Below are positions 1 through 64,000 of a DNA stretch of 64,000 bases, piece after piece. A model generated the notes under the pieces. That model did no database searches and had not been told where the DNA came from. It saw only the letters and a program-made list of their open reading frames with translations. Numbering within the stretch: position 1 is the first letter of the stretch; each line of letters opens with the position of its first letter. Source of the stretch: a virus; IMG/VR virus record IMGVR_UViG_3300033120_001036, positions 792 to 64,791 of that record. One strand, 5' to 3'. The position numbers and the translations under genes were made by a program.

Positions 1-805
1 TAAGAGAGTTCTTATCATCAACATTCAAATCAAACAGTAAGTGTTCTAATATTCCATACCAAAAATCCTTAGTTTTATATAAATCTATAAGATTAATATA
101 TGTTTCAGAAGTTGTAATATCTTCTGTTTTTTTAAAAATATTAATATCACTAACTACTTTGTAAGAAAAATGTTTTATGGTATTTATTTCTTCTATTGTA
201 AATAGTTCTTCGATGTGTGATTCATAACCAAGATATTTGTATTCGTCTTGATTTTCTTTCATTCCTGTGAAACTTGTGGCATACTGGTACATTAAACCTA
301 ATGATTTATTATACCCTTTTATTTTTAAAACTTCATTCAGTGAATTGAAAACACCTCCTTCTGGTTTAGATTCATAAACTGTTAAAGTCTCTTGTTTGTT
401 ACCGAAACCATCAGCAACTATAATGTGTATTTTTTCATAAATCTTTTGTTTGTTTTTATAATTAAAAAATGAAAGAGCAGACCAGGCATGGGCATCATGA
501 TGTGTAAAATCATCATTATGAGAATTTATATTTGCACTTATATTGTTTACTATGAAATCATAATCAATATATTTTTTTAAAGATTCACTTTTAAGATCAT
601 AATTATCAAACCAATGTGAAATGTAAACAGGTAAACCTTTAATGTCTACGTGTTTTGCTATTTCTTGGATAGAGAATTGTGGAAAGGCAGCAGTAGATTT
701 TACTCTATTTAGTCGCTCTTCTTCCTAACCGATAACTAAATCTCCATCTGTGTATATGGCAGAAGAATTATGACCTAATGTAAGAAGTATTGCTTTTTTG
801 CTCAT
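1..805 (-). pseudogene. Carbamoyltransferase (NodU/CmcH/TobZ family), N-terminal part, with in-frame TAG at codon 27; runs off the window edge
   Basis: Manual translation from ATG at 805 gives MSKKAILLTLGHNSSA...IG*EEERLNRVKS..FP, THHDAHAWSA, VADGFG and SLGLMY...DEYKYLG. The TAG is at 725-727 and the frame is otherwise open to base 1. Absent from the ORF track. Confidence 0.85.
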
Positions 806-1581
806 TTATTTAATTTTTTTTGATGATCTTCAAATTTTTGCCCCCAACCGTCTTGACCTGAGTAATATCTTTTACCAACTCCACCTTGATATTTTAAATC
901 TCTTTCAGCTCTTTCTCTTCCTAATATTATAGCTGCTTTTCTTTCATTGTGGAGTATCTTTTCATCCTCAACGTATTTTATATCAAAAGAATCTATAAAA
1001 TGTCTCTCAGATGGAATCATTAACCCTATTGGATCTCCTTTACTTATTTTAAAGGTTCCAGGTTTATTTATTCTAATGTTAAAAGTAAAATCTCTTCTAA
1101 GATTGTCAGTTTCTACATAAGCACCCATACAAGTGTAATCCAAGATATAATTGATTGGGTGAACTATTATGATGTTTATTTTTTCTGATGTTCTAACCTG
1201 AAACCTGTTTTGAAAAGTAATTATTCCCATTCCAAAATGAGAACTTATAATTTGAGTTTCTGGTTTTTCACAAAAATCAATATGTAAATCGTTTACTGAG
1301 GGTCCTCCATTCCAATTTACATACATATCAACCTCAGAAACAACCAAAAAACCTAATTGGTTTCCTAAAACAACTGGTGGGCAGTGGTATATGTGATCAG
1401 TTGTAAACCAGTCTCTTTTTTTATTGTTTTTCATAGATCTAACTATGAAGTCAACATTTTCTTTTTTTACAGATTCATTGTCTGTTATGATAGACAAAAA
1501 ACCCTCATCGAATTTTGAAACCTCTTTAGGTTCTCCAATATTGTCTAAAGTTTTTGAATTATCTGGAAAAGTGTATTTCAT
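802..1581 (-). CDS. DUF6065-like protein
   Basis: Motifs YHCPPVVLGNQLGF, HFGMGIITF, VETD..RRDFTFN and KGDPI resemble DUF6065. Confidence 0.6.
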   Translation of the reverse strand: MKYTFPDNSKTLDNIGEPKEVSKFDEGFLSIITDNESVKKENVDFIVRSMKNNKKRDWFTTDHIYHCPPVVLGNQLGFLVVSEVDMYVNWNGGPSVNDLHIDFCEKPETQIISSHFGMGIITFQNRFQVRTSEKINIIIVHPINYILDYTCMGAYVETDNLRRDFTFNIRINKPGTFKISKGDPIGLMIPSERHFIDSFDIKYVEDEKILHNERKAAIILGRERAERDLKYQGGVGKRYYSGQDGWGQKFEDHQKKLNK

Positions 1582-2093
1582 TAGAATCTATTTTTTACTT
1601 TCTTTATCATGACTCCATTTATAGAGTCACCAAGCAGTTCCATTTCAAACTCAGACGGTCTAAGTTTATCAGTCAATCTATTTAATTTATCTGACTTGTC
1701 TTTTGCTGCCCAGTAAATGCTGTTGAAATAATCTGCTTGTTTTTGCATTTTGAAAAATTTCTTTTTCTTAAATATGAAATCCTGATCTAATAAAACAGCG
1801 TTTTCAACTATTTTTTCTGTAGCCTTTTCTCCACTACCAGCAATTCTTTTCCTATGCTCTTCCCATTTTTGAGCCTCAAAAACCTCCATGTCGAACTTTT
1901 CTTCAGCAAGTATATTGTCACAATCTGCCTTCATGAGTCCTAGTTTATTGAGTAAAACTGGAAAAGTTAGTATCTCACCCAAAATATTGGCGTAATCTGT
2001 GTTAATAAGACCATCTATGTCTATGTTTGACTCAAAAGGTGAAATGCTAAGCACATAGGTATAGTTACCTATTTGAATTGTTAATTTTTCCAT
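1581..2093 (-). CDS. UvsY-like recombination mediator (putative)
   Basis: Helical 170-aa protein with a KATEKIVENAV...DKSDKL pattern, located in the replication block. Confidence 0.4.
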   Translation of the reverse strand: MEKLTIQIGNYTYVLSISPFESNIDIDGLINTDYANILGEILTFPVLLNKLGLMKADCDNILAEEKFDMEVFEAQKWEEHRKRIAGSGEKATEKIVENAVLLDQDFIFKKKKFFKMQKQADYFNSIYWAAKDKSDKLNRLTDKLRPSEFEMELLGDSINGVMIKKVKNRF

Positions 2094-2833
2094 TAATTGT
2101 ATCTATCTAAAACTTTCGCAGACTTGTAATATAATTTATTATCGTACCTTAATTCAACTTGTTCATGCAGCATTAGGTCTAATTTTTTTGATACGCCTAT
2201 TGCTTTTCTTATTGTAGATTTAAAAACCAATGCTTCAACTATCCTACCATCTTCAATACATAAATTAACCAACATGCCAAATTTATATTTTGTTTCTAGA
2301 TCATCGTAAGCACCTCTTCCGGTTTTCTTTATTTTTGTTACATCTAGGTAATTTTCTGGTGTTGGTATTTTGCCAGTAACTATAGTTGTAACAGATTTGT
2401 TTTTTGTTTTTTCAAAACAATCAAATCCAAATTTTGTTAAAGCTAACATTTCTTTGGATACACTTTCTAAAACCTTTAACTCTATAAGGTTGTTTATTAT
2501 TTTTTCAAAAAAAGCTTCAGATAATTTAGCCTCTGATCTTAAAATGTCTCTCCAAATACATTTACCAATCATTGTTTCTGGCTCTAAAAATGTAGTAGAA
2601 AACAATACATTTAAGATAGAATATTGGTTTTTATCTAAAAACAATATTTTTAAATTTTTATATTCATTTTTATATTTTTTGAAAATAGAATCATAGCTTT
2701 CAGATAATTGCATTCTAGATACTTGAATACATTTTTGCATATATTTTTCTATAAACCTTTCTTTTGATAAAATGAAACAGTCTAAGATTACTTTTTCATC
2801 TTGTTGGTTGAATTGTTTTCTTGTAAACTCCAT
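2093..2833 (-). CDS. Hypothetical protein
   Basis: 246-aa ORF abutting both neighbours. Confidence 0.75.
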   Translation of the reverse strand: MEFTRKQFNQQDEKVILDCFILSKERFIEKYMQKCIQVSRMQLSESYDSIFKKYKNEYKNLKILFLDKNQYSILNVLFSTTFLEPETMIGKCIWRDILRSEAKLSEAFFEKIINNLIELKVLESVSKEMLALTKFGFDCFEKTKNKSVTTIVTGKIPTPENYLDVTKIKKTGRGAYDDLETKYKFGMLVNLCIEDGRIVEALVFKSTIRKAIGVSKKLDLMLHEQVELRYDNKLYYKSAKVLDRYN

Positions 2834-3682
2834 TTAGTTAAAAAAATTAGTTTTAGGTGAAAGCTTGTAATCGTAATTAGATATATATAAAATTAATTCT
2901 CTAGAAGTATCCTCATACCAATGATTTAAGTTTAAAGAAGTTAATTTTAAATTTCTAACTAGAAATGCTGGATTTATTTCGAAGTTATACCCTACTTCTT
3001 TAAATGCTTCCAATTCTTCTTTGCCTTCATCTAAATTATTCCAAAACTTTAACAAAGCTTTTTCACCAACACCATGTTTTAATAATTTATGAACGTTATC
3101 ACCTGAACAACCTAAGAATATTTTATTTAACAATTCAAGCTTCGAATCTACTGGTTTTATATTAAAACCATTTGAATTAATTTGCCTATTTTTATTATAA
3201 GAAAATGTCTCTATTGAGTTGTTAGAACCAACAATGAAAACTTTATTATTTTTAGTCAACTGTAGTAGATCTTTGTCATTTGATATTACAAAAATCTCTA
3301 AAAAATCTGTGTCAGTAAGTAGTAAATCACATAAACCTGCTATTATATCATCCGCTTCAAAATCATTCAATAGCATTCTTGAGTTTGATATTTTTTCAAC
3401 AAGAATTTTTTGGTGATTTTTTAATTCTTCTGGTTTACTTGATCTTGTGATTTTGTAATCATCAGATATTGATTTTCTCCAAGAAGTTTCTGAATCTTCT
3501 GCTATTATTATATCTTCAACTTTTGAATTTGAAAATAAATTTATAGAATTCATCTTTTTTTGAAAAGATCTTTCTATTGCATTTTTTAAATCATTTAAAT
3601 CAACTGATTCTTTTTTTCCAAGTAGAGCATAATAAGTAGTAGTATACAAATTTAACCAGTCTACGATTATTATCTTTTTCAT
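2834..3682 (-). CDS. 5'-3' exonuclease / flap endonuclease (T4 RNase H / PolI 5'-nuclease family)
   Basis: IIVDWLN, WRK...DYK..R, FEADDII, SNDKDLLQL and GCSGDNV motifs. Confidence 0.9.
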   Translation of the reverse strand: MKKIIIVDWLNLYTTTYYALLGKKESVDLNDLKNAIERSFQKKMNSINLFSNSKVEDIIIAEDSETSWRKSISDDYKITRSSKPEELKNHQKILVEKISNSRMLLNDFEADDIIAGLCDLLLTDTDFLEIFVISNDKDLLQLTKNNKVFIVGSNNSIETFSYNKNRQINSNGFNIKPVDSKLELLNKIFLGCSGDNVHKLLKHGVGEKALLKFWNNLDEGKEELEAFKEVGYNFEINPAFLVRNLKLTSLNLNHWYEDTSRELILYISNYDYKLSPKTNFFN

Positions 3683-3699
3683 TTATAGGAGTTAATATG

Positions 3700-3726
3700 T
3701 AAAATTAATAAATATATTCTTAAGAA
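3700..3726 (-). promoter_or_regulatory. Promoter (-7 variant TAATTTTA) with TTCTTAAGAA palindrome
   Basis: Intergenic; palindrome at 3717-3726, 9 nt from the -7 box; upstream of the exonuclease. Confidence 0.6.
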
Positions 3727-3736
3727 AAAATGTTTA

Positions 3737-6700
3737 TTAACAAAATATTTGAATAAAAGTATTGTCTTTGGAGTATATAGTATTTTGTTGCCTATATGAA
3801 TCAAAAGAACATGATCCAGATATTGCTATCAAATTTCCTTCAAGAGATTTATCTAATATGCTAGAATACTCAATAGAAGAATCTTCCCACAAAACAACCC
3901 CAAATGATATAGATTTTTGTTCCATAATCATTTTACACATTTTTTTGCCACCTTTTGTTGTCATAGGGTTTACTTTTTTAACTATACCTATTATTACAAC
4001 ATCATTATCTCTACTACTTTCGAAATCTTCCATTTCTCCTATAGAAATGACCCTTTTATTGATTATATTTTCATCTAGATAATCTCTTAAAGATTCATAA
4101 TCTATACCGTCATATCCACATATTTGTTTTGATTTTAATTGCCACCACCAGTTTGAAATAAAACTATGATTCTTACCTATTTCTATAGTGTTTGTTTTTT
4201 CATTTCTAAGAGAGTCTAATTTTTCCACGATATTCAATCTATCCTTAGCTCTTTTTACGTCACAGATGTCATCAAATGCACCAGCATAAGCTAGATTGTA
4301 CATAACAGTTTTATTAACCAACTTTGAACATCTTTTGAAAAATTCTTCTATAGAATAAAATGAACCATTGGTATCTCTTTCTTCCATTAATTTGGAAAGT
4401 GAAGCTTCACCACACCCATAAATTGAAGATATTGACCAATAAATTGTATCTATACCATTTGTTGTAAATTCAGTTGTGGAAACATTAATCGAAGGTGGTA
4501 ATACCTTTATTGACCCAGAAAGTGCTATTTCATATAATTTATTTTGAATCTCATCATTTTTTGAATTTTTAAGAGAAACAGTCCAGAATTCTAAAGGGTA
4601 GTGAACTTTTAAATATTGTGCTATGTATCCCATTACAGAATAGGAAGCTGCATGGCTTCTGTTAAAACCATAAGCTCCAAATGCTAATATTTTTTCCCAA
4701 ACAGGTAAAGATTCATTTTTGTAAACTCCAAGTTCTTCATAGCCTTTAATGAATTTATCTTTGTATTCAAGATAATTAGGATCATCCCAATAATTACCTT
4801 TAAGTTTTGTTATAAATTTTCTAAAAGAATCTGATTCTATTAAAGAAGTTTTTGCAATTTTAGAATAAGCAGCCATAACTTGCTCTTGGTATACATAAAG
4901 ACCAACAGTATCTTTCGTTACATCATCTAAAAATGGGTCAAATTTTAAAACTCTTTGACCAAACTTTAATTCTACATAGTGATTATGTGCCCCAGAATCC
5001 ATAGGCCCTGGTCTATATAAAGCGTTAGCAGCTGTTAGTTCTTCTATATTGTCTGGTTTCAAATAAACAGAATATTTTTTCTGCGATGGCGATCCAAACT
5101 GGAAAACATCCTCATTCCACCCTGAGTGGAAATAATCATAAACACTTCTATCTTCTAAATTTAAGTTGTAAATATCTGGAACAGTTTTATTAGCTTTTTT
5201 TATTAATTCAAGTGTTTGTGAAAATTTACTTAATTGAGCTAAACCAAGAATATCAGCCTTTAAAAAACCAAGCTCATCCAATTCAGTTCCTTGAAGTTGA
5301 GTAACTAAATATCCATCAATTTCAGTTACTGGAGTATAATTTTCAAATTTACCTTGACCATCTCTAATTGGAACTATTATAGATGCTGAAGCATGAACAC
5401 CCATAGACCTTGGTTGTCCTATTATTGCTTCAAAAAGAGGTTGGAAATCTGAATATTTTTGTAAAATACTAAGAAGTTTTGGTTCTGAAGCTGCGCAAGC
5501 CATCAATCCTTCAAATGAATCTTCAAAATCTTTACCTATTGTTGATGTAGCCAACTTTACTGTTCCGAACTCAACACCAAGATATTTTAAAACATCAGTT
5601 AGTAAAGATTTTAATTTATACATAGAATAGGTTCCAACGTTAGAAACCCTATCATGTGTATATCTTTCCACCAAATACTGTTTAGCTTGATCTCTCTTTA
5701 CGTCTTCTATGTCTGTGTCAATATCTGGCAGTGATTTTTGAGCCCTACCTTCATTTAGAAAACGCTCAAATAGTAGGTTGTATTTTATTGGATCTATCTC
5801 TACAATATCTAATAAGTAACTTATTAAACTACCAGCAGCAGATCCTCTACCAAAACCAACTAAAATATTTCTTGCTCTACATTCTCTACAGAAATCGTAA
5901 AGGATTAAGAAGTAATCTAAAACACCAGCATCTTTTATAACCTTAAATTCTTTTTCTACTCTAGAAATGTATAAATTAAATTCTTCTTCGTCTTTTGGTT
6001 TTACTTTACAATTTAAACCAGTATCTATTTGGTGCCAAAATAAATCTTCCTTATCGTCGAAAAGCATTTCTTCTGTTTTTGTCAAAACATACTGAGGTAA
6101 TTTTCTGGAAAAATCAAACTCAAAACCAGAACACTTTTCTGACATTTTGACCGTGTTGTTGACTAACTTTTCTAATTCAATAAGTCCAAAATTTGAATCT
6201 GAAAACAATTCATAGGCTTGATTTACTAATTCAGTGTCAGATTTAAACCATTGATCTTCACTAGAAGGTAGGTTAATTCCACCTATTGTATTTATTAGTT
6301 TTTTAGCTTCATAGTCTTCTTTGTCTATGTAATATGAATCATGTATCCATACGAAACTTTCATCGAATGGAAGGCATTCTTTTATCCATAAAATTTGTTT
6401 ATTGTCTCTACTTTCTGAGCTCCATTCCAGAAAATTAATGGCAAAATAAAGATCATCTTGAAAGTATTCTATATATTTATCTATATAGTCTTTAATTTCA
6501 AAACAAACACCCATAACACAAACAAGACCTTCACTTCTATCAAAAACTTCTTGATGATTTATTGAAAGTAATTTATTGATTTGGATTTGAGATACTATGC
6601 TTGATAAGTTTCTCCAACCAATTTCATTTTTTACGTAAAGCTTTAAAGATCCTTCATTTGTTATTATCGTAGCGCCTATTATGGGTTTTATTCCTTCTGC

Positions 6701-7186
6701 TTTGCAAGCTTTGTAGAAATTATATGTTCCAGCTAATGTGTGTTTATCACATATACCCAAAGTGTCTACACCTAAAAATTTTGCCTTTTTTACATAATCT
6801 TTTGGTGTACCAACTGCGCTTAATAAGTCAAACCCGGTATGAACACCTAAGTGAGGCATGTTAAAATCCATCAAATTATTATATTTTCCAAGCCATTTGA
6901 AAGACTTCAAATCTATATAACCGTCTTCTTTTAATTTAGAATAGTAATAATGGTATCCAAACTCAAAAGCTAAATAGGTATTTTCGTCTACGTAACTTTC
7001 TATTAGTTCGTAGTCTATAAATCTAAATAATGAGTCTATTAATTTTGAACCCTCTAATGGTTCTACTAAGAGTAGTTTGAAATCTTCAAAAATAAATATA
7101 CCATTAATATTGGTATATTTTACTGATTTCAAATTTAACCAACTTTCAAAAGCCTGCAACGAAGCTTTACCTTCTACGATTTTCAT
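3737..7186 (-). CDS. dnaE: DNA polymerase III alpha subunit (family C)
   Basis: PHP domain (HLGVHT, DKHT), GRGSAAGSL, PDIDTD, KADILGL, YGFNRSHA and a C-terminal OB fold; carries a ~110-aa N-terminal extension. Confidence 0.97.
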   Translation of the reverse strand: MKIVEGKASLQAFESWLNLKSVKYTNINGIFIFEDFKLLLVEPLEGSKLIDSLFRFIDYELIESYVDENTYLAFEFGYHYYYSKLKEDGYIDLKSFKWLGKYNNLMDFNMPHLGVHTGFDLLSAVGTPKDYVKKAKFLGVDTLGICDKHTLAGTYNFYKACKAEGIKPIIGATIITNEGSLKLYVKNEIGWRNLSSIVSQIQINKLLSINHQEVFDRSEGLVCVMGVCFEIKDYIDKYIEYFQDDLYFAINFLEWSSESRDNKQILWIKECLPFDESFVWIHDSYYIDKEDYEAKKLINTIGGINLPSSEDQWFKSDTELVNQAYELFSDSNFGLIELEKLVNNTVKMSEKCSGFEFDFSRKLPQYVLTKTEEMLFDDKEDLFWHQIDTGLNCKVKPKDEEEFNLYISRVEKEFKVIKDAGVLDYFLILYDFCRECRARNILVGFGRGSAAGSLISYLLDIVEIDPIKYNLLFERFLNEGRAQKSLPDIDTDIEDVKRDQAKQYLVERYTHDRVSNVGTYSMYKLKSLLTDVLKYLGVEFGTVKLATSTIGKDFEDSFEGLMACAASEPKLLSILQKYSDFQPLFEAIIGQPRSMGVHASASIIVPIRDGQGKFENYTPVTEIDGYLVTQLQGTELDELGFLKADILGLAQLSKFSQTLELIKKANKTVPDIYNLNLEDRSVYDYFHSGWNEDVFQFGSPSQKKYSVYLKPDNIEELTAANALYRPGPMDSGAHNHYVELKFGQRVLKFDPFLDDVTKDTVGLYVYQEQVMAAYSKIAKTSLIESDSFRKFITKLKGNYWDDPNYLEYKDKFIKGYEELGVYKNESLPVWEKILAFGAYGFNRSHAASYSVMGYIAQYLKVHYPLEFWTVSLKNSKNDEIQNKLYEIALSGSIKVLPPSINVSTTEFTTNGIDTIYWSISSIYGCGEASLSKLMEERDTNGSFYSIEEFFKRCSKLVNKTVMYNLAYAGAFDDICDVKRAKDRLNIVEKLDSLRNEKTNTIEIGKNHSFISNWWWQLKSKQICGYDGIDYESLRDYLDENIINKRVISIGEMEDFESSRDNDVVIIGIVKKVNPMTTKGGKKMCKMIMEQKSISFGVVLWEDSSIEYSSILDKSLEGNLIAISGSCSFDSYRQQNTIYSKDNTFIQIFC

Positions 7187-7199
7187 ATTTTACGTTTTT

Positions 7200-7676
7200 T
7201 TAAAGTATTCTAAAACACTTCTTTGAATCTACAGTCATTTCTTCACCATCTGTCAAAATAGTCAATTTTGTGAAGTCTTTGCTTACGCTTTTTAGTTTGC
7301 CTATAAGTGTTTCGTTGTTTAATTCAAAACGAAAATCTTCACCAAACTTGTAATAGTAATAGTAATCCCATCTTTCTTGTTTTCTCTTTTGATCTTCATT
7401 TCTGTATAGAAACATTGGGAAATTTTTACCTACGTATATCCTTTGCTTGCAATCTTGTTCTATTTCTTCTGAAACAAACATTGTTGGAAGCATATTTCTC
7501 TCTGATATATTTTCTATATTTACTTTTTTGGATTCAGCTACCCCACCCCAATAATTTTTATCTATTTCTCTAGTGTAGATTCTTTGCCTCAATTTTGCGC
7601 AAACATATTCTAGTTGGAGTTGTACCATGTAATCTACCAAAGGAAGATTTCTACTTTTAATGGTTTCGTTATTCAT
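7200..7676 (-). CDS. Hypothetical protein
   Basis: 158-aa ORF between primase and DnaE. Confidence 0.75.
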   Translation of the reverse strand: MNNETIKSRNLPLVDYMVQLQLEYVCAKLRQRIYTREIDKNYWGGVAESKKVNIENISERNMLPTMFVSEEIEQDCKQRIYVGKNFPMFLYRNEDQKRKQERWDYYYYYKFGEDFRFELNNETLIGKLKSVSKDFTKLTILTDGEEMTVDSKKCFRIL

Positions 7677-8636
7677 TTATTTTAGTTTACTTTCGAGAAT
7701 TTCATACTGAAATGCTGTTGAGCTTTTTGCATTTAAAAATGAATCTAACAATTCTTCATCAGAAGATTCGTCTGGATCGCCCTTTAACCCCCAAGCAACA
7801 TTAACTTCTTTGAAGATATATTCAACGTCGCTGAGTGTTCTTTTTATCATTTTAATAGCATCAGAATCATACATTATAGTTACTTCATCTACTCCTTTAG
7901 ATAAAAGTCTAAAAATATGGTGAGTACTAAAATGTGCACCAAATGTGCAACAACATTTTACGTTATCGATACCGTATTTCTTCAAAAATCTGTCAATTGC
8001 AAATTTATCAAATAAGCCCTCAACAATTATTACTACGTTACCTTTTTCAACATCGTCTATCCCAAAAAGTATTTTCTCGAAAGAACTTTCAGAATTCCTA
8101 TATCTTAAAATTCCATTTTCTTCACAGAATTTTTTCTTAAATTTTGATCTAGATACAAAAGCTACATTTAAACCATCTTGAGCGATTGGAAATATCACGT
8201 AATTTCTATACTTTGGATCTATCTTAGTTATCCCGAATTCTATACCTAAATTGTCACCAAAGCCTCTCTCAGTTATGTATTCATGTGATTCTAATTTTTT
8301 ATATCCAAGTGGTAAAATGCATTCTTCTACTTCTAAGTTTAATTCTTCTTTTACTGTAGACTCTAAAAAAGATTCTATTTTTTCAGAATACTTACCTCCG
8401 TATCTTTCTTTTAAAAATTCTCTTAAAAGATCATAGTGTTTCAATAAAGAATAAATATTACACCTATACCCACACTTAACCTTTCTCCAACATTGACCTG
8501 GGTTATATGGTTTAGTTACAGATATGTAAAATTCATTTTGACCGCATTCTGGGCAATTAGTCTTTACATTCTTCCCATTTGAAGATATTTTAGAATTTGG
8601 AACTATAGAAAGAATTTGATCTTTATTGAGTATCAT
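7677..8636 (-). CDS. DNA primase (Zn finger + TOPRIM)
   Basis: CPECG...CW..KC zinc finger, VEGLFD and YDSD TOPRIM motifs. Confidence 0.92.
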   Translation of the reverse strand: MILNKDQILSIVPNSKISSNGKNVKTNCPECGQNEFYISVTKPYNPGQCWRKVKCGYRCNIYSLLKHYDLLREFLKERYGGKYSEKIESFLESTVKEELNLEVEECILPLGYKKLESHEYITERGFGDNLGIEFGITKIDPKYRNYVIFPIAQDGLNVAFVSRSKFKKKFCEENGILRYRNSESSFEKILFGIDDVEKGNVVIIVEGLFDKFAIDRFLKKYGIDNVKCCCTFGAHFSTHHIFRLLSKGVDEVTIMYDSDAIKMIKRTLSDVEYIFKEVNVAWGLKGDPDESSDEELLDSFLNAKSSTAFQYEILESKLK

Positions 8637-9969
8637 TCTTTTTCTTATTTATCTCCCTAGTCCTCTTTATGTCTATAAATCTACCTTTCTCTAAAGCTTG
8701 ATAAAATCTCCAAGTTTTATTAGGTGCGTGTTTTCTAAACTTATCTCCATGAACTCTACATATACCCAAATCTCTTTCGTCATTAGTGGCATTAACTGTT
8801 AAGAAATAACTAAAAGGTTTTACCATTCCTTTGAATTCAGAAATGTCATCCCTTGTCATAACAAATTCTGGATTGTTTTGTTTTTCCTTAGGTATGTTCA
8901 TTGCTTGTGTTGCAGCTACACAAGAAGCATTAAATTCTATAGATAAGTCAGTTATACCATTTGCAACCCCCTCTCTTCTAGCTCTTTCGTTTTCAAATGA
9001 CCCTCTTCTTTTAAAAAGCTCCAAGTAATCCCAAATAATTAAATCTATAGGACCAAATAGCTTTTGAATATCAAATAAAACTTCTCTGCAGTCTTCAAGC
9101 CACATAGAATCAAATGTTTCTATTGCATGAACCCTTATTTCTCCACCAAGAGCCATTATATTTTTTGCAGCTTTTTCTATTTTAACAATTGATTCTGGTG
9201 AAATATTACCTATTTCCATGTCGTCTATGTTGACACCAGTCCAACAAGCGTCGTAACCAGTTTCACATTCGTCTTTAGATCCCTCAGCTTGAAAATGAAC
9301 TACATTTTTTCCCAATTGAGCGTTGTATGCACCTATCCATCTCAACCATGTTGATTTACCTCCACCAGATATTGCCATTATGAGAGAAGAAGTCTTTCTT
9401 CTAAACCCACCATGTAGATATGAATCTATTTCTGGAATACCTGAAGAAATTTTATCAGATACTATTTGAGAAATGTCTACATTTTTCCTTTTTCTAGCTT
9501 CGTATCTTTCCTGGTAACCAGAAAATATAGAACTGTAGTAATTGTCTTTTATCGAAAAGTTATTGATTTCTTCAGATTTTTTAGCCAATATTTCTATCGC
9601 TTTATCTGTTTCTCCTTTAGAGTATATGTCTGCTACTTCACCATGTAAAGCTACAAATCTTGATTTTCTTACAAAATCTTCTAATTGGGTGAGAATAGAG
9701 TCATCAGTTAAATTCTTTGTTTCAGCATCTTTAACTCTAGAAAGAAATTCTAAAACTTCAGCACTTTGCGGTAGTCCTTGGCTTATAATTCCTATTGTAG
9801 GTGTTTTATCATTTGTCTTCTTGTAATCAAGCAAGAATTTAAAACACTTTTTTTGAATTTCTACATTGAAAAAATAATACTCTACATGTCTCACAACTGC
9901 ATCTAAAACTCTCTCTGAATTTAGACACATTTTGTAAAGTTCTATTACGAAATTATCACTTAAGGTCAT
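8623..9969 (-). CDS. Replicative DnaB-family (SF4) helicase
   Basis: Walker A AISGGGKS, IIWDYLEL Walker B, AATQ and KFR motifs. Confidence 0.92.
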   Translation of the reverse strand: MTLSDNFVIELYKMCLNSERVLDAVVRHVEYYFFNVEIQKKCFKFLLDYKKTNDKTPTIGIISQGLPQSAEVLEFLSRVKDAETKNLTDDSILTQLEDFVRKSRFVALHGEVADIYSKGETDKAIEILAKKSEEINNFSIKDNYYSSIFSGYQERYEARKRKNVDISQIVSDKISSGIPEIDSYLHGGFRRKTSSLIMAISGGGKSTWLRWIGAYNAQLGKNVVHFQAEGSKDECETGYDACWTGVNIDDMEIGNISPESIVKIEKAAKNIMALGGEIRVHAIETFDSMWLEDCREVLFDIQKLFGPIDLIIWDYLELFKRRGSFENERARREGVANGITDLSIEFNASCVAATQAMNIPKEKQNNPEFVMTRDDISEFKGMVKPFSYFLTVNATNDERDLGICRVHGDKFRKHAPNKTWRFYQALEKGRFIDIKRTREINKKKNDTQ

Positions 9970-9971
9970 TT

Positions 9972-10565
9972 TTACTTGGTTATATCTTCACACTCTTTTT
10001 TAAAATGACAGATCAAACAATTAACGTCTTTACTATCAAAGCCTCCAGTTACCCTAATACATGCAAGGTAATTCTCTTGAGACTTAAATAAAATTCTGTG
10101 TTTCGAAATAGAGGAGAGGGTTTCATTTTGGTTATTTATTTTTTTGTGATTAATATATCTTTTATAAAAGTCTTCTAGATTTATAGGTTTGAATTTTTCT
10201 AAACAATATTGAGAAAAAATTAAATCGTCAAACTCTACATCTCTTTTTAACCATCTTTCTATAGCTTTTTTGCCAAATACTTTTTGAATATCTATCTCGC
10301 CGTTGTTGTAATTCTCAACACCAGTTTCCCAAGTTATAGACAGCCATGAAAATTGAAAAGTTAAATAGGTAAATACAAAATTATGACCTATTACCACATC
10401 TTTATCAGCAAAAGCAATTAAGTATTTAGTCAATGTTTTTTTATCTCTTTCATTGACTTTTATATACCAATTTTTGTTTTTGTAAGTTATTTTTCTAGTA
10501 AAATACTCAAAAGCATCTAAACAAAAATCAAAATTAGAGACTGCTATTTTTTGTAATTCATTCAT
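9972..10565 (-). CDS. Hypothetical protein heading the helicase-primase-DnaE operon
   Basis: 197 aa with C-terminal Cys cluster (C..CLIC..C). Confidence 0.7.
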   Translation of the reverse strand: MNELQKIAVSNFDFCLDAFEYFTRKITYKNKNWYIKVNERDKKTLTKYLIAFADKDVVIGHNFVFTYLTFQFSWLSITWETGVENYNNGEIDIQKVFGKKAIERWLKRDVEFDDLIFSQYCLEKFKPINLEDFYKRYINHKKINNQNETLSSISKHRILFKSQENYLACIRVTGGFDSKDVNCLICHFKKECEDITK

Positions 10566-10572
10566 TGTTTTA

Positions 10573-10600
10573 CAAAAATAACAATTTCTTTTCTTAAGAA
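10573..10600 (-). promoter_or_regulatory. Bacteroidota-type promoter (TATTTTTG) with TTCTTAAGAA palindrome
   Basis: -7 box at 10573-10580 and palindrome at 10591-10600. Confidence 0.7.
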
Positions 10601-10603
10601 AAA

Positions 10604-11152
10604 TTAATATTCAATTTTTAAAGAAAAATTTTCTAAAATCTGACTTAAGTCAATACTTTCATCAATCAAAGAATCGCAAGAAACTAAGTTGTCTAAATCT
10701 GTTGTTTTAGAAGATAACACTTTTCTATGAAGCCAAATACCTATATATGAATTGTTTGTAAAAAAATCTATCTCTAAAAAATTTGTATTTGAGTCAAACT
10801 TTTCAAATTCAGCATAGGTTGGAAGACTATCTGCAGAAGGTATGTTTTCAAATTTTAAATTAGAGCATGAATCCGTGTAAGGTAAGACTCCAGATATTAA
10901 TATTTCTGAGTAGACTAATTGTGTGTGATCTATCCATATTTTTAACGGTGTAGCTATTGTAGCTCCTTCGTTTTTTAATACTATTAATTTTGTTTCATTT
11001 CTATTATCTTTAGACGTAAAAAGATTAGAAAATATAGAATTTAAAACACCATTTCCAATTAGTGAATTGGAAATAAATCCACCAAGAGATTTTGTAGCAT
11101 TTGCTTGTGGTTCATAAGCTTTTTCTGAACCAGAATAATATAATCTAATCAT
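10604..11152 (-). CDS. Putative virion structural protein
   Basis: Beta-rich 182 aa (KSLGGFIS, YIGIWL) at the end of the tail module. Confidence 0.55.
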   Translation of the reverse strand: MIRLYYSGSEKAYEPQANATKSLGGFISNSLIGNGVLNSIFSNLFTSKDNRNETKLIVLKNEGATIATPLKIWIDHTQLVYSEILISGVLPYTDSCSNLKFENIPSADSLPTYAEFEKFDSNTNFLEIDFFTNNSYIGIWLHRKVLSSKTTDLDNLVSCDSLIDESIDLSQILENFSLKIEY

Positions 11153-11153
11153 T

Positions 11154-13229
11154 TTAGAATAGTTTCTTTACGTAATAATAGTTTTCTGGAGCTCCAGTTA
11201 TAATGTCTGTACCGTTCTTTCCATTACATATAGCATAACCTAACCATCCATTTCCAACACCCAAACCAGAAGAATCAAAAAACGTTCTATCATTTATGTC
11301 TACATTGACTAACGTGACTTCATTTTTTGGTGTTAGTTGATAATCTTGCCAACAGTACCAAGATACTCCGTCAAATATTACATATACTGCAACACCATTG
11401 TCGACGTGATCTGCTAAACCGAAATCTCTTTCAGATATTGTTTTTATAATAGTTCCAGTACTTGAAAGGTTTGAATATCCGTATGTGATATTTAAAGTCT
11501 TTTCACCTATTGCTACCTTTTTAGACAATACAAATACAAACATGTCTCCAGATACAGCAGAAATAGTGTCTAAGTTTATATATTGATCTTTATCTTTTGA
11601 GTTAACGCAATTTCCAGTAAGTAGAAGTTGGTATCTAGAATTCACCCCAGGTATCAATGTTCTGAATTCAAAATCATCTCCCATTATGAAGTTTTCAGAT
11701 ACTTGAGTTAATCTATCTATCTTTGTTTTGTAATGTTGAACTCCGTAAGAATGTGGATATAGTTTCAACCATCCCTCTTCGTTTTCTTTTACATTGTAAG
11801 GTACATTTATTACTCTATCTAAATCAAGCGCACCAGAGCTATCAAATGAAGATTCTTTATAATAACCTATCTCATCACTTAAAGGATTAAACCAACTAGA
11901 ATAGTTTTTGTTAATAAGATGTCTGTACTTAACCCTATAAGTGCTTATTTCTGTGTTGTTTAATTCTAACAACATTACAGCAACTGGAGTATTTACTGGG
12001 AAAGAATATATTCTATTTGACAATTCATACCCTGGTTCTCCAGTTATAGAAATTTGAACCTCTTCGCAATCTGGAACAACTAAAAGTTGTTGATCTATTA
12101 TCTCTATAGACCCATCAGATAAATAGTCGTTTACGTCTAAAGCGTCAATAGATAAATTTATAGCACTACCAGATTTTATAGAACTAATAACTTTTGAATA
12201 GTTTCCATTTTCTGTATATAATCTCCATCCGTCAAAATCTCCATCTGTAAAGTTATCTATTGTTTTAAATCTACCACCTTTAGAAGAACCAAACAAAGTT
12301 ACTTTATTTGTATTTGAATCTATAGACCAGTTTGAAGATCTCATACCCCAAGCCATTTCAACAATGTTTCTATCATTGAAAGTTGTTGGTTCTGTGTATT
12401 TACAAGCCTCAATACCGAAAAGTTTATTTTCTTCAAAAAATGAACCTAATTTGTAACTTTGATCATCTATAAGTGTCCAAATAGATGTTCTTTTATCTTG
12501 TATTACTAATTGGTTTTCTGACCACCTTATTCTTGCTAAAAAGAATTCTTCTCCAACTAAATGGGTAGGTTTTGTATTTTTTACAACCTCTTCAACGATT
12601 TCTATTGTAGCATAATCTTTTCTAAAAGGATATTTTTCTCCTTCAGATTGTGTAGTTCCTGGGGTAAACGTTCCTACTATTTTTATTTTTAAACCAGTTT
12701 CAGCTTGAAAATACCCAACTATTTTAGCATTGTTGTTATCTACAACTTCAAGAACGTCGTATTCTCCTTGATTTATTTCAGATATAAATTTTATTCTAGT
12801 TGGAAAATTTGGTTGACCTCTAAATATTTTCATTAAATTTCCACCTACGCCACTTAAGTTTCCATCTATGTCTATAGAAAAAGTACCATCTTCAATGCTA
12901 GTATTAGTATATTTAGTCTTAATCCAATACCAAGTATTCTGTTGAGGTATCTCTATTTGTCTCTCTATTTCTCTAGAAAGATAATTGCCGTTAGAATCTA
13001 TTGCTTCAATTTTGGCCACTTTAATAGTTTTATTTCCAGCCTCATTGTCTACATCTTGCTCAACCTTACCATTTGTAAAATTTAAAGAATTTGGATATTT
13101 TATTAATCCAAAGCTTGAGCTAGCTTTTACTGTGTGTTTCCTAAAACCCTCTTCACTCAAAAAGCTTTGAAAAGCTTTGAGTTCATAAGATCCTAAAAAA
13201 AGATTTGGTGATAAGTTTATATAGCTCAT
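11154..13229 (-). CDS. Baseplate / tail-fibre-associated structural protein
   Basis: 691-aa beta-rich protein with collar-like C-terminus (GYAICNGKNGT). Confidence 0.6.
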   Translation of the reverse strand: MSYINLSPNLFLGSYELKAFQSFLSEEGFRKHTVKASSSFGLIKYPNSLNFTNGKVEQDVDNEAGNKTIKVAKIEAIDSNGNYLSREIERQIEIPQQNTWYWIKTKYTNTSIEDGTFSIDIDGNLSGVGGNLMKIFRGQPNFPTRIKFISEINQGEYDVLEVVDNNNAKIVGYFQAETGLKIKIVGTFTPGTTQSEGEKYPFRKDYATIEIVEEVVKNTKPTHLVGEEFFLARIRWSENQLVIQDKRTSIWTLIDDQSYKLGSFFEENKLFGIEACKYTEPTTFNDRNIVEMAWGMRSSNWSIDSNTNKVTLFGSSKGGRFKTIDNFTDGDFDGWRLYTENGNYSKVISSIKSGSAINLSIDALDVNDYLSDGSIEIIDQQLLVVPDCEEVQISITGEPGYELSNRIYSFPVNTPVAVMLLELNNTEISTYRVKYRHLINKNYSSWFNPLSDEIGYYKESSFDSSGALDLDRVINVPYNVKENEEGWLKLYPHSYGVQHYKTKIDRLTQVSENFIMGDDFEFRTLIPGVNSRYQLLLTGNCVNSKDKDQYINLDTISAVSGDMFVFVLSKKVAIGEKTLNITYGYSNLSSTGTIIKTISERDFGLADHVDNGVAVYVIFDGVSWYCWQDYQLTPKNEVTLVNVDINDRTFFDSSGLGVGNGWLGYAICNGKNGTDIITGAPENYYYVKKLF

Positions 13230-13894
13230 AGTAACTTTCTTATAATAGTAATTTCTTTATTTCTGCTTTTATCAAAAAAACCTTCTTGTTTTCTATTTTT
13301 AGGGTTAGATGTATTGCCTTCAAATACCTTAAAATTATCTAATGTATCTTTAAGATATATGCCTACATGAGTTATATTATTTCCATAAAAATTAAATCCT
13401 GCTATGTCACCTATTTCTGGATCTGTTTTGTAAACTCCCACATATTTACCTTTGTAAAATATAATGTTTTCATTGAACCAACCTCTAGCCATCAAAGGTG
13501 ATTTAACGTCTTTTGGTAAATCAACTCCAGCTTTTTCTAAACAGTATTGTACGGTTGCTCCGCAATAAGGTCTGTTTTCATATCTATCTAAACCAGTGTG
13601 TTTTATAACAATATTTACAACTTTACCAGAATTCTTACCAACCTCTTTTTGACCAACAAGAGATCTAGTTTGCTTATAAATGCTTAATCTTTTTTGAGAA
13701 ACGGTTTTTGGCTTCTTAATTAAGCTATTTTTAGCGTCTCTGTTGATTTGTTTTATAGAAACTAATGTATCTACAACTATAACCCTGTTTTCATTGCTCC
13801 CATCGTTGGAAGTGTGCTCACTATGTACATATTTCCAGCAAGCAAAAATAAGAACCCAAATAACACACAAAAATCCAATAGCACTCTTTTCCAT
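13226..13894 (-). CDS. Endolysin, CHAP/NlpC-type peptidoglycan hydrolase with N-terminal membrane anchor
   Basis: PYCGATVQYC (catalytic Cys), GDIA.F, HVGIY, EGNTS; hydrophobic N-terminus. Confidence 0.8.
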   Translation of the reverse strand: MEKSAIGFLCVIWVLIFACWKYVHSEHTSNDGSNENRVIVVDTLVSIKQINRDAKNSLIKKPKTVSQKRLSIYKQTRSLVGQKEVGKNSGKVVNIVIKHTGLDRYENRPYCGATVQYCLEKAGVDLPKDVKSPLMARGWFNENIIFYKGKYVGVYKTDPEIGDIAGFNFYGNNITHVGIYLKDTLDNFKVFEGNTSNPKNRKQEGFFDKSRNKEITIIRKLL

Positions 13895-14370
13895 CCTTGA
13901 AGTTCAAGATACTCTGTTAAAAAATCGAATTTTGGATTGTTTGAACTAATATTAGGCATAAATCTAAAAAACAATAACCTAAAAAACAATCTGTAAAATG
14001 CGAATATAGATAAGAACTCTATTCCAAATAATGCGAAACCACCAGATGTTATTCTAAGAATCCCTCCTGTTAACATCTCTATGTTTAACATAGAAGATTG
14101 TGTAAAAATACAAATTAAAAGATACAAGCTAAAGGGTATAACTGCGAACAGCACTACATTCATAGGATTAAATCCTTTTCTTATGTGTAAAAACACCTCT
14201 TCGTCACTTGAATTAGGATTCTCTTCAGAATACTTAGATTCTTGGTTTTCTATTATTGACATAATATCATTGTATTTTACATATTTGACATTGTCAACTT
14301 CTAATTTTTGAGACGTTTTTACTTCTCTTTTTATTCTGTCTGAAATAACTAAGTTTGTCTTTTCCATCAT
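13777..14370 (-). CDS. Membrane protein, putative holin
   Basis: About three hydrophobic segments; overlaps the endolysin start by 118 nt. Confidence 0.5.
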   Translation of the reverse strand: MMEKTNLVISDRIKREVKTSQKLEVDNVKYVKYNDIMSIIENQESKYSEENPNSSDEEVFLHIRKGFNPMNVVLFAVIPFSLYLLICIFTQSSMLNIEMLTGGILRITSGGFALFGIEFLSIFAFYRLFFRLLFFRFMPNISSNNPKFDFLTEYLELQGWKRVLLDFCVLFGFLFLLAGNMYIVSTLPTMGAMKTGL

Positions 14371-15647
14371 CTTATAGCGTTTCTTTGTAATTTAAATTCG
14401 TAAATAGTAGTATTATTTTTTTGAGGTTTCTTGCCAATTTTTATTTTTTCAATTGAAGCGTTTAAAAAAATAAGATCTCCAGATTTTACTTGTAAATCAT
14501 TTATTTTACAATCATTGAAAATAACTAAACAGCGTAATAGTGTTGTATTTTCATTTTCTTCATTTTCAAAATAAAGAAATCTATTTTTGTTTATATCTAT
14601 TTTTCTAGACAGAGATACTCTACAACCACAAACGTTTAATTTTGAAGATATTATCGGATAAAGTAAAGATTCTACTTCAGCGTCGTCCATTTTTAAATAA
14701 TCAAACATTTCAAAAGATCCAGATAAATTGATTGGATTTGTCGAAGTTATAGTTTGATCGTAAATACTTTTTTGAATATCTACATTATCAGATTTTGGAA
14801 AACTAGTAAAGTCGAAACCAAAAATTAAAATGTATTTATATTTTAGTGAAGCATTTCCAACAAAAGAAAAATTAATTAAATCTTCGTAAGTTAATATCAA
14901 AGAATTTCCAGATTCCATTTTTGTTAAAAAAGAACTATCAAAATTTAACATTGAAATTTCATCTCTCAAACAAGTTACTAAGTAGAATTTAAATATTCTA
15001 CTTGGTGTTATTTTCTTAAATGAATCTATTTTTTCAATTGATATTATTTCTTTGTATATTGCTTTGTTTGAATTTGAATCAAAAACTACATTTCTTAAAA
15101 TCTCTTCACACAGTAATAAATGTTGACCTGGAAGATCTAATGCAGTAAATGAATCTTTATCCTCTAATTGTTTTATTTTTTCGAATAAAACATTTGAAAG
15201 ATTTAAGTTTAATTTTGAATTATTTAACTTTAAAATGCTTGAATTAACTTTATCTACTACATCTATATAGTTTATTGATTTTACTATCTCTTCTAAAATA
15301 TTAGTTTGATTCTCTCTCCATAGTATTAAATTTCCATGATTGGATATTTCAGCAACTTTGTCGTTTAATGTAATATAAAAAGATTCTCTTCCAACTATTG
15401 ATGCTATAAAATTGTAGTTTGCTATTTTAGTTCTTATTCTTCCACACAATATTCCACATTCGTTTACAAACATTCTTTTTATCGAAAAAGAACATTCACT
15501 TTTTTTGTGTTTTGAAAAAGAAAATAATCTATTTATAAAATTCATAGTGCCAATATTTTGATCCAACAAAATATCTTTTACATCTATGAAATTGTTTAGC
15601 GACAAATAGAAATTCTCATCGCTAAACATTTTATCAAATTTATTCAT
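14367..15647 (-). CDS. Hypothetical protein (possible degenerate 2OG-Fe(II) oxygenase-like folds)
   Basis: 426-aa ORF; C-terminal LRCLVIFND..VKSGDLIF loosely resembles a DSBH fold. Confidence 0.6.
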   Translation of the reverse strand: MNKFDKMFSDENFYLSLNNFIDVKDILLDQNIGTMNFINRLFSFSKHKKSECSFSIKRMFVNECGILCGRIRTKIANYNFIASIVGRESFYITLNDKVAEISNHGNLILWRENQTNILEEIVKSINYIDVVDKVNSSILKLNNSKLNLNLSNVLFEKIKQLEDKDSFTALDLPGQHLLLCEEILRNVVFDSNSNKAIYKEIISIEKIDSFKKITPSRIFKFYLVTCLRDEISMLNFDSSFLTKMESGNSLILTYEDLINFSFVGNASLKYKYILIFGFDFTSFPKSDNVDIQKSIYDQTITSTNPINLSGSFEMFDYLKMDDAEVESLLYPIISSKLNVCGCRVSLSRKIDINKNRFLYFENEENENTTLLRCLVIFNDCKINDLQVKSGDLIFLNASIEKIKIGKKPQKNNTTIYEFKLQRNAIR

Positions 15648-15656
15648 ATTTCTATA

Positions 15657-15974
15657 TTAACCACCGCAAGCAGTACAGTCGCTATGTTCTTCGTAGTTAG
15701 TTAAAAGAGGTCCAACAATAGCTCCCTGATTAGCTACAGTGTAACATATACCAGTTCCAATGTCTTTAATTACCACACCTGTATCTAGATTAATATCGTC
15801 AATTTGATAAGTTGCATTTCCACCCCATAAGCCACAATCAAGATGAGGTTCAAACTTTTGTCCAGCTTCATACTTTAAAAGTTGTAACATCAAAGAAGAC
15901 TCATCTTTTGAAATAAAGTTCCTAAGTTCAAAAACTGAACCTGGGAACTCTAATAATGTTTGTAATTTTGCCAT
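15657..15974 (-). CDS. Small chimeric protein: prolyl-hydroxylase-like fragments plus Cys-rich tail
   Basis: VFELRNFISKDE and LQLLKYEAGQKFEPHLD, followed by CYTV...DCTAC. Confidence 0.5.
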   Translation of the reverse strand: MAKLQTLLEFPGSVFELRNFISKDESSLMLQLLKYEAGQKFEPHLDCGLWGGNATYQIDDINLDTGVVIKDIGTGICYTVANQGAIVGPLLTNYEEHSDCTACGG

Positions 15975-16003
15975 TTCTAGTTATAATTTATCGACATTTT
16001 TAA

Positions 16004-18622
16004 TTAAGGACAACCAGTTTCACCACTAGCTATTTGTATAGAACCATTATGTCCAGAAGGCGGTTCTGCAAAGGCATTAGAAGAACCAGTATAAGTAAAG
16101 AATGTAGGTTCAACTCCAGGCAATACATATCTCTGTCCAGTACCTCCAGCTGGGTTAATTGTTGTCCAAGCATAGTCACTAGAACCACAACCTGCTAATT
16201 CATAATATGTTGTCTCAGATGGTGGTGGTGGCGGAGGCGGTGGAGGTGGAGTAGGTGGTGTTGGTGGTGGAGTGGGTGGCGGCGGTGTTCCTCCAGATAA
16301 ATAGAAAAATTCATAATCTGAAGCAATATCTCCACTACTAACGCAACCTAATTGAACAGTTATACTAGATAATCCAGAAGAATCAGACCCCCAATCAACA
16401 GAGCAAGTAGATCCAGTATTACTACCATTTATAGTGCCACCTTGAACAGACCAAGCTATAATATTATTTGACCCACCAGAAGCTGAAAAACCATAAGTCT
16501 CGCTAGTGTTTATCGAAGGAGAAAAATTTCCAGACAATGTTACGCTAGAAGGTGTAGAACAACTTGGTGGAGTCGGTGGTGGTGGTGTTGGCGGAGGAGG
16601 AGGAGGTGGTGGTGGCGGAGTAGGGGGTGTTGAGATAGACACGTTTACAGTTTTACCAAGCTGTATATTGTATGAGCCATTGCAATTAAATACTCTAACT
16701 TGAGGATAGAATTGACCTACGGAGTTAAATGTATAAGTAACGTAATCGTCACCAGAACCTCCACCACTTATCAATGTAGCGCCTTGACATGAATATTGAT
16801 AAGTAAATGGTGAATCGCCATTTAGATTTCTAGTTAAGAATTCTAAAGTTGTTCCAGGTGAAACGTTATATGTGTCAACAGTGTTATTGAAAGAACCTCC
16901 GCTCACTGGATTACATGATGGTGGTGGTGGTGTTCCGCTACTGTTTATGACTATAGTTCTTTGAAGTGTTTTACTTATACCACCACCACAATTAGACACT
17001 ACAGCGGTTACTGAATAAGTACCAGTTGAGGGGAAACTAAATTTGATTTGATTTTCTGGTAAAGTGTTATCTGGTATCAAACTCGCACCACCACCATTCC
17101 ACTCTATATCGTATGGAGGTGTTCCAGTTAAACCTGTAATTTGAAATATAAATTGAGACCCTGGTGTTCCAGCATAAGAACCGCTAATAGTGGTTATAGA
17201 TCCATCGTTTACGCCAACGCATTGAGCTGCGCAGCTAAAGTTTACAGTTTCTTTTAACGAACAACCTCCTCTATCTATTACCTCTACTTCTACAGTTCCA
17301 TTTGGAATTCCTGAAACTAAAGTGCTATCAATTAAAGCTGATAGTGTTTTTTTAGCTACAGATAAACCATTCTTTTTAACGTTTATTATTATTGGATATA
17401 TACCACCTAAAAATGTAGGTTCTATTGTTCCACCCAGCAAAATATCGCAGCTTTTATTTGAATTAAGTGTTCTTAGAGGATTGTATACTTTTTTTGCAGA
17501 TTCAATTGGAGGACAGCAGTCGTCCACCATTCTAACTCCAACTATATCACCAGGTTGTAAATCTGTAGAAAGTAAACCTAGAGAATTATAAGGTATTGAA
17601 ACATTAAACTGACTACCAGTAAAAGTTCTTCTACCTAAGACTACATTTCTAGTATAATTATATGCTTGAACTTCGTAAGTTTGACCCTCCATACCTCTAA
17701 TTCTAACTCCATTTATACAAAGTTTAGAAATAAAAGAAGCATCGTTAGGAGCTATTATATCTGATCTATCTGATTCAGATTGAGATTCGCAAGTTTGAGA
17801 TACTTGAATTATGTCTGTAGATAGTATGGGGTTTGTGAGAGGAACTATGAAGTTTGACTCTATATCTATTTCTATATTTTTTTCAAACCTTACGTTGTTT
17901 ATGAATAGAGCTGTTATAAGTCCTCCAGCACAACCTATTCCAGACACAGTTGATTCACCAACATTTGGTGTATTCAGAACTGGTTTTGGAGATTTTGGTG
18001 GTAAATATTTAACGCATTGAGTTTTGTTATTACTACAAACGTTTGAGTAAGAAACGGGAACATTTACTTCTATAGTTATACAGGGTATTGGTGTTCCACA
18101 ATCATAAGAAGCTTTTAAATAGCTTATAGTTATAACGTCACCCTCTTCAAAATCAGAACCCAATATTAAATTTCCATTTTCATCAAAAGTGTGCCCTGTT
18201 GATGTTATTGTTGGCGTAGTTGGTATTCCTTCAGTTGTTAGCGTTATAACGTTCCCAGATAAGATTCTGTCTGGTCCAAGATTAGATATTTCAACTTGAA
18301 TATTTAAACCAGTCTCATCGCAAAAAACTACTGGTTTTCTTATTTCTACATCAGTGGTTGGTCCAGCTACAACAACTATTTCACTAAATTCAGATGATTC
18401 AAGTTCACAAACCACTTTGGTTTTTAAAGAACCTATTTCAGCTAATGGATCTTCTAAAGTTAATGTAGCCACTCCAAATAGATCTATAACAGCTTCTCCT
18501 ATTAACTCATCATTAAAATAGAACTCCATGTTGCAACCAGAGTTATCTGTTGAAGCTTGAGCATAGAATACTGTTGAATATATGGTGTAGGGACCATTTA
18601 TTATTTCTGGCGTCTCTATCAT
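16004..18622 (-). CDS. Tail fibre / adhesin with Ig/PKD-like repeats and polyproline linkers
   Basis: Cys-bracketed beta repeats ending V.NC.G and three Pro tracts. True start is likely ATG at 18622, just after the promoter at 18643. Confidence 0.75.
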   Translation of the reverse strand: MIETPEIINGPYTIYSTVFYAQASTDNSGCNMEFYFNDELIGEAVIDLFGVATLTLEDPLAEIGSLKTKVVCELESSEFSEIVVVAGPTTDVEIRKPVVFCDETGLNIQVEISNLGPDRILSGNVITLTTEGIPTTPTITSTGHTFDENGNLILGSDFEEGDVITISYLKASYDCGTPIPCITIEVNVPVSYSNVCSNNKTQCVKYLPPKSPKPVLNTPNVGESTVSGIGCAGGLITALFINNVRFEKNIEIDIESNFIVPLTNPILSTDIIQVSQTCESQSESDRSDIIAPNDASFISKLCINGVRIRGMEGQTYEVQAYNYTRNVVLGRRTFTGSQFNVSIPYNSLGLLSTDLQPGDIVGVRMVDDCCPPIESAKKVYNPLRTLNSNKSCDILLGGTIEPTFLGGIYPIIINVKKNGLSVAKKTLSALIDSTLVSGIPNGTVEVEVIDRGGCSLKETVNFSCAAQCVGVNDGSITTISGSYAGTPGSQFIFQITGLTGTPPYDIEWNGGGASLIPDNTLPENQIKFSFPSTGTYSVTAVVSNCGGGISKTLQRTIVINSSGTPPPPSCNPVSGGSFNNTVDTYNVSPGTTLEFLTRNLNGDSPFTYQYSCQGATLISGGGSGDDYVTYTFNSVGQFYPQVRVFNCNGSYNIQLGKTVNVSISTPPTPPPPPPPPPPTPPPPTPPSCSTPSSVTLSGNFSPSINTSETYGFSASGGSNNIIAWSVQGGTINGSNTGSTCSVDWGSDSSGLSSITVQLGCVSSGDIASDYEFFYLSGGTPPPPTPPPTPPTPPPPPPPPPPSETTYYELAGCGSSDYAWTTINPAGGTGQRYVLPGVEPTFFTYTGSSNAFAEPPSGHNGSIQIASGETGCP
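16219..16290 (+). repeat. GGN trinucleotide tract encoding polyproline
   Basis: ggtggtggtggcggaggcggtggaggtgga...; encodes TPPPPTPPPTPPTPPPPPPPPPP on the minus strand. Confidence 0.9.
16565..16630 (+). repeat. GGN trinucleotide tract encoding polyproline
   Basis: Encodes TPPTPPPPPPPPPPTPPPPTPP on the minus strand. Confidence 0.9.
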
Positions 18623-18642
18623 ATTTAAAAATTTAAATTTTA

Positions 18643-18650
18643 CAAAAATA
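18643..18650 (-). promoter_or_regulatory. -7 promoter box TATTTTTG
   Basis: Matches the Bacteroidota TAnnTTTG consensus, 20 nt upstream of ATG 18622. Confidence 0.55.
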
Positions 18651-18657
18651 AGAACTT

Positions 18658-21066
18658 CTATGTTACTGAAATATTTTGCGTCAATATTTCTGATTGTCCG
18701 CAAACGTTAGTTATTAAGGCTTTTAAGTAATATGTTCCTGGAGATGTTATTCTAAAATCGAAAATTCCAGTTACTGAATTGTTATTTTCTTCATATAGAA
18801 AAGGAATTTTCATATCTACATTTGAATCGTACAGCTCATAAGTTAATTGAAAAGGTAAAGAAACATTAGAACTCACTGAAGTAGTTGTTCTCATCAATTC
18901 ACCACTTACAACTATTATTTTACTTAAAACTATGGATAGGTCGTTTGAAGTTGGAGCTATACATGAAGATATTTTCTTTTCAGTTTTTACATATTTAGTT
19001 GCTGTAAATTGACCGCAAGCGTTTACTATTTTAGCTCTTATTATGGAATCTGCCTCTATGTTTCTAAAATTAACATAAAGATTACTTCTTTCAATTCTAT
19101 AGCCTATAGAGCTAACTATCGAGAATCCACTTTGATTTTGAACGTCCCAAGTTACTGAAAATGGCTCTGTTGGTTTAAGTCCAAATGTCTCTACAGAAAA
19201 TACATATTCTGTGTTTGTATATAAACCACTTTCACCAGCTATTTTAGAATTACCTCTAGATGGGTGTATGCATTCACCGCTCACTATTTCGCTAGGATTT
19301 AATTCGCAACTACAACTTAAATCGCTAATATCTAAAGTCAAACAATCGCAACCTAAATCGTCAAAATCAATTGCCGTGCAATCGCATGAAATATTTTCAA
19401 ATTCAATTTCGGCTCCATTCGGAAAACATCTATAACATTTTTCAAAATCATACTCGTCATTTAAAATCCAATAAGATTCATTTGAAGTACAATTGTTTAG
19501 ATCTATAAACTCCTCTTCATATCTACCAGTATTTGCTCCCAAATATTTAACACACCTAATCTTTCCAGATTTTTGAAAATTGGTATTTTGAGTTCCAGCG
19601 CAATCTAAAGTATTTAAATAGTTTATGTCTGAACTTTGAGATAATTTAAAATGAGAATTGTACGGTATAAATTTAGATCTTAAATGTTCTTCTACTTGAT
19701 CTATAGAGTTGTCTGATCTATTATTTAAAATCAAAGAAATGAAATTATTAACCTGAACGAAACCTCTAGAGTAATTAGTTATTAGATTAGAAAATTTAAG
19801 ATTGAAAACATTCAAACTCCCATCTGTAGATTTGATTTCAAAAACTAAATTTGTACAGTTGTTAAATGATTTTAAATGTGTTCCCTCTAGACCATCTATG
19901 ATAGAATAATTTTCATCATTTTCTTTATCTTTATTAAATATGAAAAGATTTATTGGGAAATATTCGTTTTCATTTTGAAGCAACTCTTGATCTATTGCTA
20001 TTTCAGATTCTAAACCAGTTTTTAAAGAATAAAGATACCCTAAGTAGTTGCCAAATGCATCGTATCCTCTAGCTTTTATAGTTAATTTGCCAGATCCTTT
20101 TATTTTAAAATTTAAACAGTAATCTAGTCTTGGATCTATGTTTATAAATTCAGAATTTTGATTTACGCTATTGAATCCCAAATAATTTGTAGAATTTATA
20201 TCAAAATCAATATTTCCCGATTCATCTTCTGTCTTAAGTATGCTACCGAAATGTGGTAGTATTCTATTTTTTATCTTTTCAGAAAAATCAGACACATGAA
20301 TAAATCCTCTATATAGCGGGCTTGAATTATCTAGATTCCAACCAAAGTGTTCTTTTTTAAATAACTCAAAAACAAATTCGTCAGATATATCTTTTTTAAT
20401 TAATCTAATAAATTCACCATCTTCTAAAAATGGCAAAATAGTACCTCTCATGCTTACTTCTTTATAGAAGCTTTCCATTAAATCTCTAAGCTGAGTAAGT
20501 GTTTCGTCGTAATTTAAAAATAAACCTCTTTGTTGTAGAAATGTAGTTATTATAGCTACGTTATTGTAAAAACCCTTAGATGCTTTATTGGAATACCCAA
20601 CATAAAAAGAAAACAATTCGACTATAGATTTCCAGAAATCTACATAATCTGACTCCTGGTCGTAAGAAGAATCTCTTTCTATATATTCTGGAACAATACC
20701 AGAATCAATTAGTTTATTTAAAACATTTTCTTTCCAATCTAAAACCTCTTGAGAATCATGGTCTATTATTTTTGAAAATTTAGATTTATAGAACTTTTCT
20801 CTACCCTGAGGTATGTTTTGAGTTAAGAAAGATATTTCTATGTTCGAAATGAGTGAAAATTCTCTATCTTTATAAACTATACAATAAAAAGAGTCGCCCT
20901 CAGATATATTTAAGACATCTACAACATCTGAACTAGATACGTTTAGTTTAAATGCTGTTAATCTATTATTCTTGTAAACGTAAATTATACCTCCAACATA
21001 TTCTGAAGACACTGAAACGCTGACAGAATCATCTAGCACATTTACGGGGCTTAAAACTATACCCAT
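18658..21066 (-). CDS. Baseplate wedge / fibre-attachment protein with Cys-rich and PKD-like C-terminus
   Basis: Follows baseplate J; CDC...CDC...CSC repeats and two NxCGQ-ending domains. Confidence 0.6.
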   Translation of the reverse strand: MGIVLSPVNVLDDSVSVSVSSEYVGGIIYVYKNNRLTAFKLNVSSSDVVDVLNISEGDSFYCIVYKDREFSLISNIEISFLTQNIPQGREKFYKSKFSKIIDHDSQEVLDWKENVLNKLIDSGIVPEYIERDSSYDQESDYVDFWKSIVELFSFYVGYSNKASKGFYNNVAIITTFLQQRGLFLNYDETLTQLRDLMESFYKEVSMRGTILPFLEDGEFIRLIKKDISDEFVFELFKKEHFGWNLDNSSPLYRGFIHVSDFSEKIKNRILPHFGSILKTEDESGNIDFDINSTNYLGFNSVNQNSEFINIDPRLDYCLNFKIKGSGKLTIKARGYDAFGNYLGYLYSLKTGLESEIAIDQELLQNENEYFPINLFIFNKDKENDENYSIIDGLEGTHLKSFNNCTNLVFEIKSTDGSLNVFNLKFSNLITNYSRGFVQVNNFISLILNNRSDNSIDQVEEHLRSKFIPYNSHFKLSQSSDINYLNTLDCAGTQNTNFQKSGKIRCVKYLGANTGRYEEEFIDLNNCTSNESYWILNDEYDFEKCYRCFPNGAEIEFENISCDCTAIDFDDLGCDCLTLDISDLSCSCELNPSEIVSGECIHPSRGNSKIAGESGLYTNTEYVFSVETFGLKPTEPFSVTWDVQNQSGFSIVSSIGYRIERSNLYVNFRNIEADSIIRAKIVNACGQFTATKYVKTEKKISSCIAPTSNDLSIVLSKIIVVSGELMRTTTSVSSNVSLPFQLTYELYDSNVDMKIPFLYEENNNSVTGIFDFRITSPGTYYLKALITNVCGQSEILTQNISVT

Positions 21067-21067
21067 T

Positions 21068-22273
21068 TTAAACTAATTTATTTTGAAAGTAGAAATCTGA
21101 AACAATAGGATAATATATAGGAGTCAACTCATTACTAATATCTGAAATTAAACCACCAGACATGTTTAGCATTCTGAAACCTCTTATTCTTGGTATGTGA
21201 AATTTTGGAATACTTAAGTCAACTTTTGGTGAAAAACTTTCATCAGAAACATATTTTATTCCTTGACAATTTTTCACAGACTGAAGTATGTCGTCCCATT
21301 CAAATCTTGAATTTTCTGACTCTACATATTTCAACTTTATAACGTTAGATATTTTTCTCTGTATTTCTTGCCTTATCTCCGAAGATGGAACAGATCCATC
21401 CATTTCAACTCTAAAAGAAATATCTATATTGAATATTGGTGAATTTATCAACTTAACTCCATAGAACTTTTTTGAACTTGGTCTATAATCTGTTATTGAT
21501 AGATACTTATTTGAATTTTGAAGTAAGTCTTCAAACTCCTCTTCAGTAAAAAAAGATCCATCTTGAGACATTACCGATATAACAGTTTTTCCAACTTCAT
21601 CTATTCCATTGTGAAATAATTTATAAATTCTTGGATTGTAATATAAAAAAGCTTGCTCCAATGATGACAGTGTACTTTTTGAGTTTACATTTGGGCCCTC
21701 TTTTATTCTCTTTCTCAAAGAATCGTCGCTCTCCATATCTCTACCCCCAGTAGCTTGAAACTCATTTGTTACATATTGATGCCCAACTGGTAAACCAGAT
21801 CCAGAGTTTATTTGAAAAGATTGAACGTTAGATTGCTCTCCGTACTCAACAGACCTTACTTGAATATACCCATATCCGTATTCGTTTACAGTAAAATCGT
21901 CTAATATTGTAAAATTTATACCAGAATCACTTTGAAAAACAACACTACTAGCTAAATAAATTGTAGAAGGTTCTGCCACAACTCTAACAAACGTTGTAGA
22001 TTGCAATGCTGAAAGTCTATTATCTATTCCACCCAATATTGAAGCTGAAATATCTAAATCTTGTCCACTACTATAATCTGGAAGCAGTCTACTAAAATAT
22101 ACACCTAAATCTTTTTCAGCTTTTGTTGCAACTTTTGCTGTAGCAAAAGCTATACCGCTTAAAATTGTATTTGGTGACACTTTTGTCACCTTATCTGTGT
22201 TGTTCAATAGGTTTTCTATATATAGCTCCTTATTGAACTTGTATGTATTGTTTTTTATAAAAAAATTTCTCAT
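21068..22273 (-). CDS. Baseplate J-like wedge protein
   Basis: SSGQDLD, TNEFQATGGRDMESDDSLRKR motifs. Confidence 0.88.
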   Translation of the reverse strand: MRNFFIKNNTYKFNKELYIENLLNNTDKVTKVSPNTILSGIAFATAKVATKAEKDLGVYFSRLLPDYSSGQDLDISASILGGIDNRLSALQSTTFVRVVAEPSTIYLASSVVFQSDSGINFTILDDFTVNEYGYGYIQVRSVEYGEQSNVQSFQINSGSGLPVGHQYVTNEFQATGGRDMESDDSLRKRIKEGPNVNSKSTLSSLEQAFLYYNPRIYKLFHNGIDEVGKTVISVMSQDGSFFTEEEFEDLLQNSNKYLSITDYRPSSKKFYGVKLINSPIFNIDISFRVEMDGSVPSSEIRQEIQRKISNVIKLKYVESENSRFEWDDILQSVKNCQGIKYVSDESFSPKVDLSIPKFHIPRIRGFRMLNMSGGLISDISNELTPIYYPIVSDFYFQNKLV

Positions 22274-23187
22274 ATAGTCGATGAGTTTGGTATTATCTCT
22301 CCAAAAACTGTTTCTACAACAAAACTTAAATGAAAATTGTCACTCTCCTTTTTGAATTCATTTATTACAAACGAAGTGAAAGTTTTATCTGTTTTGAAAT
22401 TTTCATTCAATTGTCTTGTGAGAACTGGTACTGAAAAAATATTGTAATTTGAACCTAGAAAAAAATCTTTTTGTATACCTATTTCTGGAAACTCAGGGTT
22501 GTCGTTTTTACATAAATTTGCTAAAATATTTACAGACTGTAAAGCTGTTTCGCTAAACCCAAGAGATGCAAGATCTTGATTTTCGAATGTTAAAATCTTA
22601 TTTATATCTTTACCATAACAACTTTTACCATTTATGGTATCTACAACGTCTTCTAACGATAAAGTAAAATCATAACTATTTACTGGTAAATTTAAAATTA
22701 ATCCTCCATTAGAATCGTAATCTGTTTCAAGCAAATTATTATTTATCGCTATATCAACCCAATCGTCTTGAAAACTATCTGAATTATTCACTTTTCTAGA
22801 AACTGATTCTAGATTTTGATTTTGTGAAAGTTGATAATTTATTTGATTAGATTCTCTATATCCAAATGCTGTTATTGAAGATCTCAACCATTTATTTAAA
22901 ACGTATACACTTTTTATGGAAGTATCTACTGCTTCAATTTTTTCTAGTAAATAACTAATGTCTACATTTTTAAAATCAAATTGATCTATTAGGTTTAACA
23001 ATATTTCTACTTTAGAATTTATGTAGTCTAAGTTCTCATAATGCTTATTGCTGATGTCTGTTTTTTGTCCAGAATAATACTTTATTAATTCCAAATAGTC
23101 ACTTTGAAAAAATATACCAATCTCTATGAAAAGTAGATTTATATCAAACCCAGTATTTTTTTTAAATTTTTCTAAAACCTTATCCAT
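22270..23187 (-). CDS. Baseplate protein (possible LysM-like plus gp25-like regions)
   Basis: Position before baseplate J; DWVDIAINNNL and DNPEFPEIGI motifs. Confidence 0.55.
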   Translation of the reverse strand: MDKVLEKFKKNTGFDINLLFIEIGIFFQSDYLELIKYYSGQKTDISNKHYENLDYINSKVEILLNLIDQFDFKNVDISYLLEKIEAVDTSIKSVYVLNKWLRSSITAFGYRESNQINYQLSQNQNLESVSRKVNNSDSFQDDWVDIAINNNLLETDYDSNGGLILNLPVNSYDFTLSLEDVVDTINGKSCYGKDINKILTFENQDLASLGFSETALQSVNILANLCKNDNPEFPEIGIQKDFFLGSNYNIFSVPVLTRQLNENFKTDKTFTSFVINEFKKESDNFHLSFVVETVFGEIIPNSSTI

Positions 23188-24031
23188 TATTTTCTTTATT
23201 TAGGAAATTATTGAAAATGTTAGATAGATTACCACTTTTTATATCTTCCAATTTTAAACCACTTCTAGCAACAGAATATAATGTTTTAACACCGTAATAT
23301 CCTATTGAAGATTCTATAGCGTTCAGAGCTTTGTTTGCTATATTTTGAGCTACATAGTCAGCACTCAAACTAACATTATCATTAAAATTAGATCCACTTC
23401 TTGAAATTGAATCTGATGGAGCTAAAGCTTTTAATGTAAGATTATATCTCCAAATCATATTATTAGATCCAACTTCTTGACTGAATCTTAAACTAGTTGG
23501 TTTTACTATGAATTTTTGATTGAATGATGGGTTGTAAAAATATAGAATTCTTGGACCAAGTTCGTCAACTACTTTAGATTGTTGCATTAAATCTTCTAAA
23601 ACCTTAGTAGTACCATATCCAGTTTTCACTTTGTTGTCGAAAGATCCAATTATTTTTTTTAACTTATCTCCAAGCGGTAAACCCTCTATATAGTTTGTCA
23701 TATTAGAGAATGTATCTCCTATAAGAACCTTAAAACCTCTACCAAAAGTGCCAGTTAACGATATATCGTGAGGTATAAAATTTGGTGAAGATATTGCAGT
23801 AATACCAGCAGATGTTTTTTTAATATTGTTGTTAAAAGATACTTCATCTGAGAAACTTTCTGGCATTACTGGGAAAACAAAATAAGATAGAGTTTTGTTA
23901 GATTTAGCAGCCACAAGTTCGAATGCGCACATATATAATTCAAAGTCATCTGGATAAGCTGAATTAACTGCTGCAGATCCTACATTTTGAATTAAATTAA
24001 GTGCTTTTGACGCAACATCTACAAGACTCAT
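23180..24031 (-). CDS. Baseplate / tube-initiator-like structural protein
   Basis: FVFPVMPES, ISLTGTFGR and WRYNLTLKA motifs; baseplate context. Confidence 0.55.
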   Translation of the reverse strand: MSLVDVASKALNLIQNVGSAAVNSAYPDDFELYMCAFELVAAKSNKTLSYFVFPVMPESFSDEVSFNNNIKKTSAGITAISSPNFIPHDISLTGTFGRGFKVLIGDTFSNMTNYIEGLPLGDKLKKIIGSFDNKVKTGYGTTKVLEDLMQQSKVVDELGPRILYFYNPSFNQKFIVKPTSLRFSQEVGSNNMIWRYNLTLKALAPSDSISRSGSNFNDNVSLSADYVAQNIANKALNAIESSIGYYGVKTLYSVARSGLKLEDIKSGNLSNIFNNFLNKENNG

Positions 24032-24047
24032 TAAACTTTATTTTTTA

Positions 24048-24055
24048 CAAATATA
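24048..24055 (-). promoter_or_regulatory. -7 promoter box TATATTTG
   Basis: Consensus match in a short intergenic gap. Confidence 0.55.
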
Positions 24056-24058
24056 CAA

Positions 24059-24700
24059 TTATTTTAGTGGACTTTCCAAAACTATTGGTTGAACATTCGT
24101 AGCTGGCCCACCAGACGGAGAAGTTGTTACAATTATACTACCAGGTGGTGCTATAAAAGATGCAGATTTTATAGCTTCATGAATCATAGACTCCATTTTT
24201 TTAGAATACAGAGATATTTGAGCGTCATAATTAAATTTTTTATAATTTGCTTTAGTTATTTTCCCTAATTTCTGTAGAGAATTATGTACCTTGTCTGATA
24301 TTAAATTATAAACATTATCTTTTATAGTGTCTACTTCATCTATTACAAATTCTTCACTTAAAGATTTTATAGTTTTCTCAGTGAAAGATCTTAAATCTTT
24401 ATCTACAGATTTCATAACAAAATCTATTACTGTATCAATATCTTCAACTTTGTTTAATGGTATTTTATCTAAAGCTTTAGATATTTTAGCGTTAACAAAT
24501 GCACTATTTTTATCCAATATAGACATAGCTATATTTGCTAGTTCTGACTTGGGATCTACTTTAAGTGCTTTAAATAAGCTAACCATATCTTTTCCTGTAA
24601 AAGACTCAACTACATTTATTACTTCTTTTATAGCAGTTATAAAGCCCTGAACTTTTATAAAAAGTGAATATGTGTTTGAAAGTATACCTGGAATTAACAT
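24059..24700 (-). CDS. Hypothetical baseplate-associated protein
   Basis: 213 aa following the spike-like gene. Confidence 0.6.
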   Translation of the reverse strand: MLIPGILSNTYSLFIKVQGFITAIKEVINVVESFTGKDMVSLFKALKVDPKSELANIAMSILDKNSAFVNAKISKALDKIPLNKVEDIDTVIDFVMKSVDKDLRSFTEKTIKSLSEEFVIDEVDTIKDNVYNLISDKVHNSLQKLGKITKANYKKFNYDAQISLYSKKMESMIHEAIKSASFIAPPGSIIVTTSPSGGPATNVQPIVLESPLK

Positions 24701-24704
24701 TTTA

Positions 24705-25706
24705 TTAGTTTAAAAATCCGTATCTTGATAATATTTTTTTAGTTTTCAACATAAATGAAACAACTTGAGCTTTGTTGTATATCGGCATCAAACCCATAGG
24801 TGTAACTACTTGTATTTTAGAAATTTCTTGTATTAAGTCGTCAAGCATTTTTTTCAATATATTTCCTAAAACCATAGCTTCTTCACCTCCATTAAGTTGC
24901 AACTTTTTGGTTTTTATTTTAACATTTTCAGAACCAGAAAGATTAAGAAACTGTGTTGCTATTATTCTTATAAAATCTTCATCTACATCTATAGAACTTA
25001 TCTTAGTAAAATCTTCACCAACACATAATTTAAATCTTTCTAATGCATTTATAAAATGCTTAAAAGTCTGACTTTCTATTTTTTTAGAAGTCATTTCATC
25101 GTAAGAAAAATTATCTAATATTTTTTCATCCTCTACCTTTCTTATATTTTTTACATTAGATATTTGCTCTATATTTTTTGAAGCTTTCGTCATGTGACTA
25201 CCAGCAACTCTAAAATTTATACTACTATTTTCTGTTTTGTCTATAGCTGAAATTGTAATATTAGTTGGTTTTTTAGCGTAAGCTCCAACTGAAATAGATC
25301 CATTTTTAGAATTTCCAGTTATTTCAACAAATGAATCTCCAAGTTGTCTAACTAATCTAAATGAATCTTCTTCTTGTCTTTTATATCCTGCAGAAGATCC
25401 TATTATTGAAACAACATATATTTGACCAAGTAGCGGATCATTTACCCAAACTACTCTAGAACCTAATTGACCAAATTTATCTGGAAAAATAATATCGTTA
25501 AATATCTGTTGACTAGCTGGAACATTATTTCTATTACCTTCGCCCTCTATAAAAATAGTTAAGTTACAATTCTTTAAGCAATTGTAGATATAATCTTGTC
25601 TTTTTATATCAAACTCATCTGGTAAAACTACATAGCCAATACCTGAAGAATATCTTTCAGAATTACTAGGTTGTCTACTTACTGAATCACTACTATTTTG
25701 AGTCAT
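24705..25706 (-). CDS. Baseplate central spike (gp5/gpV-like)
   Basis: OB-like N-terminus (FPDKFGQLGSRVVWV), beta-repeat middle, EAMVLGN C-terminus; follows the hub gene. Confidence 0.6.
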   Translation of the reverse strand: MTQNSSDSVSRQPSNSERYSSGIGYVVLPDEFDIKRQDYIYNCLKNCNLTIFIEGEGNRNNVPASQQIFNDIIFPDKFGQLGSRVVWVNDPLLGQIYVVSIIGSSAGYKRQEEDSFRLVRQLGDSFVEITGNSKNGSISVGAYAKKPTNITISAIDKTENSSINFRVAGSHMTKASKNIEQISNVKNIRKVEDEKILDNFSYDEMTSKKIESQTFKHFINALERFKLCVGEDFTKISSIDVDEDFIRIIATQFLNLSGSENVKIKTKKLQLNGGEEAMVLGNILKKMLDDLIQEISKIQVVTPMGLMPIYNKAQVVSFMLKTKKILSRYGFLN

Positions 25707-28700
25707 TTAATTGTTGTCTTCTTAAAAAGAAATTTAAAACTTCCTTATTTATTTTTATATCGTTGTATAGTGAATCCATATCAACAGAAGAAATATTTTT
25801 AGTAGTAGTAGAGCTTGTTTCCACAATTCTTTCATTTACTCTTCTCTGTTCTGTTTTTGTAAATCTATTTTTTGAAAAAAACATATTTACCTCTTTCTTT
25901 CTTCTTTCCTTTAATCCAGTTAGAACTTTTCCAGATCCAGCTTCTGTAATTGCAACAGATAACCAATAGTTCTTTAAATTAGAGGCTGTTATTTCATTTC
26001 TATCATAAAGGTACGCTCTAAGTTTAGAAGAAAAAGTTCTATACTTATTTTCAAACCAAGTGGCATACTCTGCAGTGTTGTAAACAATATCAACGTATGC
26101 ATCAAACTCTTCTTGATACATGTTTGGGTGGAGCGATAAGGCCGTTCTTTCTCTTTGTTCTATGTCTGAAATTAACCAATTTTTTATTTGATCTTTTGTT
26201 ACTCCAGATCCTGGTGGGTTTTGCCTCAATTCAGATGGACTTAATTTATGACCATAACCAGCACTATATCCGTCTCCGTCTTTGTATACATAAGAAGTTC
26301 CAGGATTTATCCCAGACTCTTCTCTAACAAGAAACTGCAGTCCATTACTGCTTAAACCTTTTGCGTAAGAATCTGGCATATTTATTGCGCTTTCTTCTTC
26401 TACAATACTTTGACTTACTATAGTTTCACTAACTTGTTTATTTTTTAGATACGAATTAAAGTTTATTTTTGTTTTAGCTATATTAAAATAACTAACAATT
26501 TCACTTATACCATCAACTCTAACACCATATATATAATCCAAAATCATGCCTCTACTAACATCAACAGTAGTTACTCTATCAACACCAGAATCTCCCATTT
26601 TATATGAATGGTAAACGCCTTCTATATAGAAAACTTCATTTGTTGGTTTATAATATAGGTATTGACCTCTCTTGAGTCTTCTATCACCATTTAAAGTTAG
26701 TTTACCTTTTCTAGTGAAAGGTAGATGCACATTACTTTCTATTATAAAAAGAAGATCTAATATTAATTGTCTGTCTACTAAAGATAATGGTATTATTTTA
26801 TTTTCTACTTTCTGTTCTGCATTATACATCACGTAATTATCTTCTATTTGAAGTAATTTGTTTCCGTATATTTCTACTAGTTCTTTAAATATTTTTGGTT
26901 TCGAATAAAACATAGCCATATTGTTTCCAAAACCCTGCATTGCACCTTTTGGCATAACATGATACCATGTATAGCAATTGTCGTCGTCAAAATCCAAAGA
27001 TTCTTTTATTAAGTTAGAATCTTCTACAGTTACCATAGAATTTCCAACAAAAGTATTGCTTTCAGAATATCTTACACCAGTAACTGAACTAGAAACTAAA
27101 TTGGCTATATTTTGTATTTTATTTTCTTCAGTAATAACCCTTCCTTCTATATGACTTATTACTGTATTTTGAGTAAATGGTGGAACTCTAGCCATGAAAT
27201 AAAATCTATCAAAATAAGTATCTGAATAGAATTCTATAAATGGTTCTTGGCAAACTCTTCTAAAAAAGTTTACCAAAGATCCCTCAGCTAATGATAGACT
27301 TGAATCAACAACTGTTCTGTTATTTATGGATGGATCAAATCCTAGTGTAACTATTTTCCATATACCCTTTTCATCAAAACTAGTTGTCGGTAATGGATCT
27401 TTGTTGGCATTTCTTTTCTTTATTACGTAATTTGCTATTAAATTAAGTAAATATTTATCTTCACTGTTTAGATCACAAGAAGAATTAATGTCTCTAGAAT
27501 TCTTTGGTAGAAAAATGTTAGAAAAACTTTTCCAAGGTAAGTCGTTTACAAAATTAGTGTCGTAACCTTCAAAATTAAATCCAGGTAAAATGCCATCTAT
27601 AGTTAATTTGTTTGAATTATCTGCTTGTTCACAGTAATCAACTATTTTATTGAAAATGCTTTGTTTTTGTAAACTACTAACTGTTTCATATTGAAATCTA
27701 TCTTTCACTATTTGCTCTATAGCGAAAAAAGCATCAAATCTAGTTTTCTCCAACAACTTTAAATACTCCAAATCATTAGATTGTCTGGTTTTCAAAACAG
27801 AATCTATGTCTATAGAAGAAGTTTGAGAATAATATCTAAATAGTTTTGAATTAACTATTTTAATTGAAGCCAAAGCGTCTATGAAAAACTTTATAAGTTG
27901 TTGTGGTGTTTTTAGTTTAAATTCAGCTAATGGTTTTAAAGCTCCACTTAAGTCTCTTAAATTTTCATTATTTACAGCTTGATTTGGGTTTGTATACATA
28001 GATGGTATGTAATAAGCACCATCCTCTATTATAAGCTTTGTCAAATCTCTTCCAGCTATTGAAATAGACACGTCAACGCTTTCTGGAGAATATAGAATCT
28101 TTGAAGAATCAACCAAACCTATCATATCGTAGATTTTATTTGGAAGATCTTTTTCAGATATATTTAGCTTAGTAGAGTCTTTCAATCTATCAGTTTGTTC
28201 CATGAACAATGACTCATATCTTATAAAAACTATGTCGTTTTGACTTATTATATTGTGAAAGAAGTATTTAGACCTCTTCATTTTACCTTTTGCATTCTTT
28301 TCAAAGGTAGAATGTTGAGATACGTGATTTATTTTACCATCATGTTTGTAGAACTTTATTTCTTCTTTTTTTAAAACCCAATTTCCATCAGCGCTCATTC
28401 TACAAGTTATTGGCGGTAATTCTAAATTAAAAGCACCACCACCTTTTGTTACACTAGTATTGCAACTTTCTATAAATGGAGTCAAATCAAAAATTTGCCC
28501 ATCTTGATTGTTTTTTCCTGATAAAGCTCTGCACCATATCCACACTGTGATGTTTGGATAATCATTTACTAATGTGTTTTCATTGCTATTTTTTATGACT
28601 CTATACCCTTTGTCTGCTTCTAGTTCTGTCAACAGTTTAGCTTTAAAAGCAACATCTGGCATAGAAACAACTTTTACGTTTTTTCCAAGAATGTTTGCAC

Positions 28701-28971
28701 CATTAGATTTATCTGCTTTTTCTTTTGGTATAGTAAGATAAACACCTATATTGAGTTTTAAGTTTAATCCAGATCCTTGACTTAATTTCTCTCTACCTAT
28801 AAACGATTCTTTTATTCTAGTCTCATTTGTTACACCACTTGAATCTTTGTATGACAAAAATTCTGAAACAGATTTTCCTTTAAATGGGTAAGCTGAAGAA
28901 TTCAATAGTTCTCCAACTGTTTTTATTGTTGGATCTGAATGTTCGTACGTATAGAAGTCTAATTGAGTCAT
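25693..28971 (-). CDS. Baseplate hub / tail lysin with C-terminal GH24 lysozyme domain
   Basis: Hub motifs (IAGRDLTK, EPFIEFY, FYIEGVYHSY) plus REES..YKDGDG.SAGYGH, EFDA.V...YN, GLKERRKKE. Confidence 0.85.
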   Translation of the reverse strand: MTQLDFYTYEHSDPTIKTVGELLNSSAYPFKGKSVSEFLSYKDSSGVTNETRIKESFIGREKLSQGSGLNLKLNIGVYLTIPKEKADKSNGANILGKNVKVVSMPDVAFKAKLLTELEADKGYRVIKNSNENTLVNDYPNITVWIWCRALSGKNNQDGQIFDLTPFIESCNTSVTKGGGAFNLELPPITCRMSADGNWVLKKEEIKFYKHDGKINHVSQHSTFEKNAKGKMKRSKYFFHNIISQNDIVFIRYESLFMEQTDRLKDSTKLNISEKDLPNKIYDMIGLVDSSKILYSPESVDVSISIAGRDLTKLIIEDGAYYIPSMYTNPNQAVNNENLRDLSGALKPLAEFKLKTPQQLIKFFIDALASIKIVNSKLFRYYSQTSSIDIDSVLKTRQSNDLEYLKLLEKTRFDAFFAIEQIVKDRFQYETVSSLQKQSIFNKIVDYCEQADNSNKLTIDGILPGFNFEGYDTNFVNDLPWKSFSNIFLPKNSRDINSSCDLNSEDKYLLNLIANYVIKKRNANKDPLPTTSFDEKGIWKIVTLGFDPSINNRTVVDSSLSLAEGSLVNFFRRVCQEPFIEFYSDTYFDRFYFMARVPPFTQNTVISHIEGRVITEENKIQNIANLVSSSVTGVRYSESNTFVGNSMVTVEDSNLIKESLDFDDDNCYTWYHVMPKGAMQGFGNNMAMFYSKPKIFKELVEIYGNKLLQIEDNYVMYNAEQKVENKIIPLSLVDRQLILDLLFIIESNVHLPFTRKGKLTLNGDRRLKRGQYLYYKPTNEVFYIEGVYHSYKMGDSGVDRVTTVDVSRGMILDYIYGVRVDGISEIVSYFNIAKTKINFNSYLKNKQVSETIVSQSIVEEESAINMPDSYAKGLSSNGLQFLVREESGINPGTSYVYKDGDGYSAGYGHKLSPSELRQNPPGSGVTKDQIKNWLISDIEQRERTALSLHPNMYQEEFDAYVDIVYNTAEYATWFENKYRTFSSKLRAYLYDRNEITASNLKNYWLSVAITEAGSGKVLTGLKERRKKEVNMFFSKNRFTKTEQRRVNERIVETSSTTTKNISSVDMDSLYNDIKINKEVLNFFLRRQQLNDSK

Positions 28972-31220
28972 TATCTATTTTCTAGTTCCCAAAGAGATTT
29001 TGGTGCATAACTTGGTGCGTATCTTGTCGTAGTAGCTTTTTTGCCACCAGGATTTACTGGAACGTTTTCTAGCGGAGATCCTCTATCAAGCCTTAAGTAA
29101 CCATTGGAAACATTTATTGTTGCTCCAGAAAAAGCTTGTTTGATTGCTGCTACCATAGATTCTCCAACTTTTAACATTCCATCGGTAGCACCTCTAACAA
29201 AAGCATTTTCAATTGAAGCTTCATTTTTTTGATTCAACGTAGTGTACTTGCTAGCTTCATCTTCCATAAAAGCGCTACCAAATTTTCCAGAACTGAATTC
29301 TTTATCAGAGTAATTTTTTATAGTATCCCAATTATCAAATATCTCTCTAGAAGCAGATGTGTTTAATCCAAATAAACCACTTATGCCGCCAATTTTAGAA
29401 GATTTATCTGTAGTTGAACCCATTATGCTGCCAACCATTCCTTTGAAATATTCAGCATTCTTAATTCCACCCTCTCTAATTTCTAAAAGCTCAGATGAAT
29501 CTTTATTTGGAAATATACCTCTAAGTACATTCCAGCTCATTGCGTCAAAAACATCATTCTTAGGTTTTGAAAGACCTTCATTTATGGAGTTTATGTTCCC
29601 CATAGATCTAAAATCTTTAGTGTCAAATTGACCACCTATTTTGTTGAACATCTCAAGTCTATTATATGTCTCTGCATCAGAAACTTTACTAGATGACGAC
29701 AATAGTGTTCTTTGAAACTGAGAAAACTTTTGCAAAAATTCTGGTAGGAAAGTTCTATCACCTCCACTAAAATATGAAGATTGGCCTCTATTTAAAACAC
29801 CACCAATTGTAGTTGCAATGTCTTTTCCAGTGTTTCTTTGTATTTCTACTAATGAGTAAGTAATGTTTTTATCTATACCTAAACCTTTCTCAGCGCTTAA
29901 AGCTGTTCTAGTTATGTTTACGTCGTCTCTTTTTGATCCAGCAGTTCTGGCAGCTATAAGTTGTTCCCTCTGATATTTTTCAAAAGTTACACCTATTTTC
30001 TCCAAATCATTAAATATTCCAGAATTTTGATTCTGACTTATCATTGATTCTGCAGCAGTAGTATCTGAAACTCTAGCAGATCTTTCTTTTAATAATTTTT
30101 GTTTTGCTGAAGAAGAAGTGTTCGCTATTATTGAATCATACCAACCAAAATCTTCTTCTGCTATCTTTTCTTTAGCTTTCTGTAGTTTATCATTTGGTGA
30201 ATTTTTTAACGTACTGGAGATAAGGTTTCTATAACCACTAGAATCTACGTTTGATCCAGTTGCAGCACTATATGAGAAAATAGCTCCCTCTAGTTTATTT
30301 CTCTCCTCATAGGTTCTCATTGAAGCTTCACCTAAAACCTTCAAACTACCCTCAGCCATTTCACCAAAAACTGGAGCTAATAATTTTCCAGCACCAGGAA
30401 TCATTGCAGATAGTGATTGCGTAATCATACCACCCATATTCGCTGTCAAATCAACTGCAGATCTTAATATGTCCGACCCGTCATTTGATCTTACAAAACC
30501 TTGAGCTGCAGACGTTATAGCTGATAGTCTTCTAGATTGAGTTAAGGCGCCAATTACTGATTCAATACCCCTACCATCATCTTGTTTTTCAACTTTTTTA
30601 TCTTGAAAATATTCAAGATCTTTAGAAGATAAACCCTCAGATACGCCTTTATTTTTTAACTCTTCCCTTATTGTAGCAGCAACCATTCTATCGCCCTCAC
30701 TATCAGACGATTCAAGTTCTTTTATTTTATCAGCTAACGAAATTGTGTTTTGTTTTGCTGCATTTATTGTGTTTCTAGCGGCTTCTCTAGACGAAGATAT
30801 TAATTCAGATATTTGACTTGCCTCAAAAGTTCTTTCTCTATGTAGATTAGTGTTTTCCTTATTAGCGTATCTATATCTTTCTTCTATATTTTTAGACTCA
30901 TCTTTGGCAAATCCTTCGACTTTGTTCCCTTGACCTCTACTTTTCATGAGGTTAATCTTCTCCCTCATTGCTTTATAAGACTCTTCCCTTTGTTGTCTTA
31001 TAGCCTGCCTGTCTTCTTCGTAAGCTGTTCTAGATTGAGATCTTAAATTTTTCTCAGCTTCCCTTAAAATTTTTTCCTGCTGTGAAGCTACGTTTGAATA
31101 TCTTTGAGCATCCTTTATTAGATCGCTATACATAGTGTTTCCAGAAGCTTTGATCTTATCAAAAGCACTAGTAACGCCATTTGGGTTTGCTGTAAATGTA
31201 TAACTTCTATTTTCGCTCAT
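28971..31220 (-). CDS. Tape measure protein
   Basis: 749-aa helical Ala/Gly/Ser-rich protein between chaperones and hub. Confidence 0.75.
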   Translation of the reverse strand: MSENRSYTFTANPNGVTSAFDKIKASGNTMYSDLIKDAQRYSNVASQQEKILREAEKNLRSQSRTAYEEDRQAIRQQREESYKAMREKINLMKSRGQGNKVEGFAKDESKNIEERYRYANKENTNLHRERTFEASQISELISSSREAARNTINAAKQNTISLADKIKELESSDSEGDRMVAATIREELKNKGVSEGLSSKDLEYFQDKKVEKQDDGRGIESVIGALTQSRRLSAITSAAQGFVRSNDGSDILRSAVDLTANMGGMITQSLSAMIPGAGKLLAPVFGEMAEGSLKVLGEASMRTYEERNKLEGAIFSYSAATGSNVDSSGYRNLISSTLKNSPNDKLQKAKEKIAEEDFGWYDSIIANTSSSAKQKLLKERSARVSDTTAAESMISQNQNSGIFNDLEKIGVTFEKYQREQLIAARTAGSKRDDVNITRTALSAEKGLGIDKNITYSLVEIQRNTGKDIATTIGGVLNRGQSSYFSGGDRTFLPEFLQKFSQFQRTLLSSSSKVSDAETYNRLEMFNKIGGQFDTKDFRSMGNINSINEGLSKPKNDVFDAMSWNVLRGIFPNKDSSELLEIREGGIKNAEYFKGMVGSIMGSTTDKSSKIGGISGLFGLNTSASREIFDNWDTIKNYSDKEFSSGKFGSAFMEDEASKYTTLNQKNEASIENAFVRGATDGMLKVGESMVAAIKQAFSGATINVSNGYLRLDRGSPLENVPVNPGGKKATTTRYAPSYAPKSLWELENR

Positions 31221-31537
31221 TCTGTTTCTATGTTGCTATAAAGATCACCAATGTCAATGTTTCTAAATTCATCGTCTGAAATTGAATTATTTTTTACATT
31301 GCTCAACAATTTACCAGTTTGCTTCAATCTATCCTCTTTTTCTATTTCTAGTTTTATTTTTTCAGAAACTGACTCAAACTCCTTATCTTCGATATATTCC
31401 AAAACTTGCGATATTGGATCTACTTCTAAATGCTGTTTTGAAAACAATGGAATTTTCCATTTTTCTCTCCACCATCTGTCTAAAGGAAATCTATTATTCC
31501 ATTGAATGATATAATCTCTACCATCACCCTTTGTCAT
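31217..31537 (-). CDS. Tail assembly chaperone (T-like, downstream part)
   Basis: Directly upstream of the tape measure; overlaps the preceding ORF in the +1 frame. Confidence 0.6.
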   Translation of the reverse strand: MTKGDGRDYIIQWNNRFPLDRWWREKWKIPLFSKQHLEVDPISQVLEYIEDKEFESVSEKIKLEIEKEDRLKQTGKLLSNVKNNSISDDEFRNIDIGDLYSNIETE

Positions 31538-31919
31538 TTGTTGCTGTCGATTCTTTACTAATTGGATTCAATAAAAAATTAGTCCATTGTTGAAACCAAG
31601 GTAAATATTGATTCATGTAAGAATCATACAGCAATCTACCATGAACTAATGATAATTTATTTAAATCGCTATAATTAATATCTTCAGTAAATCCAGGTAG
31701 TAATACAGAGTAAGATGCTATTGCATCTATTACTATTTTATTAAACCAACCAGCGTCATCTACTCTTTTTGCTAAATTGTGATAATCGCCGTTCGCTAGA
31801 TTGCTTTTTTCTTTTTCAATCCTTTTAAAGCTACCAAATGTCAAATCAATAGATTTGTAAACTTTTCCATCTATCGTTACAGATACAGATGAAGTTGGAA
31901 CTGTCTTATCTACGCTCAT
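31524..31919 (-). CDS. Tail assembly chaperone (G-like)
   Basis: Canonical position between tube and tape measure. Confidence 0.6.
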   Translation of the reverse strand: MSVDKTVPTSSVSVTIDGKVYKSIDLTFGSFKRIEKEKSNLANGDYHNLAKRVDDAGWFNKIVIDAIASYSVLLPGFTEDINYSDLNKLSLVHGRLLYDSYMNQYLPWFQQWTNFLLNPISKESTATNDKG

Positions 31920-31940
31920 TACTTTATGTTTTATGTTTTA

Positions 31941-31948
31941 CAAAATTA
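31941..31948 (-). promoter_or_regulatory. -7 promoter box TAATTTTG
   Basis: Consensus match upstream of 31919. Confidence 0.5.
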
Positions 31949-31962
31949 AGTATTTTTACACT

Positions 31963-31997
31963 AAAAAAGCAACCAAAAATTTAATTTCAGTTGCTTT
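31963..31997 (-). terminator. Intrinsic terminator
   Basis: aaagcaac...gttgcttt stem followed by a T-run on the minus strand, after ORF 32031. Confidence 0.6.
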
Positions 31998-32030
31998 AAA
32001 ATATGGGGTTTTTCTATTTAATCTAAATAA

Positions 32031-32609
32031 TCAATTATCATGCCAATCCCAAAAGTCACTAAGACTATAATCAGATAGATCATATTCTTTGTGATCTTCT
32101 AGAAATTCTTTTACTTTTTGTGTAGTAACTTCATCTCCATCTTTATGACCAGAAGCTTCTTTCATTATTCTATCAACGTGCGTCGATAGGTCATTTTCAG
32201 AACCAACACCTAATCCAACTTCTTCATCGGAGTGTTCTTTGTCTGAGAGTTTTTCAGCAGCGTCTTCATGCTTATATCTTTCCTGTAAAGAATTTGAATC
32301 ATAATCTATATGAGAGCCTCTTTTCATTTTATTATATATCACATCTGAAGCTTTATTGTGTTGTTTTTTTGTTAAACCATGTTCACTTATCTCCAACCAT
32401 TTTCCGTTTGGTTGTTTTTTGTAGTTCTTTCCGTTCCAGTTTCTGGTTTCACCAACAGTGGCTGATTTACCTTTCTCTAAAGTGTCTTCACCATTCCCAC
32501 TTAAAGTTTTGCTTTCAGCTGCTTTTTGAAGAGAATCTTTGCCAAAAAGTGATTCCAACCCAGAAACTAAATATGGGTTTGTATTAATGTATCCAGTGTT
32601 TCTGTTCAT
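32031..32609 (-). CDS. Putative head-cargo protein (leader, LQKA/LEKG sites, VGETRNWNGK module)
   Basis: Shares the leader and two near-identical blocks with ORF 42672-44555. Confidence 0.7.
   Translation of the reverse strand: MNRNTGYINTNPYLVSGLESLFGKDSLQKAAESKTLSGNGEDTLEKGKSATVGETRNWNGKNYKKQPNGKWLEISEHGLTKKQHNKASDVIYNKMKRGSHIDYDSNSLQERYKHEDAAEKLSDKEHSDEEVGLGVGSENDLSTHVDRIMKEASGHKDGDEVTTQKVKEFLEDHKEYDLSDYSLSDFWDWHDN
32206..32495. repeat. Dispersed duplication, copy 1 (blocks 32206-32252 and 32391-32495)
   Basis: Near-identical to 43819-43865 and 44022-44126; the intervening sequence is diverged. Confidence 0.9.
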
Positions 32610-32611
32610 GA

Positions 32612-33136
32612 TTATGCTAAATTATTTTTTATTGATTTTGGAGCAACTAATGGAGTCAAACAAGTGAATGATTGATTCCTTCCAGCTAATTGAGCTTCTC
32701 CAACTGAGAATGAATCTCCTTCTATTAAACAATCTTGAATTGTTCCAATCAGTTTCAATTTTGGTATAATATTTCCATTGCTATCCATACCATCGCCAAC
32801 TTTTTCAAAACAGTCTATAACAACAGATCCTAAATTCAATACCATATTGTCTTCGAAAGATGCACCACCAGTAGCCACTTGACTTCTAGCAGAGTCAAAG
32901 TCTCTTTTTATAGCACCAGGTATTCCAGAACTTTCCATATCGACAGCCATAAAGTCGCAAGTTAAACTTGCGTCAAATTCAACGACTGGTTTCTCTGAAG
33001 CCATTATAGTACCAATACCTCCAACTCTAAGTCTTCTTAGTGTCTCCTGGTATCTGAAATCTTTCATTCTTGCAACAACAACACCTTTAACTTTTACAAT
33101 AGCTACGGCGCCAGTTATAACTCTATCTCCTGCCAT
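32612..33136 (-). CDS. Tail tube protein
   Basis: Follows the sheath; VGGIGTIM..E and IQDCLIE motifs of Herelleviridae-like tubes. Confidence 0.85.
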   Translation of the reverse strand: MAGDRVITGAVAIVKVKGVVVARMKDFRYQETLRRLRVGGIGTIMASEKPVVEFDASLTCDFMAVDMESSGIPGAIKRDFDSARSQVATGGASFEDNMVLNLGSVVIDCFEKVGDGMDSNGNIIPKLKLIGTIQDCLIEGDSFSVGEAQLAGRNQSFTCLTPLVAPKSIKNNLA

Positions 33137-33146
33137 GATTTATTTA

Positions 33147-34787
33147 TTATTTTTCTAATAAAACGCCTGTGATCAAAATTTTCTGAATTTCAAAATTTGG
33201 TACGAACTCATAAGTCAAATAACAAGTATCGCCAGTAAATGATGCAGAAATATTTCCTATTCTTATAATGATGTTGTCTTGATTTGGTTGAGCAAGTTTT
33301 GTGCTTAAAAATTTGTAAGCCCAAGTTTTTATATCTTCTTCAGTAAACGTACCTCTATTAGCACCCACCTCGCTTCCAAAAAAGTCAAGTTTTGCATTTA
33401 TTGTTAGCTCTTTATTTAATTGAGCTTTAATTCTAGAAACAGATACAGAGTAAGTTGACGCGTCGCTGTTTACTAAAAAGATATTTCTTTGTATAGAGTT
33501 TATACCTGCACCAATTACGAAACCTAAATCTGGATCTTTGTCTAAATACATCACACCACAATCTAAAGCAAATTCTTTTTCGTCTCTAGAAAGATTATGA
33601 TTTAAACCTGCAACATTTATTCTTTTAAATGTAAGGGGTATTTGTGGTTCTAAACCAGATGCTCTACCAGCTACAATCGCTGCACTAAAAAGTGATGATC
33701 TGTTTAATAGAGTATTGTATTTTCCACTCTTCTCCTTGTATCCGCCATGTACAACGATAACTCTCTCTGAATCAAAATATTTGGCTATTTCAGTTGAAGC
33801 AGTAACAGTTCCCCTAAATTCACTTGCATCAATTCCAGCACCAACAACCATTATTTTTTCAAATCTGGCTTCGTTGTTTATGTGATAAAGAAGTTTTGCA
33901 TTATCTGCACTTGCAGCATCTTCACCATGATCTGGTGCTATAAAAATTGAATTGTCTAAGTTAGATATTACATCTAAAACTGTAGAAAAATGGTCTGAGC
34001 TATAAGTTTCAGTTCCACCAGTAAACAATTTATAAGCAGTTCCAAATGTAGTAATTTCAAGAGAAGTAATTTGCGTTGATAGATCTGTGTCTGGAAAAGA
34101 GCAATCAAACATAGCAGAAAAATCTGTATTTTGAAGCGCCCATTCCTTAAACTGCTCCATGTTGTTAATTGGTGGCGTTTGGAAAAGCAATTTAGGTTTT
34201 GAATCTGCCTCAGAAACACCGTCTCTTGGGATATTTCCTAAAGAACCACCTTGAGCGTCTAAACCCCTATATGTTCCAAGATAAAAATATATAATGTAAG
34301 CATCTGTCACAAAAGGCGATGCTCTTATTTTTACAGCGTAACCTTTTTTAAGTTCTGAACTAACAAGAACTCCATTTGCAACAGTTCCTTCATCTTTTGT
34401 AGACAAACCAACACTTACTGCACTTAAAGCTAAAGTTGTTGAGGCTGCTGTAGATTCACAAGCTTTAACTAAAAATACTTTAGATGCACCTCTTGAATTT
34501 GAAGAATTTGGTTGGAATAGTTTTTCCCCTAAAGACCAATATTCACCACCTCTTACAACAGCTCTAAAATCTTCCAATGAAGAAAATTCATAAACTGAAT
34601 CTAAACCGCTTTTTTTAGCACCAGCGATTCCTGAGCCACCTATGTACCCTAATCCAGCACCCAAATCAAACAAGCAAATATTGCCGTATGACGTTGGAGT
34701 TGGCGGATTTTTCACACCACTTAAGATAGATGTATAAACACCAGGTATAGATGTAATTCTACCGTTTACGTTTACTTTAGTAGACAT
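33147..34787 (-). CDS. Contractile tail sheath protein
   Basis: IPGVYT N-terminus, AGRASGLEPQIPLTFK and YEFVPNFEI motifs. Confidence 0.93.
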   Translation of the reverse strand: MSTKVNVNGRITSIPGVYTSILSGVKNPPTPTSYGNICLFDLGAGLGYIGGSGIAGAKKSGLDSVYEFSSLEDFRAVVRGGEYWSLGEKLFQPNSSNSRGASKVFLVKACESTAASTTLALSAVSVGLSTKDEGTVANGVLVSSELKKGYAVKIRASPFVTDAYIIYFYLGTYRGLDAQGGSLGNIPRDGVSEADSKPKLLFQTPPINNMEQFKEWALQNTDFSAMFDCSFPDTDLSTQITSLEITTFGTAYKLFTGGTETYSSDHFSTVLDVISNLDNSIFIAPDHGEDAASADNAKLLYHINNEARFEKIMVVGAGIDASEFRGTVTASTEIAKYFDSERVIVVHGGYKEKSGKYNTLLNRSSLFSAAIVAGRASGLEPQIPLTFKRINVAGLNHNLSRDEKEFALDCGVMYLDKDPDLGFVIGAGINSIQRNIFLVNSDASTYSVSVSRIKAQLNKELTINAKLDFFGSEVGANRGTFTEEDIKTWAYKFLSTKLAQPNQDNIIIRIGNISASFTGDTCYLTYEFVPNFEIQKILITGVLLEK

Positions 34788-34788
34788 A

Positions 34789-34950
34789 TTAATTACTTAA
34801 AAATTTAACCCATTCATCGGATGTCTTCGGTTTTTGCTTAGAGTAAGCTTTTTTGTATGCAAAAGCATTTCTCTCAGATATAGCAGCAGAATTGACATAT
34901 TCTTCTATTGTCAATTTAGCTGGTTTTACCTTTTCTTCTGTTAAGCTCAT
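34789..34950 (-). CDS. Small hypothetical protein (53 aa), not in ORF track
   Basis: MSLTEEKVKPAKLTIEEYV...DEWVKFLSN*; fills the gap and follows a TATATTTG box at 34967-34974. Confidence 0.7.
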   Translation of the reverse strand: MSLTEEKVKPAKLTIEEYVNSAAISERNAFAYKKAYSKQKPKTSDEWVKFLSN

Positions 34951-34984
34951 TTCAAAATTATTTTTACAAATATAATAATTATTT

Positions 34985-35668
34985 TTAACTTTCTATTGGT
35001 GTTCCAATGAACATAAACTCTCTTGCAAAATTGTTTATTTTCATTTCTGGAACTGAAGATAAATAATTAAACGATAGAGTTAAGTTTCTGTAAAACATAT
35101 TTTTAGGAATAAAATCTGGATATTGTGCTATGTCTGCACCTGAGTATTTTATATTTCTTATTCCAAGAATCTCCATGTGTGCATTTAAAGCTATAAAAAC
35201 TGATCTTATTATATGATATAGCATAAATGTCTCGTTAGAATTGTCGCTATATATGTAGAAAGAAATACTTCCATTGAATCTTCTTTCAAAAACTTTTAAA
35301 AAAGTAGTTTCAGAAATCTCTATAATTTGATCGCTCTCACCATTAGACATAGTGTCTTGACCAGAAGAATCTTGAGAAAGATTCATAAAACAACTTAATT
35401 GTTTTTCCTGTTTTACATTATAAGTGATGTCTATGGTTAAATATCTTGGATCTGTAGGGTCATTACAGATAACACTAACAGCTTGATTAAACCAATCGTA
35501 TTTCTGTAAAGCTTTACTGTTTAAAAGCAAATAAAGCCAACTTTTATTAACACTATTGTTTAGCAAATTTTCTGCATAGTTATGTCTTATGATCTTTAAA
35601 CCAACATTTATAGTGTTGTAAATTATCAATTCTGGTGAAACTACGAGAGGTGCTTGTATTAATTCCAT
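34985..35668 (-). CDS. Tail terminator / neck protein
   Basis: Position before the sheath and typical size. Confidence 0.55.
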   Translation of the reverse strand: MELIQAPLVVSPELIIYNTINVGLKIIRHNYAENLLNNSVNKSWLYLLLNSKALQKYDWFNQAVSVICNDPTDPRYLTIDITYNVKQEKQLSCFMNLSQDSSGQDTMSNGESDQIIEISETTFLKVFERRFNGSISFYIYSDNSNETFMLYHIIRSVFIALNAHMEILGIRNIKYSGADIAQYPDFIPKNMFYRNLTLSFNYLSSVPEMKINNFAREFMFIGTPIES

Positions 35669-36457
35669 TTAAAAAAGTTTAGCAAAATTTTCATCTATAG
35701 ATCTTGAAAGCTCGTTTGGTATACTAAATGAGTCAAACGTTCTTGGCATTATGTTGTGAGCTTTAATTCCTGGATGTATCCAAGCTCTTGGATCACTATT
35801 CTCTGAAACAACTCTAAATTTCATGTAAGAATTTTGCCCAGTAATTTTATCAGTTTTCTTAAACAACCCCTCAAATTCAGCACTTTTATGGGTATATTTT
35901 TCAAACAACATTTTACCATCTGAGGCTAAAATATCTTTTCGCTCATTTTTTATTTGGAATTTTTCTGGTAATTCGTCGAAAGTCAAACCTTTACTTCTGC
36001 CAGTTTCAGAACTTACTTCTTTGACTCTAACAATATCGTGAATTTCTTGAGGCATTTGGCCTTGAAATATAGAAGAATCTCTTCCTGCCCCAGGTGTTGC
36101 TATCCTCATTGGTATAGCTATATATTTAGATCCATTTTTTGCTGTTTTAACTTTAGAAGATTTCAACATGTCTGGTTTCATGTCAAAAGGTTCTTTACCC
36201 TCTTCTATCATTTTTATAAATGAATCCGTATAGTCTAATAACACAGTTCCACTTAGTTTTCCACTATCTATAAGTTGTACAGCTTTTTGATATCTATCTT
36301 TTGACGTATTAAGTTCTCTCTCTGCGTTTGAAATCACACTATTGTAGAAACTATAAGCTATTCCTTTTATAACATTATCGGCAAAGTCTTGAACTTGCTC
36401 ATCTGTCATAATCATTCCCTCGAATAGACTTCTAGTATCTATAAAAATAGGTATCAT
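35669..36457 (-). CDS. Neck / tail completion protein
   Basis: IEEG..PFDMK, Y..FRVVSENS...WIHPG motifs typical of Twort/SPO1-like neck genes. Confidence 0.7.
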   Translation of the reverse strand: MIPIFIDTRSLFEGMIMTDEQVQDFADNVIKGIAYSFYNSVISNAERELNTSKDRYQKAVQLIDSGKLSGTVLLDYTDSFIKMIEEGKEPFDMKPDMLKSSKVKTAKNGSKYIAIPMRIATPGAGRDSSIFQGQMPQEIHDIVRVKEVSSETGRSKGLTFDELPEKFQIKNERKDILASDGKMLFEKYTHKSAEFEGLFKKTDKITGQNSYMKFRVVSENSDPRAWIHPGIKAHNIMPRTFDSFSIPNELSRSIDENFAKLF

Positions 36458-37233
36458 CAGCAGTTTAAGTTTGTAACTTGATTTGAATTATCTAAAATTC
36501 TATTTTTACTTGTGTTTTCCATGTTTAAAACATAGTGTGCTCTTCTTGCCATAAAAGTAATTGGCAAATCTATTCTATCCTCAGATCCATCGTTCAATAC
36601 AAAAGATTCCATACTTTCCCTTTGAAGATCTAAAACATAGTAAACTGGTGCATGGGTGTATCTTATCGTTATAGACAACTCATCAAATTCTTCTATTAAA
36701 TCCTCGCCTATTATTTTAAAAACATTCCCATCTATCGTATAGTGTACGTTTTTAGTTATTTGTTCATATTGAGTATTTTCTGTTTTGAAAAATGCGCAAT
36801 ATTCTACATCTTTAATTTCGTAAGTTGTGTAAGCGAAAAATATACCTCCAGCTTTTTTTACAAAGAAAGATTCAGTAAATACAGAAGTTGCATCTAATGC
36901 TGTAATTTTATCCATGTGGGAGATATGTTCATCTTTTCTAGCTGAAACTTTTATCATCCCTCTACTTGTTTCACTCCAATCCTTAAAGTCGTTTGATAAA
37001 CTCATAGATTGAACAACCATTCTTGTCTTTGTTGGATTTATAAATGCCCAACCAGATCCTCCACAATTTTTACAATTAGATAACCCTCCAGAGTTTTCTG
37101 ATTTACACGGACACACTAATGATTTCTCAAGTACAACATCTCTACCCTTATCTCTTAAGAGCTTTTCAAAGTCTTCATTGTTAAAATCAACTCTAGGTAA
37201 ATCTGAAATAATGTTCGGAGTCTTTATTAACAT
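36457..37233 (-). CDS. Head closure / neck protein
   Basis: CPC......CKNCGGSGW motif typical of this gene in Herelleviridae-like phages. Confidence 0.75.
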   Translation of the reverse strand: MLIKTPNIISDLPRVDFNNEDFEKLLRDKGRDVVLEKSLVCPCKSENSGGLSNCKNCGGSGWAFINPTKTRMVVQSMSLSNDFKDWSETSRGMIKVSARKDEHISHMDKITALDATSVFTESFFVKKAGGIFFAYTTYEIKDVEYCAFFKTENTQYEQITKNVHYTIDGNVFKIIGEDLIEEFDELSITIRYTHAPVYYVLDLQRESMESFVLNDGSEDRIDLPITFMARRAHYVLNMENTSKNRILDNSNQVTNLNC

Positions 37234-38021
37234 ACAGCCATATTTATTGCAGTATAAAAATCTCTAAGATTTGGAACTGCAGTTTTAAGATCTTCAACAT
37301 ATTGCTTTATAACACTTCCGTAAGGTCCAGCACTTGAACTAGCCATTGGACTTACTGATTGACTTAATCCATCTAAACTTATAGATGTTGAACCAACACC
37401 TGGTCGTAATTTATTAACCACAGATTGTCCTCCTTGCGTTAGAATTCTAATTGCAACATATTTACTAAGAACTGATTTTATGTCGCCTGGAAGCTCTTTA
37501 AATCCAGTTACGTAACTTATCTCCCAATAATTTGGAATTGTTCCATTTGATCTCCACCAACTTGAATATAGGCTACTTGTAAACATAACGTGATTTACAA
37601 ATGGTGTTGAAGAAAATGGCACTATGTAGAAATTTCTACCATAGCTTCTTCCATCAGATACATGTCTTGCAGACAACCACTCTCTTGGGTACGATAAGTG
37701 TTGTAAGTTTCCAAGTTGTCCAATTAGTGATTTTGTACACACAATTGGCCAAGTTGCCTTTATAAAACCCCACTTTAACCAATCTTCAGAATACATATTT
37801 CTGTTTTCGGTGATTACTTGAAGTTTTAATTTTACACTTAGTAAGTTTTCAAGCTCATCTATAGCTTCAGATATTGCATTATCTATCACAGAATCTGGCA
37901 TTTCTTTACCTTTATCGTCTTTCAACGATACTCCAAATAGATAATTTGTTTTAAAATCTTGTAAATTCAATACGGATTTTTGCTGAACACCGTATGAGCT
38001 TGAAAAACTTACCGTTGGCAT
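37227..38021 (-). CDS. Head-tail adaptor
   Basis: YLFGV, PNYWEISYVTGF..LP and SISLDGLSQS motifs. Confidence 0.75.
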   Translation of the reverse strand: MPTVSFSSSYGVQQKSVLNLQDFKTNYLFGVSLKDDKGKEMPDSVIDNAISEAIDELENLLSVKLKLQVITENRNMYSEDWLKWGFIKATWPIVCTKSLIGQLGNLQHLSYPREWLSARHVSDGRSYGRNFYIVPFSSTPFVNHVMFTSSLYSSWWRSNGTIPNYWEISYVTGFKELPGDIKSVLSKYVAIRILTQGGQSVVNKLRPGVGSTSISLDGLSQSVSPMASSSAGPYGSVIKQYVEDLKTAVPNLRDFYTAINMAVC

Positions 38022-38022
38022 A

Positions 38023-38541
38023 TTATAAAGTTACTGTACTGTTTTCTTTTACAACTCTTTTGGTTTTTTCAACCAATGGTTTTTTAACTTCTTCGGTTTT
38101 TTCACCTTCGCTACTTTTTCCTTCTTCTTTTGCAGACATTGATTCTAGCAATTGACCGAGTTCTTCATTCATAGAAAGAGATTCTTCCAACTTTGCTTCA
38201 AGATCTTTCTTTTCAGTTTCAAGAATTGAAACTTTTTCTGTTTTTTCCTTAACTTGATTTTCAAGATCACTTATGTAGTTTTTGGTGTTTTCGTCCAATA
38301 CGACTTCAACAGTGCCAGCTTCACCTGTATTTGTTGTAGAAGTATCTAAAACAGTAGAAGATGCAACCTCACCTTCACGCAAGATACTAAAACCAATTTC
38401 TGAATTAGCTATCTCATAAGCTATTTCTTCATTTTCAACTTCTATGATTCCTTCTTCAGAAATCTTAATCTTTCCAACTGGAGATATATTGTTAACTTTG
38501 CCAAATTTATAGGCGTCGTTAGTTTTTAATTTAATAGACAT
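38023..38541 (-). CDS. Hypothetical protein downstream of major capsid
   Basis: Acidic protein with coiled-coil C-terminal half. Confidence 0.7.
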   Translation of the reverse strand: MSIKLKTNDAYKFGKVNNISPVGKIKISEEGIIEVENEEIAYEIANSEIGFSILREGEVASSTVLDTSTTNTGEAGTVEVVLDENTKNYISDLENQVKEKTEKVSILETEKKDLEAKLEESLSMNEELGQLLESMSAKEEGKSSEGEKTEEVKKPLVEKTKRVVKENSTVTL

Positions 38542-38595
38542 AGTAATATGTTTTTTTTGATTGTTTTTTGTAAAATTAAAAAATTTTTTTGATTA

Positions 38596-38630
38596 AAATA
38601 AAAAATGAGCCACCTTTCAAAGATGGCTCA
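38596..38630 (-). terminator. Intrinsic terminator after major capsid gene
   Basis: tgagcca-N11-tggctca stem followed by a T-run on the minus strand. Confidence 0.8.
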
Positions 38631-38674
38631 CTTATAATGTAGAGCAGTAAAGTATCAATCGAAGAAAATAGGTT

Positions 38675-40156
38675 TTAAGCTACGTACTTGTTTGCAACGT
38701 TGATAAATCTTACAAACTTCTTACCAGCATAAAGTTGAGGTGTTCCAAATTGGAATACTATGAATCTTTTTGCCATTGCAAGAACAGCTAGATCCAATTT
38801 AGACATCGGAGCCAATTGTTTAAAGCTCATAACCTCATCGTTCATTTCAGTTAAGAAACATTGCTCTGTGTTTGGCAAGAAGTATCCTCTATCTCTAACA
38901 AGGCCAGCGGCTGCACCATGATAACCAGCTGCAAGTGAAGCTGCAGGTATCTTGAAGATTGGGAAGAAGTCTTCGTTTGTAGGAACTGGAGCTACTGTAA
39001 CCAAAGTTCTGTAGATAACAAAACCAGAAGCAGCATAAGCACCAGCACCAGCTGTGAATTTCAAATCAACTGCTTTCGTTGCAGCCAATGTGATGGCATC
39101 TGTATCCAAAACAGTCAAAGCAGATTCACCATATCTGTTGATTGCAGATACTGCGTAGAATACGTTTCCATATTCACCAGTTCCATATTTTGTCAAAGCA
39201 TCAGTAACTAATGCAACTGGTGTAGTTGGATCTGTAACTGGAGCAGCTGGAGCTTTAGATGATGTAGCTGCATCTGTAAGAATCCTAAGAGGATCATTTT
39301 TCATGAACTTATCTGGATTCAAGTTGATATTACCAACAGTAGTGGTAACTGCTTTTGGAACATCTGTGACAGTACCAGTAACAGCTTTACCGTCGATGAT
39401 AATTCTTTGCTTGTCGTAGTAGTCTTTAGAGAATGCAGACAATACTTTAGAAGGAGCAAACAATGAGTTGGCTGAACCGTGATTGTCGTCTACAATAACA
39501 GCAGCATCTTCAATGTCAGATTGTTTAAGAGATTTACCTCTCATATCAATCACAACACCAGATTTCAAATAAGCTTCCCAAGTTGGGTAAACTGATCCAG
39601 TTGAGCTACCGATGGCTGCATGTTGTTTGTAAAGTGAGTTAAACTCTTGAGGTATGATGTCCTCATCACCTTTCACAAGCGATCTGTTTGCAAGTCTCAT
39701 GATCCACATCATTTTGTTTTTGACTTCTTGAGTCATAACATTAATGAATGAGCGAGTCATTTGAGCTTGGATTGTAACTTCACCAGTCACCTGCATGTAT
39801 TTCACACGCTCAGAACGTCTGATGTATACTGAATCCTCAACGTCTGAAAGCTCACCTTCATTGTAGAATCCACCTCTATCGCTACCATAAGATTGCAATT
39901 GTAAGAATTCTTCAACAGTGTTGTAGGCTGTCAATTTAGGAATAGCGTTAAAAAGCTTTATTTCTGCAGCTTTGTATTCCAAAACTTTTAAAGTAGATTC
40001 AAGAGATTCAACTTTTAAAGGTTCTCCAGTCAAAGGTAGATTCGTGGTGTCTCTACCAGTAATGTGACCGGCTTGCATCGCTTTTACAAGCTCTGATGCT
40101 GATTGGTCTTCGTGCCCATCGAAATAATCTCCTAGGCCAACTTGATTTTGTAACAT
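38675..40156 (-). CDS. Major capsid protein (Herelleviridae / Twort-like HK97 fold)
   Basis: ELVK|AMQAG..TG.PLKVESLE, and LAPMSKLDLA...G...L.A.KKFVRFINV C-terminus. Confidence 0.95.
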   Translation of the reverse strand: MLQNQVGLGDYFDGHEDQSASELVKAMQAGHITGRDTTNLPLTGEPLKVESLESTLKVLEYKAAEIKLFNAIPKLTAYNTVEEFLQLQSYGSDRGGFYNEGELSDVEDSVYIRRSERVKYMQVTGEVTIQAQMTRSFINVMTQEVKNKMMWIMRLANRSLVKGDEDIIPQEFNSLYKQHAAIGSSTGSVYPTWEAYLKSGVVIDMRGKSLKQSDIEDAAVIVDDNHGSANSLFAPSKVLSAFSKDYYDKQRIIIDGKAVTGTVTDVPKAVTTTVGNINLNPDKFMKNDPLRILTDAATSSKAPAAPVTDPTTPVALVTDALTKYGTGEYGNVFYAVSAINRYGESALTVLDTDAITLAATKAVDLKFTAGAGAYAASGFVIYRTLVTVAPVPTNEDFFPIFKIPAASLAAGYHGAAAGLVRDRGYFLPNTEQCFLTEMNDEVMSFKQLAPMSKLDLAVLAMAKRFIVFQFGTPQLYAGKKFVRFINVANKYVA

Positions 40157-40241
40157 TTCTTACTAAAAATAGTTTGTATCGATTATAACATAATCTACAA
40201 TATTTAAGCGATTGTTTCCTATTCTACGATTAAACTACTTT

Positions 40242-42059
40242 TTACAATATATCAATTTTCAAAGAACCTAAGAAAGCTCTGTCTTCTTGATCTAAATATC
40301 CTGCTATTTCAACACTTTGAATTGATTTTTCCAGTTTGTCTGCTATTTGAGTGTTACCTCTACTCATTGCAATTTCAAATTCGTTTGCCATTCTTTTAGA
40401 TAAAGCACATCTACCGTCTTTTGTGCTCATATCGAAAGCGTAAGGATCTACAACCTTACCCTCGTTTCCTTTTTCAAATCTTTCTAATGGAGCAACTCTA
40501 GCAACTGATTTTCTACCATTTGATTGGTTTCCTATTTGTTCTAATTTTTCAGTAAGAGATTCATTTTCTTGATTTGCTTTTTCTAGCTTCTCATCTATTT
40601 CAGTTACCTTGCCAACTGTTTGCTTTAAAATCTCACTCATTCCTTTAAATGATTGAGTTAAAAGTTCTACAGTTGACTGTAAAGCTTTTTCTATTTTAGA
40701 ATCAACCTCTTCTTTAGTAATACCAAGCTCTTGAAATTCTTCACCTTTTTTAAGCGAAGTGGCTGGATCTGCAGATGTTCCCAATTCTGATTGAGCACCT
40801 CCGTTATTTTTTGAACTTTCGTATTCCTTAATTATAGTTCCGGCTGCAGTCATAGATTCTTGTAAACCATAACCTTGTCTAACAAGACTTTCAGCTAAAG
40901 AATCAACGTCCATGTCTACATTACCTTTCATGATTTCATGGCAAGATTTGTAAATCTTATCATCTTTCTCTTCTGATTCAGAATGAGTCTTTTTCTCACC
41001 CTCTTCTTCATCAGAAGCAGATTCTGTTTTTTCTTCAGATTCTTCTTGGATAGATTTTCCAGACGTTCCTTTTTCTAAAGTATCTGTCAATGTATCTAAT
41101 GCCTTTAAAATTTCATCTTTGCCGAAATCCATATCGTTCTTATTTATGTAATGATTTGCAAATATAACAATTTTTTCATATACTTCAGAAGTCTGATTTG
41201 GAAAAGCTTTAACTATTAAATCTAAAGCCTTAGATTTTGTAAAGACTTCTTCTTGATTTTCAGATTTCATAATGTCTTTAGAGTTTAATTCAACATTCTT
41301 CTTAACGTATCCAGCCATTGATTCTGGCATAGGTACGTTTCCAGTATTCATTGATTTTGTAAGCTCACCCTTTAGCCAATCTACGCTAGATGGTTTTTCT
41401 GCAATTTTTGGATAACACTTTGTAAGAAAATCATCAATCTGACTTATAAACCCACCATTTTCACCTAAAATATTGTGAACATACAATATGGTTCCTAGTA
41501 CTAAATTTAAGTCTCCGTCTAAACCGTCGTCTTCGTTTGCATCTACAAGATCCATTTCTCCACCAAATTCACCTTTCATAATGTTTACTAAAGTTCTTGG
41601 ATTTTTAGGTGATGGTGTGATTGCTACGCCAGTAATCATGGCTTCTAAAACTCTCTTTTTGTTTAATGGGTCTCTTCTAGTAGCTACACCTTCTATAGAC
41701 CAACCCATACGTCTGTCTGGTGAATCTCTTTCTAGAGTTTCTATTTGTTCTACTACTTTTTTCGTGAGTGGGTTGCTTGGATATAGGAAGCCTTCTAAGT
41801 ATAAATCATTGCCAACTAGTTTTGCCATAGTTGGCTGCCCTATGTTAGCTCCTGGATCTTTGTTTGCTTGGTGATTGTAGTTTATATATCCACTTCTCAA
41901 TAATGGTTCTGTGTCAAAACCAACTGGAAATAGATTTTCTCCATCTGAATCTTTATCTACAGTAGAAGCTATACCAGCAACTTTGATAGTTTTTACACCA
42001 CCATCGTCACCCTTTTCTATTGTAAGTGGAACGAAAAACTTAAATTTGTCTTTTTCCAA
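40242..42059 (-). CDS. Prohead protease fused to scaffold
   Basis: GIAST..KDSDGE, INYNH, GWSIEG and VAITPSPKN protease motifs; acidic coiled-coil tail; about 15 [ILVF]xK[GAS] sites; TTG start. Confidence 0.92.
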   Translation of the reverse strand: MEKDKFKFFVPLTIEKGDDGGVKTIKVAGIASTVDKDSDGENLFPVGFDTEPLLRSGYINYNHQANKDPGANIGQPTMAKLVGNDLYLEGFLYPSNPLTKKVVEQIETLERDSPDRRMGWSIEGVATRRDPLNKKRVLEAMITGVAITPSPKNPRTLVNIMKGEFGGEMDLVDANEDDGLDGDLNLVLGTILYVHNILGENGGFISQIDDFLTKCYPKIAEKPSSVDWLKGELTKSMNTGNVPMPESMAGYVKKNVELNSKDIMKSENQEEVFTKSKALDLIVKAFPNQTSEVYEKIVIFANHYINKNDMDFGKDEILKALDTLTDTLEKGTSGKSIQEESEEKTESASDEEEGEKKTHSESEEKDDKIYKSCHEIMKGNVDMDVDSLAESLVRQGYGLQESMTAAGTIIKEYESSKNNGGAQSELGTSADPATSLKKGEEFQELGITKEEVDSKIEKALQSTVELLTQSFKGMSEILKQTVGKVTEIDEKLEKANQENESLTEKLEQIGNQSNGRKSVARVAPLERFEKGNEGKVVDPYAFDMSTKDGRCALSKRMANEFEIAMSRGNTQIADKLEKSIQSVEIAGYLDQEDRAFLGSLKIDIL

Positions 42060-42071
42060 AGTAGATATTTA

Positions 42072-42662
42072 TTATTTCTTGCAAATATAATAAAATTTCT
42101 CATTCTCGTTTTGAGAATTGAAATCTCCTATAATTCTAGATTTAACGAATGTTTCTTCAAGATATTCTGATGTAGTAATTAGATAGTTATCGTATGCTTG
42201 AGATTTCGTAAAAATTTCACAATTTCCCTTTATTAATGCAGCCGGTTCCCAGTTTTGTTTACTTAGAACGTCACTTATTCTCTCGTATAAATTGGGGAAA
42301 GCTAAATCAATCGTCTCAATTTCATTCAGATATAAGAATTTGTATTCAGCATGTTCTTCATAATCCAATACTATTTGAGGCAAATCTGATTCAATTCTTG
42401 CGATAAAATAGTGACTTATAGATTCACCATCTTCGTTGAAATAAGTTATACACCAATTATTGTTCTTTGCAGTAACTAATAAAGCTGTTTCTTCTGCCAA
42501 TTCTCTCATGGCCCCAAAATACAAACCTTTGTCGTTTTCAGGCTCATATTTTCCACCTGGTAAAGTCCATTGCCCTGGTTTGAAATCATCATGATCAGAC
42601 CTTCTCATCATTAAGATCTGATTGTTTTGATTAACTACTATAGTATCTACGTATTGTTGCAT
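42072..42662 (-). CDS. Nudix hydrolase
   Basis: WTLPGG.....AMRELAEET Nudix box; C-terminal tail with LIKG, FTKS and FVKS. Confidence 0.9.
   Translation of the reverse strand: MQQYVDTIVVNQNNQILMMRRSDHDDFKPGQWTLPGGKYEPENDKGLYFGAMRELAEETALLVTAKNNNWCITYFNEDGESISHYFIARIESDLPQIVLDYEEHAEYKFLYLNEIETIDLAFPNLYERISDVLSKQNWEPAALIKGNCEIFTKSQAYDNYLITTSEYLEETFVKSRIIGDFNSQNENEKFYYICKK
42082..42089 (-). promoter_or_regulatory. -7 promoter box TATATTTG for the protease-capsid operon
   Basis: Consensus match 22 nt upstream of 42059. Confidence 0.55.
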
Positions 42663-42671
42663 AATTCTTAA

Positions 42672-44555
42672 TTAATTCATTTCATTTAAGTAATCATTAA
42701 ACGCTCGACTATTTTTTATTTTTAATGTTGATTTATTTCTTTCTATAAAATCAGCTATGTTAATAGTGCCATGTGTACCTAATTTAGGTACATTTTTCTT
42801 CCATTCGCTCTGCTCTGTGTCAGTTTTTATTTTGTTCCATTTTTCAAAATCACTATTTATAATATCTACATAGGGATTTTTTGTGGTATTTTCAATTACG
42901 CTTTTAGAATCATCCTCTTTACTTGTCTCACTTGATTTAGAGCTTTTATCTTCACCATGAACTTCCAAATGATCTGGATCTAATTCGTGTTCTTCACCAT
43001 CTTCATCTTTTACTTTTGTAAAAGTTGGTTGAGAAATTAAACCAGAATTTACGTGTCCAGTAACTGTTAATTTTTTGCCTTTCAAGTGTGATAAACTAAT
43101 GAGGTTTACATCTTTACCTAACGTAACGTTTTCACCAACCTTATGTTTTTCTTCTTTCTTCTCACCCTTATTTGTTTCACTTTTTGTTGCTTTACCAACT
43201 TCACGCTCATGTCTTCCTACATGTTCTTTATGATGATCTATATGGTGTTGCTCCGCTGGTTTACTATGAGCTTCTGATATTTTTCCATCATAAACTTTTC
43301 CTTGACCACCTTCATTAACATAAACCCAACCTTCAGAGTGTTTTACATATTTTTTACCACCATACATTCTTACTTCACCAACTGTTGCTCTTTTACCACC
43401 TTTCTCAAGAATGTCTCCCTCTTGATCTTCATCTTTCCCAGTTAATGCTTTGAAGATATTGTCCAACTCATCAAATTTTTCACTAAATAGTGATTTTTTG
43501 ATTGTATCTTTTTTGGAAAGAGATTGAACTTCTTTGTGTGATAATTTTACTTTAAAATCAGCTTTATTGTTAAAATAATAATCTGCGTCTTCTGGTTTCT
43601 CTTCTTCACTACCATGAATTTTATGCGAATATTTTATTTCACCATGTTTTGGGTGATTAAATGTGTCACCTTGTTTTAAACCTTCATTAGACTCTTTTAG
43701 TTTTTTAGTAAAGTCTGATTTTTCTTTATCTGTCTTCAAAGAATGATATTTGTCTAAATTAGCATTTCTTTCCGCAGTAGTTTTACCCCAATCTAAATTG
43801 TTCATTTCAACTTTTTCCACACCCAACCCAACTTCTTCATCAGAGTGTTCTTTGTCTGAGAGTTTACTAGATTGTTCTCTATGATATTTTTCTCTGTATT
43901 TTTCAGCATAAATTCTATCATCTTCTAATTTATCTGAGTATGGTTTTAGTCTAACTGTATTGTTTTCATGTTCATACGACTTATCTTTGTGTTCTCTATT
44001 TGTTAAACCTCCTCGACTTACCTCTAACCACTTTCCATTTGGTTGTTTCTTGTAGTTCTTTCCGTTCCAATTTCTTGTTTCACCAACCATGGCTGATTTG
44101 CCTTTCTCTAAAGTGTCTTCACCATTTTTTATAGTCTGATCTAATTTATCATTCATTGCTTTACTATGAAGTTCAGCCATAGAAGAATGGTGTTGAGATT
44201 TCTCTTTAGACTCATTTGAAAGTTCAGTTAATCTCTTGTTGTGATCAAAGCCTTTATTATCCTTCTCTCCAGCACCATATTTTTTTGAACCTTCTAAATA
44301 ATGTTTTTCATTATCTTTTTGATTCTTTGCTTCTTTCATGTGAGCTGTCATTGCGTCACTATGATCTTCATGGGTGAAATCTTTAGAAGTATGAAGTGAA
44401 TTAGCATAAATAGGTTTTCCAGATTTAGTATGACCGATTACTTGGCCACCTTTTGAGCCTTCACCACCTTTTTCTAAACTATCTAAACCATAAGTTTCAG
44501 ATAGACCAGTGATTAAGTTTGGGTTTATTATTCTTCCGTATTTATCTGTTGCCAT
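42672..44555 (-). CDS. Modular His/Lys-rich putative head-cargo polyprotein
   Basis: Leader, three LEKG sites plus IKKS and IFKA sites; each LEKG is followed by a repeated module. Confidence 0.75.
   Translation of the reverse strand: MATDKYGRIINPNLITGLSETYGLDSLEKGGEGSKGGQVIGHTKSGKPIYANSLHTSKDFTHEDHSDAMTAHMKEAKNQKDNEKHYLEGSKKYGAGEKDNKGFDHNKRLTELSNESKEKSQHHSSMAELHSKAMNDKLDQTIKNGEDTLEKGKSAMVGETRNWNGKNYKKQPNGKWLEVSRGGLTNREHKDKSYEHENNTVRLKPYSDKLEDDRIYAEKYREKYHREQSSKLSDKEHSDEEVGLGVEKVEMNNLDWGKTTAERNANLDKYHSLKTDKEKSDFTKKLKESNEGLKQGDTFNHPKHGEIKYSHKIHGSEEEKPEDADYYFNNKADFKVKLSHKEVQSLSKKDTIKKSLFSEKFDELDNIFKALTGKDEDQEGDILEKGGKRATVGEVRMYGGKKYVKHSEGWVYVNEGGQGKVYDGKISEAHSKPAEQHHIDHHKEHVGRHEREVGKATKSETNKGEKKEEKHKVGENVTLGKDVNLISLSHLKGKKLTVTGHVNSGLISQPTFTKVKDEDGEEHELDPDHLEVHGEDKSSKSSETSKEDDSKSVIENTTKNPYVDIINSDFEKWNKIKTDTEQSEWKKNVPKLGTHGTINIADFIERNKSTLKIKNSRAFNDYLNEMN
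43819..44126. repeat. Dispersed duplication, copy 2 (blocks 43819-43865 and 44022-44126)
   Basis: Matches 32206-32252 and 32391-32495. Confidence 0.9.
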
Positions 44556-44583
44556 TTTAAATGATATTTTGAATTATTATTTG

Positions 44584-44610
44584 CAAATATAATATTTCCT
44601 TTCTTAAGAA
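44584..44610 (-). promoter_or_regulatory. Promoter (TATATTTG) with TTCTTAAGAA palindrome
   Basis: -7 box at 44584-44591 and palindrome at 44601-44610. Confidence 0.7.
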
Positions 44611-44647
44611 AAAACTTTTTTAACGATTATTTTTCAAAACAGACAAA

Positions 44648-45580
44648 TTAAACCCAATACTCTTTTCCATCAATTAATGCTCTAATTTTCTTTCTTATAA
44701 CTTTAGGTTGGTAATTTTCAGGCAATTTAAACATTTTTTGTTCATCGTCCCACTCATCACCTAATCTTAAATGTCTCAAACCACACCTACAATACAGATG
44801 AGTTGATCCTATAACTGGTTTCCAGTCTTCAACTTTCTTTCCAATGTTTGTTCCATTCTCTCTAAGTTCTTTTAAAAAGAAAATTTTAGGTTCGCTTCCA
44901 ATTCCTTTTGTTAAATACAATCTAACGCAGTGTTTGCAAGCTTTTTCTTGAACTACCTTGTAAACTCTTGGATTCTCTTCTAATCTTTCAATCCAAGCAG
45001 CTTTACCTAACTCATAAGCTGATTGGCATTCATATTGTACTATTCTGTCAAAATCTCTATTCCAATCACCAGTTAAATGTCCAAGATCTGAAGCTATTTG
45101 TCCAAATGTTTTCTTTTCATCCATTCCTTGAGTTACAGATCCTCTCAAAATGTCCATTTGTTGCGTCAGACTTTCGCTCTTAACTCTTGAATTTATATCA
45201 TTGTATATTTTACCATTAAGGTTTTTTATGCTTCCTAGAAATCGTATTTTGGATTCTTCAATGGTTAATCTCTCAAGTTCTGTAAGTGGTATATATTTCT
45301 TTTGACTAACAAATTCTTTAAAACTGTCAAATGTCAAAACTTTATCTAGATCTTTCTCTTGGATTCTTATTGATTCTGCTACTAAACCAAGGTAAAATTG
45401 TGTTCTTATAGGATCTTCACTTTCTGTGTATAGTTTTTCTATATCAAAACCTTTTCTTTCAAGTAGTATTTTTTCTTCTTCAGTTAAAAAGTTTGCTCCT
45501 AAATGAGACGCAATGAAAATACTTTGACTATTTTTTACAATAGAAAGTATATCTTCAATTTGTTCATCGTTTAGAGTCAT
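44648..45580 (-). CDS. MuF / SPP1 gp7-like minor head protein
   Basis: DWNRDFDRIV..E, ACKHCVRLY and HLYCRC motifs. Confidence 0.85.
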   Translation of the reverse strand: MTLNDEQIEDILSIVKNSQSIFIASHLGANFLTEEEKILLERKGFDIEKLYTESEDPIRTQFYLGLVAESIRIQEKDLDKVLTFDSFKEFVSQKKYIPLTELERLTIEESKIRFLGSIKNLNGKIYNDINSRVKSESLTQQMDILRGSVTQGMDEKKTFGQIASDLGHLTGDWNRDFDRIVQYECQSAYELGKAAWIERLEENPRVYKVVQEKACKHCVRLYLTKGIGSEPKIFFLKELRENGTNIGKKVEDWKPVIGSTHLYCRCGLRHLRLGDEWDDEQKMFKLPENYQPKVIRKKIRALIDGKEYWV

Positions 45581-45589
45581 TTTGATTTA

Positions 45590-46060
45590 TTAAAAAAGGT
45601 TTCTAGATGCACTCATGTGTTTATCAGAATTATCACCATGTTTATTGGCTTTTTCATAATGTGAATCATTATTGCTTGTGTTGTATTTACCCATATAGTG
45701 ATCTACTTTTTCTGAATGTAAGTCTGCTGCTTCTCTATGGTCTGTGCCACTAAAATTTTTATGACTTGGGTGGTTGTAAGAGTCATAAATGGGTTTTCCA
45801 CTTCTAGTATGTCCAATAACTTTTCCACCCTTAGATCCCTCTCCACCTTTCTCTAGCTTATCAAAAATATTATCTAACTCTTCAAATTTTTCACTGAATA
45901 GTGATTTTTTTAGATTGTCTGAACCAACTCTACTTTGAGCTTCACTTAATAAAGCTTTAAAGTCGTCATTTTCAGTATTGTCATCTTGAATGTAAGAAAG
46001 TAATTCTTTTATTATTTCTTGAGTTGTTAAATCTTTCATAATTTTATTAGATAATTCCAA
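45590..46060 (-). CDS. Putative head-cargo protein (KKSLFSEKF linker, LEKG, GGEGSKGG module)
   Basis: Shares two blocks with ORF 42672-44555. Confidence 0.7.
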   Translation of the reverse strand: MELSNKIMKDLTTQEIIKELLSYIQDDNTENDDFKALLSEAQSRVGSDNLKKSLFSEKFEELDNIFDKLEKGGEGSKGGKVIGHTRSGKPIYDSYNHPSHKNFSGTDHREAADLHSEKVDHYMGKYNTSNNDSHYEKANKHGDNSDKHMSASRNLF

Positions 46061-47273
46061 GCTCTTGGAACATAAATGCTATTAATTTTCTCTTATCGTA
46101 TTTTCCAGTTTCTTCTCTCTGTTCAGCAGCTTCTTGGATTACTTTAGCCAATGTCCTAGTATTCATTTGAGAAGTTTGAGCATATTCTTTGATGTCTCTC
46201 AATGTATCTAAAGCAGCTTCTTTGTCTTCTTCAGTCACATTCATTTTCTTACCTTGATAATCTCTAGGTACAACTCCAGATTTTATACTAGATAATCTTT
46301 GTAGAGTCTCATCCATATTCATAGATAGATCTATAGATGAAGCTCTTGATTCTGTAATTGGTCTAGCATCAGCATACCCACCTTCACCTGAAAGTTCTTT
46401 TTTACTTAAGTTTGTTATGAAAACCATTCTACCAGCAAATTTAAATCTTGATGGTACAAAATCTCCTTTGTCTTTTTCAGTTTCCTTTAATGGAGCAGCC
46501 CATTGAACTCTTCCTTCACCACTAGAATCTAATGCACCCTTAAGTACATTTACAATATCTTTATTTTCCCACATTGAATCACAGTCATCAAAAACTATAA
46601 TCTTATCTCTATGTTCATACATAGCTCTTTGTATAACTTGAGATCCAGTTTTTCCTGTTAATACAACGTAGTCATATTGTGGAACTACTTGGGGTGTATC
46701 GTCATCTTCTGCATTTTCTTCAGCTTCTTCTAAAACATCATCATAGTTGCGCATGCCTTCTTCTTTTGCAACCTTTTCAAAAGTATAAGTTTTACCAATA
46801 CCACCTGTCCCATAAGCCATAACTGCTTTAGGTGTTCCTTTTTTAATTAATCTCTTTAATCTAGTTTCATAAGCATCCCATTTGTCGTCTGTTGTGAAAC
46901 CATATTTAGCTAATAATTCTTCTTTTAATTTTGATTGAGCATCGTATGCTGCTTTTTTACCATATTTCTCAGCTATTTCATGTATAGCTAATTTTTGAAC
47001 TTCTGGTGAAGATAGATCTGTAGTTGATGTTGATGTAGTTGTATCTTCTGTTTTTACATGAGTTTTACTAACTTCATCTTGTTTTTTATTTCTATCACCA
47101 GCATGTTCCCAATACCAACCGTTTGGACCCTTAATTTCATACTTACCATTTGCCCTTAAGACTCTTGTTCCTATTGGTGTTGCTGGTTTACCTTTTTTTA
47201 GAATATCTAAACCGTAAGTTTCAGCCATGCCTTTTAATAAATCTGGGCTCACGTATTCACTTTGAAGATTCAT
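46047..47273 (-). CDS. AAA-family ATPase with cargo-type N-terminal leader
   Basis: Walker A GTGGIGKT, Walker B IVFDDCD, FITN; leader PDLLKGMAETYGLDILKKG. Confidence 0.8.
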   Translation of the reverse strand: MNLQSEYVSPDLLKGMAETYGLDILKKGKPATPIGTRVLRANGKYEIKGPNGWYWEHAGDRNKKQDEVSKTHVKTEDTTTSTSTTDLSSPEVQKLAIHEIAEKYGKKAAYDAQSKLKEELLAKYGFTTDDKWDAYETRLKRLIKKGTPKAVMAYGTGGIGKTYTFEKVAKEEGMRNYDDVLEEAEENAEDDDTPQVVPQYDYVVLTGKTGSQVIQRAMYEHRDKIIVFDDCDSMWENKDIVNVLKGALDSSGEGRVQWAAPLKETEKDKGDFVPSRFKFAGRMVFITNLSKKELSGEGGYADARPITESRASSIDLSMNMDETLQRLSSIKSGVVPRDYQGKKMNVTEEDKEAALDTLRDIKEYAQTSQMNTRTLAKVIQEAAEQREETGKYDKRKLIAFMFQELGII

Positions 47274-47520
47274 CTTTTAAACTTTTTAAAATTTTACCAA
47301 TGCTTAAATTTAACGAATGTGAAAAACTAGCCTTGAATCTATTTTCTAAAATAGGAATCAACTTTAACTCTGGAACCTCTTTATATGTTTCAGCTAAATT
47401 TCTTTTTATTAATTGTTGTGATTTCAATCCTTTTGAAAGATCATATTCCCATATTCCATCTTTAGCGTTGAATTTTGCAGAATGACCTATATTTAATACT
47501 GATCCGTCTTTTGCTATCAT
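47257..47520 (-). CDS. Hypothetical protein
   Basis: 87 aa, coupled to both neighbours; contains LSKG. Confidence 0.6.
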   Translation of the reverse strand: MIAKDGSVLNIGHSAKFNAKDGIWEYDLSKGLKSQQLIKRNLAETYKEVPELKLIPILENRFKASFSHSLNLSIGKILKSLKDESSK

Positions 47521-47840
47521 TATAAAAAGTCTTTTAATATCCCCATATATTTTGCTCCAGCGCCTAAACCAAAACCAATTGCTAAAGCTATTATTATGAC
47601 TTTATAGATGTCTATTTTTCTTTCTAGTTTATTGTAATTACTTTGAAGCTCCATATAGCCTCTTATAACTTTCTCAACCTCATCTTCTAATAATTGTATT
47701 TTTCTAACCATACCACCTTCTTTGGCTATATCGTCACCAATAAGAGCTACCAATATTTTGTCAACTTTTGTGTTCACATCAAATATTTGTTTTTTCATAA
47801 ATCCAAACTCCTTTTTCTCATCAGGTGTCATCTCATTCAT
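47520..47840 (-). CDS. Coiled-coil protein with C-terminal transmembrane helix
   Basis: Heptad region followed by VIIIALAIGFGLGAG. Confidence 0.65.
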   Translation of the reverse strand: MNEMTPDEKKEFGFMKKQIFDVNTKVDKILVALIGDDIAKEGGMVRKIQLLEDEVEKVIRGYMELQSNYNKLERKIDIYKVIIIALAIGFGLGAGAKYMGILKDFL

Positions 47841-47843
47841 TTT

Positions 47844-49496
47844 TTACAATTTAGAAATATAGTCATTAAAATTATTTACAAAAGGATTTGCTTCTAAACC
47901 TTTTTTAACGTCTTCTTCTACTGCATCTGTATTTTGCTGATCGCCCATTTGCATCATTTGATTTTGTTGAAATAAAGAAATATAAGAAGGGTTCATCGGC
48001 ATGTCTCCAAATTCTAGTGGATCTAGATCTCTTTTTGCTCTTATTTCATTTAATTTAGCGAAACTATTAACTGCCTTTATGTCGTTGTCTAACTCAACTT
48101 GTTCTGTTGTAGAATCTAAACCAACAAATTTTAGCTCGTACCCTGGGTGTAATTGAGATACTACATACTTATTTAACCAGAATTCTATTTGTTTCAATAA
48201 AGGAGTCAAACCTTTTTCTTTAGAGTACTGAAGTTTATATTCACCACTTGCATTTCCAAGACCACCACCACCTCCATCAGTGTTCCCATCTAAATGGAAA
48301 CCAAATTCAGTTGGATCTATTGTGTAAACTGCAGAACAAATTTTAATTAAAAATTCTTGGTACTTACTATACTCCATGTCTCTATTAGATTCATGCGTAG
48401 AAATCCAATCTATTTTGTCTGCGTTTACTATAGGTGTTTTATGCATATTCTCAACACCAGCCATTTGAGCTTGCCATTGACCTCTAAAGTCTTCAAGCGT
48501 ATTCATGTTGATGTTTCCAGAATACCTTAACAAACCTCTTGGATTAGATCCAACCTTAAAGAAATTTGAATTGTATTGATCTGAGTTAAGTAATGCAGTT
48601 ACTGTTTTTATTAAATCTTCAAGCTCTGAATTACCATATCCATTCGTAAGAATATCAGTAGACTGGTTTCTTACACCCATACATAATTCCCATGGGTAGA
48701 ATTGTGCTTCTACTTTAGAATGAATAACTTGAGCATATTGTGGTAAATATCCTTGAATCGTTAAATCGTCCAACTGTTTTTCGCTTAAATGAGAATAATC
48801 TGCCATTCTCATTGTAGCTCCATCCACTGCAAAAAATTCAACAGGTTGTCCCATTTTATTTCTTACAACTTCAAAACATGCTTGATCTAAGGTTAATGAA
48901 TCATCTGTAAGTAATCTTAAAAAGTTTTCGAATGTAGATGCATGCCAAATATTTTGACGAGTACCACAATCTAATATAAATTGAGTTATATAATCTATTT
49001 GTTTTTCTTCTTGAGCTGAAAGTTTTGTTTCTTTTGTTCCATTTCTAGATTTCTGAATCTTTTGAATTACAAAACCAGTTGAGTATTTATCTTTCTGTGG
49101 TTGCGCAAAAGATGCTATCTGGTTCTTTCTTGTTTTTATAATGGCATTAACTATATGTGTCTTACTCATCTTACGTAAGATGTCATAAGAAAGCGTATAG
49201 TATTTGTCTTTATAACCGTTTCCAGATCTTAAATCAAGTGGATCTATTAATAATGATTTACCAGCACCATCTTCTCTTTTCTGAATTGAGTTTATATATT
49301 TTCTTGCAGAATAGATTTTATTGATGTCGTCTGATTGAAGTGCTTTCTTGAGATTAATCTCTTTTTGAAGACTTAGAAGATGAATCTGACTATCAATATC
49401 ATTCATTGAAGAATTTAAATCTATTATTTTTGGCGCTCCAATTATATTTGGAGACACAATAGATTTAATTAATTTCTTATCTCTTCTTTTACTCAC
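47844..49496 (-). CDS. Portal protein
   Basis: DSLTLDQ..FE, VDGAT, GYG.SELE, RDMEY and NEIRA..DLDP motifs; GTG start. Confidence 0.93.
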   Translation of the reverse strand: MSKRRDKKLIKSIVSPNIIGAPKIIDLNSSMNDIDSQIHLLSLQKEINLKKALQSDDINKIYSARKYINSIQKREDGAGKSLLIDPLDLRSGNGYKDKYYTLSYDILRKMSKTHIVNAIIKTRKNQIASFAQPQKDKYSTGFVIQKIQKSRNGTKETKLSAQEEKQIDYITQFILDCGTRQNIWHASTFENFLRLLTDDSLTLDQACFEVVRNKMGQPVEFFAVDGATMRMADYSHLSEKQLDDLTIQGYLPQYAQVIHSKVEAQFYPWELCMGVRNQSTDILTNGYGNSELEDLIKTVTALLNSDQYNSNFFKVGSNPRGLLRYSGNINMNTLEDFRGQWQAQMAGVENMHKTPIVNADKIDWISTHESNRDMEYSKYQEFLIKICSAVYTIDPTEFGFHLDGNTDGGGGGLGNASGEYKLQYSKEKGLTPLLKQIEFWLNKYVVSQLHPGYELKFVGLDSTTEQVELDNDIKAVNSFAKLNEIRAKRDLDPLEFGDMPMNPSYISLFQQNQMMQMGDQQNTDAVEEDVKKGLEANPFVNNFNDYISKL

Positions 49497-49518
49497 TTAT
49501 CGATATTGTATATTAGTA

Positions 49519-49526
49519 CAAATATA
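49519..49526 (-). promoter_or_regulatory. -7 promoter box TATATTTG upstream of portal
   Basis: Consensus match in the intergenic gap. Confidence 0.55.
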
Positions 49527-49531
49527 ATAAA

Positions 49532-50212
49532 TTAAAGAGGAAAATTTTTGCGTATCTTTCTAGTATTAGTTTCTCCAACAGTAGATTTTCCAGAGTTTCT
49601 AGTTCTTAATCCATGTTCTATGAATATATCTGCTGTTGCATGAACGTCTGCCATGGCTCTGTGTGCATCAAACAATTCTACACCAAATGCTGCAGCTACA
49701 GTTCCAAGTTTATTATTTATTAAGTCTTTATTATTTCCAAGAGAAAGATATGATAATCTTTGAGTGTCAAATACAAATGGAATGAATTCTCCCTTAGGAG
49801 TTTTGAATCCATCAAAATATTTAGATAAATCTGTTTTGTGGAGTTCTGCTTGAGTAAATAAAAATCCAAGGTCAAAACCAATATTATGACCAACTATAAT
49901 TGGTTTCCATTTTGCACCCTTAGATGTTTGAGAAGTGTAAACAAAATCTAAAAATTCTTTCCAAACTATCTTACACTCCTTTCCTTCTTTCTCACACTTT
50001 TCCTTTGTGATGCCAGTTGCTTCAGCAGCATCCTTATTATAAATCAATTTATCATCGTATGGTTTTACTAATGATGTGTATTCACCTATCTTTTTGAAAT
50101 CAAATAAATCTATTGCAAGAGATCCAATTTCAGTTATTGGATTTTTGTCAAAATATAAACCTCCAGTTTCAAAATCTATTACTATGCAGGTTGATCTTTT
50201 ATGTAGTTCCAT
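49532..50212 (-). CDS. DEDDh 3'-5' exonuclease (DnaQ/epsilon-like)
   Basis: IDFETGG, GHNIGFD, FDT and HRAMADV motifs. Confidence 0.92.
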   Translation of the reverse strand: MELHKRSTCIVIDFETGGLYFDKNPITEIGSLAIDLFDFKKIGEYTSLVKPYDDKLIYNKDAAEATGITKEKCEKEGKECKIVWKEFLDFVYTSQTSKGAKWKPIIVGHNIGFDLGFLFTQAELHKTDLSKYFDGFKTPKGEFIPFVFDTQRLSYLSLGNNKDLINNKLGTVAAAFGVELFDAHRAMADVHATADIFIEHGLRTRNSGKSTVGETNTRKIRKNFPL

Positions 50213-50228
50213 CTATTTTTTGTTTTTG

Positions 50229-50266
50229 CAAAAGTAAAATCTTATTTTCTTAAGAAAATAAGATTT
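50229..50266 (-). promoter_or_regulatory. Promoter (TACTTTTG) with perfect 30-bp palindrome centred on TTCTTAAGAA
   Basis: aaatcttattttcttaagaaaataagattt at 50237-50266 is its own reverse complement. Confidence 0.75.
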
Positions 50267-50514
50267 CAAGCTAATTCTATAAAATATGTATATCTATTCC
50301 CAGTACCCACATAATAACCACTTAACTTTGTATCTATTTTTGTAAGTAGAAATTTTATTCCATTTATCTTGAAGTGATCTTTATTTAAATGATTGTGCAT
50401 AAATTTACCGCCAAACTCTCTTTCTAAATCAGCTATTAATTCATTAGCTCGATATGGGTATTGAAACATTAAGTACTTAAACTCATATTTTATCTTTGAG
50501 GATTTTTTCTGCAT
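50266..50514 (-). CDS. Hypothetical protein
   Basis: 82-aa ORF in a minus-strand gene string. Confidence 0.55.
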   Translation of the reverse strand: MQKKSSKIKYEFKYLMFQYPYRANELIADLEREFGGKFMHNHLNKDHFKINGIKFLLTKIDTKLSGYYVGTGNRYTYFIELA

Positions 50515-50827
50515 CTATCTTTACCTTTTCAATATCTAGGTTTATAACTGTTTTGTATTTTTCCCAATTCTCTTTCTTCATTAATTTTGGAAATGGGCAC
50601 TTCTGACCATCCTTATCTACCATCCATCTTTCTGGTAAATCACAATTACAGTCTTTGCACTCTCCATTGTTTTCTATTAAACAAGATTTTCCACAAATAG
50701 TGGCTCTATAAAGAAATTGCTCCTCTAAATCTTCATCTATGTTGTGAAGTAATTTGAATTTTAAATATCTTGCGTTTCCAATTAAAAATGCTTTAGCATT
50801 GCTTGGAGTTATATCTTTTAGTTTCAT
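50483..50827 (-). CDS. Cys-rich hypothetical protein
   Basis: CGKSC..CKDCNC...CP cluster. Confidence 0.7.
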   Translation of the reverse strand: MKLKDITPSNAKAFLIGNARYLKFKLLHNIDEDLEEQFLYRATICGKSCLIENNGECKDCNCDLPERWMVDKDGQKCPFPKLMKKENWEKYKTVINLDIEKVKIDAEKILKDKI

Positions 50828-51219
50828 TTTACTATTCTGCGATTGTCGTATTCCTTACCCCATTCCATCATTCTTTTGTAGAACTCATCTTTTCTAACTT
50901 TATCGTCTTTAAATTTATTGGAGTTTAAATAGATAGTACATAAAGCTTTTACCTCTTCTAACATTGAAGAGAACGTATGTATAGTTCTTTCAGATTGAGT
51001 TTCTTGGTGTATTAATGAAACATTCTCTATTGTTACAATAACAAATTCTGGATATTGTTCCTTATGACTATTTACTATGTTTGCTAGAAATGAATTAAAC
51101 TCCTCTAAATGAAATGTGTCAAATTCATATTCTGTACCTTTAGTTTCAGACCATAATTTAGCTCCATCTCCGTCACCCCCATCAGTAAATACTATCTTGT
51201 AAGAATAAAAATTTTTCAT
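50824..51219 (-). CDS. Hypothetical protein
   Basis: 131-aa ORF with an ATGA overlap to the next gene. Confidence 0.7.
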   Translation of the reverse strand: MKNFYSYKIVFTDGGDGDGAKLWSETKGTEYEFDTFHLEEFNSFLANIVNSHKEQYPEFVIVTIENVSLIHQETQSERTIHTFSSMLEEVKALCTIYLNSNKFKDDKVRKDEFYKRMMEWGKEYDNRRIVK

Positions 51220-51248
51220 AATTCAATTTGTTTATTTTATAAATTAAA

Positions 51249-51277
51249 ACACCCTCAAAATATAATTAAGAGGGTGT
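51249..51277 (-). terminator. Intrinsic terminator closing the RNA cluster
   Basis: acaccctc-N13-gagggtgt stem followed by TTTT on the minus strand. Confidence 0.7.
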
Positions 51278-51316
51278 CGGAACCTATAGCCATTTATTAA
51301 CACAAACTTAAAATCT

Positions 51317-51421
51317 AAAACAGTAGAACTCTCCTTCATACATAAACCCACATCTCCGTCAACGCTGCTATTTAGAGGTAATTCAAAGATTCTCAAGTGA
51401 CGTCTTGATTTCTACTGTTTT
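51317..51421 (-). ncRNA. Structured RNA closed by a 12-bp terminal stem
   Basis: aaaacagtagaa ... ttctactgtttt, with internal TCAAG/CTTGA hairpin. Confidence 0.45.
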
Positions 51422-51534
51422 GTGATAGGACCTCGATTCGAACAAGGATCTACACTACTAATCTATTCCGCTAACATAAAGCTAGTAAGGCAATAAATCC
51501 AGTTCGTGCAATTCTGCCATTAAACTATCCTACC
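51421..51534 (-). ncRNA. tRNA-like RNA with greatly extended anticodon arm
   Basis: Acceptor GGTAGGA/TCCTATC, D arm GTTT-AATGGCA-GAAT, T arm CCTTG-TTCGAAT-CGAGG; about 50 nt of hairpin in place of the anticodon loop. Confidence 0.75.
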
Positions 51535-51536
51535 TT

Positions 51537-51645
51537 GTTATCTCGTAGTTTTTAAGGTTTGTGCAAGTATGATGGATTACACATCTTCACCGTGATATAG
51601 TACAAACCTAATTCAATTGCTGATTTCCATTCCAGCTAAGATAAC
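51537..51645 (-). ncRNA. tRNA-derived RNA: acceptor plus D arm plus long hairpin, no T loop
   Basis: GTTATCT/AGATAAC closing stem, TA-GCTG-GAATGGAAAT-CAGC, AGGTTTGT/ACAAACCT stem. Confidence 0.45.
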
Positions 51646-51731
51646 TGTTGTCAATGCGATTTTGGTCGGTGTACTTTCAACCTAAACACTTCTTAACTAC
51701 ACTTTGTACAAATGTTGTATTAGTAATTGAA

Positions 51732-51804
51732 TTGCGGAGGCGAATGGACTCGAACCACTAACCTTAGGTGCGACCTAATGCTCTACCAATTGAGCTACAT
51801 CCCC
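51732..51804 (-). tRNA. tRNA-like gene with shrunken (5-nt) anticodon loop; isotype undetermined
   Basis: GGGGATG TA GCTC AATTGGTA GAGC A TTAGG TCGCA CCTAA GGTT AGTGG TTCGAGT CCATT CGCCTCC G. Confidence 0.75.
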
Positions 51805-52014
51805 ATTTTGTCGTCTTAATAATTTCTCTATGGTAAACTTCGACGACATACTTAAACCAAATTAAAGATGCTTAGGTATTACAAGAATATCTTAAAAGAT
51901 CTCTCTAAATTGTCTATTAACTCAGATAAGAAGTTTAAGTCAAACGCGACTGATTGCCTTATGCTTATTTTACGCAAAACTCATGTAATACTACCAAGTC
52001 AGCAATTCACGGTG

Positions 52015-52110
52015 TTGCTCTAATAAATGGAGTCGAACCATTCTCCCGATCATCTATTGTCCCACTAAACGAGGTATCGTCGTTTCACTGTGCCCATACA
52101 CCAATTAGAA
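52015..52110 (-). ncRNA. tRNA-like RNA with atypical central region
   Basis: Acceptor TTCTAAT/ATTAGAG, D arm GTGT-ATGG-GCAC, T arm AATGG-TTCGACT-CCATT; central AAACGA/TCGTTT hairpin plus about 24 extra nt. Confidence 0.6.
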
Positions 52111-52160
52111 TCCAGAGTTTCGAACCTCTGATTATATCAAGTTAATTAGACTTGATTTTT

Positions 52161-52269
52161 GTACGCTAGCACTGATTCGAACAATGCATTCTCTACACTT
52201 TGATTCTGGCTGAATTAGTAATTCTGCTCTCACCATCTGGTAGCGTGTTGCCATTAGACTAATAGCGTA
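52161..52269 (-). ncRNA. tRNA-like RNA with extended anticodon arm
   Basis: Acceptor TACGCTA/TAGCGTA, D loop TAATGGCA, T arm CATTG-TTCGAAT-CAGTG; CTAC/GTAG stem encloses 43 nt containing a GAATT/AATTC hairpin. Confidence 0.7.
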
Positions 52270-52304
52270 ACCACAATTACGTAAATAAAAGAACTTTATT
52301 CTCT

Positions 52305-52401
52305 TTCGAGATCAGAGAGTAGTAGTGTGACCCACTACCCTTACTACGCAGACACCATCGTCATGGCTTATGTCACTTGCACCAATTCAAGCTATTCTCG
52401 A
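52305..52401 (-). ncRNA. tRNA-derived RNA: acceptor plus D arm, with long 3' hairpin replacing the T arm
   Basis: TCGAGA/TCTCGA closing stem, TA-GCTT-GAATTGGTGC-AAGT, GTAGTG/CACTAC stem. Confidence 0.45.
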
Positions 52402-52560
52402 TGCTACGATAGTAGATTTACCTTAGATTCACTCAATACTTTTAGTTTGAATATAGATTTTACTTGGTCCTACGGTACTGGTGACGATCCATTAACCTTG
52501 GTCATTTGCATTCCGCCCCACAAAATCCCTACTACCACTTCGTTTAATTCAAACTAAATT

Positions 52561-52579
52561 CTTCAAAGAACTTTATTCT
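52561..52579 (-). promoter_or_regulatory. boxA-like antitermination motif at the head of the RNA cluster
   Basis: AGAATAAAGTTCTTTGAAG on the minus strand; the 15-mer core recurs at 52288-52302. Confidence 0.5.
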
Positions 52580-52594
52580 GTTTCCAGATTTTAC

Positions 52595-52879
52595 TTAACC
52601 TCTAATATCTTCGTCTTCATTTGTTAATGACTTCGAACCACCTGTCATTCCAGCAAAGTAACCATCTGAAATTACATTACCAGTAACGTTTATGTTACCT
52701 CTCACTCTAAGGTCTCTGTCTATAATCATTTCATTTGGACGTACTTCATACGGATAATGAATCTTAACTTCTTGTTTCTTAAGATTTCTTGTTTCCCACA
52801 TCAAAGCTATGTAAACAAAAAGTGCTATTCCACATGAAAATCCAAAACCAAGTACTAAAGCAGTAAAGAATGTGTTCAT
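52595..52879 (-). CDS. Small membrane protein
   Basis: N-terminal hydrophobic helix. Confidence 0.65.
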   Translation of the reverse strand: MNTFFTALVLGFGFSCGIALFVYIALMWETRNLKKQEVKIHYPYEVRPNEMIIDRDLRVRGNINVTGNVISDGYFAGMTGGSKSLTNEDEDIRG

Positions 52880-52899
52880 ATAATATTTTTTTGATGTTG

Positions 52900-52926
52900 T
52901 AAAAGTAAATAGTCTTTTTTTAAGAA
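52900..52926 (-). promoter_or_regulatory. Promoter (TACTTTTA) with degenerate palindrome TTTTTAAGAA
   Basis: Same spacing as the other copies; upstream of the RNA cluster. Confidence 0.55.
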
Positions 52927-52947
52927 AAAATATTTTATCAATTATTT

Positions 52948-53688
52948 TTAAGAAATTTTTAAATTATATTCTTCTTGTTTGACTATCAATCGATTATACC
53001 TTAAAACATCTACTTCCTTAATGTAAGCTAGATTATCATTAAAGCATTCTAACATTTCCATTTTTTCTATGTTGCCACTTTCCCAAATAACATGGCAATC
53101 TCTACAAAGTAGATTTATATTTCTTTCTTCTAATTTGAGATCTGGTCTATGTTTTACGCTTAATATATGGCTTCTATCTAACCATTGATTTCCATGACCA
53201 CATCCTTGACAAATGTATGCTCCATTGTCTTTGGCTTCTGTTGAGATTTTATCCTTAAGTTTTTTAAGCTCTATGTCTTCACTTGAAACCTTTACCTTAA
53301 TTGTTTGTTTTACTATGATCTTTTTTTTAGGAATCTTTATAGCTATATCTTTCTCTGAAGCGTATACAATCTCATTTGTCTCAAGAATCTCTATTTTGTA
53401 AGTCTTCACATAAGAATGCTCATTTTGAACATCTAAGATCTTTATTCTCTTCCCTTCGTATTCTTCTTCCCTATTATTGTGGTAAAATCTAAATGAACCC
53501 TCTGGATGCTTTTCTTTTATCTCAGTCGATTGTTTTTTGTTTGACGCATTATCCTTTGCTTTTTGCTTATATCGTTCAACACGTGTAACTCCATGTATTT
53601 TTATTTGATTACAATCGTCACATAACATGTGTGTTCTATTCACTATGAAGGTGTCTTTTTTGCATGTCGAGCACGTTTCCTTCTCCAT
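52948..53688 (-). CDS. HNH endonuclease with N-terminal zinc finger
   Basis: CQGCG...DRSHILS....N..LLCRDCH; N-terminal CSTC..CDDC. Confidence 0.85.
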   Translation of the reverse strand: MEKETCSTCKKDTFIVNRTHMLCDDCNQIKIHGVTRVERYKQKAKDNASNKKQSTEIKEKHPEGSFRFYHNNREEEYEGKRIKILDVQNEHSYVKTYKIEILETNEIVYASEKDIAIKIPKKKIIVKQTIKVKVSSEDIELKKLKDKISTEAKDNGAYICQGCGHGNQWLDRSHILSVKHRPDLKLEERNINLLCRDCHVIWESGNIEKMEMLECFNDNLAYIKEVDVLRYNRLIVKQEEYNLKIS

Positions 53689-54439
53689 TCTGATTTATGT
53701 CTTTAAATACTTCTTGAGTCTCTCTGGCTTGTGATTCTGCTAATAACCTAACTATTTCACCTGGTGTCTTGTTCATATAAAGAACTTCCTTATCTGAATT
53801 GTCTTTAAATTTAAGCTCTGTTTGAGCATATAGATTTTGTTCTATTTCACCAAGTATGACTGACTCAGAGTTTCTTAATTTTATATCAGATCCTTCTTTG
53901 TCAACCTTACATTTTTTAATGAGATTCAAAAATACTACTCTATCTTCAAGCGATAATTTTGTAATCGTTTTTTCTATTCTTTCTCTAGTAAAAATTTCTC
54001 TAGCAGTTAAATCCTCTATGATTCTCTTTGTTATCTTTACCCTTAAGTTTGTTTTATGGAATCCCAATAATGTCTCTTTCTGCTTCATAGCATCCATGAC
54101 ACTTGAAAGTTCGTAGTTCCTTCTAGTTAGAGCATTTAAATAGTCTTTGTAATCTTCAAATATTTCTGGATCTATATATGTGAGATTTATATTGTCTCGC
54201 ATTATTTGAGAATACCTTGCTATATGAAGTGCAAAGACATCTGTAGAATTTGTTGTCACTTCAGATCTCAAAGTATTTATAATAGCATTGTATTTTTTTA
54301 TAAACAATGCCTTATTCATTTTAGAATACTCTTTTTTAGATCTGATCTCATCCCATATTTGTGGACGCATCAAACCCAATTCAACAAGTCTTCTAATTTC
54401 TTCTTTTAATACTTCATTACTTCTCATAATTATACCCAT
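53636..54439 (-). CDS. Terminase small subunit-like protein (paralog B)
   Basis: H...Y.Q, MKQKETLL and LS.ED...L pattern shared with 56531-57127; adjacent to TerL. Confidence 0.45.
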   Translation of the reverse strand: MGIIMRSNEVLKEEIRRLVELGLMRPQIWDEIRSKKEYSKMNKALFIKKYNAIINTLRSEVTTNSTDVFALHIARYSQIMRDNINLTYIDPEIFEDYKDYLNALTRRNYELSSVMDAMKQKETLLGFHKTNLRVKITKRIIEDLTAREIFTRERIEKTITKLSLEDRVVFLNLIKKCKVDKEGSDIKLRNSESVILGEIEQNLYAQTELKFKDNSDKEVLYMNKTPGEIVRLLAESQARETQEVFKDINQNGEGNVLDMQKRHLHSE

Positions 54440-55875
54440 CCAGCAATTGCTGGACTATTATCTTCTAAACTTTCTGAAATTGCAATTACAGTTACGTCAA
54501 CCATGTCGTCGTGTTCTGAGTTAGGGAACATGCATAATTGATTCAAATAATTTTCAACGTATGGTCCATCTATTAATATGACTCTTCCAGTTTCTAATAT
54601 TGGAAGTTTTGAGTTTAATCTTGCCACTTTATCTGTATCTGGTGGTTTTGATTCCAACACGTTCAACATAGTTGTTGCTATTAATTGTTGAACTATTGAT
54701 TTTCCACTCGCTTTTGGTTCTACAAATATTCTTGAGTTAGCATTGTAACCCATTCTTGTCACATACAATTTTATGAAAGTTATCAAATCGTGAAACTCCA
54801 TCCAAACCTCTAAAACGTCTAATATATAAAGCTTATTGTCTTTTACAAAATACGACATTATAGCACTTGGATCGTTCTCTTCGTTACTTGTATACGCTGG
54901 ATCTATTGCAAAACATATTGGCTCATTTACTGTATCTCTACTTATAGTTACACTTTGGACTACTTTCATCCAAGCTCTCTTAACCATGTTTCCTTCTTCT
55001 TTGGCAGGAACCTGTGAATATTGGCCAGCATATCCCTTAGTCCCCAAAGCTGCCATCATTCCACTTAGAATATTATACCCTAATCTTTTTGGATCAAGTA
55101 AGTTGTTTTTATAAAACTGTCTTAATTCCTTAGGTTTTACTTTATCACTTAATTCTGCTGGTAAACATATATGCTTATAATGATTTTTTTTATCGTTCTT
55201 TAAAAGATGCCCAGTTAAATCATCTTCATGTAACCTTTGCATCACTATCATTCTCAAACCCAAATAGGCTGGAGTTAATCTATTGTATAATGATTGCGTA
55301 AAATATGAATTAACCTTTAGTCTTTCTGGTTTACTAATAGCTGTTTTAGGGTTTTGCGGATCATCTAGAATTATATACAATCCAGAAAAACCAGTAATGT
55401 TTCCACCAACTGTTTTACTTAATCTATATCCACCCTTGTCTGTAAAATAAAATGACTTAGCTTTTGAATCTGCACGTATAGAAAATACATCTCCGAACAA
55501 TTCTTTATATTCTGCTGATGTTATTATGTCCTTACATAATTGTGCGTTTAGAATCGATAAAGCGTCGTCGTAAGAAATACATAAAAATTTGGCTGCTGGA
55601 TTTCTAGTCCAAACCCAAGCATTAAAAATAACTGAACAAATTAAAGATTTAGATGTTCTCGGTGGAATGTTGATTATTAAATCTTGATCATTCTCCTCTC
55701 TTCTCTCTATTCTTTTTTGCTCAGCATCTAAAGTTTCACACAAGAATTCTATATGGAAATTATCTTCAAATGGTTCGTTAGAATGCAATAATTCAAATGC
55801 CCACTTAAAAAATTCATAATAGCTTTCTTTGTATGTACTTCGTTTTAGTTCTAATTCTAAAGCATCAAAATCCAT
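54430..55875 (-). CDS. terL: Terminase large subunit
   Basis: PPRTSKS Walker A, ILDDP Walker B, MQRLHEDD, AIDPA and HDDMVD nuclease motifs. Confidence 0.96.
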   Translation of the reverse strand: MDFDALELELKRSTYKESYYEFFKWAFELLHSNEPFEDNFHIEFLCETLDAEQKRIERREENDQDLIINIPPRTSKSLICSVIFNAWVWTRNPAAKFLCISYDDALSILNAQLCKDIITSAEYKELFGDVFSIRADSKAKSFYFTDKGGYRLSKTVGGNITGFSGLYIILDDPQNPKTAISKPERLKVNSYFTQSLYNRLTPAYLGLRMIVMQRLHEDDLTGHLLKNDKKNHYKHICLPAELSDKVKPKELRQFYKNNLLDPKRLGYNILSGMMAALGTKGYAGQYSQVPAKEEGNMVKRAWMKVVQSVTISRDTVNEPICFAIDPAYTSNEENDPSAIMSYFVKDNKLYILDVLEVWMEFHDLITFIKLYVTRMGYNANSRIFVEPKASGKSIVQQLIATTMLNVLESKPPDTDKVARLNSKLPILETGRVILIDGPYVENYLNQLCMFPNSEHDDMVDVTVIAISESLEDNSPAIAGWV

Positions 55876-56174
55876 TAATCTCTAAAATTCACCAATCTAT
55901 CAAATTCTAGATCATTATAAGACAGAATCTCCCAAGGTTTTACGTCTAAATACTTTTCAAACTCATAAGATCCTACAACACTATTTAGATACATTGGAAT
56001 AGGGTAATCAAAAAACATCAACATCAACTCACCTTGATCTTTCTTACTATTCAGAGTTGGGATTATCATTTTAACCCTTAGTTTCAAAAACTTGTTTTGA
56101 ATGTTATTACTTTGATGAGACCCTATACATTTCTTCTTTTTAGTTATTACAATTTGACCTATTTCAATTTCCAT
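55875..56174 (-). CDS. Hypothetical protein
   Basis: 99 aa, coupled to terL. Confidence 0.65.
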   Translation of the reverse strand: MEIEIGQIVITKKKKCIGSHQSNNIQNKFLKLRVKMIIPTLNSKKDQGELMLMFFDYPIPMYLNSVVGSYEFEKYLDVKPWEILSYNDLEFDRLVNFRD

Positions 56175-56544
56175 CTTTTATCTCTTCCAATAATTCTTCA
56201 TCGACTTTTACATTTTGCTCCCAATAATTAAAAGCTTTCAAGAAATTATCAGCACCACCCATTGTAAGTTCTGAATCCTCACTCTTCCACCACCAATCGA
56301 AAAATTCAGCTATTTCACTTTTATCATATTTTTGCAGAATAGTAACGTCTTGACCTCTAAGTAAATTTATTACGCTTTGTGGAGATCCTTTTGTAAGTTC
56401 TTCACCAAATTTATCTTGCAAAACAAATACCACATCTTCCTTTTCATTCTTAGATAAATGAATCGAAAATGGTCTAGCTTCAATATCTGTTTTCAAAACA
56501 GTAATTAAAAAATCCCCTAATTTATCTAACTCAAACAGTTTCAT
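56164..56544 (-). CDS. Hypothetical protein
   Basis: 126 aa in an overlapping gene string. Confidence 0.7.
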   Translation of the reverse strand: MKLFELDKLGDFLITVLKTDIEARPFSIHLSKNEKEDVVFVLQDKFGEELTKGSPQSVINLLRGQDVTILQKYDKSEIAEFFDWWWKSEDSELTMGGADNFLKAFNYWEQNVKVDEELLEEIKDGN

Positions 56545-57127
56545 ATTCTGTATATTCTTCTAGTTGTATAATCGCATTAAATCCAGCCTTTTCCATCAAT
56601 GAGTTTAATTGAGCTTTTTCTTTCGCTGACAATAAATCAAAATTAAACGATGACTTATTTTCAATAACTTCTTCCTGTTCTATTTTAATAAGAGTTTCAT
56701 TTTCAGCTATTAAATCCAACAATGCTTCTTTCTGTTTCATAGTTTGCAAAGAAGACTTTACTTCTCCACTTTCATTGAAATAATCATAAAGTTGTTCATA
56801 TATGGAAACATGTTGAACTATGGTGTTTTGATAAAGCTCAGAAATATTATTTGGCAATATCTTTTGAATACTTATATTTCTGAGCTCTTTTACAGCTTTC
56901 CTAAAATCTTCATCACCCATGTGGTGATAGGCATTTGGAAACATTTCAGCCACAAGATCTATTGTCTTATTGAAGCTTTTACCACCTATAATATTGTAGT
57001 CAAATATTACTTTCTCTAAATTGAAAAAATCTCTTTGAGAGATAAATTTTTCAAACTTAGCATGATAATACCTAAAACCACCGTGGTTGTCTTTTTTTTG
57101 CTCTATCTCCTCACTCCATTTAGTCAT
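56531..57127 (-). CDS. Terminase small subunit-like protein (paralog A)
   Basis: HVSIYEQLY, MKQKEALL and FDLLSAKEKAQL; upstream of terL. Confidence 0.5.
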   Translation of the reverse strand: MTKWSEEIEQKKDNHGGFRYYHAKFEKFISQRDFFNLEKVIFDYNIIGGKSFNKTIDLVAEMFPNAYHHMGDEDFRKAVKELRNISIQKILPNNISELYQNTIVQHVSIYEQLYDYFNESGEVKSSLQTMKQKEALLDLIAENETLIKIEQEEVIENKSSFNFDLLSAKEKAQLNSLMEKAGFNAIIQLEEYTEYETV

Positions 57128-57468
57128 ACTATTTCATATAAAATGGAATCAACTGTTGCATAACAAAAACCCTTATTTGTCGAAAAGAATAAATGTATCT
57201 TATACATTCCCTTAGCTTTATCTAATTCTGTTAAATAGATCTCACTTGGAAAATTCTTCAAACATTCTTTTAGTGTTTCAACATCTTCAAAATAACCATC
57301 TAAACCATTCTGTAAAAAGAACTTTAAATCAACCTCCCAAGACTTACCTCTTAATTGAAGAATAAACAACCTAAATAGATTGTAGAAGAAATGTCTACAC
57401 AATTCGAATTTGAAAATAGATCCAGTTTCGTATGTAATGTTCTCTATAAATTTGAAATGTTTTCTCAT
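57124..57468 (-). CDS. Hypothetical protein
   Basis: ATGA-coupled ORF. Confidence 0.65.
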   Translation of the reverse strand: MRKHFKFIENITYETGSIFKFELCRHFFYNLFRLFILQLRGKSWEVDLKFFLQNGLDGYFEDVETLKECLKNFPSEIYLTELDKAKGMYKIHLFFSTNKGFCYATVDSILYEIV

Positions 57469-57920
57469 AATTCTTTTACTTTATACATTCTACCATGTTT
57501 AAACTCCTTACAATTTTCTTTTCCAAATAGAGAGCAATCTTCAGACACAAATATTTTACTATTGATTGGGTCTAAAACTACGTAGATATTTTCATAATTA
57601 CTTTCAAGATGCCATATCTTCATTGTTAGGTTAGTATCATATATTACCTGCGTATAATGATTAAGAACTTTATATTTGTCTGGTTGACTCTTTTGTGGGC
57701 ACTTTATGTAAGCTGTATTTGATTTTGACTCTAAATCGAATAAATATTCTCCACCTTGATTTTTGAATAAATGAGATATTTTTTCAATATCTATTTCCTT
57801 TCCATTTATAACGTATCCACAAGGTATACCACTATAATTTGGATCATAATCTTTATGAAACAAACTATACATCAAAGCTATAATGATAATCATCAAAAAT
57901 GGGTATAGTGTCTTTTTCAT
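57465..57920 (-). CDS. Membrane-anchored hypothetical protein
   Basis: N-terminal hydrophobic helix. Confidence 0.65.
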   Translation of the reverse strand: MKKTLYPFLMIIIIALMYSLFHKDYDPNYSGIPCGYVINGKEIDIEKISHLFKNQGGEYLFDLESKSNTAYIKCPQKSQPDKYKVLNHYTQVIYDTNLTMKIWHLESNYENIYVVLDPINSKIFVSEDCSLFGKENCKEFKHGRMYKVKEL

Positions 57921-58102
57921 TTTATTAATTCATTAATGTTTTTTGCCATCATATAAAATATAAATAATAAAACAAGTAGCTTGATTATATTCCCTATCCA
58001 ATCTAAACCATTCTTCATCAATTCTTTGCTAACATTTAATAAGATTAAAATAAGAATAGTTTCTAATATTAAAAAAATAAACCAGTATTTATTTTCTTTC
58101 AT
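57917..58102 (-). CDS. Small two-TM membrane protein
   Basis: Two hydrophobic segments in 61 aa. Confidence 0.6.
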   Translation of the reverse strand: MKENKYWFIFLILETILILILLNVSKELMKNGLDWIGNIIKLLVLLFIFYMMAKNINELIK

Positions 58103-58536
58103 TTTATAAACAATATTGTTGTTAATAGAAATATTGCAATAGATTCTCCTACAATTATTCTTCTTGACTTTCTCAATGTCTGATCCATCTCTATAGAATT
58201 CCTAGCCAACTTATCTGAAAGTGTTTGATTGGTTTCCCTTTCTTTCATTACTGCTATATTGTATTCGTAGTTTTGCAAAAATATCCTTTTGTTTAGTGAC
58301 AACACTAAAAGGCTGTCATTTTTCTTTTGCTCATACATTACTTTTATTTTGTAATCCTTGAGCTCACACATATCTATCAAGCGAGAAAACTCATTTATTA
58401 AGACTCTCCCATTCACAGACGTATCCTTACTTTCTTTTACTTCTTGACTCAATATAGTTGGCAACATTGAGTAAGCTCTCGTTGTAATCCCTATCGTCAG
58501 CATAATGATAGAGATCAACATCTTTAATTTTTGCAT
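58099..58536 (-). CDS. Signal-peptide plus C-terminal TM coiled-coil protein (spanin-like?)
   Basis: Overlaps the upstream gene by 110 nt; hydrophobic at both ends. Confidence 0.55.
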   Translation of the reverse strand: MQKLKMLISIIMLTIGITTRAYSMLPTILSQEVKESKDTSVNGRVLINEFSRLIDMCELKDYKIKVMYEQKKNDSLLVLSLNKRIFLQNYEYNIAVMKERETNQTLSDKLARNSIEMDQTLRKSRRIIVGESIAIFLLTTILFIK

Positions 58537-58825
58537 CTAAACTGTCTAATTTATATTTTGAAACTTTATTTTGACTTGCCATTATGACTGCCTCATTTTG
58601 AAGCAACATCAAATTCCTGTATGTTGTGAATTCATTTTCTAGTGAATCTATTTTAGAGCTACATTCGGCTGATGTAAGTTTATTCTCTATTTTTAGATTC
58701 TTCTTTTTGATTACGTTTATGAAAACTGTTAATGCTGTAGTTAACAATAGGGCAACAATTATAATTGCCATTATTTGCTCCTTGCTTCTTATTTTTATCA
58801 TGATTTTAAATAATTTTCTATCCAA
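58427..58825 (-). CDS. TM plus coiled-coil protein (i-spanin-like?)
   Basis: AIIIVALLLTTALTVFINV followed by a helical region. Confidence 0.55.
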   Translation of the reverse strand: MDRKLFKIMIKIRSKEQIMAIIIVALLLTTALTVFINVIKKKNLKIENKLTSAECSSKIDSLENEFTTYRNLMLLQNEAVIMASQNKVSKYKLDSLDAKIKDVDLYHYADDRDYNESLLNVANYIESRSKRK

Positions 58826-59133
58826 ACAGTAAGTTCATTTCTTAGAGATCCAAACCAAAGTACGTCTTCTTCGTTGTTATCTAAATGAGGATACCATATA
58901 GCGTAAACAAGATTCTGAACTGTTTGGTATTTTGTCCAAGTAGGTTTTTTACCAGTCTTCTTACTCTCTATCCAATTTATGAAACCGTCTCTATAAGTTT
59001 GCTTTGAAGATCCAGTTGTTACGTCTAATTTCTTTGACCATATAGAGAAAGATAATTCTTCAAGAGTTTTACAATCCTTAATTACTTGTAATCTCTTCTC
59101 TAATCTATCTTTTATTTCTTGAGATACTTCCAT
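58798..59133 (-). CDS. Hypothetical protein
   Basis: 111-aa ORF. Confidence 0.7.
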   Translation of the reverse strand: MEVSQEIKDRLEKRLQVIKDCKTLEELSFSIWSKKLDVTTGSSKQTYRDGFINWIESKKTGKKPTWTKYQTVQNLVYAIWYPHLDNNEEDVLWFGSLRNELTVWIENYLKS

Positions 59134-59330
59134 TATTTGAATTTTGATAATCTTACACTTAAATAACCCATTCTATTGAATATTTTACCATATAGTTCTA
59201 CATCTTTTCCAGCTATGTCTTCTATTTTTTTACCCAATGGTACGTTTTCTTTTCTAAGTTGATCCATGAATAGTCTAACATCTTCTATTTTGATTTTGTC
59301 TACAGGTTTTTGGGAAACTTCACCAACCAC
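59133..59330 (-). CDS. Hypothetical protein
   Basis: 65-aa ORF coupled to the next gene. Confidence 0.55.
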   Translation of the reverse strand: MVGEVSQKPVDKIKIEDVRLFMDQLRKENVPLGKKIEDIAGKDVELYGKIFNRMGYLSVRLSKFK

Positions 59331-59527
59331 TTTTTGTGACTTATTGAACTTACTCCATTTGAAAACTTAGTCGTTATATTTTCTATAGAATAAAGCCATA
59401 TAAACAAATCAAAATTTGAAAGTGTAAAATTACTTAATGAAACGAATCCAAGCTCATTTGCTTTGGATTTCATATATTGTTGTAAGAATATTTTCCTAAG
59501 ATCTCTATACTTTTCTAATGTCATCAC
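59300..59527 (-). CDS. Hypothetical protein
   Basis: 75-aa ORF filling the gap. Confidence 0.5.
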   Translation of the reverse strand: MMTLEKYRDLRKIFLQQYMKSKANELGFVSLSNFTLSNFDLFIWLYSIENITTKFSNGVSSISHKKWLVKFPKNL

Positions 59528-59870
59528 TATTAAGTGTTATTTTGAAACCTTCATATTCACCATCTTTAAACACTTCACATTTGAAAGTATTTGGTGTTAT
59601 GATATTAAATTTAGTGATAACACCCTTTACATTCATCATAAATGTTGCATTAGAATAAGATATTTTGAAACCACCTTCATCATTATCATCTCTTATGAAA
59701 TACAATGCAGATATTTGTTTCTCTTCAGAATTGACACCAATTTTCCATCTTTGACCCTTTTCTAATCCAAATTCAGATGCAAGTTTTTGCTTAAATCTTA
59801 AGCTACTTGTTTTACCAATAGAAACCTCATTTTTAACAAGCTTTTGATTACTATAAAATTCTATTTTCAT
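59505..59870 (-). CDS. Hypothetical protein
   Basis: 121-aa ORF. Confidence 0.7.
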   Translation of the reverse strand: MKIEFYSNQKLVKNEVSIGKTSSLRFKQKLASEFGLEKGQRWKIGVNSEEKQISALYFIRDDNDEGGFKISYSNATFMMNVKGVITKFNIITPNTFKCEVFKDGEYEGFKITLNSDDIRKV

Positions 59871-59981
59871 ACTTTTATCTTAAATAGTTTTCTAAAAAAT
59901 ACCTTTAATTTATGTAGTTAATAACCATTCTTACTTGTAGAATTACTAAATAGAAATGTATTTCTTTCAATATGTCTCCAA

Positions 59982-60164
59982 CTACAAAAATAGCATACGT
60001 CGCGTATTTATTATTGGTATAAATGACGCTATATACATTTCTTTCATACTCAAACCATAGTCTGACAACCATTCTTCCATGTCTTCTTCAAAATGAATAG
60101 ATCCAAATATTGAGACACTTAGAGATATAAGGTAGATTGTAAACAGTGTTTCTCCTAATGGCAT
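59982..60164 (-). CDS. Small membrane protein, possibly frameshift-truncated
   Basis: Two hydrophobic segments; a plausible continuation exists in another frame to about 59906. Confidence 0.5.
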   Translation of the reverse strand: MPLGETLFTIYLISLSVSIFGSIHFEEDMEEWLSDYGLSMKEMYIASFIPIINTRRMLFL

Positions 60165-60168
60165 AGTT

Positions 60169-60375
60169 TTATCTGATTTGTTGTATTTCGTCTAATGTTT
60201 CAATAAGAAACTTTAATTGCTTATCGTTAAACTGAAGTTTATTGTCGTTCAATGGTGCATCGATACAAGTAAACTTTGATTCAAGCTTATCTTTAATGGC
60301 TTCGTTTACTTTGCTATTTGCTTTGAATCCTTCTATTTTTAATAGTAATTTTACTATCAATTTATTTTTCTTCAT
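60169..60375 (-). CDS. Hypothetical protein
   Basis: 68-aa ORF. Confidence 0.6.
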   Translation of the reverse strand: MKKNKLIVKLLLKIEGFKANSKVNEAIKDKLESKFTCIDAPLNDNKLQFNDKQLKFLIETLDEIQQIR

Positions 60376-60381
60376 TATTTT

Positions 60382-60561
60382 TTATTCAAACGTTCTTCTA
60401 ATTCCAAAATCTAAACAATCAACTATCTTAAATGAAAATTTATCTTCTATCTGTTTTTTAACTTTAGAAGTTCTTGAAGATTTTGAGTCTACATGTTCGT
60501 GATATTTATTCCCATTTACATCAATAGCCCAAAATTCAAAATTAAATTTACCTTTCTTCAT
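60382..60561 (-). CDS. Hypothetical protein (59 aa), not in ORF track
   Basis: MKKGKFNFEFWAIDVNG...GIRRTFE*; follows the promoter at 60570. Confidence 0.6.
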   Translation of the reverse strand: MKKGKFNFEFWAIDVNGNKYHEHVDSKSSRTSKVKKQIEDKFSFKIVDCLDFGIRRTFE

Positions 60562-60569
60562 AATTTTTG

Positions 60570-60595
60570 CTAAAGTAATATATTTTTCTTAAGAA
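60570..60595 (-). promoter_or_regulatory. Promoter (TACTTTAG) with TTCTTAAGAA palindrome
   Basis: Palindrome at 60586-60595. Confidence 0.6.
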
Positions 60596-60607
60596 AAAAC
60601 TTTTTAA

Positions 60608-60925
60608 TTATTTTTTTGGCTTAAATGGTTCTGAAACTGAAAATATAAGACGCTTACCCTTCATTATGTTTATCTTCCACTCGCGAACTATTGGATCTCC
60701 AATATACATACATTTTGGAGACCTCTTTAATGTAATCTTAGAATCCATATTTTTCAATAACCAATTGTTGAATAATGTTATGTATTTGCCTAAAGAATCT
60801 GTATCCTTTGAATTGTGAAATATCTCTAATTTTGTTTCAAGATCAATTTCCCATCTACTTCTGTAAGCATAAATCCTTTTTAATAATTGGAAACCTGCTT
60901 TATTGCTAAAAAATAACATTCTCAT
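60608..60925 (-). CDS. Hypothetical protein
   Basis: ATGA-coupled to the GIY-YIG gene. Confidence 0.6.
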   Translation of the reverse strand: MRMLFFSNKAGFQLLKRIYAYRSRWEIDLETKLEIFHNSKDTDSLGKYITLFNNWLLKNMDSKITLKRSPKCMYIGDPIVREWKINIMKGKRLIFSVSEPFKPKK

Positions 60926-61503
60926 AATTTAAAGTTTTTTATTTCTCCATAGTTACCAGATATGGAATATGTTGAGTTTAAGTGAATAAATGTATTTTTA
61001 TCACATATTGGTAATAAATAGTAATCTCCATTTAGATTAATTAAGTACATATTGACTCCGTTAATAACTCTTTTACAGAAAGTATTTTTCAAAAGATTGT
61101 ATTTTTCAGAAGTTTTTATTAATTCATTTACTTCGCAATCTTTATTTACTATTGTTGTAGATTTTGTTTTTCTTTCTTTAATGTAATTTATTTTTTCTTC
61201 TAACAATAAAGCTTTTTCTCTTTTCATAAGAGCTTCATCGTTGTACATTCTATTATATAGTGGTTTAAATTTCTTGATATACTGTTTCTCAAAAAGCAAA
61301 CCCTCTTCTTTCGTTTCAAATTCAATAGTATAAAATCTATCGAACATTTTGTCTGCTTTATGTGCTGCTAATCTGAAGTGTATATTGTTTGTGAAACCCA
61401 CATATACAATTTCATCTTCATGAATCAAAAAATAAACTACTGGAACACATAACTCAACTTGTTTAGAAAGTCTAATTATGTCTGATTTATAGTATTCGCG
61501 CAT
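60922..61503 (-). CDS. GIY-YIG family nuclease
   Basis: VVYFL....IVYVGFT.....R...H, E...I....P.YN. Confidence 0.85.
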   Translation of the reverse strand: MREYYKSDIIRLSKQVELCVPVVYFLIHEDEIVYVGFTNNIHFRLAAHKADKMFDRFYTIEFETKEEGLLFEKQYIKKFKPLYNRMYNDEALMKREKALLLEEKINYIKERKTKSTTIVNKDCEVNELIKTSEKYNLLKNTFCKRVINGVNMYLINLNGDYYLLPICDKNTFIHLNSTYSISGNYGEIKNFKL

Positions 61504-61872
61504 ATTATTTGCATTTTCATTGTAAAATTACAATAGATTTACAAATATACAAACTTAATTAATAATGGGAACCTCAAAGAAGCTCCCTTATTTTACCTAT
61601 AGATAATAAACCCAAAAATCCATAATTTGAAATATTTAACTAAAAACATAAAAATTGGTGTTCTACAAATCGTCTCTAATGAATTATTTTTCAATTAACG
61701 ATATAATACTCATCTTTTTTAAAACAATGTATCCTGATTAAAGTCTACCACACTCGTGTCAATTTTAACACATTATATTAGTTTAGAAATCATTAATTGG
61801 TCAATATATATCAAAATTTTGACTAGTATCTTATTTACAGCTTTGTAATCTCTTTCTTGAAATGTAACCTTA

Positions 61873-62007
61873 TTAAGGCTTGGCTCTTGACATTTGGTTG
61901 TCTTCCATTTCTAAGGCTATTGTATGTAAAATATCAGCAGCCTTTATTTCTTCGCCTTGTATCAAATTGACAAGGTTTGAATAACTTAAATCGTCTATGT
62001 ATTCCAT
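61873..62007 (-). CDS. Short hypothetical cassette gene (MEYIDD...), possibly truncated
   Basis: The ORF track start at 62073 lies inside the repeat; ATG at 62007 is more plausible. Confidence 0.4.
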   Translation of the reverse strand: MEYIDDLSYSNLVNLIQGEEIKAADILHTIALEMEDNQMSRAKP

Positions 62008-62034
62008 TTTTATTTTGATTTGAGAAGAAGGGCA

Positions 62035-62168
62035 GCCGCTAACAAGTGCTATACAATATGGCGGCTGACGCACTTCGATTAAACATTTATTTTAAATTCA
62101 ACTTTGGTTCTTTGTGTGGGGCTTTCTGCTGAAAAACCGCCACATCGTATAGCACCGATACGTTATAC
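62035..62168 (+). repeat. attC-like recombination site 1
   Basis: GCCGCTAAC-AA-GTGCTATACAATATGGCGG ... CCGCCACATCGTATAGCAC-CGATAC-GTTATAC. Confidence 0.75.
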
Positions 62169-62694
62169 GCAATATTATTTTTTTTGCCAACGCTTCAAAG
62201 ACAATTTGAGTTGGTAAAAGTTTCTGACAAACATAAGCACTTGCATAAGGTGGATTTGTGTCTGTTCCTGTAATATCGTATGACTTCATATATTTTACCC
62301 TTGTATTGAAATACATAATTTCAGGAGGGTTATTTTTAAAAAGCTCAAACCTTTCTTTGCTTCCTAATATCCCCTCAATTCCAACAAGCATTGCAAAAGG
62401 TTTTCCAATCTCAAATAGCTTTTTAAAAACCTGTGTTTTACAACTGTATGGTGGATTTGAAATAATGTAATCACATTCAGGAGTAGGTATTTCAAAAAAA
62501 TCCCCATTCTCGTCAATATGAGTTCTTATCACTTTGCAACCGTGCTTTTCAAGTTCAGTTACAAACCTACTCTTCGGTGGGTCAAATGGACACCATACAG
62601 TAGTTCCTTTCTTTATGTATTTCAATAAAGGCGTTATTGAGTATTCGTGTGTGTAATACTCGTCATTTGTTCCGTTAATTAAATCTTGTTTCAT
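62098..62694 (-). CDS. N6-adenine DNA methyltransferase-like protein
   Basis: DEYYT, WCPFD, GDFF and ISNPPYS motifs; C-terminus reads into the attC-like repeat. Confidence 0.8.
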   Translation of the reverse strand: MKQDLINGTNDEYYTHEYSITPLLKYIKKGTTVWCPFDPPKSRFVTELEKHGCKVIRTHIDENGDFFEIPTPECDYIISNPPYSCKTQVFKKLFEIGKPFAMLVGIEGILGSKERFELFKNNPPEIMYFNTRVKYMKSYDITGTDTNPPYASAYVCQKLLPTQIVFEALAKKIILRITYRCYTMWRFFSRKPHTKNQS

Positions 62695-62780
62695 TCTATT
62701 TTAAATTAAGTTATTGCCAACGCTCAAAAAAAAAATAAAAACCTTGCTTTAGTGCTAAATTGAGATTTCGTACTCCCCTT

Positions 62781-62816
62781 GCCCGCACTTCGGCAAGCTG
62801 CTATAACGTTAGTGGC
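62781..62816 (+). repeat. attC-like site 2, right arm only
   Basis: cccgcacttcggcaagctgc-tataac-GTTAGTGGC; the left arm is missing. Confidence 0.55.
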
Positions 62817-62820
62817 AAGG

Positions 62821-63090
62821 CTAAACCAAACCACTATCCAACACTTTGAAATCAATCCAATGTCTATAATCATCTGAATCGACCCAAATTTCTAACTCAA
62901 CTTGATACATTTTGCCACTTTCTATATTTTCAATCAGTTCAGGTAAATTACTATCTTCTTTCTTAAATAGAAATTCATCAAGCATTTGCCAATTAGGCAA
63001 CCATCCATTTATGAAAATAGAATTTGGGTCAACGATATAATCATCATCAAGATTAATCATTTCAAAAGTAAGTTTTGTTCTTTCTGCCAT
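62821..63090 (-). CDS. Acidic hypothetical protein within a complete cassette
   Basis: Bounded by GTTAGTGGC (62808) and GCCACTAAC (63115). Confidence 0.75.
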   Translation of the reverse strand: MAERTKLTFEMINLDDDYIVDPNSIFINGWLPNWQMLDEFLFKKEDSNLPELIENIESGKMYQVELEIWVDSDDYRHWIDFKVLDSGLV

Positions 63091-63114
63091 TGTATTGATT
63101 TTGTGAAAAGCCCA

Positions 63115-63248
63115 GCCACTAACAGCGTGTATAAAAAATGGCGGGTTCTCGGTTTAATTTAAAGTTTTGTAATTCTAATTAAGTTATTCGGTTTCTAAAA
63201 GTTTCGGTTTCAAATTCCGCCACTTCTTATACACGCAAAACGTTAGCC
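63115..63248 (+). repeat. attC-like recombination site 3
   Basis: GCCACTAAC-A-GCGTGTATAAAAAATGGCGG ... CCGCCACTTCTTATACACGC-AAAAC-GTTAGCC. Confidence 0.8.
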
Positions 63249-63488
63249 GTTATTTCTACCACCCTTCACATCAGACGGCGTGAGAAGTGCGCCTAAACGA
63301 ATTTTATAAACATCATTCTCATAAGGCTCTTGAAACTTTAATCTTTTCAAAGTGTGATAAAAAGACGATGGAATAATTTCTTCATTATCCTTGCAAAGAG
63401 AAACCAGAGAACCATAATATTTATGTTCGCCGGTCTCTTTTATTTCTAAATGCAAAACTTTACGACTATTCTTCTTCTTCATCTGCAT
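63243..63488 (-). CDS. Hypothetical protein whose stop codon lies in the attC-like core
   Basis: TAA is the reverse complement of the TTA in GTTAGCC. Confidence 0.7.
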   Translation of the reverse strand: MQMKKKNSRKVLHLEIKETGEHKYYGSLVSLCKDNEEIIPSSFYHTLKRLKFQEPYENDVYKIRLGALLTPSDVKGGRNNG

Positions 63489-63660
63489 AAAGTTTCTCTA
63501 TATAATATAATTTTTTGTAACCATAACCCGCGTTTTCTGTATTGACAAAATCACGAGCTTCGTCTTCTGTATCAAACGTTGTTAAACATTCATTGTCGTC
63601 ATACGTGTCTTCTTTGTCATAAACTGCAAAGTAAAATTCTTGTTTGTGTTGCTGTTCCAT
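63466..63660 (-). CDS. Acidic hypothetical protein
   Basis: 64 aa with FDTEDEA motif common in small phage early proteins. Confidence 0.65.
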   Translation of the reverse strand: MEQQHKQEFYFAVYDKEDTYDDNECLTTFDTEDEARDFVNTENAGYGYKKLYYIEKLYADEEEE

Positions 63661-63672
63661 TTTAATTTATAT

Positions 63673-63933
63673 TTAATTATTAAAAAATGCTTGCATTTGT
63701 GCTGGTAATCCTTCTGCATCTGAATCAATTTTATTAAATCCGAGTACGCTTGCCATGTATTTAGCAGTAATCTTCCAATCAATTTCTTTTTTATAAAACC
63801 AATCGATAATCTCAATTGAATCATCATTAACTTTTGACAGGCTTTTAGGTATCCAAAATAATTTTTTCCAAAATTCAATTTGAATTGCCTTTTCTGTTTC
63901 TTTTATCAGTTTTGCGTTTTTTAAAGTTACCAT
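63673..63933 (-). CDS. Hypothetical phage protein (ETEKA...WIPKS type)
   Basis: IKETEKAI...FWIPKS motif. Confidence 0.7.
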   Translation of the reverse strand: MVTLKNAKLIKETEKAIQIEFWKKLFWIPKSLSKVNDDSIEIIDWFYKKEIDWKITAKYMASVLGFNKIDSDAEGLPAQMQAFFNN

Positions 63934-63953
63934 TGTTATTTGCTTTTGTTACA

Positions 63954-63984
63954 CAAATATACAACATATTTACAAACTACCAAA
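63954..63984 (-). promoter_or_regulatory. Canonical Bacteroidota sigma-A promoter
   Basis: TTTG (63981-63984), 19-nt spacer, TATATTTG (63954-63961). Confidence 0.75.
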
Positions 63985-64000
63985 CTTTTTTGTAATTATT

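Follow-up and report, generated by a model that had tools for sequence, protein, structure and literature searches.

A predicted head-cargo polyprotein in an uncultured phage, with two small modules behind a probable prohead protease site

ORF 42672 and the module copies of the window

The window analysed in this study is a stretch of 64,000 nt from an uncultured phage (positions 792-64,791 of the IMG/VR record IMGVR_UViG_3300033120_001036), and all coordinates are those of the window. Every gene of this region is carried by the minus strand. The gene of ORF 42672 is located in the head-morphogenesis block, which reads portal, ATPase, ORF 45590, MuF-like, ORF 42672, Nudix, protease, and capsid. 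The features are as follows; a slash after a residue marks a predicted cut.

32031-32609, minus strand: ORF 32031 (192 aa), within the tail-gene block; a leader with the sites SLQK29/A and TLEK46/G, then a module B type 1 unit (B core 32367-32456)
40082-40156, minus strand: predicted propeptide of the major capsid protein (ORF 38675-40156), 25 residues with SELVK25/A26 at the end; the reference site for protease specificity
40242-42059, minus strand: prohead protease (residues 1-165) with a scaffold-like tail fused behind it; the presumed cutting enzyme
42672-44555, minus strand: ORF 42672 (627 aa), predicted head-cargo polyprotein precursor
44469-44555, minus strand: leader 1 of ORF 42672, residues 1-29, acidic (pI 4.8), ending YGLDSLEK29/G30
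44103-44468, minus strand: predicted product 1, residues 30-151, 13.6 kDa; Gly-rich head GGEGSKGG, then module A (A core 44256-44441)
43494-44102, minus strand: predicted product 2, residues 152-354, 23.8 kDa, beginning after TLEK151/G152; module B type 1 (core 43998-44087), a middle domain, and a tail with the end ...SDKEHSDEEVGLGV
43401-43493, minus strand: spacer ("leader 2"), residues 355-385, 3.6 kDa, pI 4.1; SLFSEKFDELDNIF..., bounded by TIKK354/S and ILEK385/G
42675-43400, minus strand: predicted product 3, residues 386-627, 27.3 kDa; module B type 2 (core 43293-43382), then a His-rich helix and, at the C-terminus, a domain without annotation
45590-46060, minus strand: ORF 45590 (156 aa); residues 1-71 form a propeptide with the junctions NLKK52/S and KLEK71/G, followed by a stand-alone module A protein
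45593-45847, minus strand: the stand-alone module A protein of ORF 45590, 85 aa (A core 45635-45820)
46047-47273, minus strand: AAA ATPase ORF, with a possible diverged module B after DILKK27/G28
about 47109-47192, minus strand: the possible diverged module B, which would head the mature ATPase (LKK/GKPATPIGTRVLRANGKYEIKGPNGW)

Module A (GG.GS.GG...IGHT.SGKPIY) was found exactly twice, once in ORF 42672 (44406-44435) and once in ORF 45590 (45785-45814), and a profile search of the entire 64,791-base virus record detected no module A beyond these. Module B (G[EK].R.[WY].G...) has just three clear copies, two in ORF 42672 (44028-44084 and 43326-43379) and one in ORF 32031 (32397-32453), which score 44-46 bits with a B-core HMM built without any site residue. 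Thus, the two A copies and the three B copies noticed in the first-pass annotation were confirmed, the former by pattern and profile and the latter by the site-free HMM. All five lie directly behind L-E-K-G, with the module starting 4-10 residues after L-E-K/G, while L[EKQ]KG occurs just 11 times in the window (257 stop-to-stop frames of at least 50 aa). A further, diverged B copy had been proposed for the ATPase. Its quoted letters and position fit, but the independent B-core HMM missed it even at E<=50 with filters off in 414 frames, and its high score in another profile is owed solely to its being a row of the alignment used (A2). The support is positional: in other phages, this position of the ATPase homologues is taken by a canonical A or B.

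Parts of these genes are also repeated as DNA. A repeat of 140 nt with 87% identity (32356-32495 and 43987-44126) spans the site and module B, and another of 47 nt with 94% identity links 32206-32252 with 43819-43865. A third repeat (47 nt, 89%; 43453-43499 and 45864-45910) spans the spacer SLFSEKF.ELDNIF; the spacer peptide of ORF 42672 also stands before module A in ORF 45590.

Neither Pfam nor PHROG gave a match for ORF 42672, in which no enzyme domain is recognisable. This ORF looks like a head-cargo polyprotein, since L-E-K/G is very probably a prohead protease site, as described below; cleavage would give products of 13.6, 23.8, and 27.3 kDa (predicted pI 6.9, 8.9, and 7.0) and two acidic spacer peptides. 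The anatomy of sites, leader, spacer, and modules is that of the three module-headed products predicted earlier, and I regard the polyprotein and cleavage reading as quite likely from the sequence. The 94%-related phage L002 does not have the product 2 stretch (about residues 145-340). Its orthologue of ORF 42672 differs by entire units, and the breakpoints fall at junctions; an extra candidate site, VGK455/A in product 3, is a point where this orthologue diverges.

In the related loci, a head gene (portal, MuF-like, protease, or capsid) is beside the module genes in 47 of 75 cases; when restricted to loci of at least 12 kb, the module genes are among head genes in 27 of 39. The MuF-like ORF 44648-45580 is kept adjacent to cargo genes in relatives. 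It had been named a MuF / SPP1 gp7 head protein, but no Phage_Mu_F, Pfam, or PHROG match was obtained for it.

The L-E-K/G junction and the prohead protease

The protease domain of ORF 40242-42059 is 35.9% identical to the phage K prohead protease over 99% of the length (E 1e-17), and 758 phage records match the domain. The capsid protein of the window matches SPO1 Gp6.1 (E 5.7e-50) and the Staphylococcus phage protein of PDB 5lii (E 9.8e-10), and it aligns to the latter without gaps, K25/A26 falling on K24/S25. The chain in PDB 9row (the same protein as 5lii) has 439 residues versus 463, with a numbering offset of 24. Thus, it starts at residue 25, right after the Lys, and I infer from this length and numbering that it is the mature capsid protein. 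L-x-K-A closes the variable N-terminus in 19 of the 19 N-terminally complete capsid homologues, a set obtained from 23 matches by leaving out one truncated sequence and three protease proteins.

The motif phi-x-K-[GAS] is found 15 times in the protease-scaffold protein, where 3.6 are expected, and 13 of these lie behind the protease domain; the Nudix protein has three (0.5 expected), and the count is near expectation for most of the 75 ORFs counted. The junctions before A and before B are alike at P5 (D/N/E), P4 (D/E), and P2 (E), which the pattern did not impose, and the P1 Lys is invariant in a 20-row alignment of B. Since the alignment of the capsid N-terminus, the propeptide conservation, and the scaffold enrichment agree, L-E-K/G, earlier predicted to be a cleavage site, is very probably a prohead protease site of the form phi-x-K/(G, A, or S), so that each module in the window would begin a mature product with a new N-terminus. 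I found no paper stating a Lys/small cleavage site for a Herelleviridae-type prohead protease.

Structure and distribution of the modules

AlphaFold2 predicts for module A a hairpin (IGHTKSGKPIY) followed by a helical hairpin bearing His and Asp, confident over about 40 residues, and for module B a five-strand sheet with a helix, built on GE(V/I)RxWGGxKYxKxxxGW. The pLDDT is 51-61 for the site and the Gly-rich head and 86-93 for the modules. These models indicate that A and B are small folded domains behind a disordered site, and the "bare beta-hairpin tags" of the first-pass annotation do not hold for either. The modules had also been called basic. The B core has a mean net charge of +2.4, whereas the A core is at +0.3 with 6.3 His per 62 residues, although the A hairpin alone reaches +1.9. 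Since A is net neutral and His-rich, a DNA-binding role is unsupported.

Foldseek gave no match at E<=0.001 for A or B; VIA reached a Z of at most 6.9 for A, from generic helical hairpins, and of at most 4.9 for B. The weak Foldseek rows for B contain the DNA binders PC4, Pur-alpha, and MotA (E 0.76-1.3), and those for choline-binding or cell-wall-binding hairpin repeats have E 0.67-0.98 with TM <0.2 (Atlas TM 0.30-0.34). The isolated A and B units match no Pfam family even at E<=10 and no PHROG at E<=0.01. They are widespread, undescribed domains without a curated Pfam or PHROG family.

The distribution was counted with profiles built without the site residues. Module B stands behind the site in 130 of 134 copies (109 proteins), with the motif 4-8 residues upstream, and module A stands behind a K site in 214 of 326 copies against a background of 9.1%. 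Thus, the claim that the modules always sit right after the site is true of the five copies in the window and nearly so of B; in other phages the position after the junction is near-invariant for B and not for A. The K site is missing before 112 of the 326 A copies, and likewise before 26 of 119 A copies within related viral loci, so that an N-terminal cut is dispensable for A; of the 326, 69 lack the site and the Gly-rich head alike. Other lineages have the Gly-rich head and the A core behind RLAxE/[IV]GPRGG or x-D-[AQT]/GGEGSRGG, and these motifs are internally consistent. While homologous A copies without a K site do exist, no occurrence of A or B was found in non-virion proteins, the search for A covering 185,579 species genomes. 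Only two of these genomes match module A, one on a 3.9-kb MAG contig and one as a weak match. A tblastn search of 50,697 GenBank phage records found neither module.

Module A matches 1,864 protein clusters (50% identity). Some proteins have up to nine matched A stretches, stand-alone A proteins also occur, and in two loci (L024 and L027) a single protein of 1,100 aa unites the protease with three A copies and the ATPase. A few B copies follow very short leaders of 4-9 residues (P0124, P0139, and the ATPase of Chryseobacterium phage MA9V-3), which are hard to square with the leader as a loading signal. The Nudix protein of MA9V-3 has a weak B copy at its C-terminal end (15.1 bits; 3.3 bits with the B-core HMM), which cleavage would remove instead of leaving it at the front of a product.

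A leader pattern, ..NP.L..G..E.(Y/F)G.D.L.K, is common to ORF 42672, the ATPase, and ORF 32031, and related leaders are seen in the matches. The same leader is followed by A in one protein and by B in a second, and within the ATPase family one fixed position is occupied by A, B, or other heads. Relatives place either module between a like leader and varied cargo, namely, AAA ATPase, Nudix, Zeta-toxin-like kinase, mCpol, and SAM lyase. A and B are mutually unrelated yet interchangeable, and they are distinct from the removable leader, as had been proposed. In L002, a 64-aa ORF consists of the ATPase leader and module A.

Predicted processing of head cargo, its alternatives, and known systems

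These features may be explained as follows. ORF 42672 would be the precursor of proteins that the phage head carries. It would be cut after Lys in acidic-acidic-(L, I, or F)-(E)-K/(G, A, or S) by the prohead protease of the phage itself (ORF 40242-42059, phage K / SPO1 type). Cuts at K29, K151, K354, and K385 would remove the 29-residue acidic leader and the 31-residue acidic spacer, K369 and K455 being possible additional cuts, and each of the three released products would begin with a short flexible tail followed by a small folded "header" domain, A or B. The removable leaders may bring the precursor into the assembling core. The header, retained on every piece, may dock to a conserved component of the virion (the scaffold-protease core, the portal/tail channel, or DNA), which would keep the piece in the head and let it exit with the DNA. 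I consider the overall explanation, with a cleaved precursor, a head location, and header-bearing products, fairly probable, while the docking step is my preferred but tentative guess.

It might be speculated further that the header, and not the leader, is the conserved signal. In that case A and B, with DUF6496 perhaps, would serve as portable "address" domains at the N-terminus of every protease-released piece, needed for head retention and tail exit, in a code resembling secretion signals. The idea is supported by the other lineages with the Gly-rich head and the A core behind different motifs, in which the protease specificity seems to have changed and the header to have been kept. I hold it to be improbable; if it were true, any cargo could be loaded and delivered via a leader, a site, and a header.

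The modules may instead act before the cut, by docking on an exosite of the protease-scaffold, loading the cargo, and telling the protease where to cut, with no later role. The site is almost obligatory before B (130/134), even behind leaders of 4-9 residues, the post-cut residues are extremely conserved (GEGS[KR]GG or GGKRA), B is possibly a removable C-terminal tag on the MA9V-3 Nudix, and the L024 and L027 fusions join the protease to three A copies; all of this would fit. However, no module stands behind the capsid and scaffold sites, A copies lacking both site and Gly-rich head exist (69/326), and the stand-alone A proteins and those with up to nine A stretches resemble products themselves, so such a role seems unlikely. 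The first-pass annotation had taken A and B as basic tags on the mature products, which bind DNA or serve ejection, in the head or during exit. One module on every released product, the beta hairpins with which both modules begin, the charges of the A hairpin (+1.9) and the B core (+2.4), and the weak B rows with PC4, Pur-alpha, and MotA speak for it. The neutral, His-rich A core, the product pI values of 6.9, 8.9, and 7.0, and the lack of a significant fold match (none at E<=0.001; VIA Z 4.9 for B and 6.9 for A) make it quite unlikely.

A chain of 627 residues that stays uncut, with phi-x-K-G as a structural part of the module and the likeness to the capsid site coincidental, would account for a Lys as invariant as the B core residues and for the motif behind very short leaders. 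Yet two unrelated folds have this one motif in front of them, the capsid propeptide closes with it, and the scaffold tail is fourfold enriched in it; both models place it in a stretch of low confidence and no structure, and the spacer of ORF 42672 has the motif on each side and equals the N-terminal propeptide of ORF 45590. I judge the uncut chain very unlikely. Lastly, the junction cassettes could be kept mainly as DNA homology for cargo-shuffling recombination, the peptides being functionless. The 87-94% DNA repeats among ORFs 32031, 42672, and 45590, the unit differences at junctions between 94%-related phages, and the 64-aa ORF of L002 are what recombination would leave, but the two A copies of the window are alike as protein and are not DNA repeats at the thresholds used, and the A protein is conserved over 1,864 clusters with a confident fold. 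This would be extremely unlikely as the main reason for their maintenance.

The predicted cleaved precursor can be compared with known head proteins. The internal proteins of T4 (IPI-III and Alt) have a capsid-targeting sequence, are cut by the prohead protease gp21, reside in the head, and are injected; gp21 cleavage follows Glu (L/I-x-E). As in T4, unrelated proteins here share a short N-terminal leader that is predicted to end at the site of the phage's own protease. In contrast, the predicted cut is after Lys, the protease is of the Herelleviridae type, and one chain would give several A- or B-headed products, whereas T4 cargo consists of single products without a known conserved post-cut domain. 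The T4 facts are cited in the discussion part of PMC10052503. According to the same paper, the prohead protease trims many head proteins of SPN3US, phiKZ, and 201phi2-1, with a short motif as its target (14 cleavage sites in nine proteins). Long propeptides are cut at several points, and the substrates include gp53 and gp54, two abundant internal proteins that are paralogues. The giant phages cleave after Glu, and not after Lys as predicted here, and their cuts remove N-terminal propeptides, save for the C-terminal one of the protease itself; a multi-product polyprotein with a conserved post-cleavage header, as predicted here, is not described for them in the passages of PMC10052503 used here.

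Polyvalent proteins are large mosaics among late/head genes that string counter-defence enzymes together, and, in the portion of the paper used here, processing by a built-in zincin-like MPTase domain was proposed (Iyer et al. 2017, PMC5512222). Unlike polyvalent proteins with two or more distinct effector or enzymatic domains, ORF 42672 has no Pfam or PHROG domain. The A/B-bearing relatives do resemble them in holding NUDIX, Zeta_toxin, mCpol, S-AdoMet lyase, PF18823, PF18796, and PF01028 (the last three I take to be InPase, LPD1, and Topoisom_I), and some relatives are multi-enzyme proteins, e.g., NUDIX+Zeta_toxin or NUDIX+mCpol+SAM lyase. The cargo junctions here bear the prohead protease motif, and no peptidase family was detected in ORF 42672 or the 10 relatives scanned. 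The order of leader, site, header, and cargo suggests that some "polyvalent" cargo proteins, at the least, are genuine polyproteins, with the capsid protease and not a built-in peptidase doing the cutting.

The Herelleviridae (Staphylococcus phages K and 812 and Bacillus phage SPO1) have a homologous protease and capsid protein, the capsid propeptide probably ending at a hydrophobic-x-Lys/small junction at the aligned position; unlike in the window, A and B had no tblastn match in the GenBank phage records.

Head-packed proteins injected with the DNA are a main route against bacterial defence; what is known of the selection, trimming, and delivery of such cargo comes largely from T4, P1, and the phiKZ group. 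The system of ORF 42672 appears akin to the processed head proteins of T4 and phiKZ-like phages and to the polyvalent proteins. The probable cutting of one long protein into three pieces, each headed by one of two widespread modules, suggests a general phage route for loading and trimming head-carried proteins. The order leader, phi-x-K/(G, A, or S), header A or B, and cargo amounts to a rule at the sequence level for a large group of phages, nearly all of them uncultured. It permits the prediction of head cargo and could be tested as a scheme for putting foreign proteins into phage heads. Chryseobacterium phage MA9V-3, one cultured phage with module B, is usable as a test system.

Absent from the window, Pfam DUF6496 is a third small module behind phi-x-K in relatives, with the junctions DIEK/S in P0017, IKK/A in P0028, and IEK/D in P0075.

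Head-morphogenesis block and predicted processing of ORF 42672

The source record, from an uncultured virus, has 64,791 bases, of which the window covers nearly all, and is estimated to be ~53% complete. The GC content is ~30%, and all genes listed in 30000-50000 lie on the minus strand. Among cultured phages, Chryseobacterium phage MA9V-3 is the nearest, with 59.9% identity between the capsid proteins. The Bacteroides DAC phages are farther relatives, as is the group of SPO1 and phage K. In gene order, the head-morphogenesis block runs from the portal to the major capsid protein.

47844-49496, minus strand, portal
46047-47273, minus strand, AAA ATPase
45590-46060, minus strand, ORF 45590
44648-45580, minus strand, conserved 310-aa protein (MuF-like), without a Pfam or PHROG match
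42672-44555, minus strand, ORF 42672
42072-42662, minus strand, Nudix
40242-42059, minus strand, prohead protease fused to a scaffold-like tail
38675-40156, minus strand, major capsid protein

Two small header domains, module A (GG.GS.GG...IGHT.SGKPIY) and module B (G[EK].R.[WY].G...), recur in the window. ORF 42672 bears both and is predicted to be a polyprotein. Its candidate cuts (↓) are K29↓G, K151↓G, K354↓S, and K385↓G, with K369↓A and K455↓A as further possibilities. Three module-bearing products are predicted, namely an A unit of 13.6 kDa (product 1), a B-type-1 unit of 23.8 kDa (product 2), and a B-type-2 unit of 27.3 kDa (product 3), together with two acidic peptides, a leader of 29 residues and a spacer of 31 residues. 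The internal spacer (SLFSEKFDELDNIF...) has a site on either side and recurs as the last part of the propeptide that starts ORF 45590, whose predicted mature form is an 85-residue stand-alone A protein. Thus, the internal segment of ORF 42672 appears to be built like an independent precursor.

In the related viral locus L002, the MuF-like protein is 94% identical to that of the window. The L002 orthologue of ORF 42672 has residues 1-144 and 341-457 in common with it, has no counterpart of the B1 unit and the middle domain (about residues 145-340), and is no longer alike after VGK455↓A. Thus, the differences amount to whole units with ends near the junctions. The ATPase gene is missing in L002, as in L003, L004, and L049, and its place in these phages is taken by a 64-aa ORF (L002:7546-7737) in which module A comes behind an ATPase-type leader. 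In the window, some stretches of the units were duplicated recently at the DNA level (140 nt with 87% identity, 47 nt with 94%, and 47 nt with 89%). The 94%-related phages also have a 715-aa cargo gene (L002:8990-11137) in which leaders 1 and 2 come ahead of B and of a large C-terminal domain that has no annotation.

Within ORF 42672, tblastn matches in cultured phages are confined to the middle domain of product 2 (window 43521-43859, residues 233-345) and come from the Tenacibaculum phages PTm1, PTm5, and pT24 with 44-50% identity. In pT24, the match overlaps a gene with the annotation DNA ligase 1. Neither sigma-70-type promoters (24 versus a mean of 24.7) nor terminators (2 versus 1.9) are enriched in 41900-47600. 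A 37-nt AT-rich repeat with TATATTTGCAAATA was found at 44566-44602, ~30 nt before ORF 42672 starts, and, with 73% identity, at 34949-34985, between the sheath gene and its preceding gene. The repeat may resemble the Bacteroidota -7 promoter element TAnnTTTG.

L-E-K↓G as the candidate prohead protease site

Four independent lines agree that L-E-K↓G, one form of phi-x-K↓(G/A/S) in which phi is hydrophobic, is very probably the site of the prohead protease. The protease domain of the window is a homologue of the Herelleviridae prohead protease, and 35.9% of its residues are identical to the phage K enzyme across 99% of its length (E 1e-17). Homologues of the capsid protein are SPO1 Gp6.1 (E 5.7e-50) and the phage 812-type protein in PDB 5lii, and the start of the capsid alignment is ungapped, placing window K25↓A26 on K24↓S25 of 5lii. 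Since the chain in 9row/9rox/9roz has 439 residues versus 463 in 5lii and its numbering is offset by 24, it is likely to begin at S25, directly behind V-V-K. Read from these alignments, S25 may be the mature N-terminus of the 5lii-type capsid protein. A Lys cleavage site of Herelleviridae capsid proteins is stated nowhere in the literature searched. The motif (E)L-x-K↓A(M/L)..G..TGRD closes the variable N-terminus in 19/19 N-terminally complete capsid homologues from related loci (23 matches minus one truncated and minus three protease proteins).

The protease-scaffold protein has 15 phi-x-K-[GAS] motifs versus 3.6 expected from shuffling. Thirteen of them lie behind the protease domain, which is the pattern expected of a chopped-up scaffold, and the counts are near expectation in most of 75 ORFs. 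The Nudix protein (42072-42662) has three motifs versus 0.5 expected, namely LIK↓G, FTK↓S, and FVK↓S in its C-terminal tail. The Nudix tail of MA9V-3 terminates in a weak copy of module B behind IEK↓S.

The 212 junctions that precede A and the 124 that precede B agree with each other in their preference for D/N/E at P5, D/E at P4, and E at P2, none of which was built into the junction search pattern. In AlphaFold2 models, the site and the residues just behind it lie in unstructured stretches of low confidence (block pLDDT 51-61), and the modules have values of 86-93. Module A has conserved Ser, Lys, and His residues, and self-cleavage by this module was considered. It was rejected, since module B, which is unrelated, has the same junction in front of it, and the capsid propeptide also terminates in this junction.

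Distribution of the modules and their association with the site

The first-pass annotation had counted two copies of module A and three of module B, plus a diverged B copy in the ATPase. The first five were confirmed by motif and profile searches, each directly behind L-E-K-G, and the profile search found no further copy in the rest of the 64,791-base record. The pattern L[EKQ]KG has 11 matches in the 257 window frames of at least 50 aa. As for the ATPase, the quoted residues are indeed present, but a B-core HMM made without this copy did not detect it at E<=50 with the filters off. The same HMM gives 25.5 bits for the B copy heading the MA9V-3 ATPase. By profile, MA9V-3 has four copies of B, and each lies in the head block of that phage. 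Since ATPase homologues bear a canonical B (L048/L050, L040, L042, and L068) or a canonical A (L066 and L010/L051) at that place, the B copy of the window ATPase is plausible by position only.

Do the modules always follow K↓G, as had been claimed? This essentially holds for B but not for A, which has site-less homologues in the same kind of protein. The two modules were aligned separately; a joint alignment on ORF 42672 residues 1-240 misplaced B rows onto the A region. In 70 viral loci retrieved with a site-free A alignment (built without the site residues), the motif was found within 16 residues upstream in 93 of 119 non-redundant A copies and was absent in 26. In the same loci, 23/23 B copies have the motif by a lenient pattern, one of them doubtful. 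As the B alignment search of viral loci yielded only two loci, B was surveyed by protein searches. The site-free B profile matched 86 proteins (84 at E<=1e-3). In a scan over 170 proteins, 109 of them B-bearing, the motif lies 4-8 residues upstream in 130 of 134 non-redundant B copies (at 5-6 residues in 125), and four copies are without it.

The site-free A profile matched 1,864 of 1.84 billion representatives at E<=0.001 (779 at E<=1e-10). A single matched protein has as many as nine A stretches. From 132 new proteins among the best 150 of these 1,864 matches, 326 A copies could be assessed. The motif is present at 7-13 residues in 214 of them (background, 9.1%), 43 have the Gly-rich head only, and 69 have neither head nor motif. 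At position 4 of the A core (P0171-P0303), the site-linked copies have His (IGHT) in 177 cases and Lys in five, whereas the site-less copies, most of which have IGKT, show Lys in 38 and His in 29. This split suggests two sequence subtypes of A. Several site-less copies are second copies lying 70-80 residues behind a site-linked copy of the same protein (L018, L042, and L005). In other lineages, the Gly-rich head and the A core follow non-Lys junctions, RLAxE(I/V/T)GPRGG or x-D-(A/Q/T)-GGEGSRGG (P0178, P0207, P0212, P0219, P0258, and P0274; P0199, P0216, P0223, P0271, and P0278). The RLAxE and x-D-(A/Q/T) junctions may be the sites of proteases with other specificity.

All 91 metagenomic relatives of ORF 42672 are mosaic, with at most five pattern-matched A copies per protein. 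Module genes lie beside head genes in 47/75 loci. Neither module was found in non-phage settings; A matched in 2 of 185,579 species genomes, once on a 3.9-kb MAG contig and once weakly. In 50,697 phage records, tblastn detected neither the A core nor the B core, and Bacteroides phage DAC19 has neither module.

Folds, possible role, and cargo of the headers

The AlphaFold2 model of A combines a hairpin (VIGH / PIY) with three helices, one short and two long, and pLDDT is ~90 at its residues 21-60. Among the conserved residues are I, G, T, S, G, K, and Y in the hairpin, as well as H and A in DH.DA, and four His of A are conserved in all. B type 2 was modeled as five short strands and a helix, while B type 1 goes on as ...GKWLEVSEHG(M/L)TKKEH and terminates in ...SDKE(H/Y)SDEE. 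No Pfam or PHROG family was found for ORF 42672, ORF 45590, ORF 32031, or the isolated units. Foldseek against PDB gave nothing at E<=0.001 for either model, and ESM Atlas gave no usable feature match, all structural rows having TM <=0.34. In wide VIA-align searches, A reached at best a Z of 6.9, with ribosomal helical hairpins, and B one of 4.9, with C-terminal domains of polo-box and sulfatase proteins, both under the tool's meaningful level. With such weak matches, the modeled modules are assigned to no known fold, nor is a new fold claimed.

How might the headers function? The leaders would carry the precursors into the assembling core, where the prohead protease would cleave at phi-x-K↓small, a predicted cleavage that is well supported by sequence. 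Each freed piece would retain its header, A or B, which may dock the piece to a virion partner that is conserved. In the main rival explanation, the headers would do their work ahead of cleavage, by docking to the protease and aiding in loading. Very short leaders, the B copy that may end the MA9V-3 Nudix, and the protease-A-ATPase fusions are in line with this rival. The earlier idea that the modules bind DNA is neither contradicted nor supported by the analysis. The net charge is +0.3 for the A core, which is neutral (6.3 His per 62 residues), +1.9 for the A hairpin, and +2.4 for the B core.

The predicted system would work in the same way as the CTS cargo of T4 and the head proteins that are processed in SPN3US and phiKZ. 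It differs from them in the Lys specificity, the several predicted products per chain, and the conserved post-cleavage headers. According to the available text of PMC10052503, SPN3US has 14 sites in nine proteins, and all except the protease's own take off N-terminal propeptides.

The A/B modules are undescribed in the main-text literature searched. The strings SGKPIY, GHTKSGK, and GEVRTWGG and the name DUF6496 do not occur in it, and the available parts of PMC3185647 (Felix O1) and PMC6843549 hold nothing relevant.

In relatives, the cargo on the modules includes NUDIX, Zeta_toxin, mCpol, S-AdoMet lyase, PF01028, PF18823, PF18796, and PF18905. Such domains form the repertoire of the "polyvalent proteins" described by Iyer et al. 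2017 (PMC5512222). The paper proposes a built-in MPTase for their processing, and its accessible portion names neither the A/B modules nor a processing role for the prohead protease. Pfam DUF6496 behaves like a third header-type module, located just behind DIEK↓S, IKK↓A, or IEK↓D and terminating in ...SEAGLSK right before the next junction (P0017, P0028, and P0075). In two related loci (L024:4573-7872 and L027:4573-7872), a prohead protease domain, three A copies, and an AAA ATPase form one 1,100-aa protein, so that cargo and headers lie inside the protease-scaffold protein itself.

What the first reader, a model, noticed from the sequence alone, without database searches (positions are those of the whole stretch)
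51249..52579. Operon of tRNA-shaped RNAs, none with a normal anticodon arm
Seen: a 1.3-kb higher-GC region without credible ORFs, bounded by an upstream promoter (52900), a boxA-like motif and a terminator. Four elements keep the acceptor stem, D-loop GG and T-loop TTCGA but have altered anticodon arms: a ~50-nt hairpin (51421-51534), a 5-nt loop (51732-51804), an odd loop with a long extra region (52015-52110) and a 43-nt insert (52161-52269). I found no canonical decoding tRNA. Established: RNase P recognises the acceptor/elbow rather than the anticodon; host anticodon nucleases (PrrC, RloC, PARIS AriB) target tRNAs; T4 makes non-tRNA stable RNAs within its tRNA cluster. Inference: these are decoys for tRNA-targeting defences, or tRNA scaffolds that process and display cargo RNAs.
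Basis: partly seen in the sequence, partly recalled or inferred. Interest (0 to 1): 0.82.

Follow-up and report, generated by a model that had tools for sequence, protein, structure and literature searches.

The report
Phage operon of anticodon-less tRNA look-alikes
An uncultured phage carries a 1.3-kb RNA-only operon in which four tRNA-shaped RNAs with unusable anticodon arms alternate with other folded RNAs, the same unexplained kind of RNA long known from phages T4 and T5.

Summary
Window 51241-52594 (minus strand) is an ORF-poor, G+C-richer, terminator-ended stretch between the terminase and portal genes of a ~120-kb phage. It holds four tRNA-shaped elements at the stated coordinates; shuffled windows gave about 0.3 hits each.

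None has a normal anticodon arm. Two carry long continuous hairpins, one has G33 and a long extra region, and one, which both programs call a tRNA, aligns with a 5-nt loop.

They are not decaying genes. The only close relative (91% portal identity) keeps three of them, with many pairs changed on both sides and still paired. Two near-complete relatives have only aberrant tRNA-likes. More distant relatives carry normal tRNAs and a tmRNA at this locus.

All four are followed by N73-CAA, the trailer that most true tRNAs of the clade have, so host tRNA-processing enzymes probably cut them.

The tRNA-like modules diverge or are swapped (50-83% identity). The folded RNAs between them are 96-97% identical.

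My best reading is non-decoding tRNA shells that serve as processing and stability modules; a decoy role remains possible.

The kind is known: T4 RNA C and T5 RNA1/RNA2, function unknown. This scan noted it before in over 100 other genomes. No expression data were available.

The parts
52880..52909 (-). sigma-70-like promoter-like hexamers upstream of the 94-aa ORF; a possible start of read-through transcription into the RNA cluster
   Evidence: 9 of 12 consensus matches; the number of such sites in the region is not above that in shuffles
52595..52879 (-). 94-aa ORF with no family match, lying between the promoter-like site and the RNA cluster
52565..52579 (-). copy 1 of an exact 15-mer motif. 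A 30-nt block around it is 100% identical in L001, where it ends 5 nt before the tmRNA. Its core also lies upstream of the permuted tmRNA in L051/L052.
52303..52564 (-). 'slot 0': an unrecognised ~260-nt folded RNA in the position where relative L001 has a tmRNA. It is replaced by 809 other letters in one metagenome relative.
   Evidence: z -2.1; no Rfam match at E<=10
52288..52302 (-). copy 2 of the 15-mer motif, just upstream of el.4. Both copies coincide with the break points of module replacement in contig X2.
52162..52268 (-). el.4: a tRNA-shaped RNA with acceptor stem, D arm (U8, A14, GG) and T arm (TTCGAAT). The anticodon arm is replaced by a ~60-nt irregular hairpin. N73 is followed by CAA.
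   Evidence: 9 of 26 pairs changed on both sides and kept, against L001
52110..52156 (-). 'half-tRNA': a 7-bp stem with a 7-nt loop, followed by a T-arm-like hairpin with an 8-nt loop; 96% identical in L001, with one pair changed on both sides
   Evidence: (z -2.7)
52018..52109 (-). el.3: a 92-nt tRNA-shaped RNA with G33, a weak D arm and a long extra region. The acceptor stem covaries with L001. N73 is followed by CAA.
51805..52017 (-). spacer A: a 213-nt RNA predicted to form one long imperfect hairpin plus a 3' hairpin; 96% identical in L001
   Evidence: 5 of 5 substitutions in paired columns keep the pair
51735..51804 (-). el.2: a 70-nt tRNA (Rfam 49.8 bits) whose anticodon arm is a 5-bp stem with a 5-nt loop. 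It has G3:U70 here but G3-C70 in L001. N73 is followed by CAA.
   Evidence: the arm is the hot spot of substitutions and insertions in X2 and X3
51535..51734 (-). spacer B: hairpins plus a self-closed ~107-nt domain (51538-51644). That domain has a D-arm-like hairpin and a closing stem, and is followed by A-CAA.
   Evidence: 6 of 37 pairs changed on both sides and kept
51423..51534 (-). el.1: a tRNA-shaped RNA whose anticodon arm is one continuous ~63-nt hairpin. Its D arm resembles that of el.4. N73 is followed by CAA. The slot holds a different tRNA-like in L001 and in X7.
51317..51421 (-). a domain closed by a 12-bp stem. The closing stem is kept, with changed letters, in L001. The domain is about 99% identical in contigs X2 and X7.
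51241..51277 (-). intrinsic terminator: an 8-bp G+C-rich stem, a 13-nt loop and a T-run; it ends the operon 21 nt before the next ORF
   Evidence: 97% identical in L001

Best explanation
This is a phage operon that makes only stable non-coding RNAs. Four of them are tRNA shells. Each keeps the acceptor stem, the D/T-loop elbow and the trailer of a real tRNA, but has lost a readable anticodon loop.

Inferred mechanism. The transcript ends at the terminator at 51241-51277. Where it starts is not settled: the promoter-like site near 52900 or the repeated 15-mer are candidates. Host RNase P is predicted to cut at the 5' side of each shell. The host 3'-end pathway (cleavage after N73, then CCA addition) is predicted to cut at the 3' side. 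Each shell would then be a punctuation mark and a nuclease-resistant handle. Cutting would release the shells, with their structured arms, and the highly conserved folded RNAs between them as discrete species. Because only the acceptor/elbow part is needed for this, the anticodon arm is free to shrink, grow or be exchanged.

Shown here: the shapes, their conservation and covariation, the shared trailer, and the mosaic pattern among relatives.

Inferred, not shown: transcription, cleavage, CCA addition, and what the released RNAs do.

The kind is that of T4 RNA C and T5 RNA1/RNA2, whose role is also unknown.

The confidence given (0.5) is for the whole statement, including the processing and stability role. 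For the narrower claim, that these are selected, non-decoding tRNA-shaped RNAs and neither decayed genes nor decoders, I would give about 0.8.
For: 1. Real and non-random: 4 elements against about 0.3 hits per shuffled window.

2. Selection on the tRNA fold, from window against L001, the only close relative (L003 is identical to L001 over this region). Pairs changed on both sides and kept: el.4, 9 of 26; el.2 with L001 and L084, 7 of 20; acceptor stem of el.3, 2.

3. U8, A14, G18-G19, the T54-C56 loop and G53-C61 are present in el.1, el.2 and el.4 (sequence).

4. Shared processing context. N73-CAA follows 4 of 4 window elements, and all 5 L001 tRNA-likes plus its tmRNA. It also follows 13 of 17 ARAGORN-called genes in clade loci, including 6 of 8 canonical tRNAs of L017, and T4 rnaC. 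CAA occurs at only 0.019-0.027 of positions.

5. Not decoders.
- Loop of 5 nt in el.2; G33 in el.3.
- The long arms of el.1 and el.4 fold as continuous helices.
- Only el.2 matches the tRNA model, even at E<=10.
- GCG, the codon el.2 would read, is 24 of 743 Ala codons.
- G3:U70 is not kept in L001.
- The arm of el.2 differs in length and letters in X2, X3 and L084 while the body is kept.

6. Interleaved RNAs are the most conserved parts: 96-97% identity against 50-83% for the shells and 81-84% for flanking genes. Their substitutions preserve pairing.

7. Near-complete relatives G001 (100%) and G003 (98%) have only aberrant tRNA-likes.

8. No SmpB or CCA-enzyme family match over cut-off in 5 records, so host enzymes would be used.

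9. Precedent. The T5 record annotates RNA1 and RNA2 as 'tRNA-like stable RNA with unknown functions', among tRNAs and other stable RNAs. RNA2 folds as an acceptor/D/T frame with an expanded middle.
Against: - No RNA run holds the stretch, so transcription, cleavage sites, CCA tails and stability are all untested.
- Covariation rests on two distinct close sequences, plus one distant one for el.2.
- Pure punctuation does not explain why the long arm of el.4 keeps its own paired structure, with 3 of its pairs changed on both sides.
- It also does not explain why short closed loops recur (el.2; the L001 element in the el.1 slot; the 6-nt loops of L038 and L084).
- The high conservation of the spacers could reflect DNA-level roles or recent exchange rather than RNA function. 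In contig X2 part of spacer A and most of spacer B are replaced.
- el.3 has a poor D arm and lacks U8. Its MFE fold is not better than shuffles (z +0.66).
- The window's contig is about 53% complete, so canonical tRNAs elsewhere in this genome cannot be excluded.
Confidence: 0.5

Rival explanations
1. Decoys or sponges. The shells titrate a host factor that recognises the tRNA body, acceptor end or elbow rather than the anticodon. Candidates are a defence toxin acting on tRNA 3' ends, or SmpB in the case of tmRNA-TLD-like molecules. Because they cannot decode, they do not disturb phage translation.
For: - The shells are the fast-changing, swapped component between near-identical spacers in L001, X2, X3 and X7, as expected for an arms-race locus.
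- The arms stay paired while their letters change.
- The locus holds a tmRNA in relatives.
- Published precedent: the tmRNA-TLD-only molecule of mycobacteriophage DS6A, and the statement that a similar molecule strongly inhibits tmRNA, perhaps by titrating SmpB (PMC4131195, passages read).
Against: - No target is identified.
- G3:U70, required for a tmRNA-like alanine identity, occurs in only one window element and is lost in L001.
- Divergence of 62-83% is close to that of the flanking DNA (81-84%), so it need not be faster than neutral.
Confidence: 0.2
2. Chargeable but non-decoding adaptors. The shells are aminoacylated by synthetases that ignore the anticodon (Ala, Ser, Leu). They then act outside normal decoding, as aminoacyl donors or as modulators of charging, EF-Tu or stringent signalling.
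For: - el.2 has G3:U70 in the window.
- The 6-nt-loop tRNA-likes of L084 and L038 have G3:U70 with A73.
- The element in L001's el.1 slot has a long variable arm with G73, which looks serine-like.
- All elements carry an intact acceptor stem and the clade's tRNA trailer.
Against: - G3:U70 is G3-C70 in L001.
- The identity rules are recalled, not tested.
- No aminoacyl-transferase or synthetase gene was found among the 40 window ORFs scanned; that is 10 with PHROGs and Pfam and 30 with Pfam alone. About 15 of the 54 ORFs of at least 120 aa were not scanned.
Confidence: 0.1
3. Genuine decoding tRNAs. Either they have unusual anticodon arms, or they become normal after removal of the 34-43-nt inserts as introns.
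For: - ARAGORN with -i builds cloverleaves with anticodons TAG and CAA after removing the inserts.
- el.2 scores 49.8 bits and keeps the letters CGC in L001.
Against: - The insert positions (29/30 and 30/31 in ARAGORN numbering) are not the canonical 37/38.
- The inserts are far shorter than group I introns, and no bacterial pathway for short tRNA introns is known (established knowledge).
- The inserts fold as helices continuous with the stem and covary as such.
- The el.1 slot holds a different RNA in L001 and X7.
- GCG is 3.2% of Ala codons.
- No self-cleaving ribozyme or intron family matched at E<=10.
Confidence: 0.08
4. Decaying tRNA pseudogenes left over from the canonical tRNA array seen in more distant relatives.
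For: Relatives at about 50% portal identity have canonical tRNAs at this locus: 8 in L017, and others in L021 and L033. 34 of 44 further records of the portal family have no tRNA match at all, so tRNA genes are dispensable in the clade.
Against: - Many pairs changed on both sides and kept.
- The tertiary-contact nucleotides and the trailer are conserved.
- Near-complete genomes retain single aberrant tRNA-likes.
- Near-identical copies of el.1 and el.4 occur in a metagenome contig from another study.
Confidence: 0.05

Closest known systems
Phage T5 RNA1 (144 nt) and RNA2 (125 nt), annotated in record AY543070 as 'tRNA-like stable RNA with unknown functions'. They lie among the T5 tRNA genes and other 'stable RNAs with unknown functions' (RNAI, RNAIII, RNAIV, RNA2H).
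   Same: - They sit in a phage tRNA/stable-RNA cluster and are interleaved with other small stable RNAs.
- RNA2 folds as acceptor stem, D arm and T arm (TTCGAAT loop) around an expanded, branched middle. RNA1 has a D arm, a T arm and an extended middle.
- The function is unknown.
   Different: - T5 also has a full set of canonical tRNAs beside them. Here every tRNA-shaped element of the operon is aberrant.
- There is no sequence similarity beyond a 16-nt T-arm match.
- T5's RNAs are known from experiments to accumulate (per the annotation). Accumulation is untested here.
Phage T4 RNA C (species 1, rnaC, 139 nt) and RNA D (species 2, rnaD, 119 nt), stable RNAs of the T4 tRNA cluster
   Same: - They are encoded directly next to tRNA genes.
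- rnaC ends in a perfect 5-bp T stem with a TTCGAAT loop. Its 5' and 3' ends pair, and it is followed by CAA, like the elements here.
- Their roles are unknown (PMC3014915, passage read; PMC9697503, passage read, which classes them as late RNAs and reports a Northern blot for them).
   Different: - rnaC's acceptor-like pairing is short: 3 end pairs in the MFE fold, with no clear D arm seen.
- I found no T loop in rnaD.
- There is no sequence similarity.
The tRNA-like domain (TLD) of tmRNA, and the TLD-only molecule of mycobacteriophage DS6A
   Same: - It is a tRNA frame with no anticodon stem-loop, with a helix leaving from that position.
- It is phage-encoded (PMC4131195).
- A true tmRNA sits in this operon in the closest relative: L001, 78.4 bits.
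   Different: - The window elements keep a D stem, and most lack G3:U70.
- Nothing in the window cluster matches any tmRNA model at E<=10.
- No SmpB gene was found in 5 records.
tRNA punctuation of mitochondrial transcripts; tRNA-linked small RNAs of murine gammaherpesvirus 68; engineered tRNA scaffolds for RNA expression
   Same: The logic is the same: tRNA-shaped modules recruit RNase P and RNase Z to release or stabilise neighbouring or embedded RNAs. The mitochondrial model comes from the PMC3790967 abstract in the listing; the other two are recalled.
   Different: Those systems are eukaryotic or artificial. No bacterial or phage case of punctuation by non-decoding tRNA shells is documented in the papers I searched.
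Bacillus cereus pseudo-tRNA 'tRNA-Other'
   Same: It is a tRNA-shaped RNA that does not function in translation yet has a physiological effect (PMC3399842, abstract seen in the listing).
   Different: It is chromosomal, single, and has a normal-sized cloverleaf. It is not part of a phage RNA operon.

Membership tests
Canonical decoding tRNA (Rfam RF00005) | Score at or above the family's gathering threshold (29 bits) | tested here: not met
   Only el.2 passes (49.8 bits). el.1, el.3 and el.4 give no RF00005 match even at E<=10 in a 1.85-kb search.
Canonical decoding tRNA (Rfam RF00005) | 5-bp anticodon stem closing a 7-nt loop with U33 and a purine at position 37 | tested here: not met
   - el.2: 5-nt loop in the Infernal alignment.
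- el.3: G33.
- el.1 and el.4: ~60-nt continuous hairpins.
Canonical decoding tRNA (Rfam RF00005) | 7-bp acceptor stem, D loop with G18-G19, T loop TTCRA with G53-C61 | tested here: met
   All four pass my scanner for these features. el.3 does so with a weak D stem and G8.
tmRNA (RF00023 and the two-piece tmRNA families) | Match to a tmRNA covariance model; G3:U70; a tag reading frame | tested here: not met
   No tmRNA-family match in 51100-52950 at E<=10. ARAGORN -m finds nothing. By contrast L001 has a tmRNA of 78.4 bits with a tag ending in AA.
Phage 'tRNA-like stable RNAs' of the T5 RNA1/RNA2 and T4 RNA C kind | Encoded within a phage tRNA/stable-RNA gene cluster | tested here: met
   Relatives hold canonical tRNAs and tmRNA at the same place upstream of the portal gene. 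The window cluster is ORF-free and ends in a terminator.
Phage 'tRNA-like stable RNAs' of the T5 RNA1/RNA2 and T4 RNA C kind | tRNA acceptor/T-arm frame around a non-tRNA middle | tested here: met
   Window elements. T5 RNA2, T5 RNA1 and T4 rnaC were checked the same way.
Phage 'tRNA-like stable RNAs' of the T5 RNA1/RNA2 and T4 RNA C kind | Accumulates as a discrete stable RNA during infection | not testable with these tools
   No RNA run holds the stretch, and the phage is uncultured.
Phage 'tRNA-like stable RNAs' of the T5 RNA1/RNA2 and T4 RNA C kind | Sequence homology to the T4 or T5 RNAs | tested here: not met
   Only 12-16-nt matches by blastn-short. The kind is defined by plan, not by sequence.
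Intron-containing tRNA (group I, or archaeal bulge-helix-bulge) | Intron at 37/38 or with a bulge-helix-bulge motif; or a group I core of about 200 nt or more | tested here: not met
   The inserts are 34 and 43 nt, at ARAGORN positions 30/31 and 29/30. No intron family matched. A bulge-helix-bulge motif was not searched for explicitly.
   The 15-mer is exact at two sites and conserved in L001, and its core is conserved in L051/L052. Its likeness to boxA rests on a recalled consensus. Function is not testable here.

The most novel reading that the evidence does not exclude
The tRNA shells are a hypervariable, cassette-exchanged array of anti-defence decoys. Near-invariant linker RNAs would act as recombination and processing landmarks. 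Between them, phages of this clade would swap non-decoding tRNA bodies that soak up host factors recognising the tRNA acceptor end or elbow, such as 3'-end-modifying abortive-infection toxins or SmpB. If so, T4 RNA C and T5 RNA1/RNA2 would be the same device.
Probability: 0.15. Interest if true: 0.85.

Novelty: new member of a known kind. Interest (0 to 1): 0.55.

Why it matters
tRNA-like stable RNAs in phage tRNA clusters have had no assigned function for decades. T4 RNA C and D are described as 'biological roles unknown' (PMC3014915), and T5 RNA1 and RNA2 as 'unknown functions' (AY543070).

This locus adds comparative facts that constrain the answer.
- An operon can consist only of such shells.
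- The tRNA frame and the clade's tRNA trailer are under selection, while the anticodon arm is free to change.
- The RNAs between the shells are far more conserved than the shells.
- Shells are exchanged as modules among relatives from different habitats.

These facts favour a processing or scaffold role, or alternatively a decoy role. Both can be tested in T4 and T5, which are tractable.

For annotation, such elements are either missed or mis-called as 'tRNA-Tyr(ata)', 'tRNA-Phe(aaa)' or intron-bearing tRNA-Leu.

Tried and rejected
1. blastn ('distant') of the whole cluster against 50,697 deposited phage records: no match.

2. More close relatives.
- A portal-based scan of metagenome contigs gave only relatives at 37-47% identity.
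- The ORF next to the cluster has no homologue but itself.
- The portal search found nothing between 59% and 100% identity.
- DNA patterns from el.4 and el.1 found only the L001/L003 contigs, or nothing.
So covariation rests on two distinct close sequences.

3. No RNA holder was listed among public runs. This says nothing about expression.

4. Slot 0 as a diverged tmRNA: rejected.
- No model match.
- Pairwise alignment to the L001 tmRNA shows only the shared flanking motif and one 15-letter word.

5. My attempt to force the cloverleaf in RNAfold with hard constraints did not take effect: constrained and free folds were identical. I used the free folds and RNAalifold instead.

6. The RNAalifold consensus for the half-tRNA plus el.3 did not recover el.3's T arm. 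I use only its acceptor-stem and half-tRNA counts.

7. Reconstructing the el.2 arm of contig X2 from the difference tables suggests a 5-bp stem with three pairs changed on both sides. Two indels were not shown by the tool, so I treat this as a hint only.

8. The first version of my scanner was too loose: it hit AT-rich coding DNA and gave 1.35 hits per shuffle. It was replaced by the stricter version.

9. Pfam and PHROGs scans of 40 window ORFs found no tRNA- or RNA-processing enzyme. About 15 of the 54 ORFs of at least 120 aa were not scanned.

10. No SmpB or CCA-enzyme family match over cut-off in 5 records.

11. Literature. Four full-text searches found no paper describing anticodon-less tRNA shells as a phage RNA family, or their function. 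I read passages only of PMC10690425, PMC7609411, PMC3014915, PMC9697503 and PMC4131195. Other papers I saw as listings or abstracts. Supplementary files were not opened; the supplementary tables of PMC10690425 may list related candidate RNAs. The library lacks most subscription-journal papers, including the original T4 and T5 stable-RNA work, which I cite only through the record annotations and the review passage.


Full report
**What the window is.** It is nearly the whole of a 64.8-kb IMG/VR virus record, estimated about 53% complete.
- All long ORFs lie on the minus strand.
- The finding lies between the terminase large subunit (54430-55875), an HNH-type ORF (52948-53688) and a 94-aa ORF (52595-52879) on one side. 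On the other side are a 131-aa ORF, a DEDDh exonuclease and the portal gene (47844-49496).
- Other scanned ORFs include a DnaE-type polymerase, a DnaB-like helicase and baseplate J, so this is a large tailed phage.

**The observation.**
- 51220-52594 has no ORF above 76 aa and is G+C-richer than its flanks.
- ARAGORN by default calls two genes, 'tRNA-Ala(cgc)' at 51734-51804 and a 93-nt 'tRNA-Tyr(ata)' at 52017-52109.
- With introns allowed it adds 51423-51534 (43-nt insert). At a lowered threshold it adds 52162-52268 (34-nt insert).
- Rfam reports only the first as tRNA, at 49.8 bits. A permissive search of the 1.85-kb region adds nothing credible.
- That Infernal alignment places 4 residues where the model has 6 between the loop's first position and the 3' strand.
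- A scanner of my own found exactly these four elements in the window. It required a T loop TTCRA, G53-C61, at least 6 of 7 acceptor pairs and GG in the D loop. Twenty shuffled windows gave 6 hits in all.
- RNAfold gives el.1 a cloverleaf-like frame with one long hairpin in place of the anticodon arm, z -2.3.
- The four elements are therefore real, at the stated coordinates, and none has a standard anticodon arm.

**Relatives.**
- Portal-based searches found one close lineage (contigs L001, L002 and L003, 91% portal identity) and many distant ones. L002 does not reach the cluster. L003 is identical to L001 over the region, so there is one independent close sequence.
- L001 has, in the same order: the 15-mer motif, a genuine tmRNA (Rfam 78.4 bits, tag ending in AA), the motif again, and homologues of el.4, the 'half-tRNA', el.3, spacer A, el.2 and spacer B. 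It then has a different tRNA-like in the el.1 slot, a fifth tRNA-like and the same terminator.
- At about 50% portal identity the locus holds ordinary tRNAs: 8 in L017, and others in L021 and L033. It also holds tmRNAs: L033, a permuted one in L051/L052, and a partial one in L023.
- A tRNA/tmRNA array is therefore probably ancestral in the nearer relatives. In the window's lineage every tRNA-shaped member is aberrant.
- Across whole records, two near-complete relatives have only aberrant tRNA-likes. G001 (100% complete) has a 147-nt one at 25 bits. G003 (98%) has one with a 6-nt loop, plus a 123-nt one found by my scanner.
- 34 of 44 further records of the portal family have no tRNA-model match at all.

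**Selection.**
- Window against L001: el.4 has 9 of 26 predicted pairs changed on both sides and kept. These lie in the acceptor stem, the T stem and the long arm.
- el.2, with L001 and the distant L084, has 7 of 20.
- el.3's acceptor stem has 2.
- This is not the pattern of decay. It rests on very few sequences, so I give counts and not a statistic.

**A shared trailer.**
- All 4 window elements, and all 5 L001 tRNA-likes plus its tmRNA, are followed by N73-CAA.
- So are 13 of 17 ARAGORN-called genes in clade loci, including 6 of 8 canonical tRNAs of L017. T4 rnaC has it too.
- CAA occupies about 2-3% of positions.
- The aberrant elements thus sit in the same processing context as true tRNAs of the clade.
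- From established knowledge that RNase P, RNase Z and the CCA-adding enzyme read the acceptor/T-arm/elbow and not the anticodon, I infer that host enzymes cut and tail them. This is inference; no RNA data exist.

**An unexpected conservation pattern.**
- Against L001 the tRNA-like modules are 50-83% identical: el.4 71%, el.3 62%, el.2 83%, and the el.1 slot 50%, which means unrelated.
- The segments between them are 96-97% identical: the half-tRNA, spacer A, the middle of spacer B and the terminator.
- Flanking coding DNA is 81-84% identical.
- The spacers look like RNAs. In spacer A, 5 of 5 substitutions in predicted paired columns keep the pair, and the other differences fall in unpaired columns. 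Spacer B has 6 of 37 pairs changed on both sides and kept, and contains a self-closed domain followed by A-CAA.
- Contigs of four metagenome runs from four studies show the same mosaic.
  - X2 has el.1 and el.4 nearly unchanged. It has other letters in place of el.3 plus the half-tRNA, of most of spacer B, and of slot 0 (809 letters, with break points at the two 15-mers).
  - X3 and X7 carry different T arms next to near-identical spacers.
  - In el.2 the substitutions and insertions of X2 and X3 cluster in the 15-nt anticodon arm.

**Against decoding.**
- Beyond the arm shapes, GCG, the codon a CGC anticodon would read, is 24 of 743 Ala codons.
- G3:U70 of el.2 is G3-C70 in L001.
- The 'introns' are at non-canonical positions, are too short for group I, and fold and covary as helices continuous with the stem.

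**Comparison with what is known.**
- This scan's earlier notes pointed to T4 and T5, and I checked both.
- The T4 record has rnaC and rnaD ('small, stable RNA') directly beside tRNA-Arg. rnaC ends in a 5-bp T stem with a TTCGAAT loop, and its ends pair.
- A review states that the roles of RNA C and RNA D are unknown (PMC3014915, passage).
- The T5 record annotates RNA1 and RNA2 as 'tRNA-like stable RNA with unknown functions', among tRNAs and four other 'stable RNAs with unknown functions'. RNA2 folds as an acceptor/D/T frame with an expanded middle.
- That is the same plan and the same neighbourhood as here, without sequence similarity.
- A TLD-only tmRNA in mycobacteriophage DS6A, and the idea that such a molecule titrates SmpB, are in PMC4131195 (passage).
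- The scan's index lists 108 notes in at least 102 genomes on this theme. The kind has therefore been seen repeatedly on other DNA.

**Verdict.**
- The elements are functional, non-decoding tRNA shells of the T4 RNA C / T5 RNA1-RNA2 kind, in an operon that contains nothing but such shells and other folded RNAs.
- I judge a processing-and-stability (punctuation/scaffold) role most likely, a decoy role next, and decoding or decay unlikely.
- The pattern of conserved spacers with exchangeable shells and a uniform tRNA trailer is what this locus adds. The function itself remains untested.

Noticed in passing
L001 5015-5340; L033 3528-3818; L051/L052 2848-3347; L023 1-116: Phage-encoded tmRNAs occur upstream of the portal gene in several relatives. 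L001 and L033 have one-piece forms, L051/L052 a circularly permuted form, and L023 one cut by the locus end. No SmpB family match was found in 5 records of the clade.
   Followed up: partly
window 52565-52579 and 52288-52302; L001 4997; L051/L052 2859: The core of the repeated 15-mer lies a few bases upstream of the tmRNA in L001 and upstream of the permuted tmRNA in the distant L051/L052. In 1.13 Mb of related loci it occurs only there. The window has one more copy inside coding DNA, at 57325. It may be a promoter, an antitermination site or a processing site for the RNA genes.
   Followed up: partly
window, 44 long ORFs: ATA makes up 799 of 1298 isoleucine codons (62%), which is unusually high. 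No tRNA that could read ATA was found in the contig.
   Followed up: no
L096 and L126 (match at 10536 and 1987); L113 (match at 4118): Unrelated phage contigs carry the same tRNA 5' half as el.2, but with 63-nt and 76-nt middles in place of the usual 22 nt. Of 57 pattern hits in IMG/VR, 8 had a middle of aberrant length and were otherwise complete tRNA frames; two further short ones were poor or incomplete frames. Expanded tRNA shells are therefore not confined to this clade.
   Followed up: partly
window 51640-51692: A ~50-nt stretch of spacer B recurs at 80-92% identity on separate short contigs with other flanks, two in run X2 and one in run X7 (depth about 30 in X7). Its nature is unknown.
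   Followed up: no
L017 2413-2496: Among L017's eight otherwise ordinary tRNAs, the 'tRNA-Pro(tgg)' is 84 nt long with a 13-nt variable region and scores only 25.7 bits. Oddities therefore also occur beside canonical tRNAs in the clade.
   Followed up: no
window 52948-53688 and 60922-61503: An HNH-type endonuclease ORF lies between the terminase gene and the RNA operon, and a GIY-YIG ORF lies further upstream. Homing endonucleases also sit inside the T4 (segB) and T5 (hegC) tRNA clusters.
   Followed up: no
L038 1223-1345 and 1420-1495; L084 2311-2381: Distant relatives carry tRNA-likes with G3:U70 and A73 (an alanine-like acceptor) but 6-nt anticodon loops. L038 also carries a 123-nt expanded tRNA-like.
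   Followed up: partly
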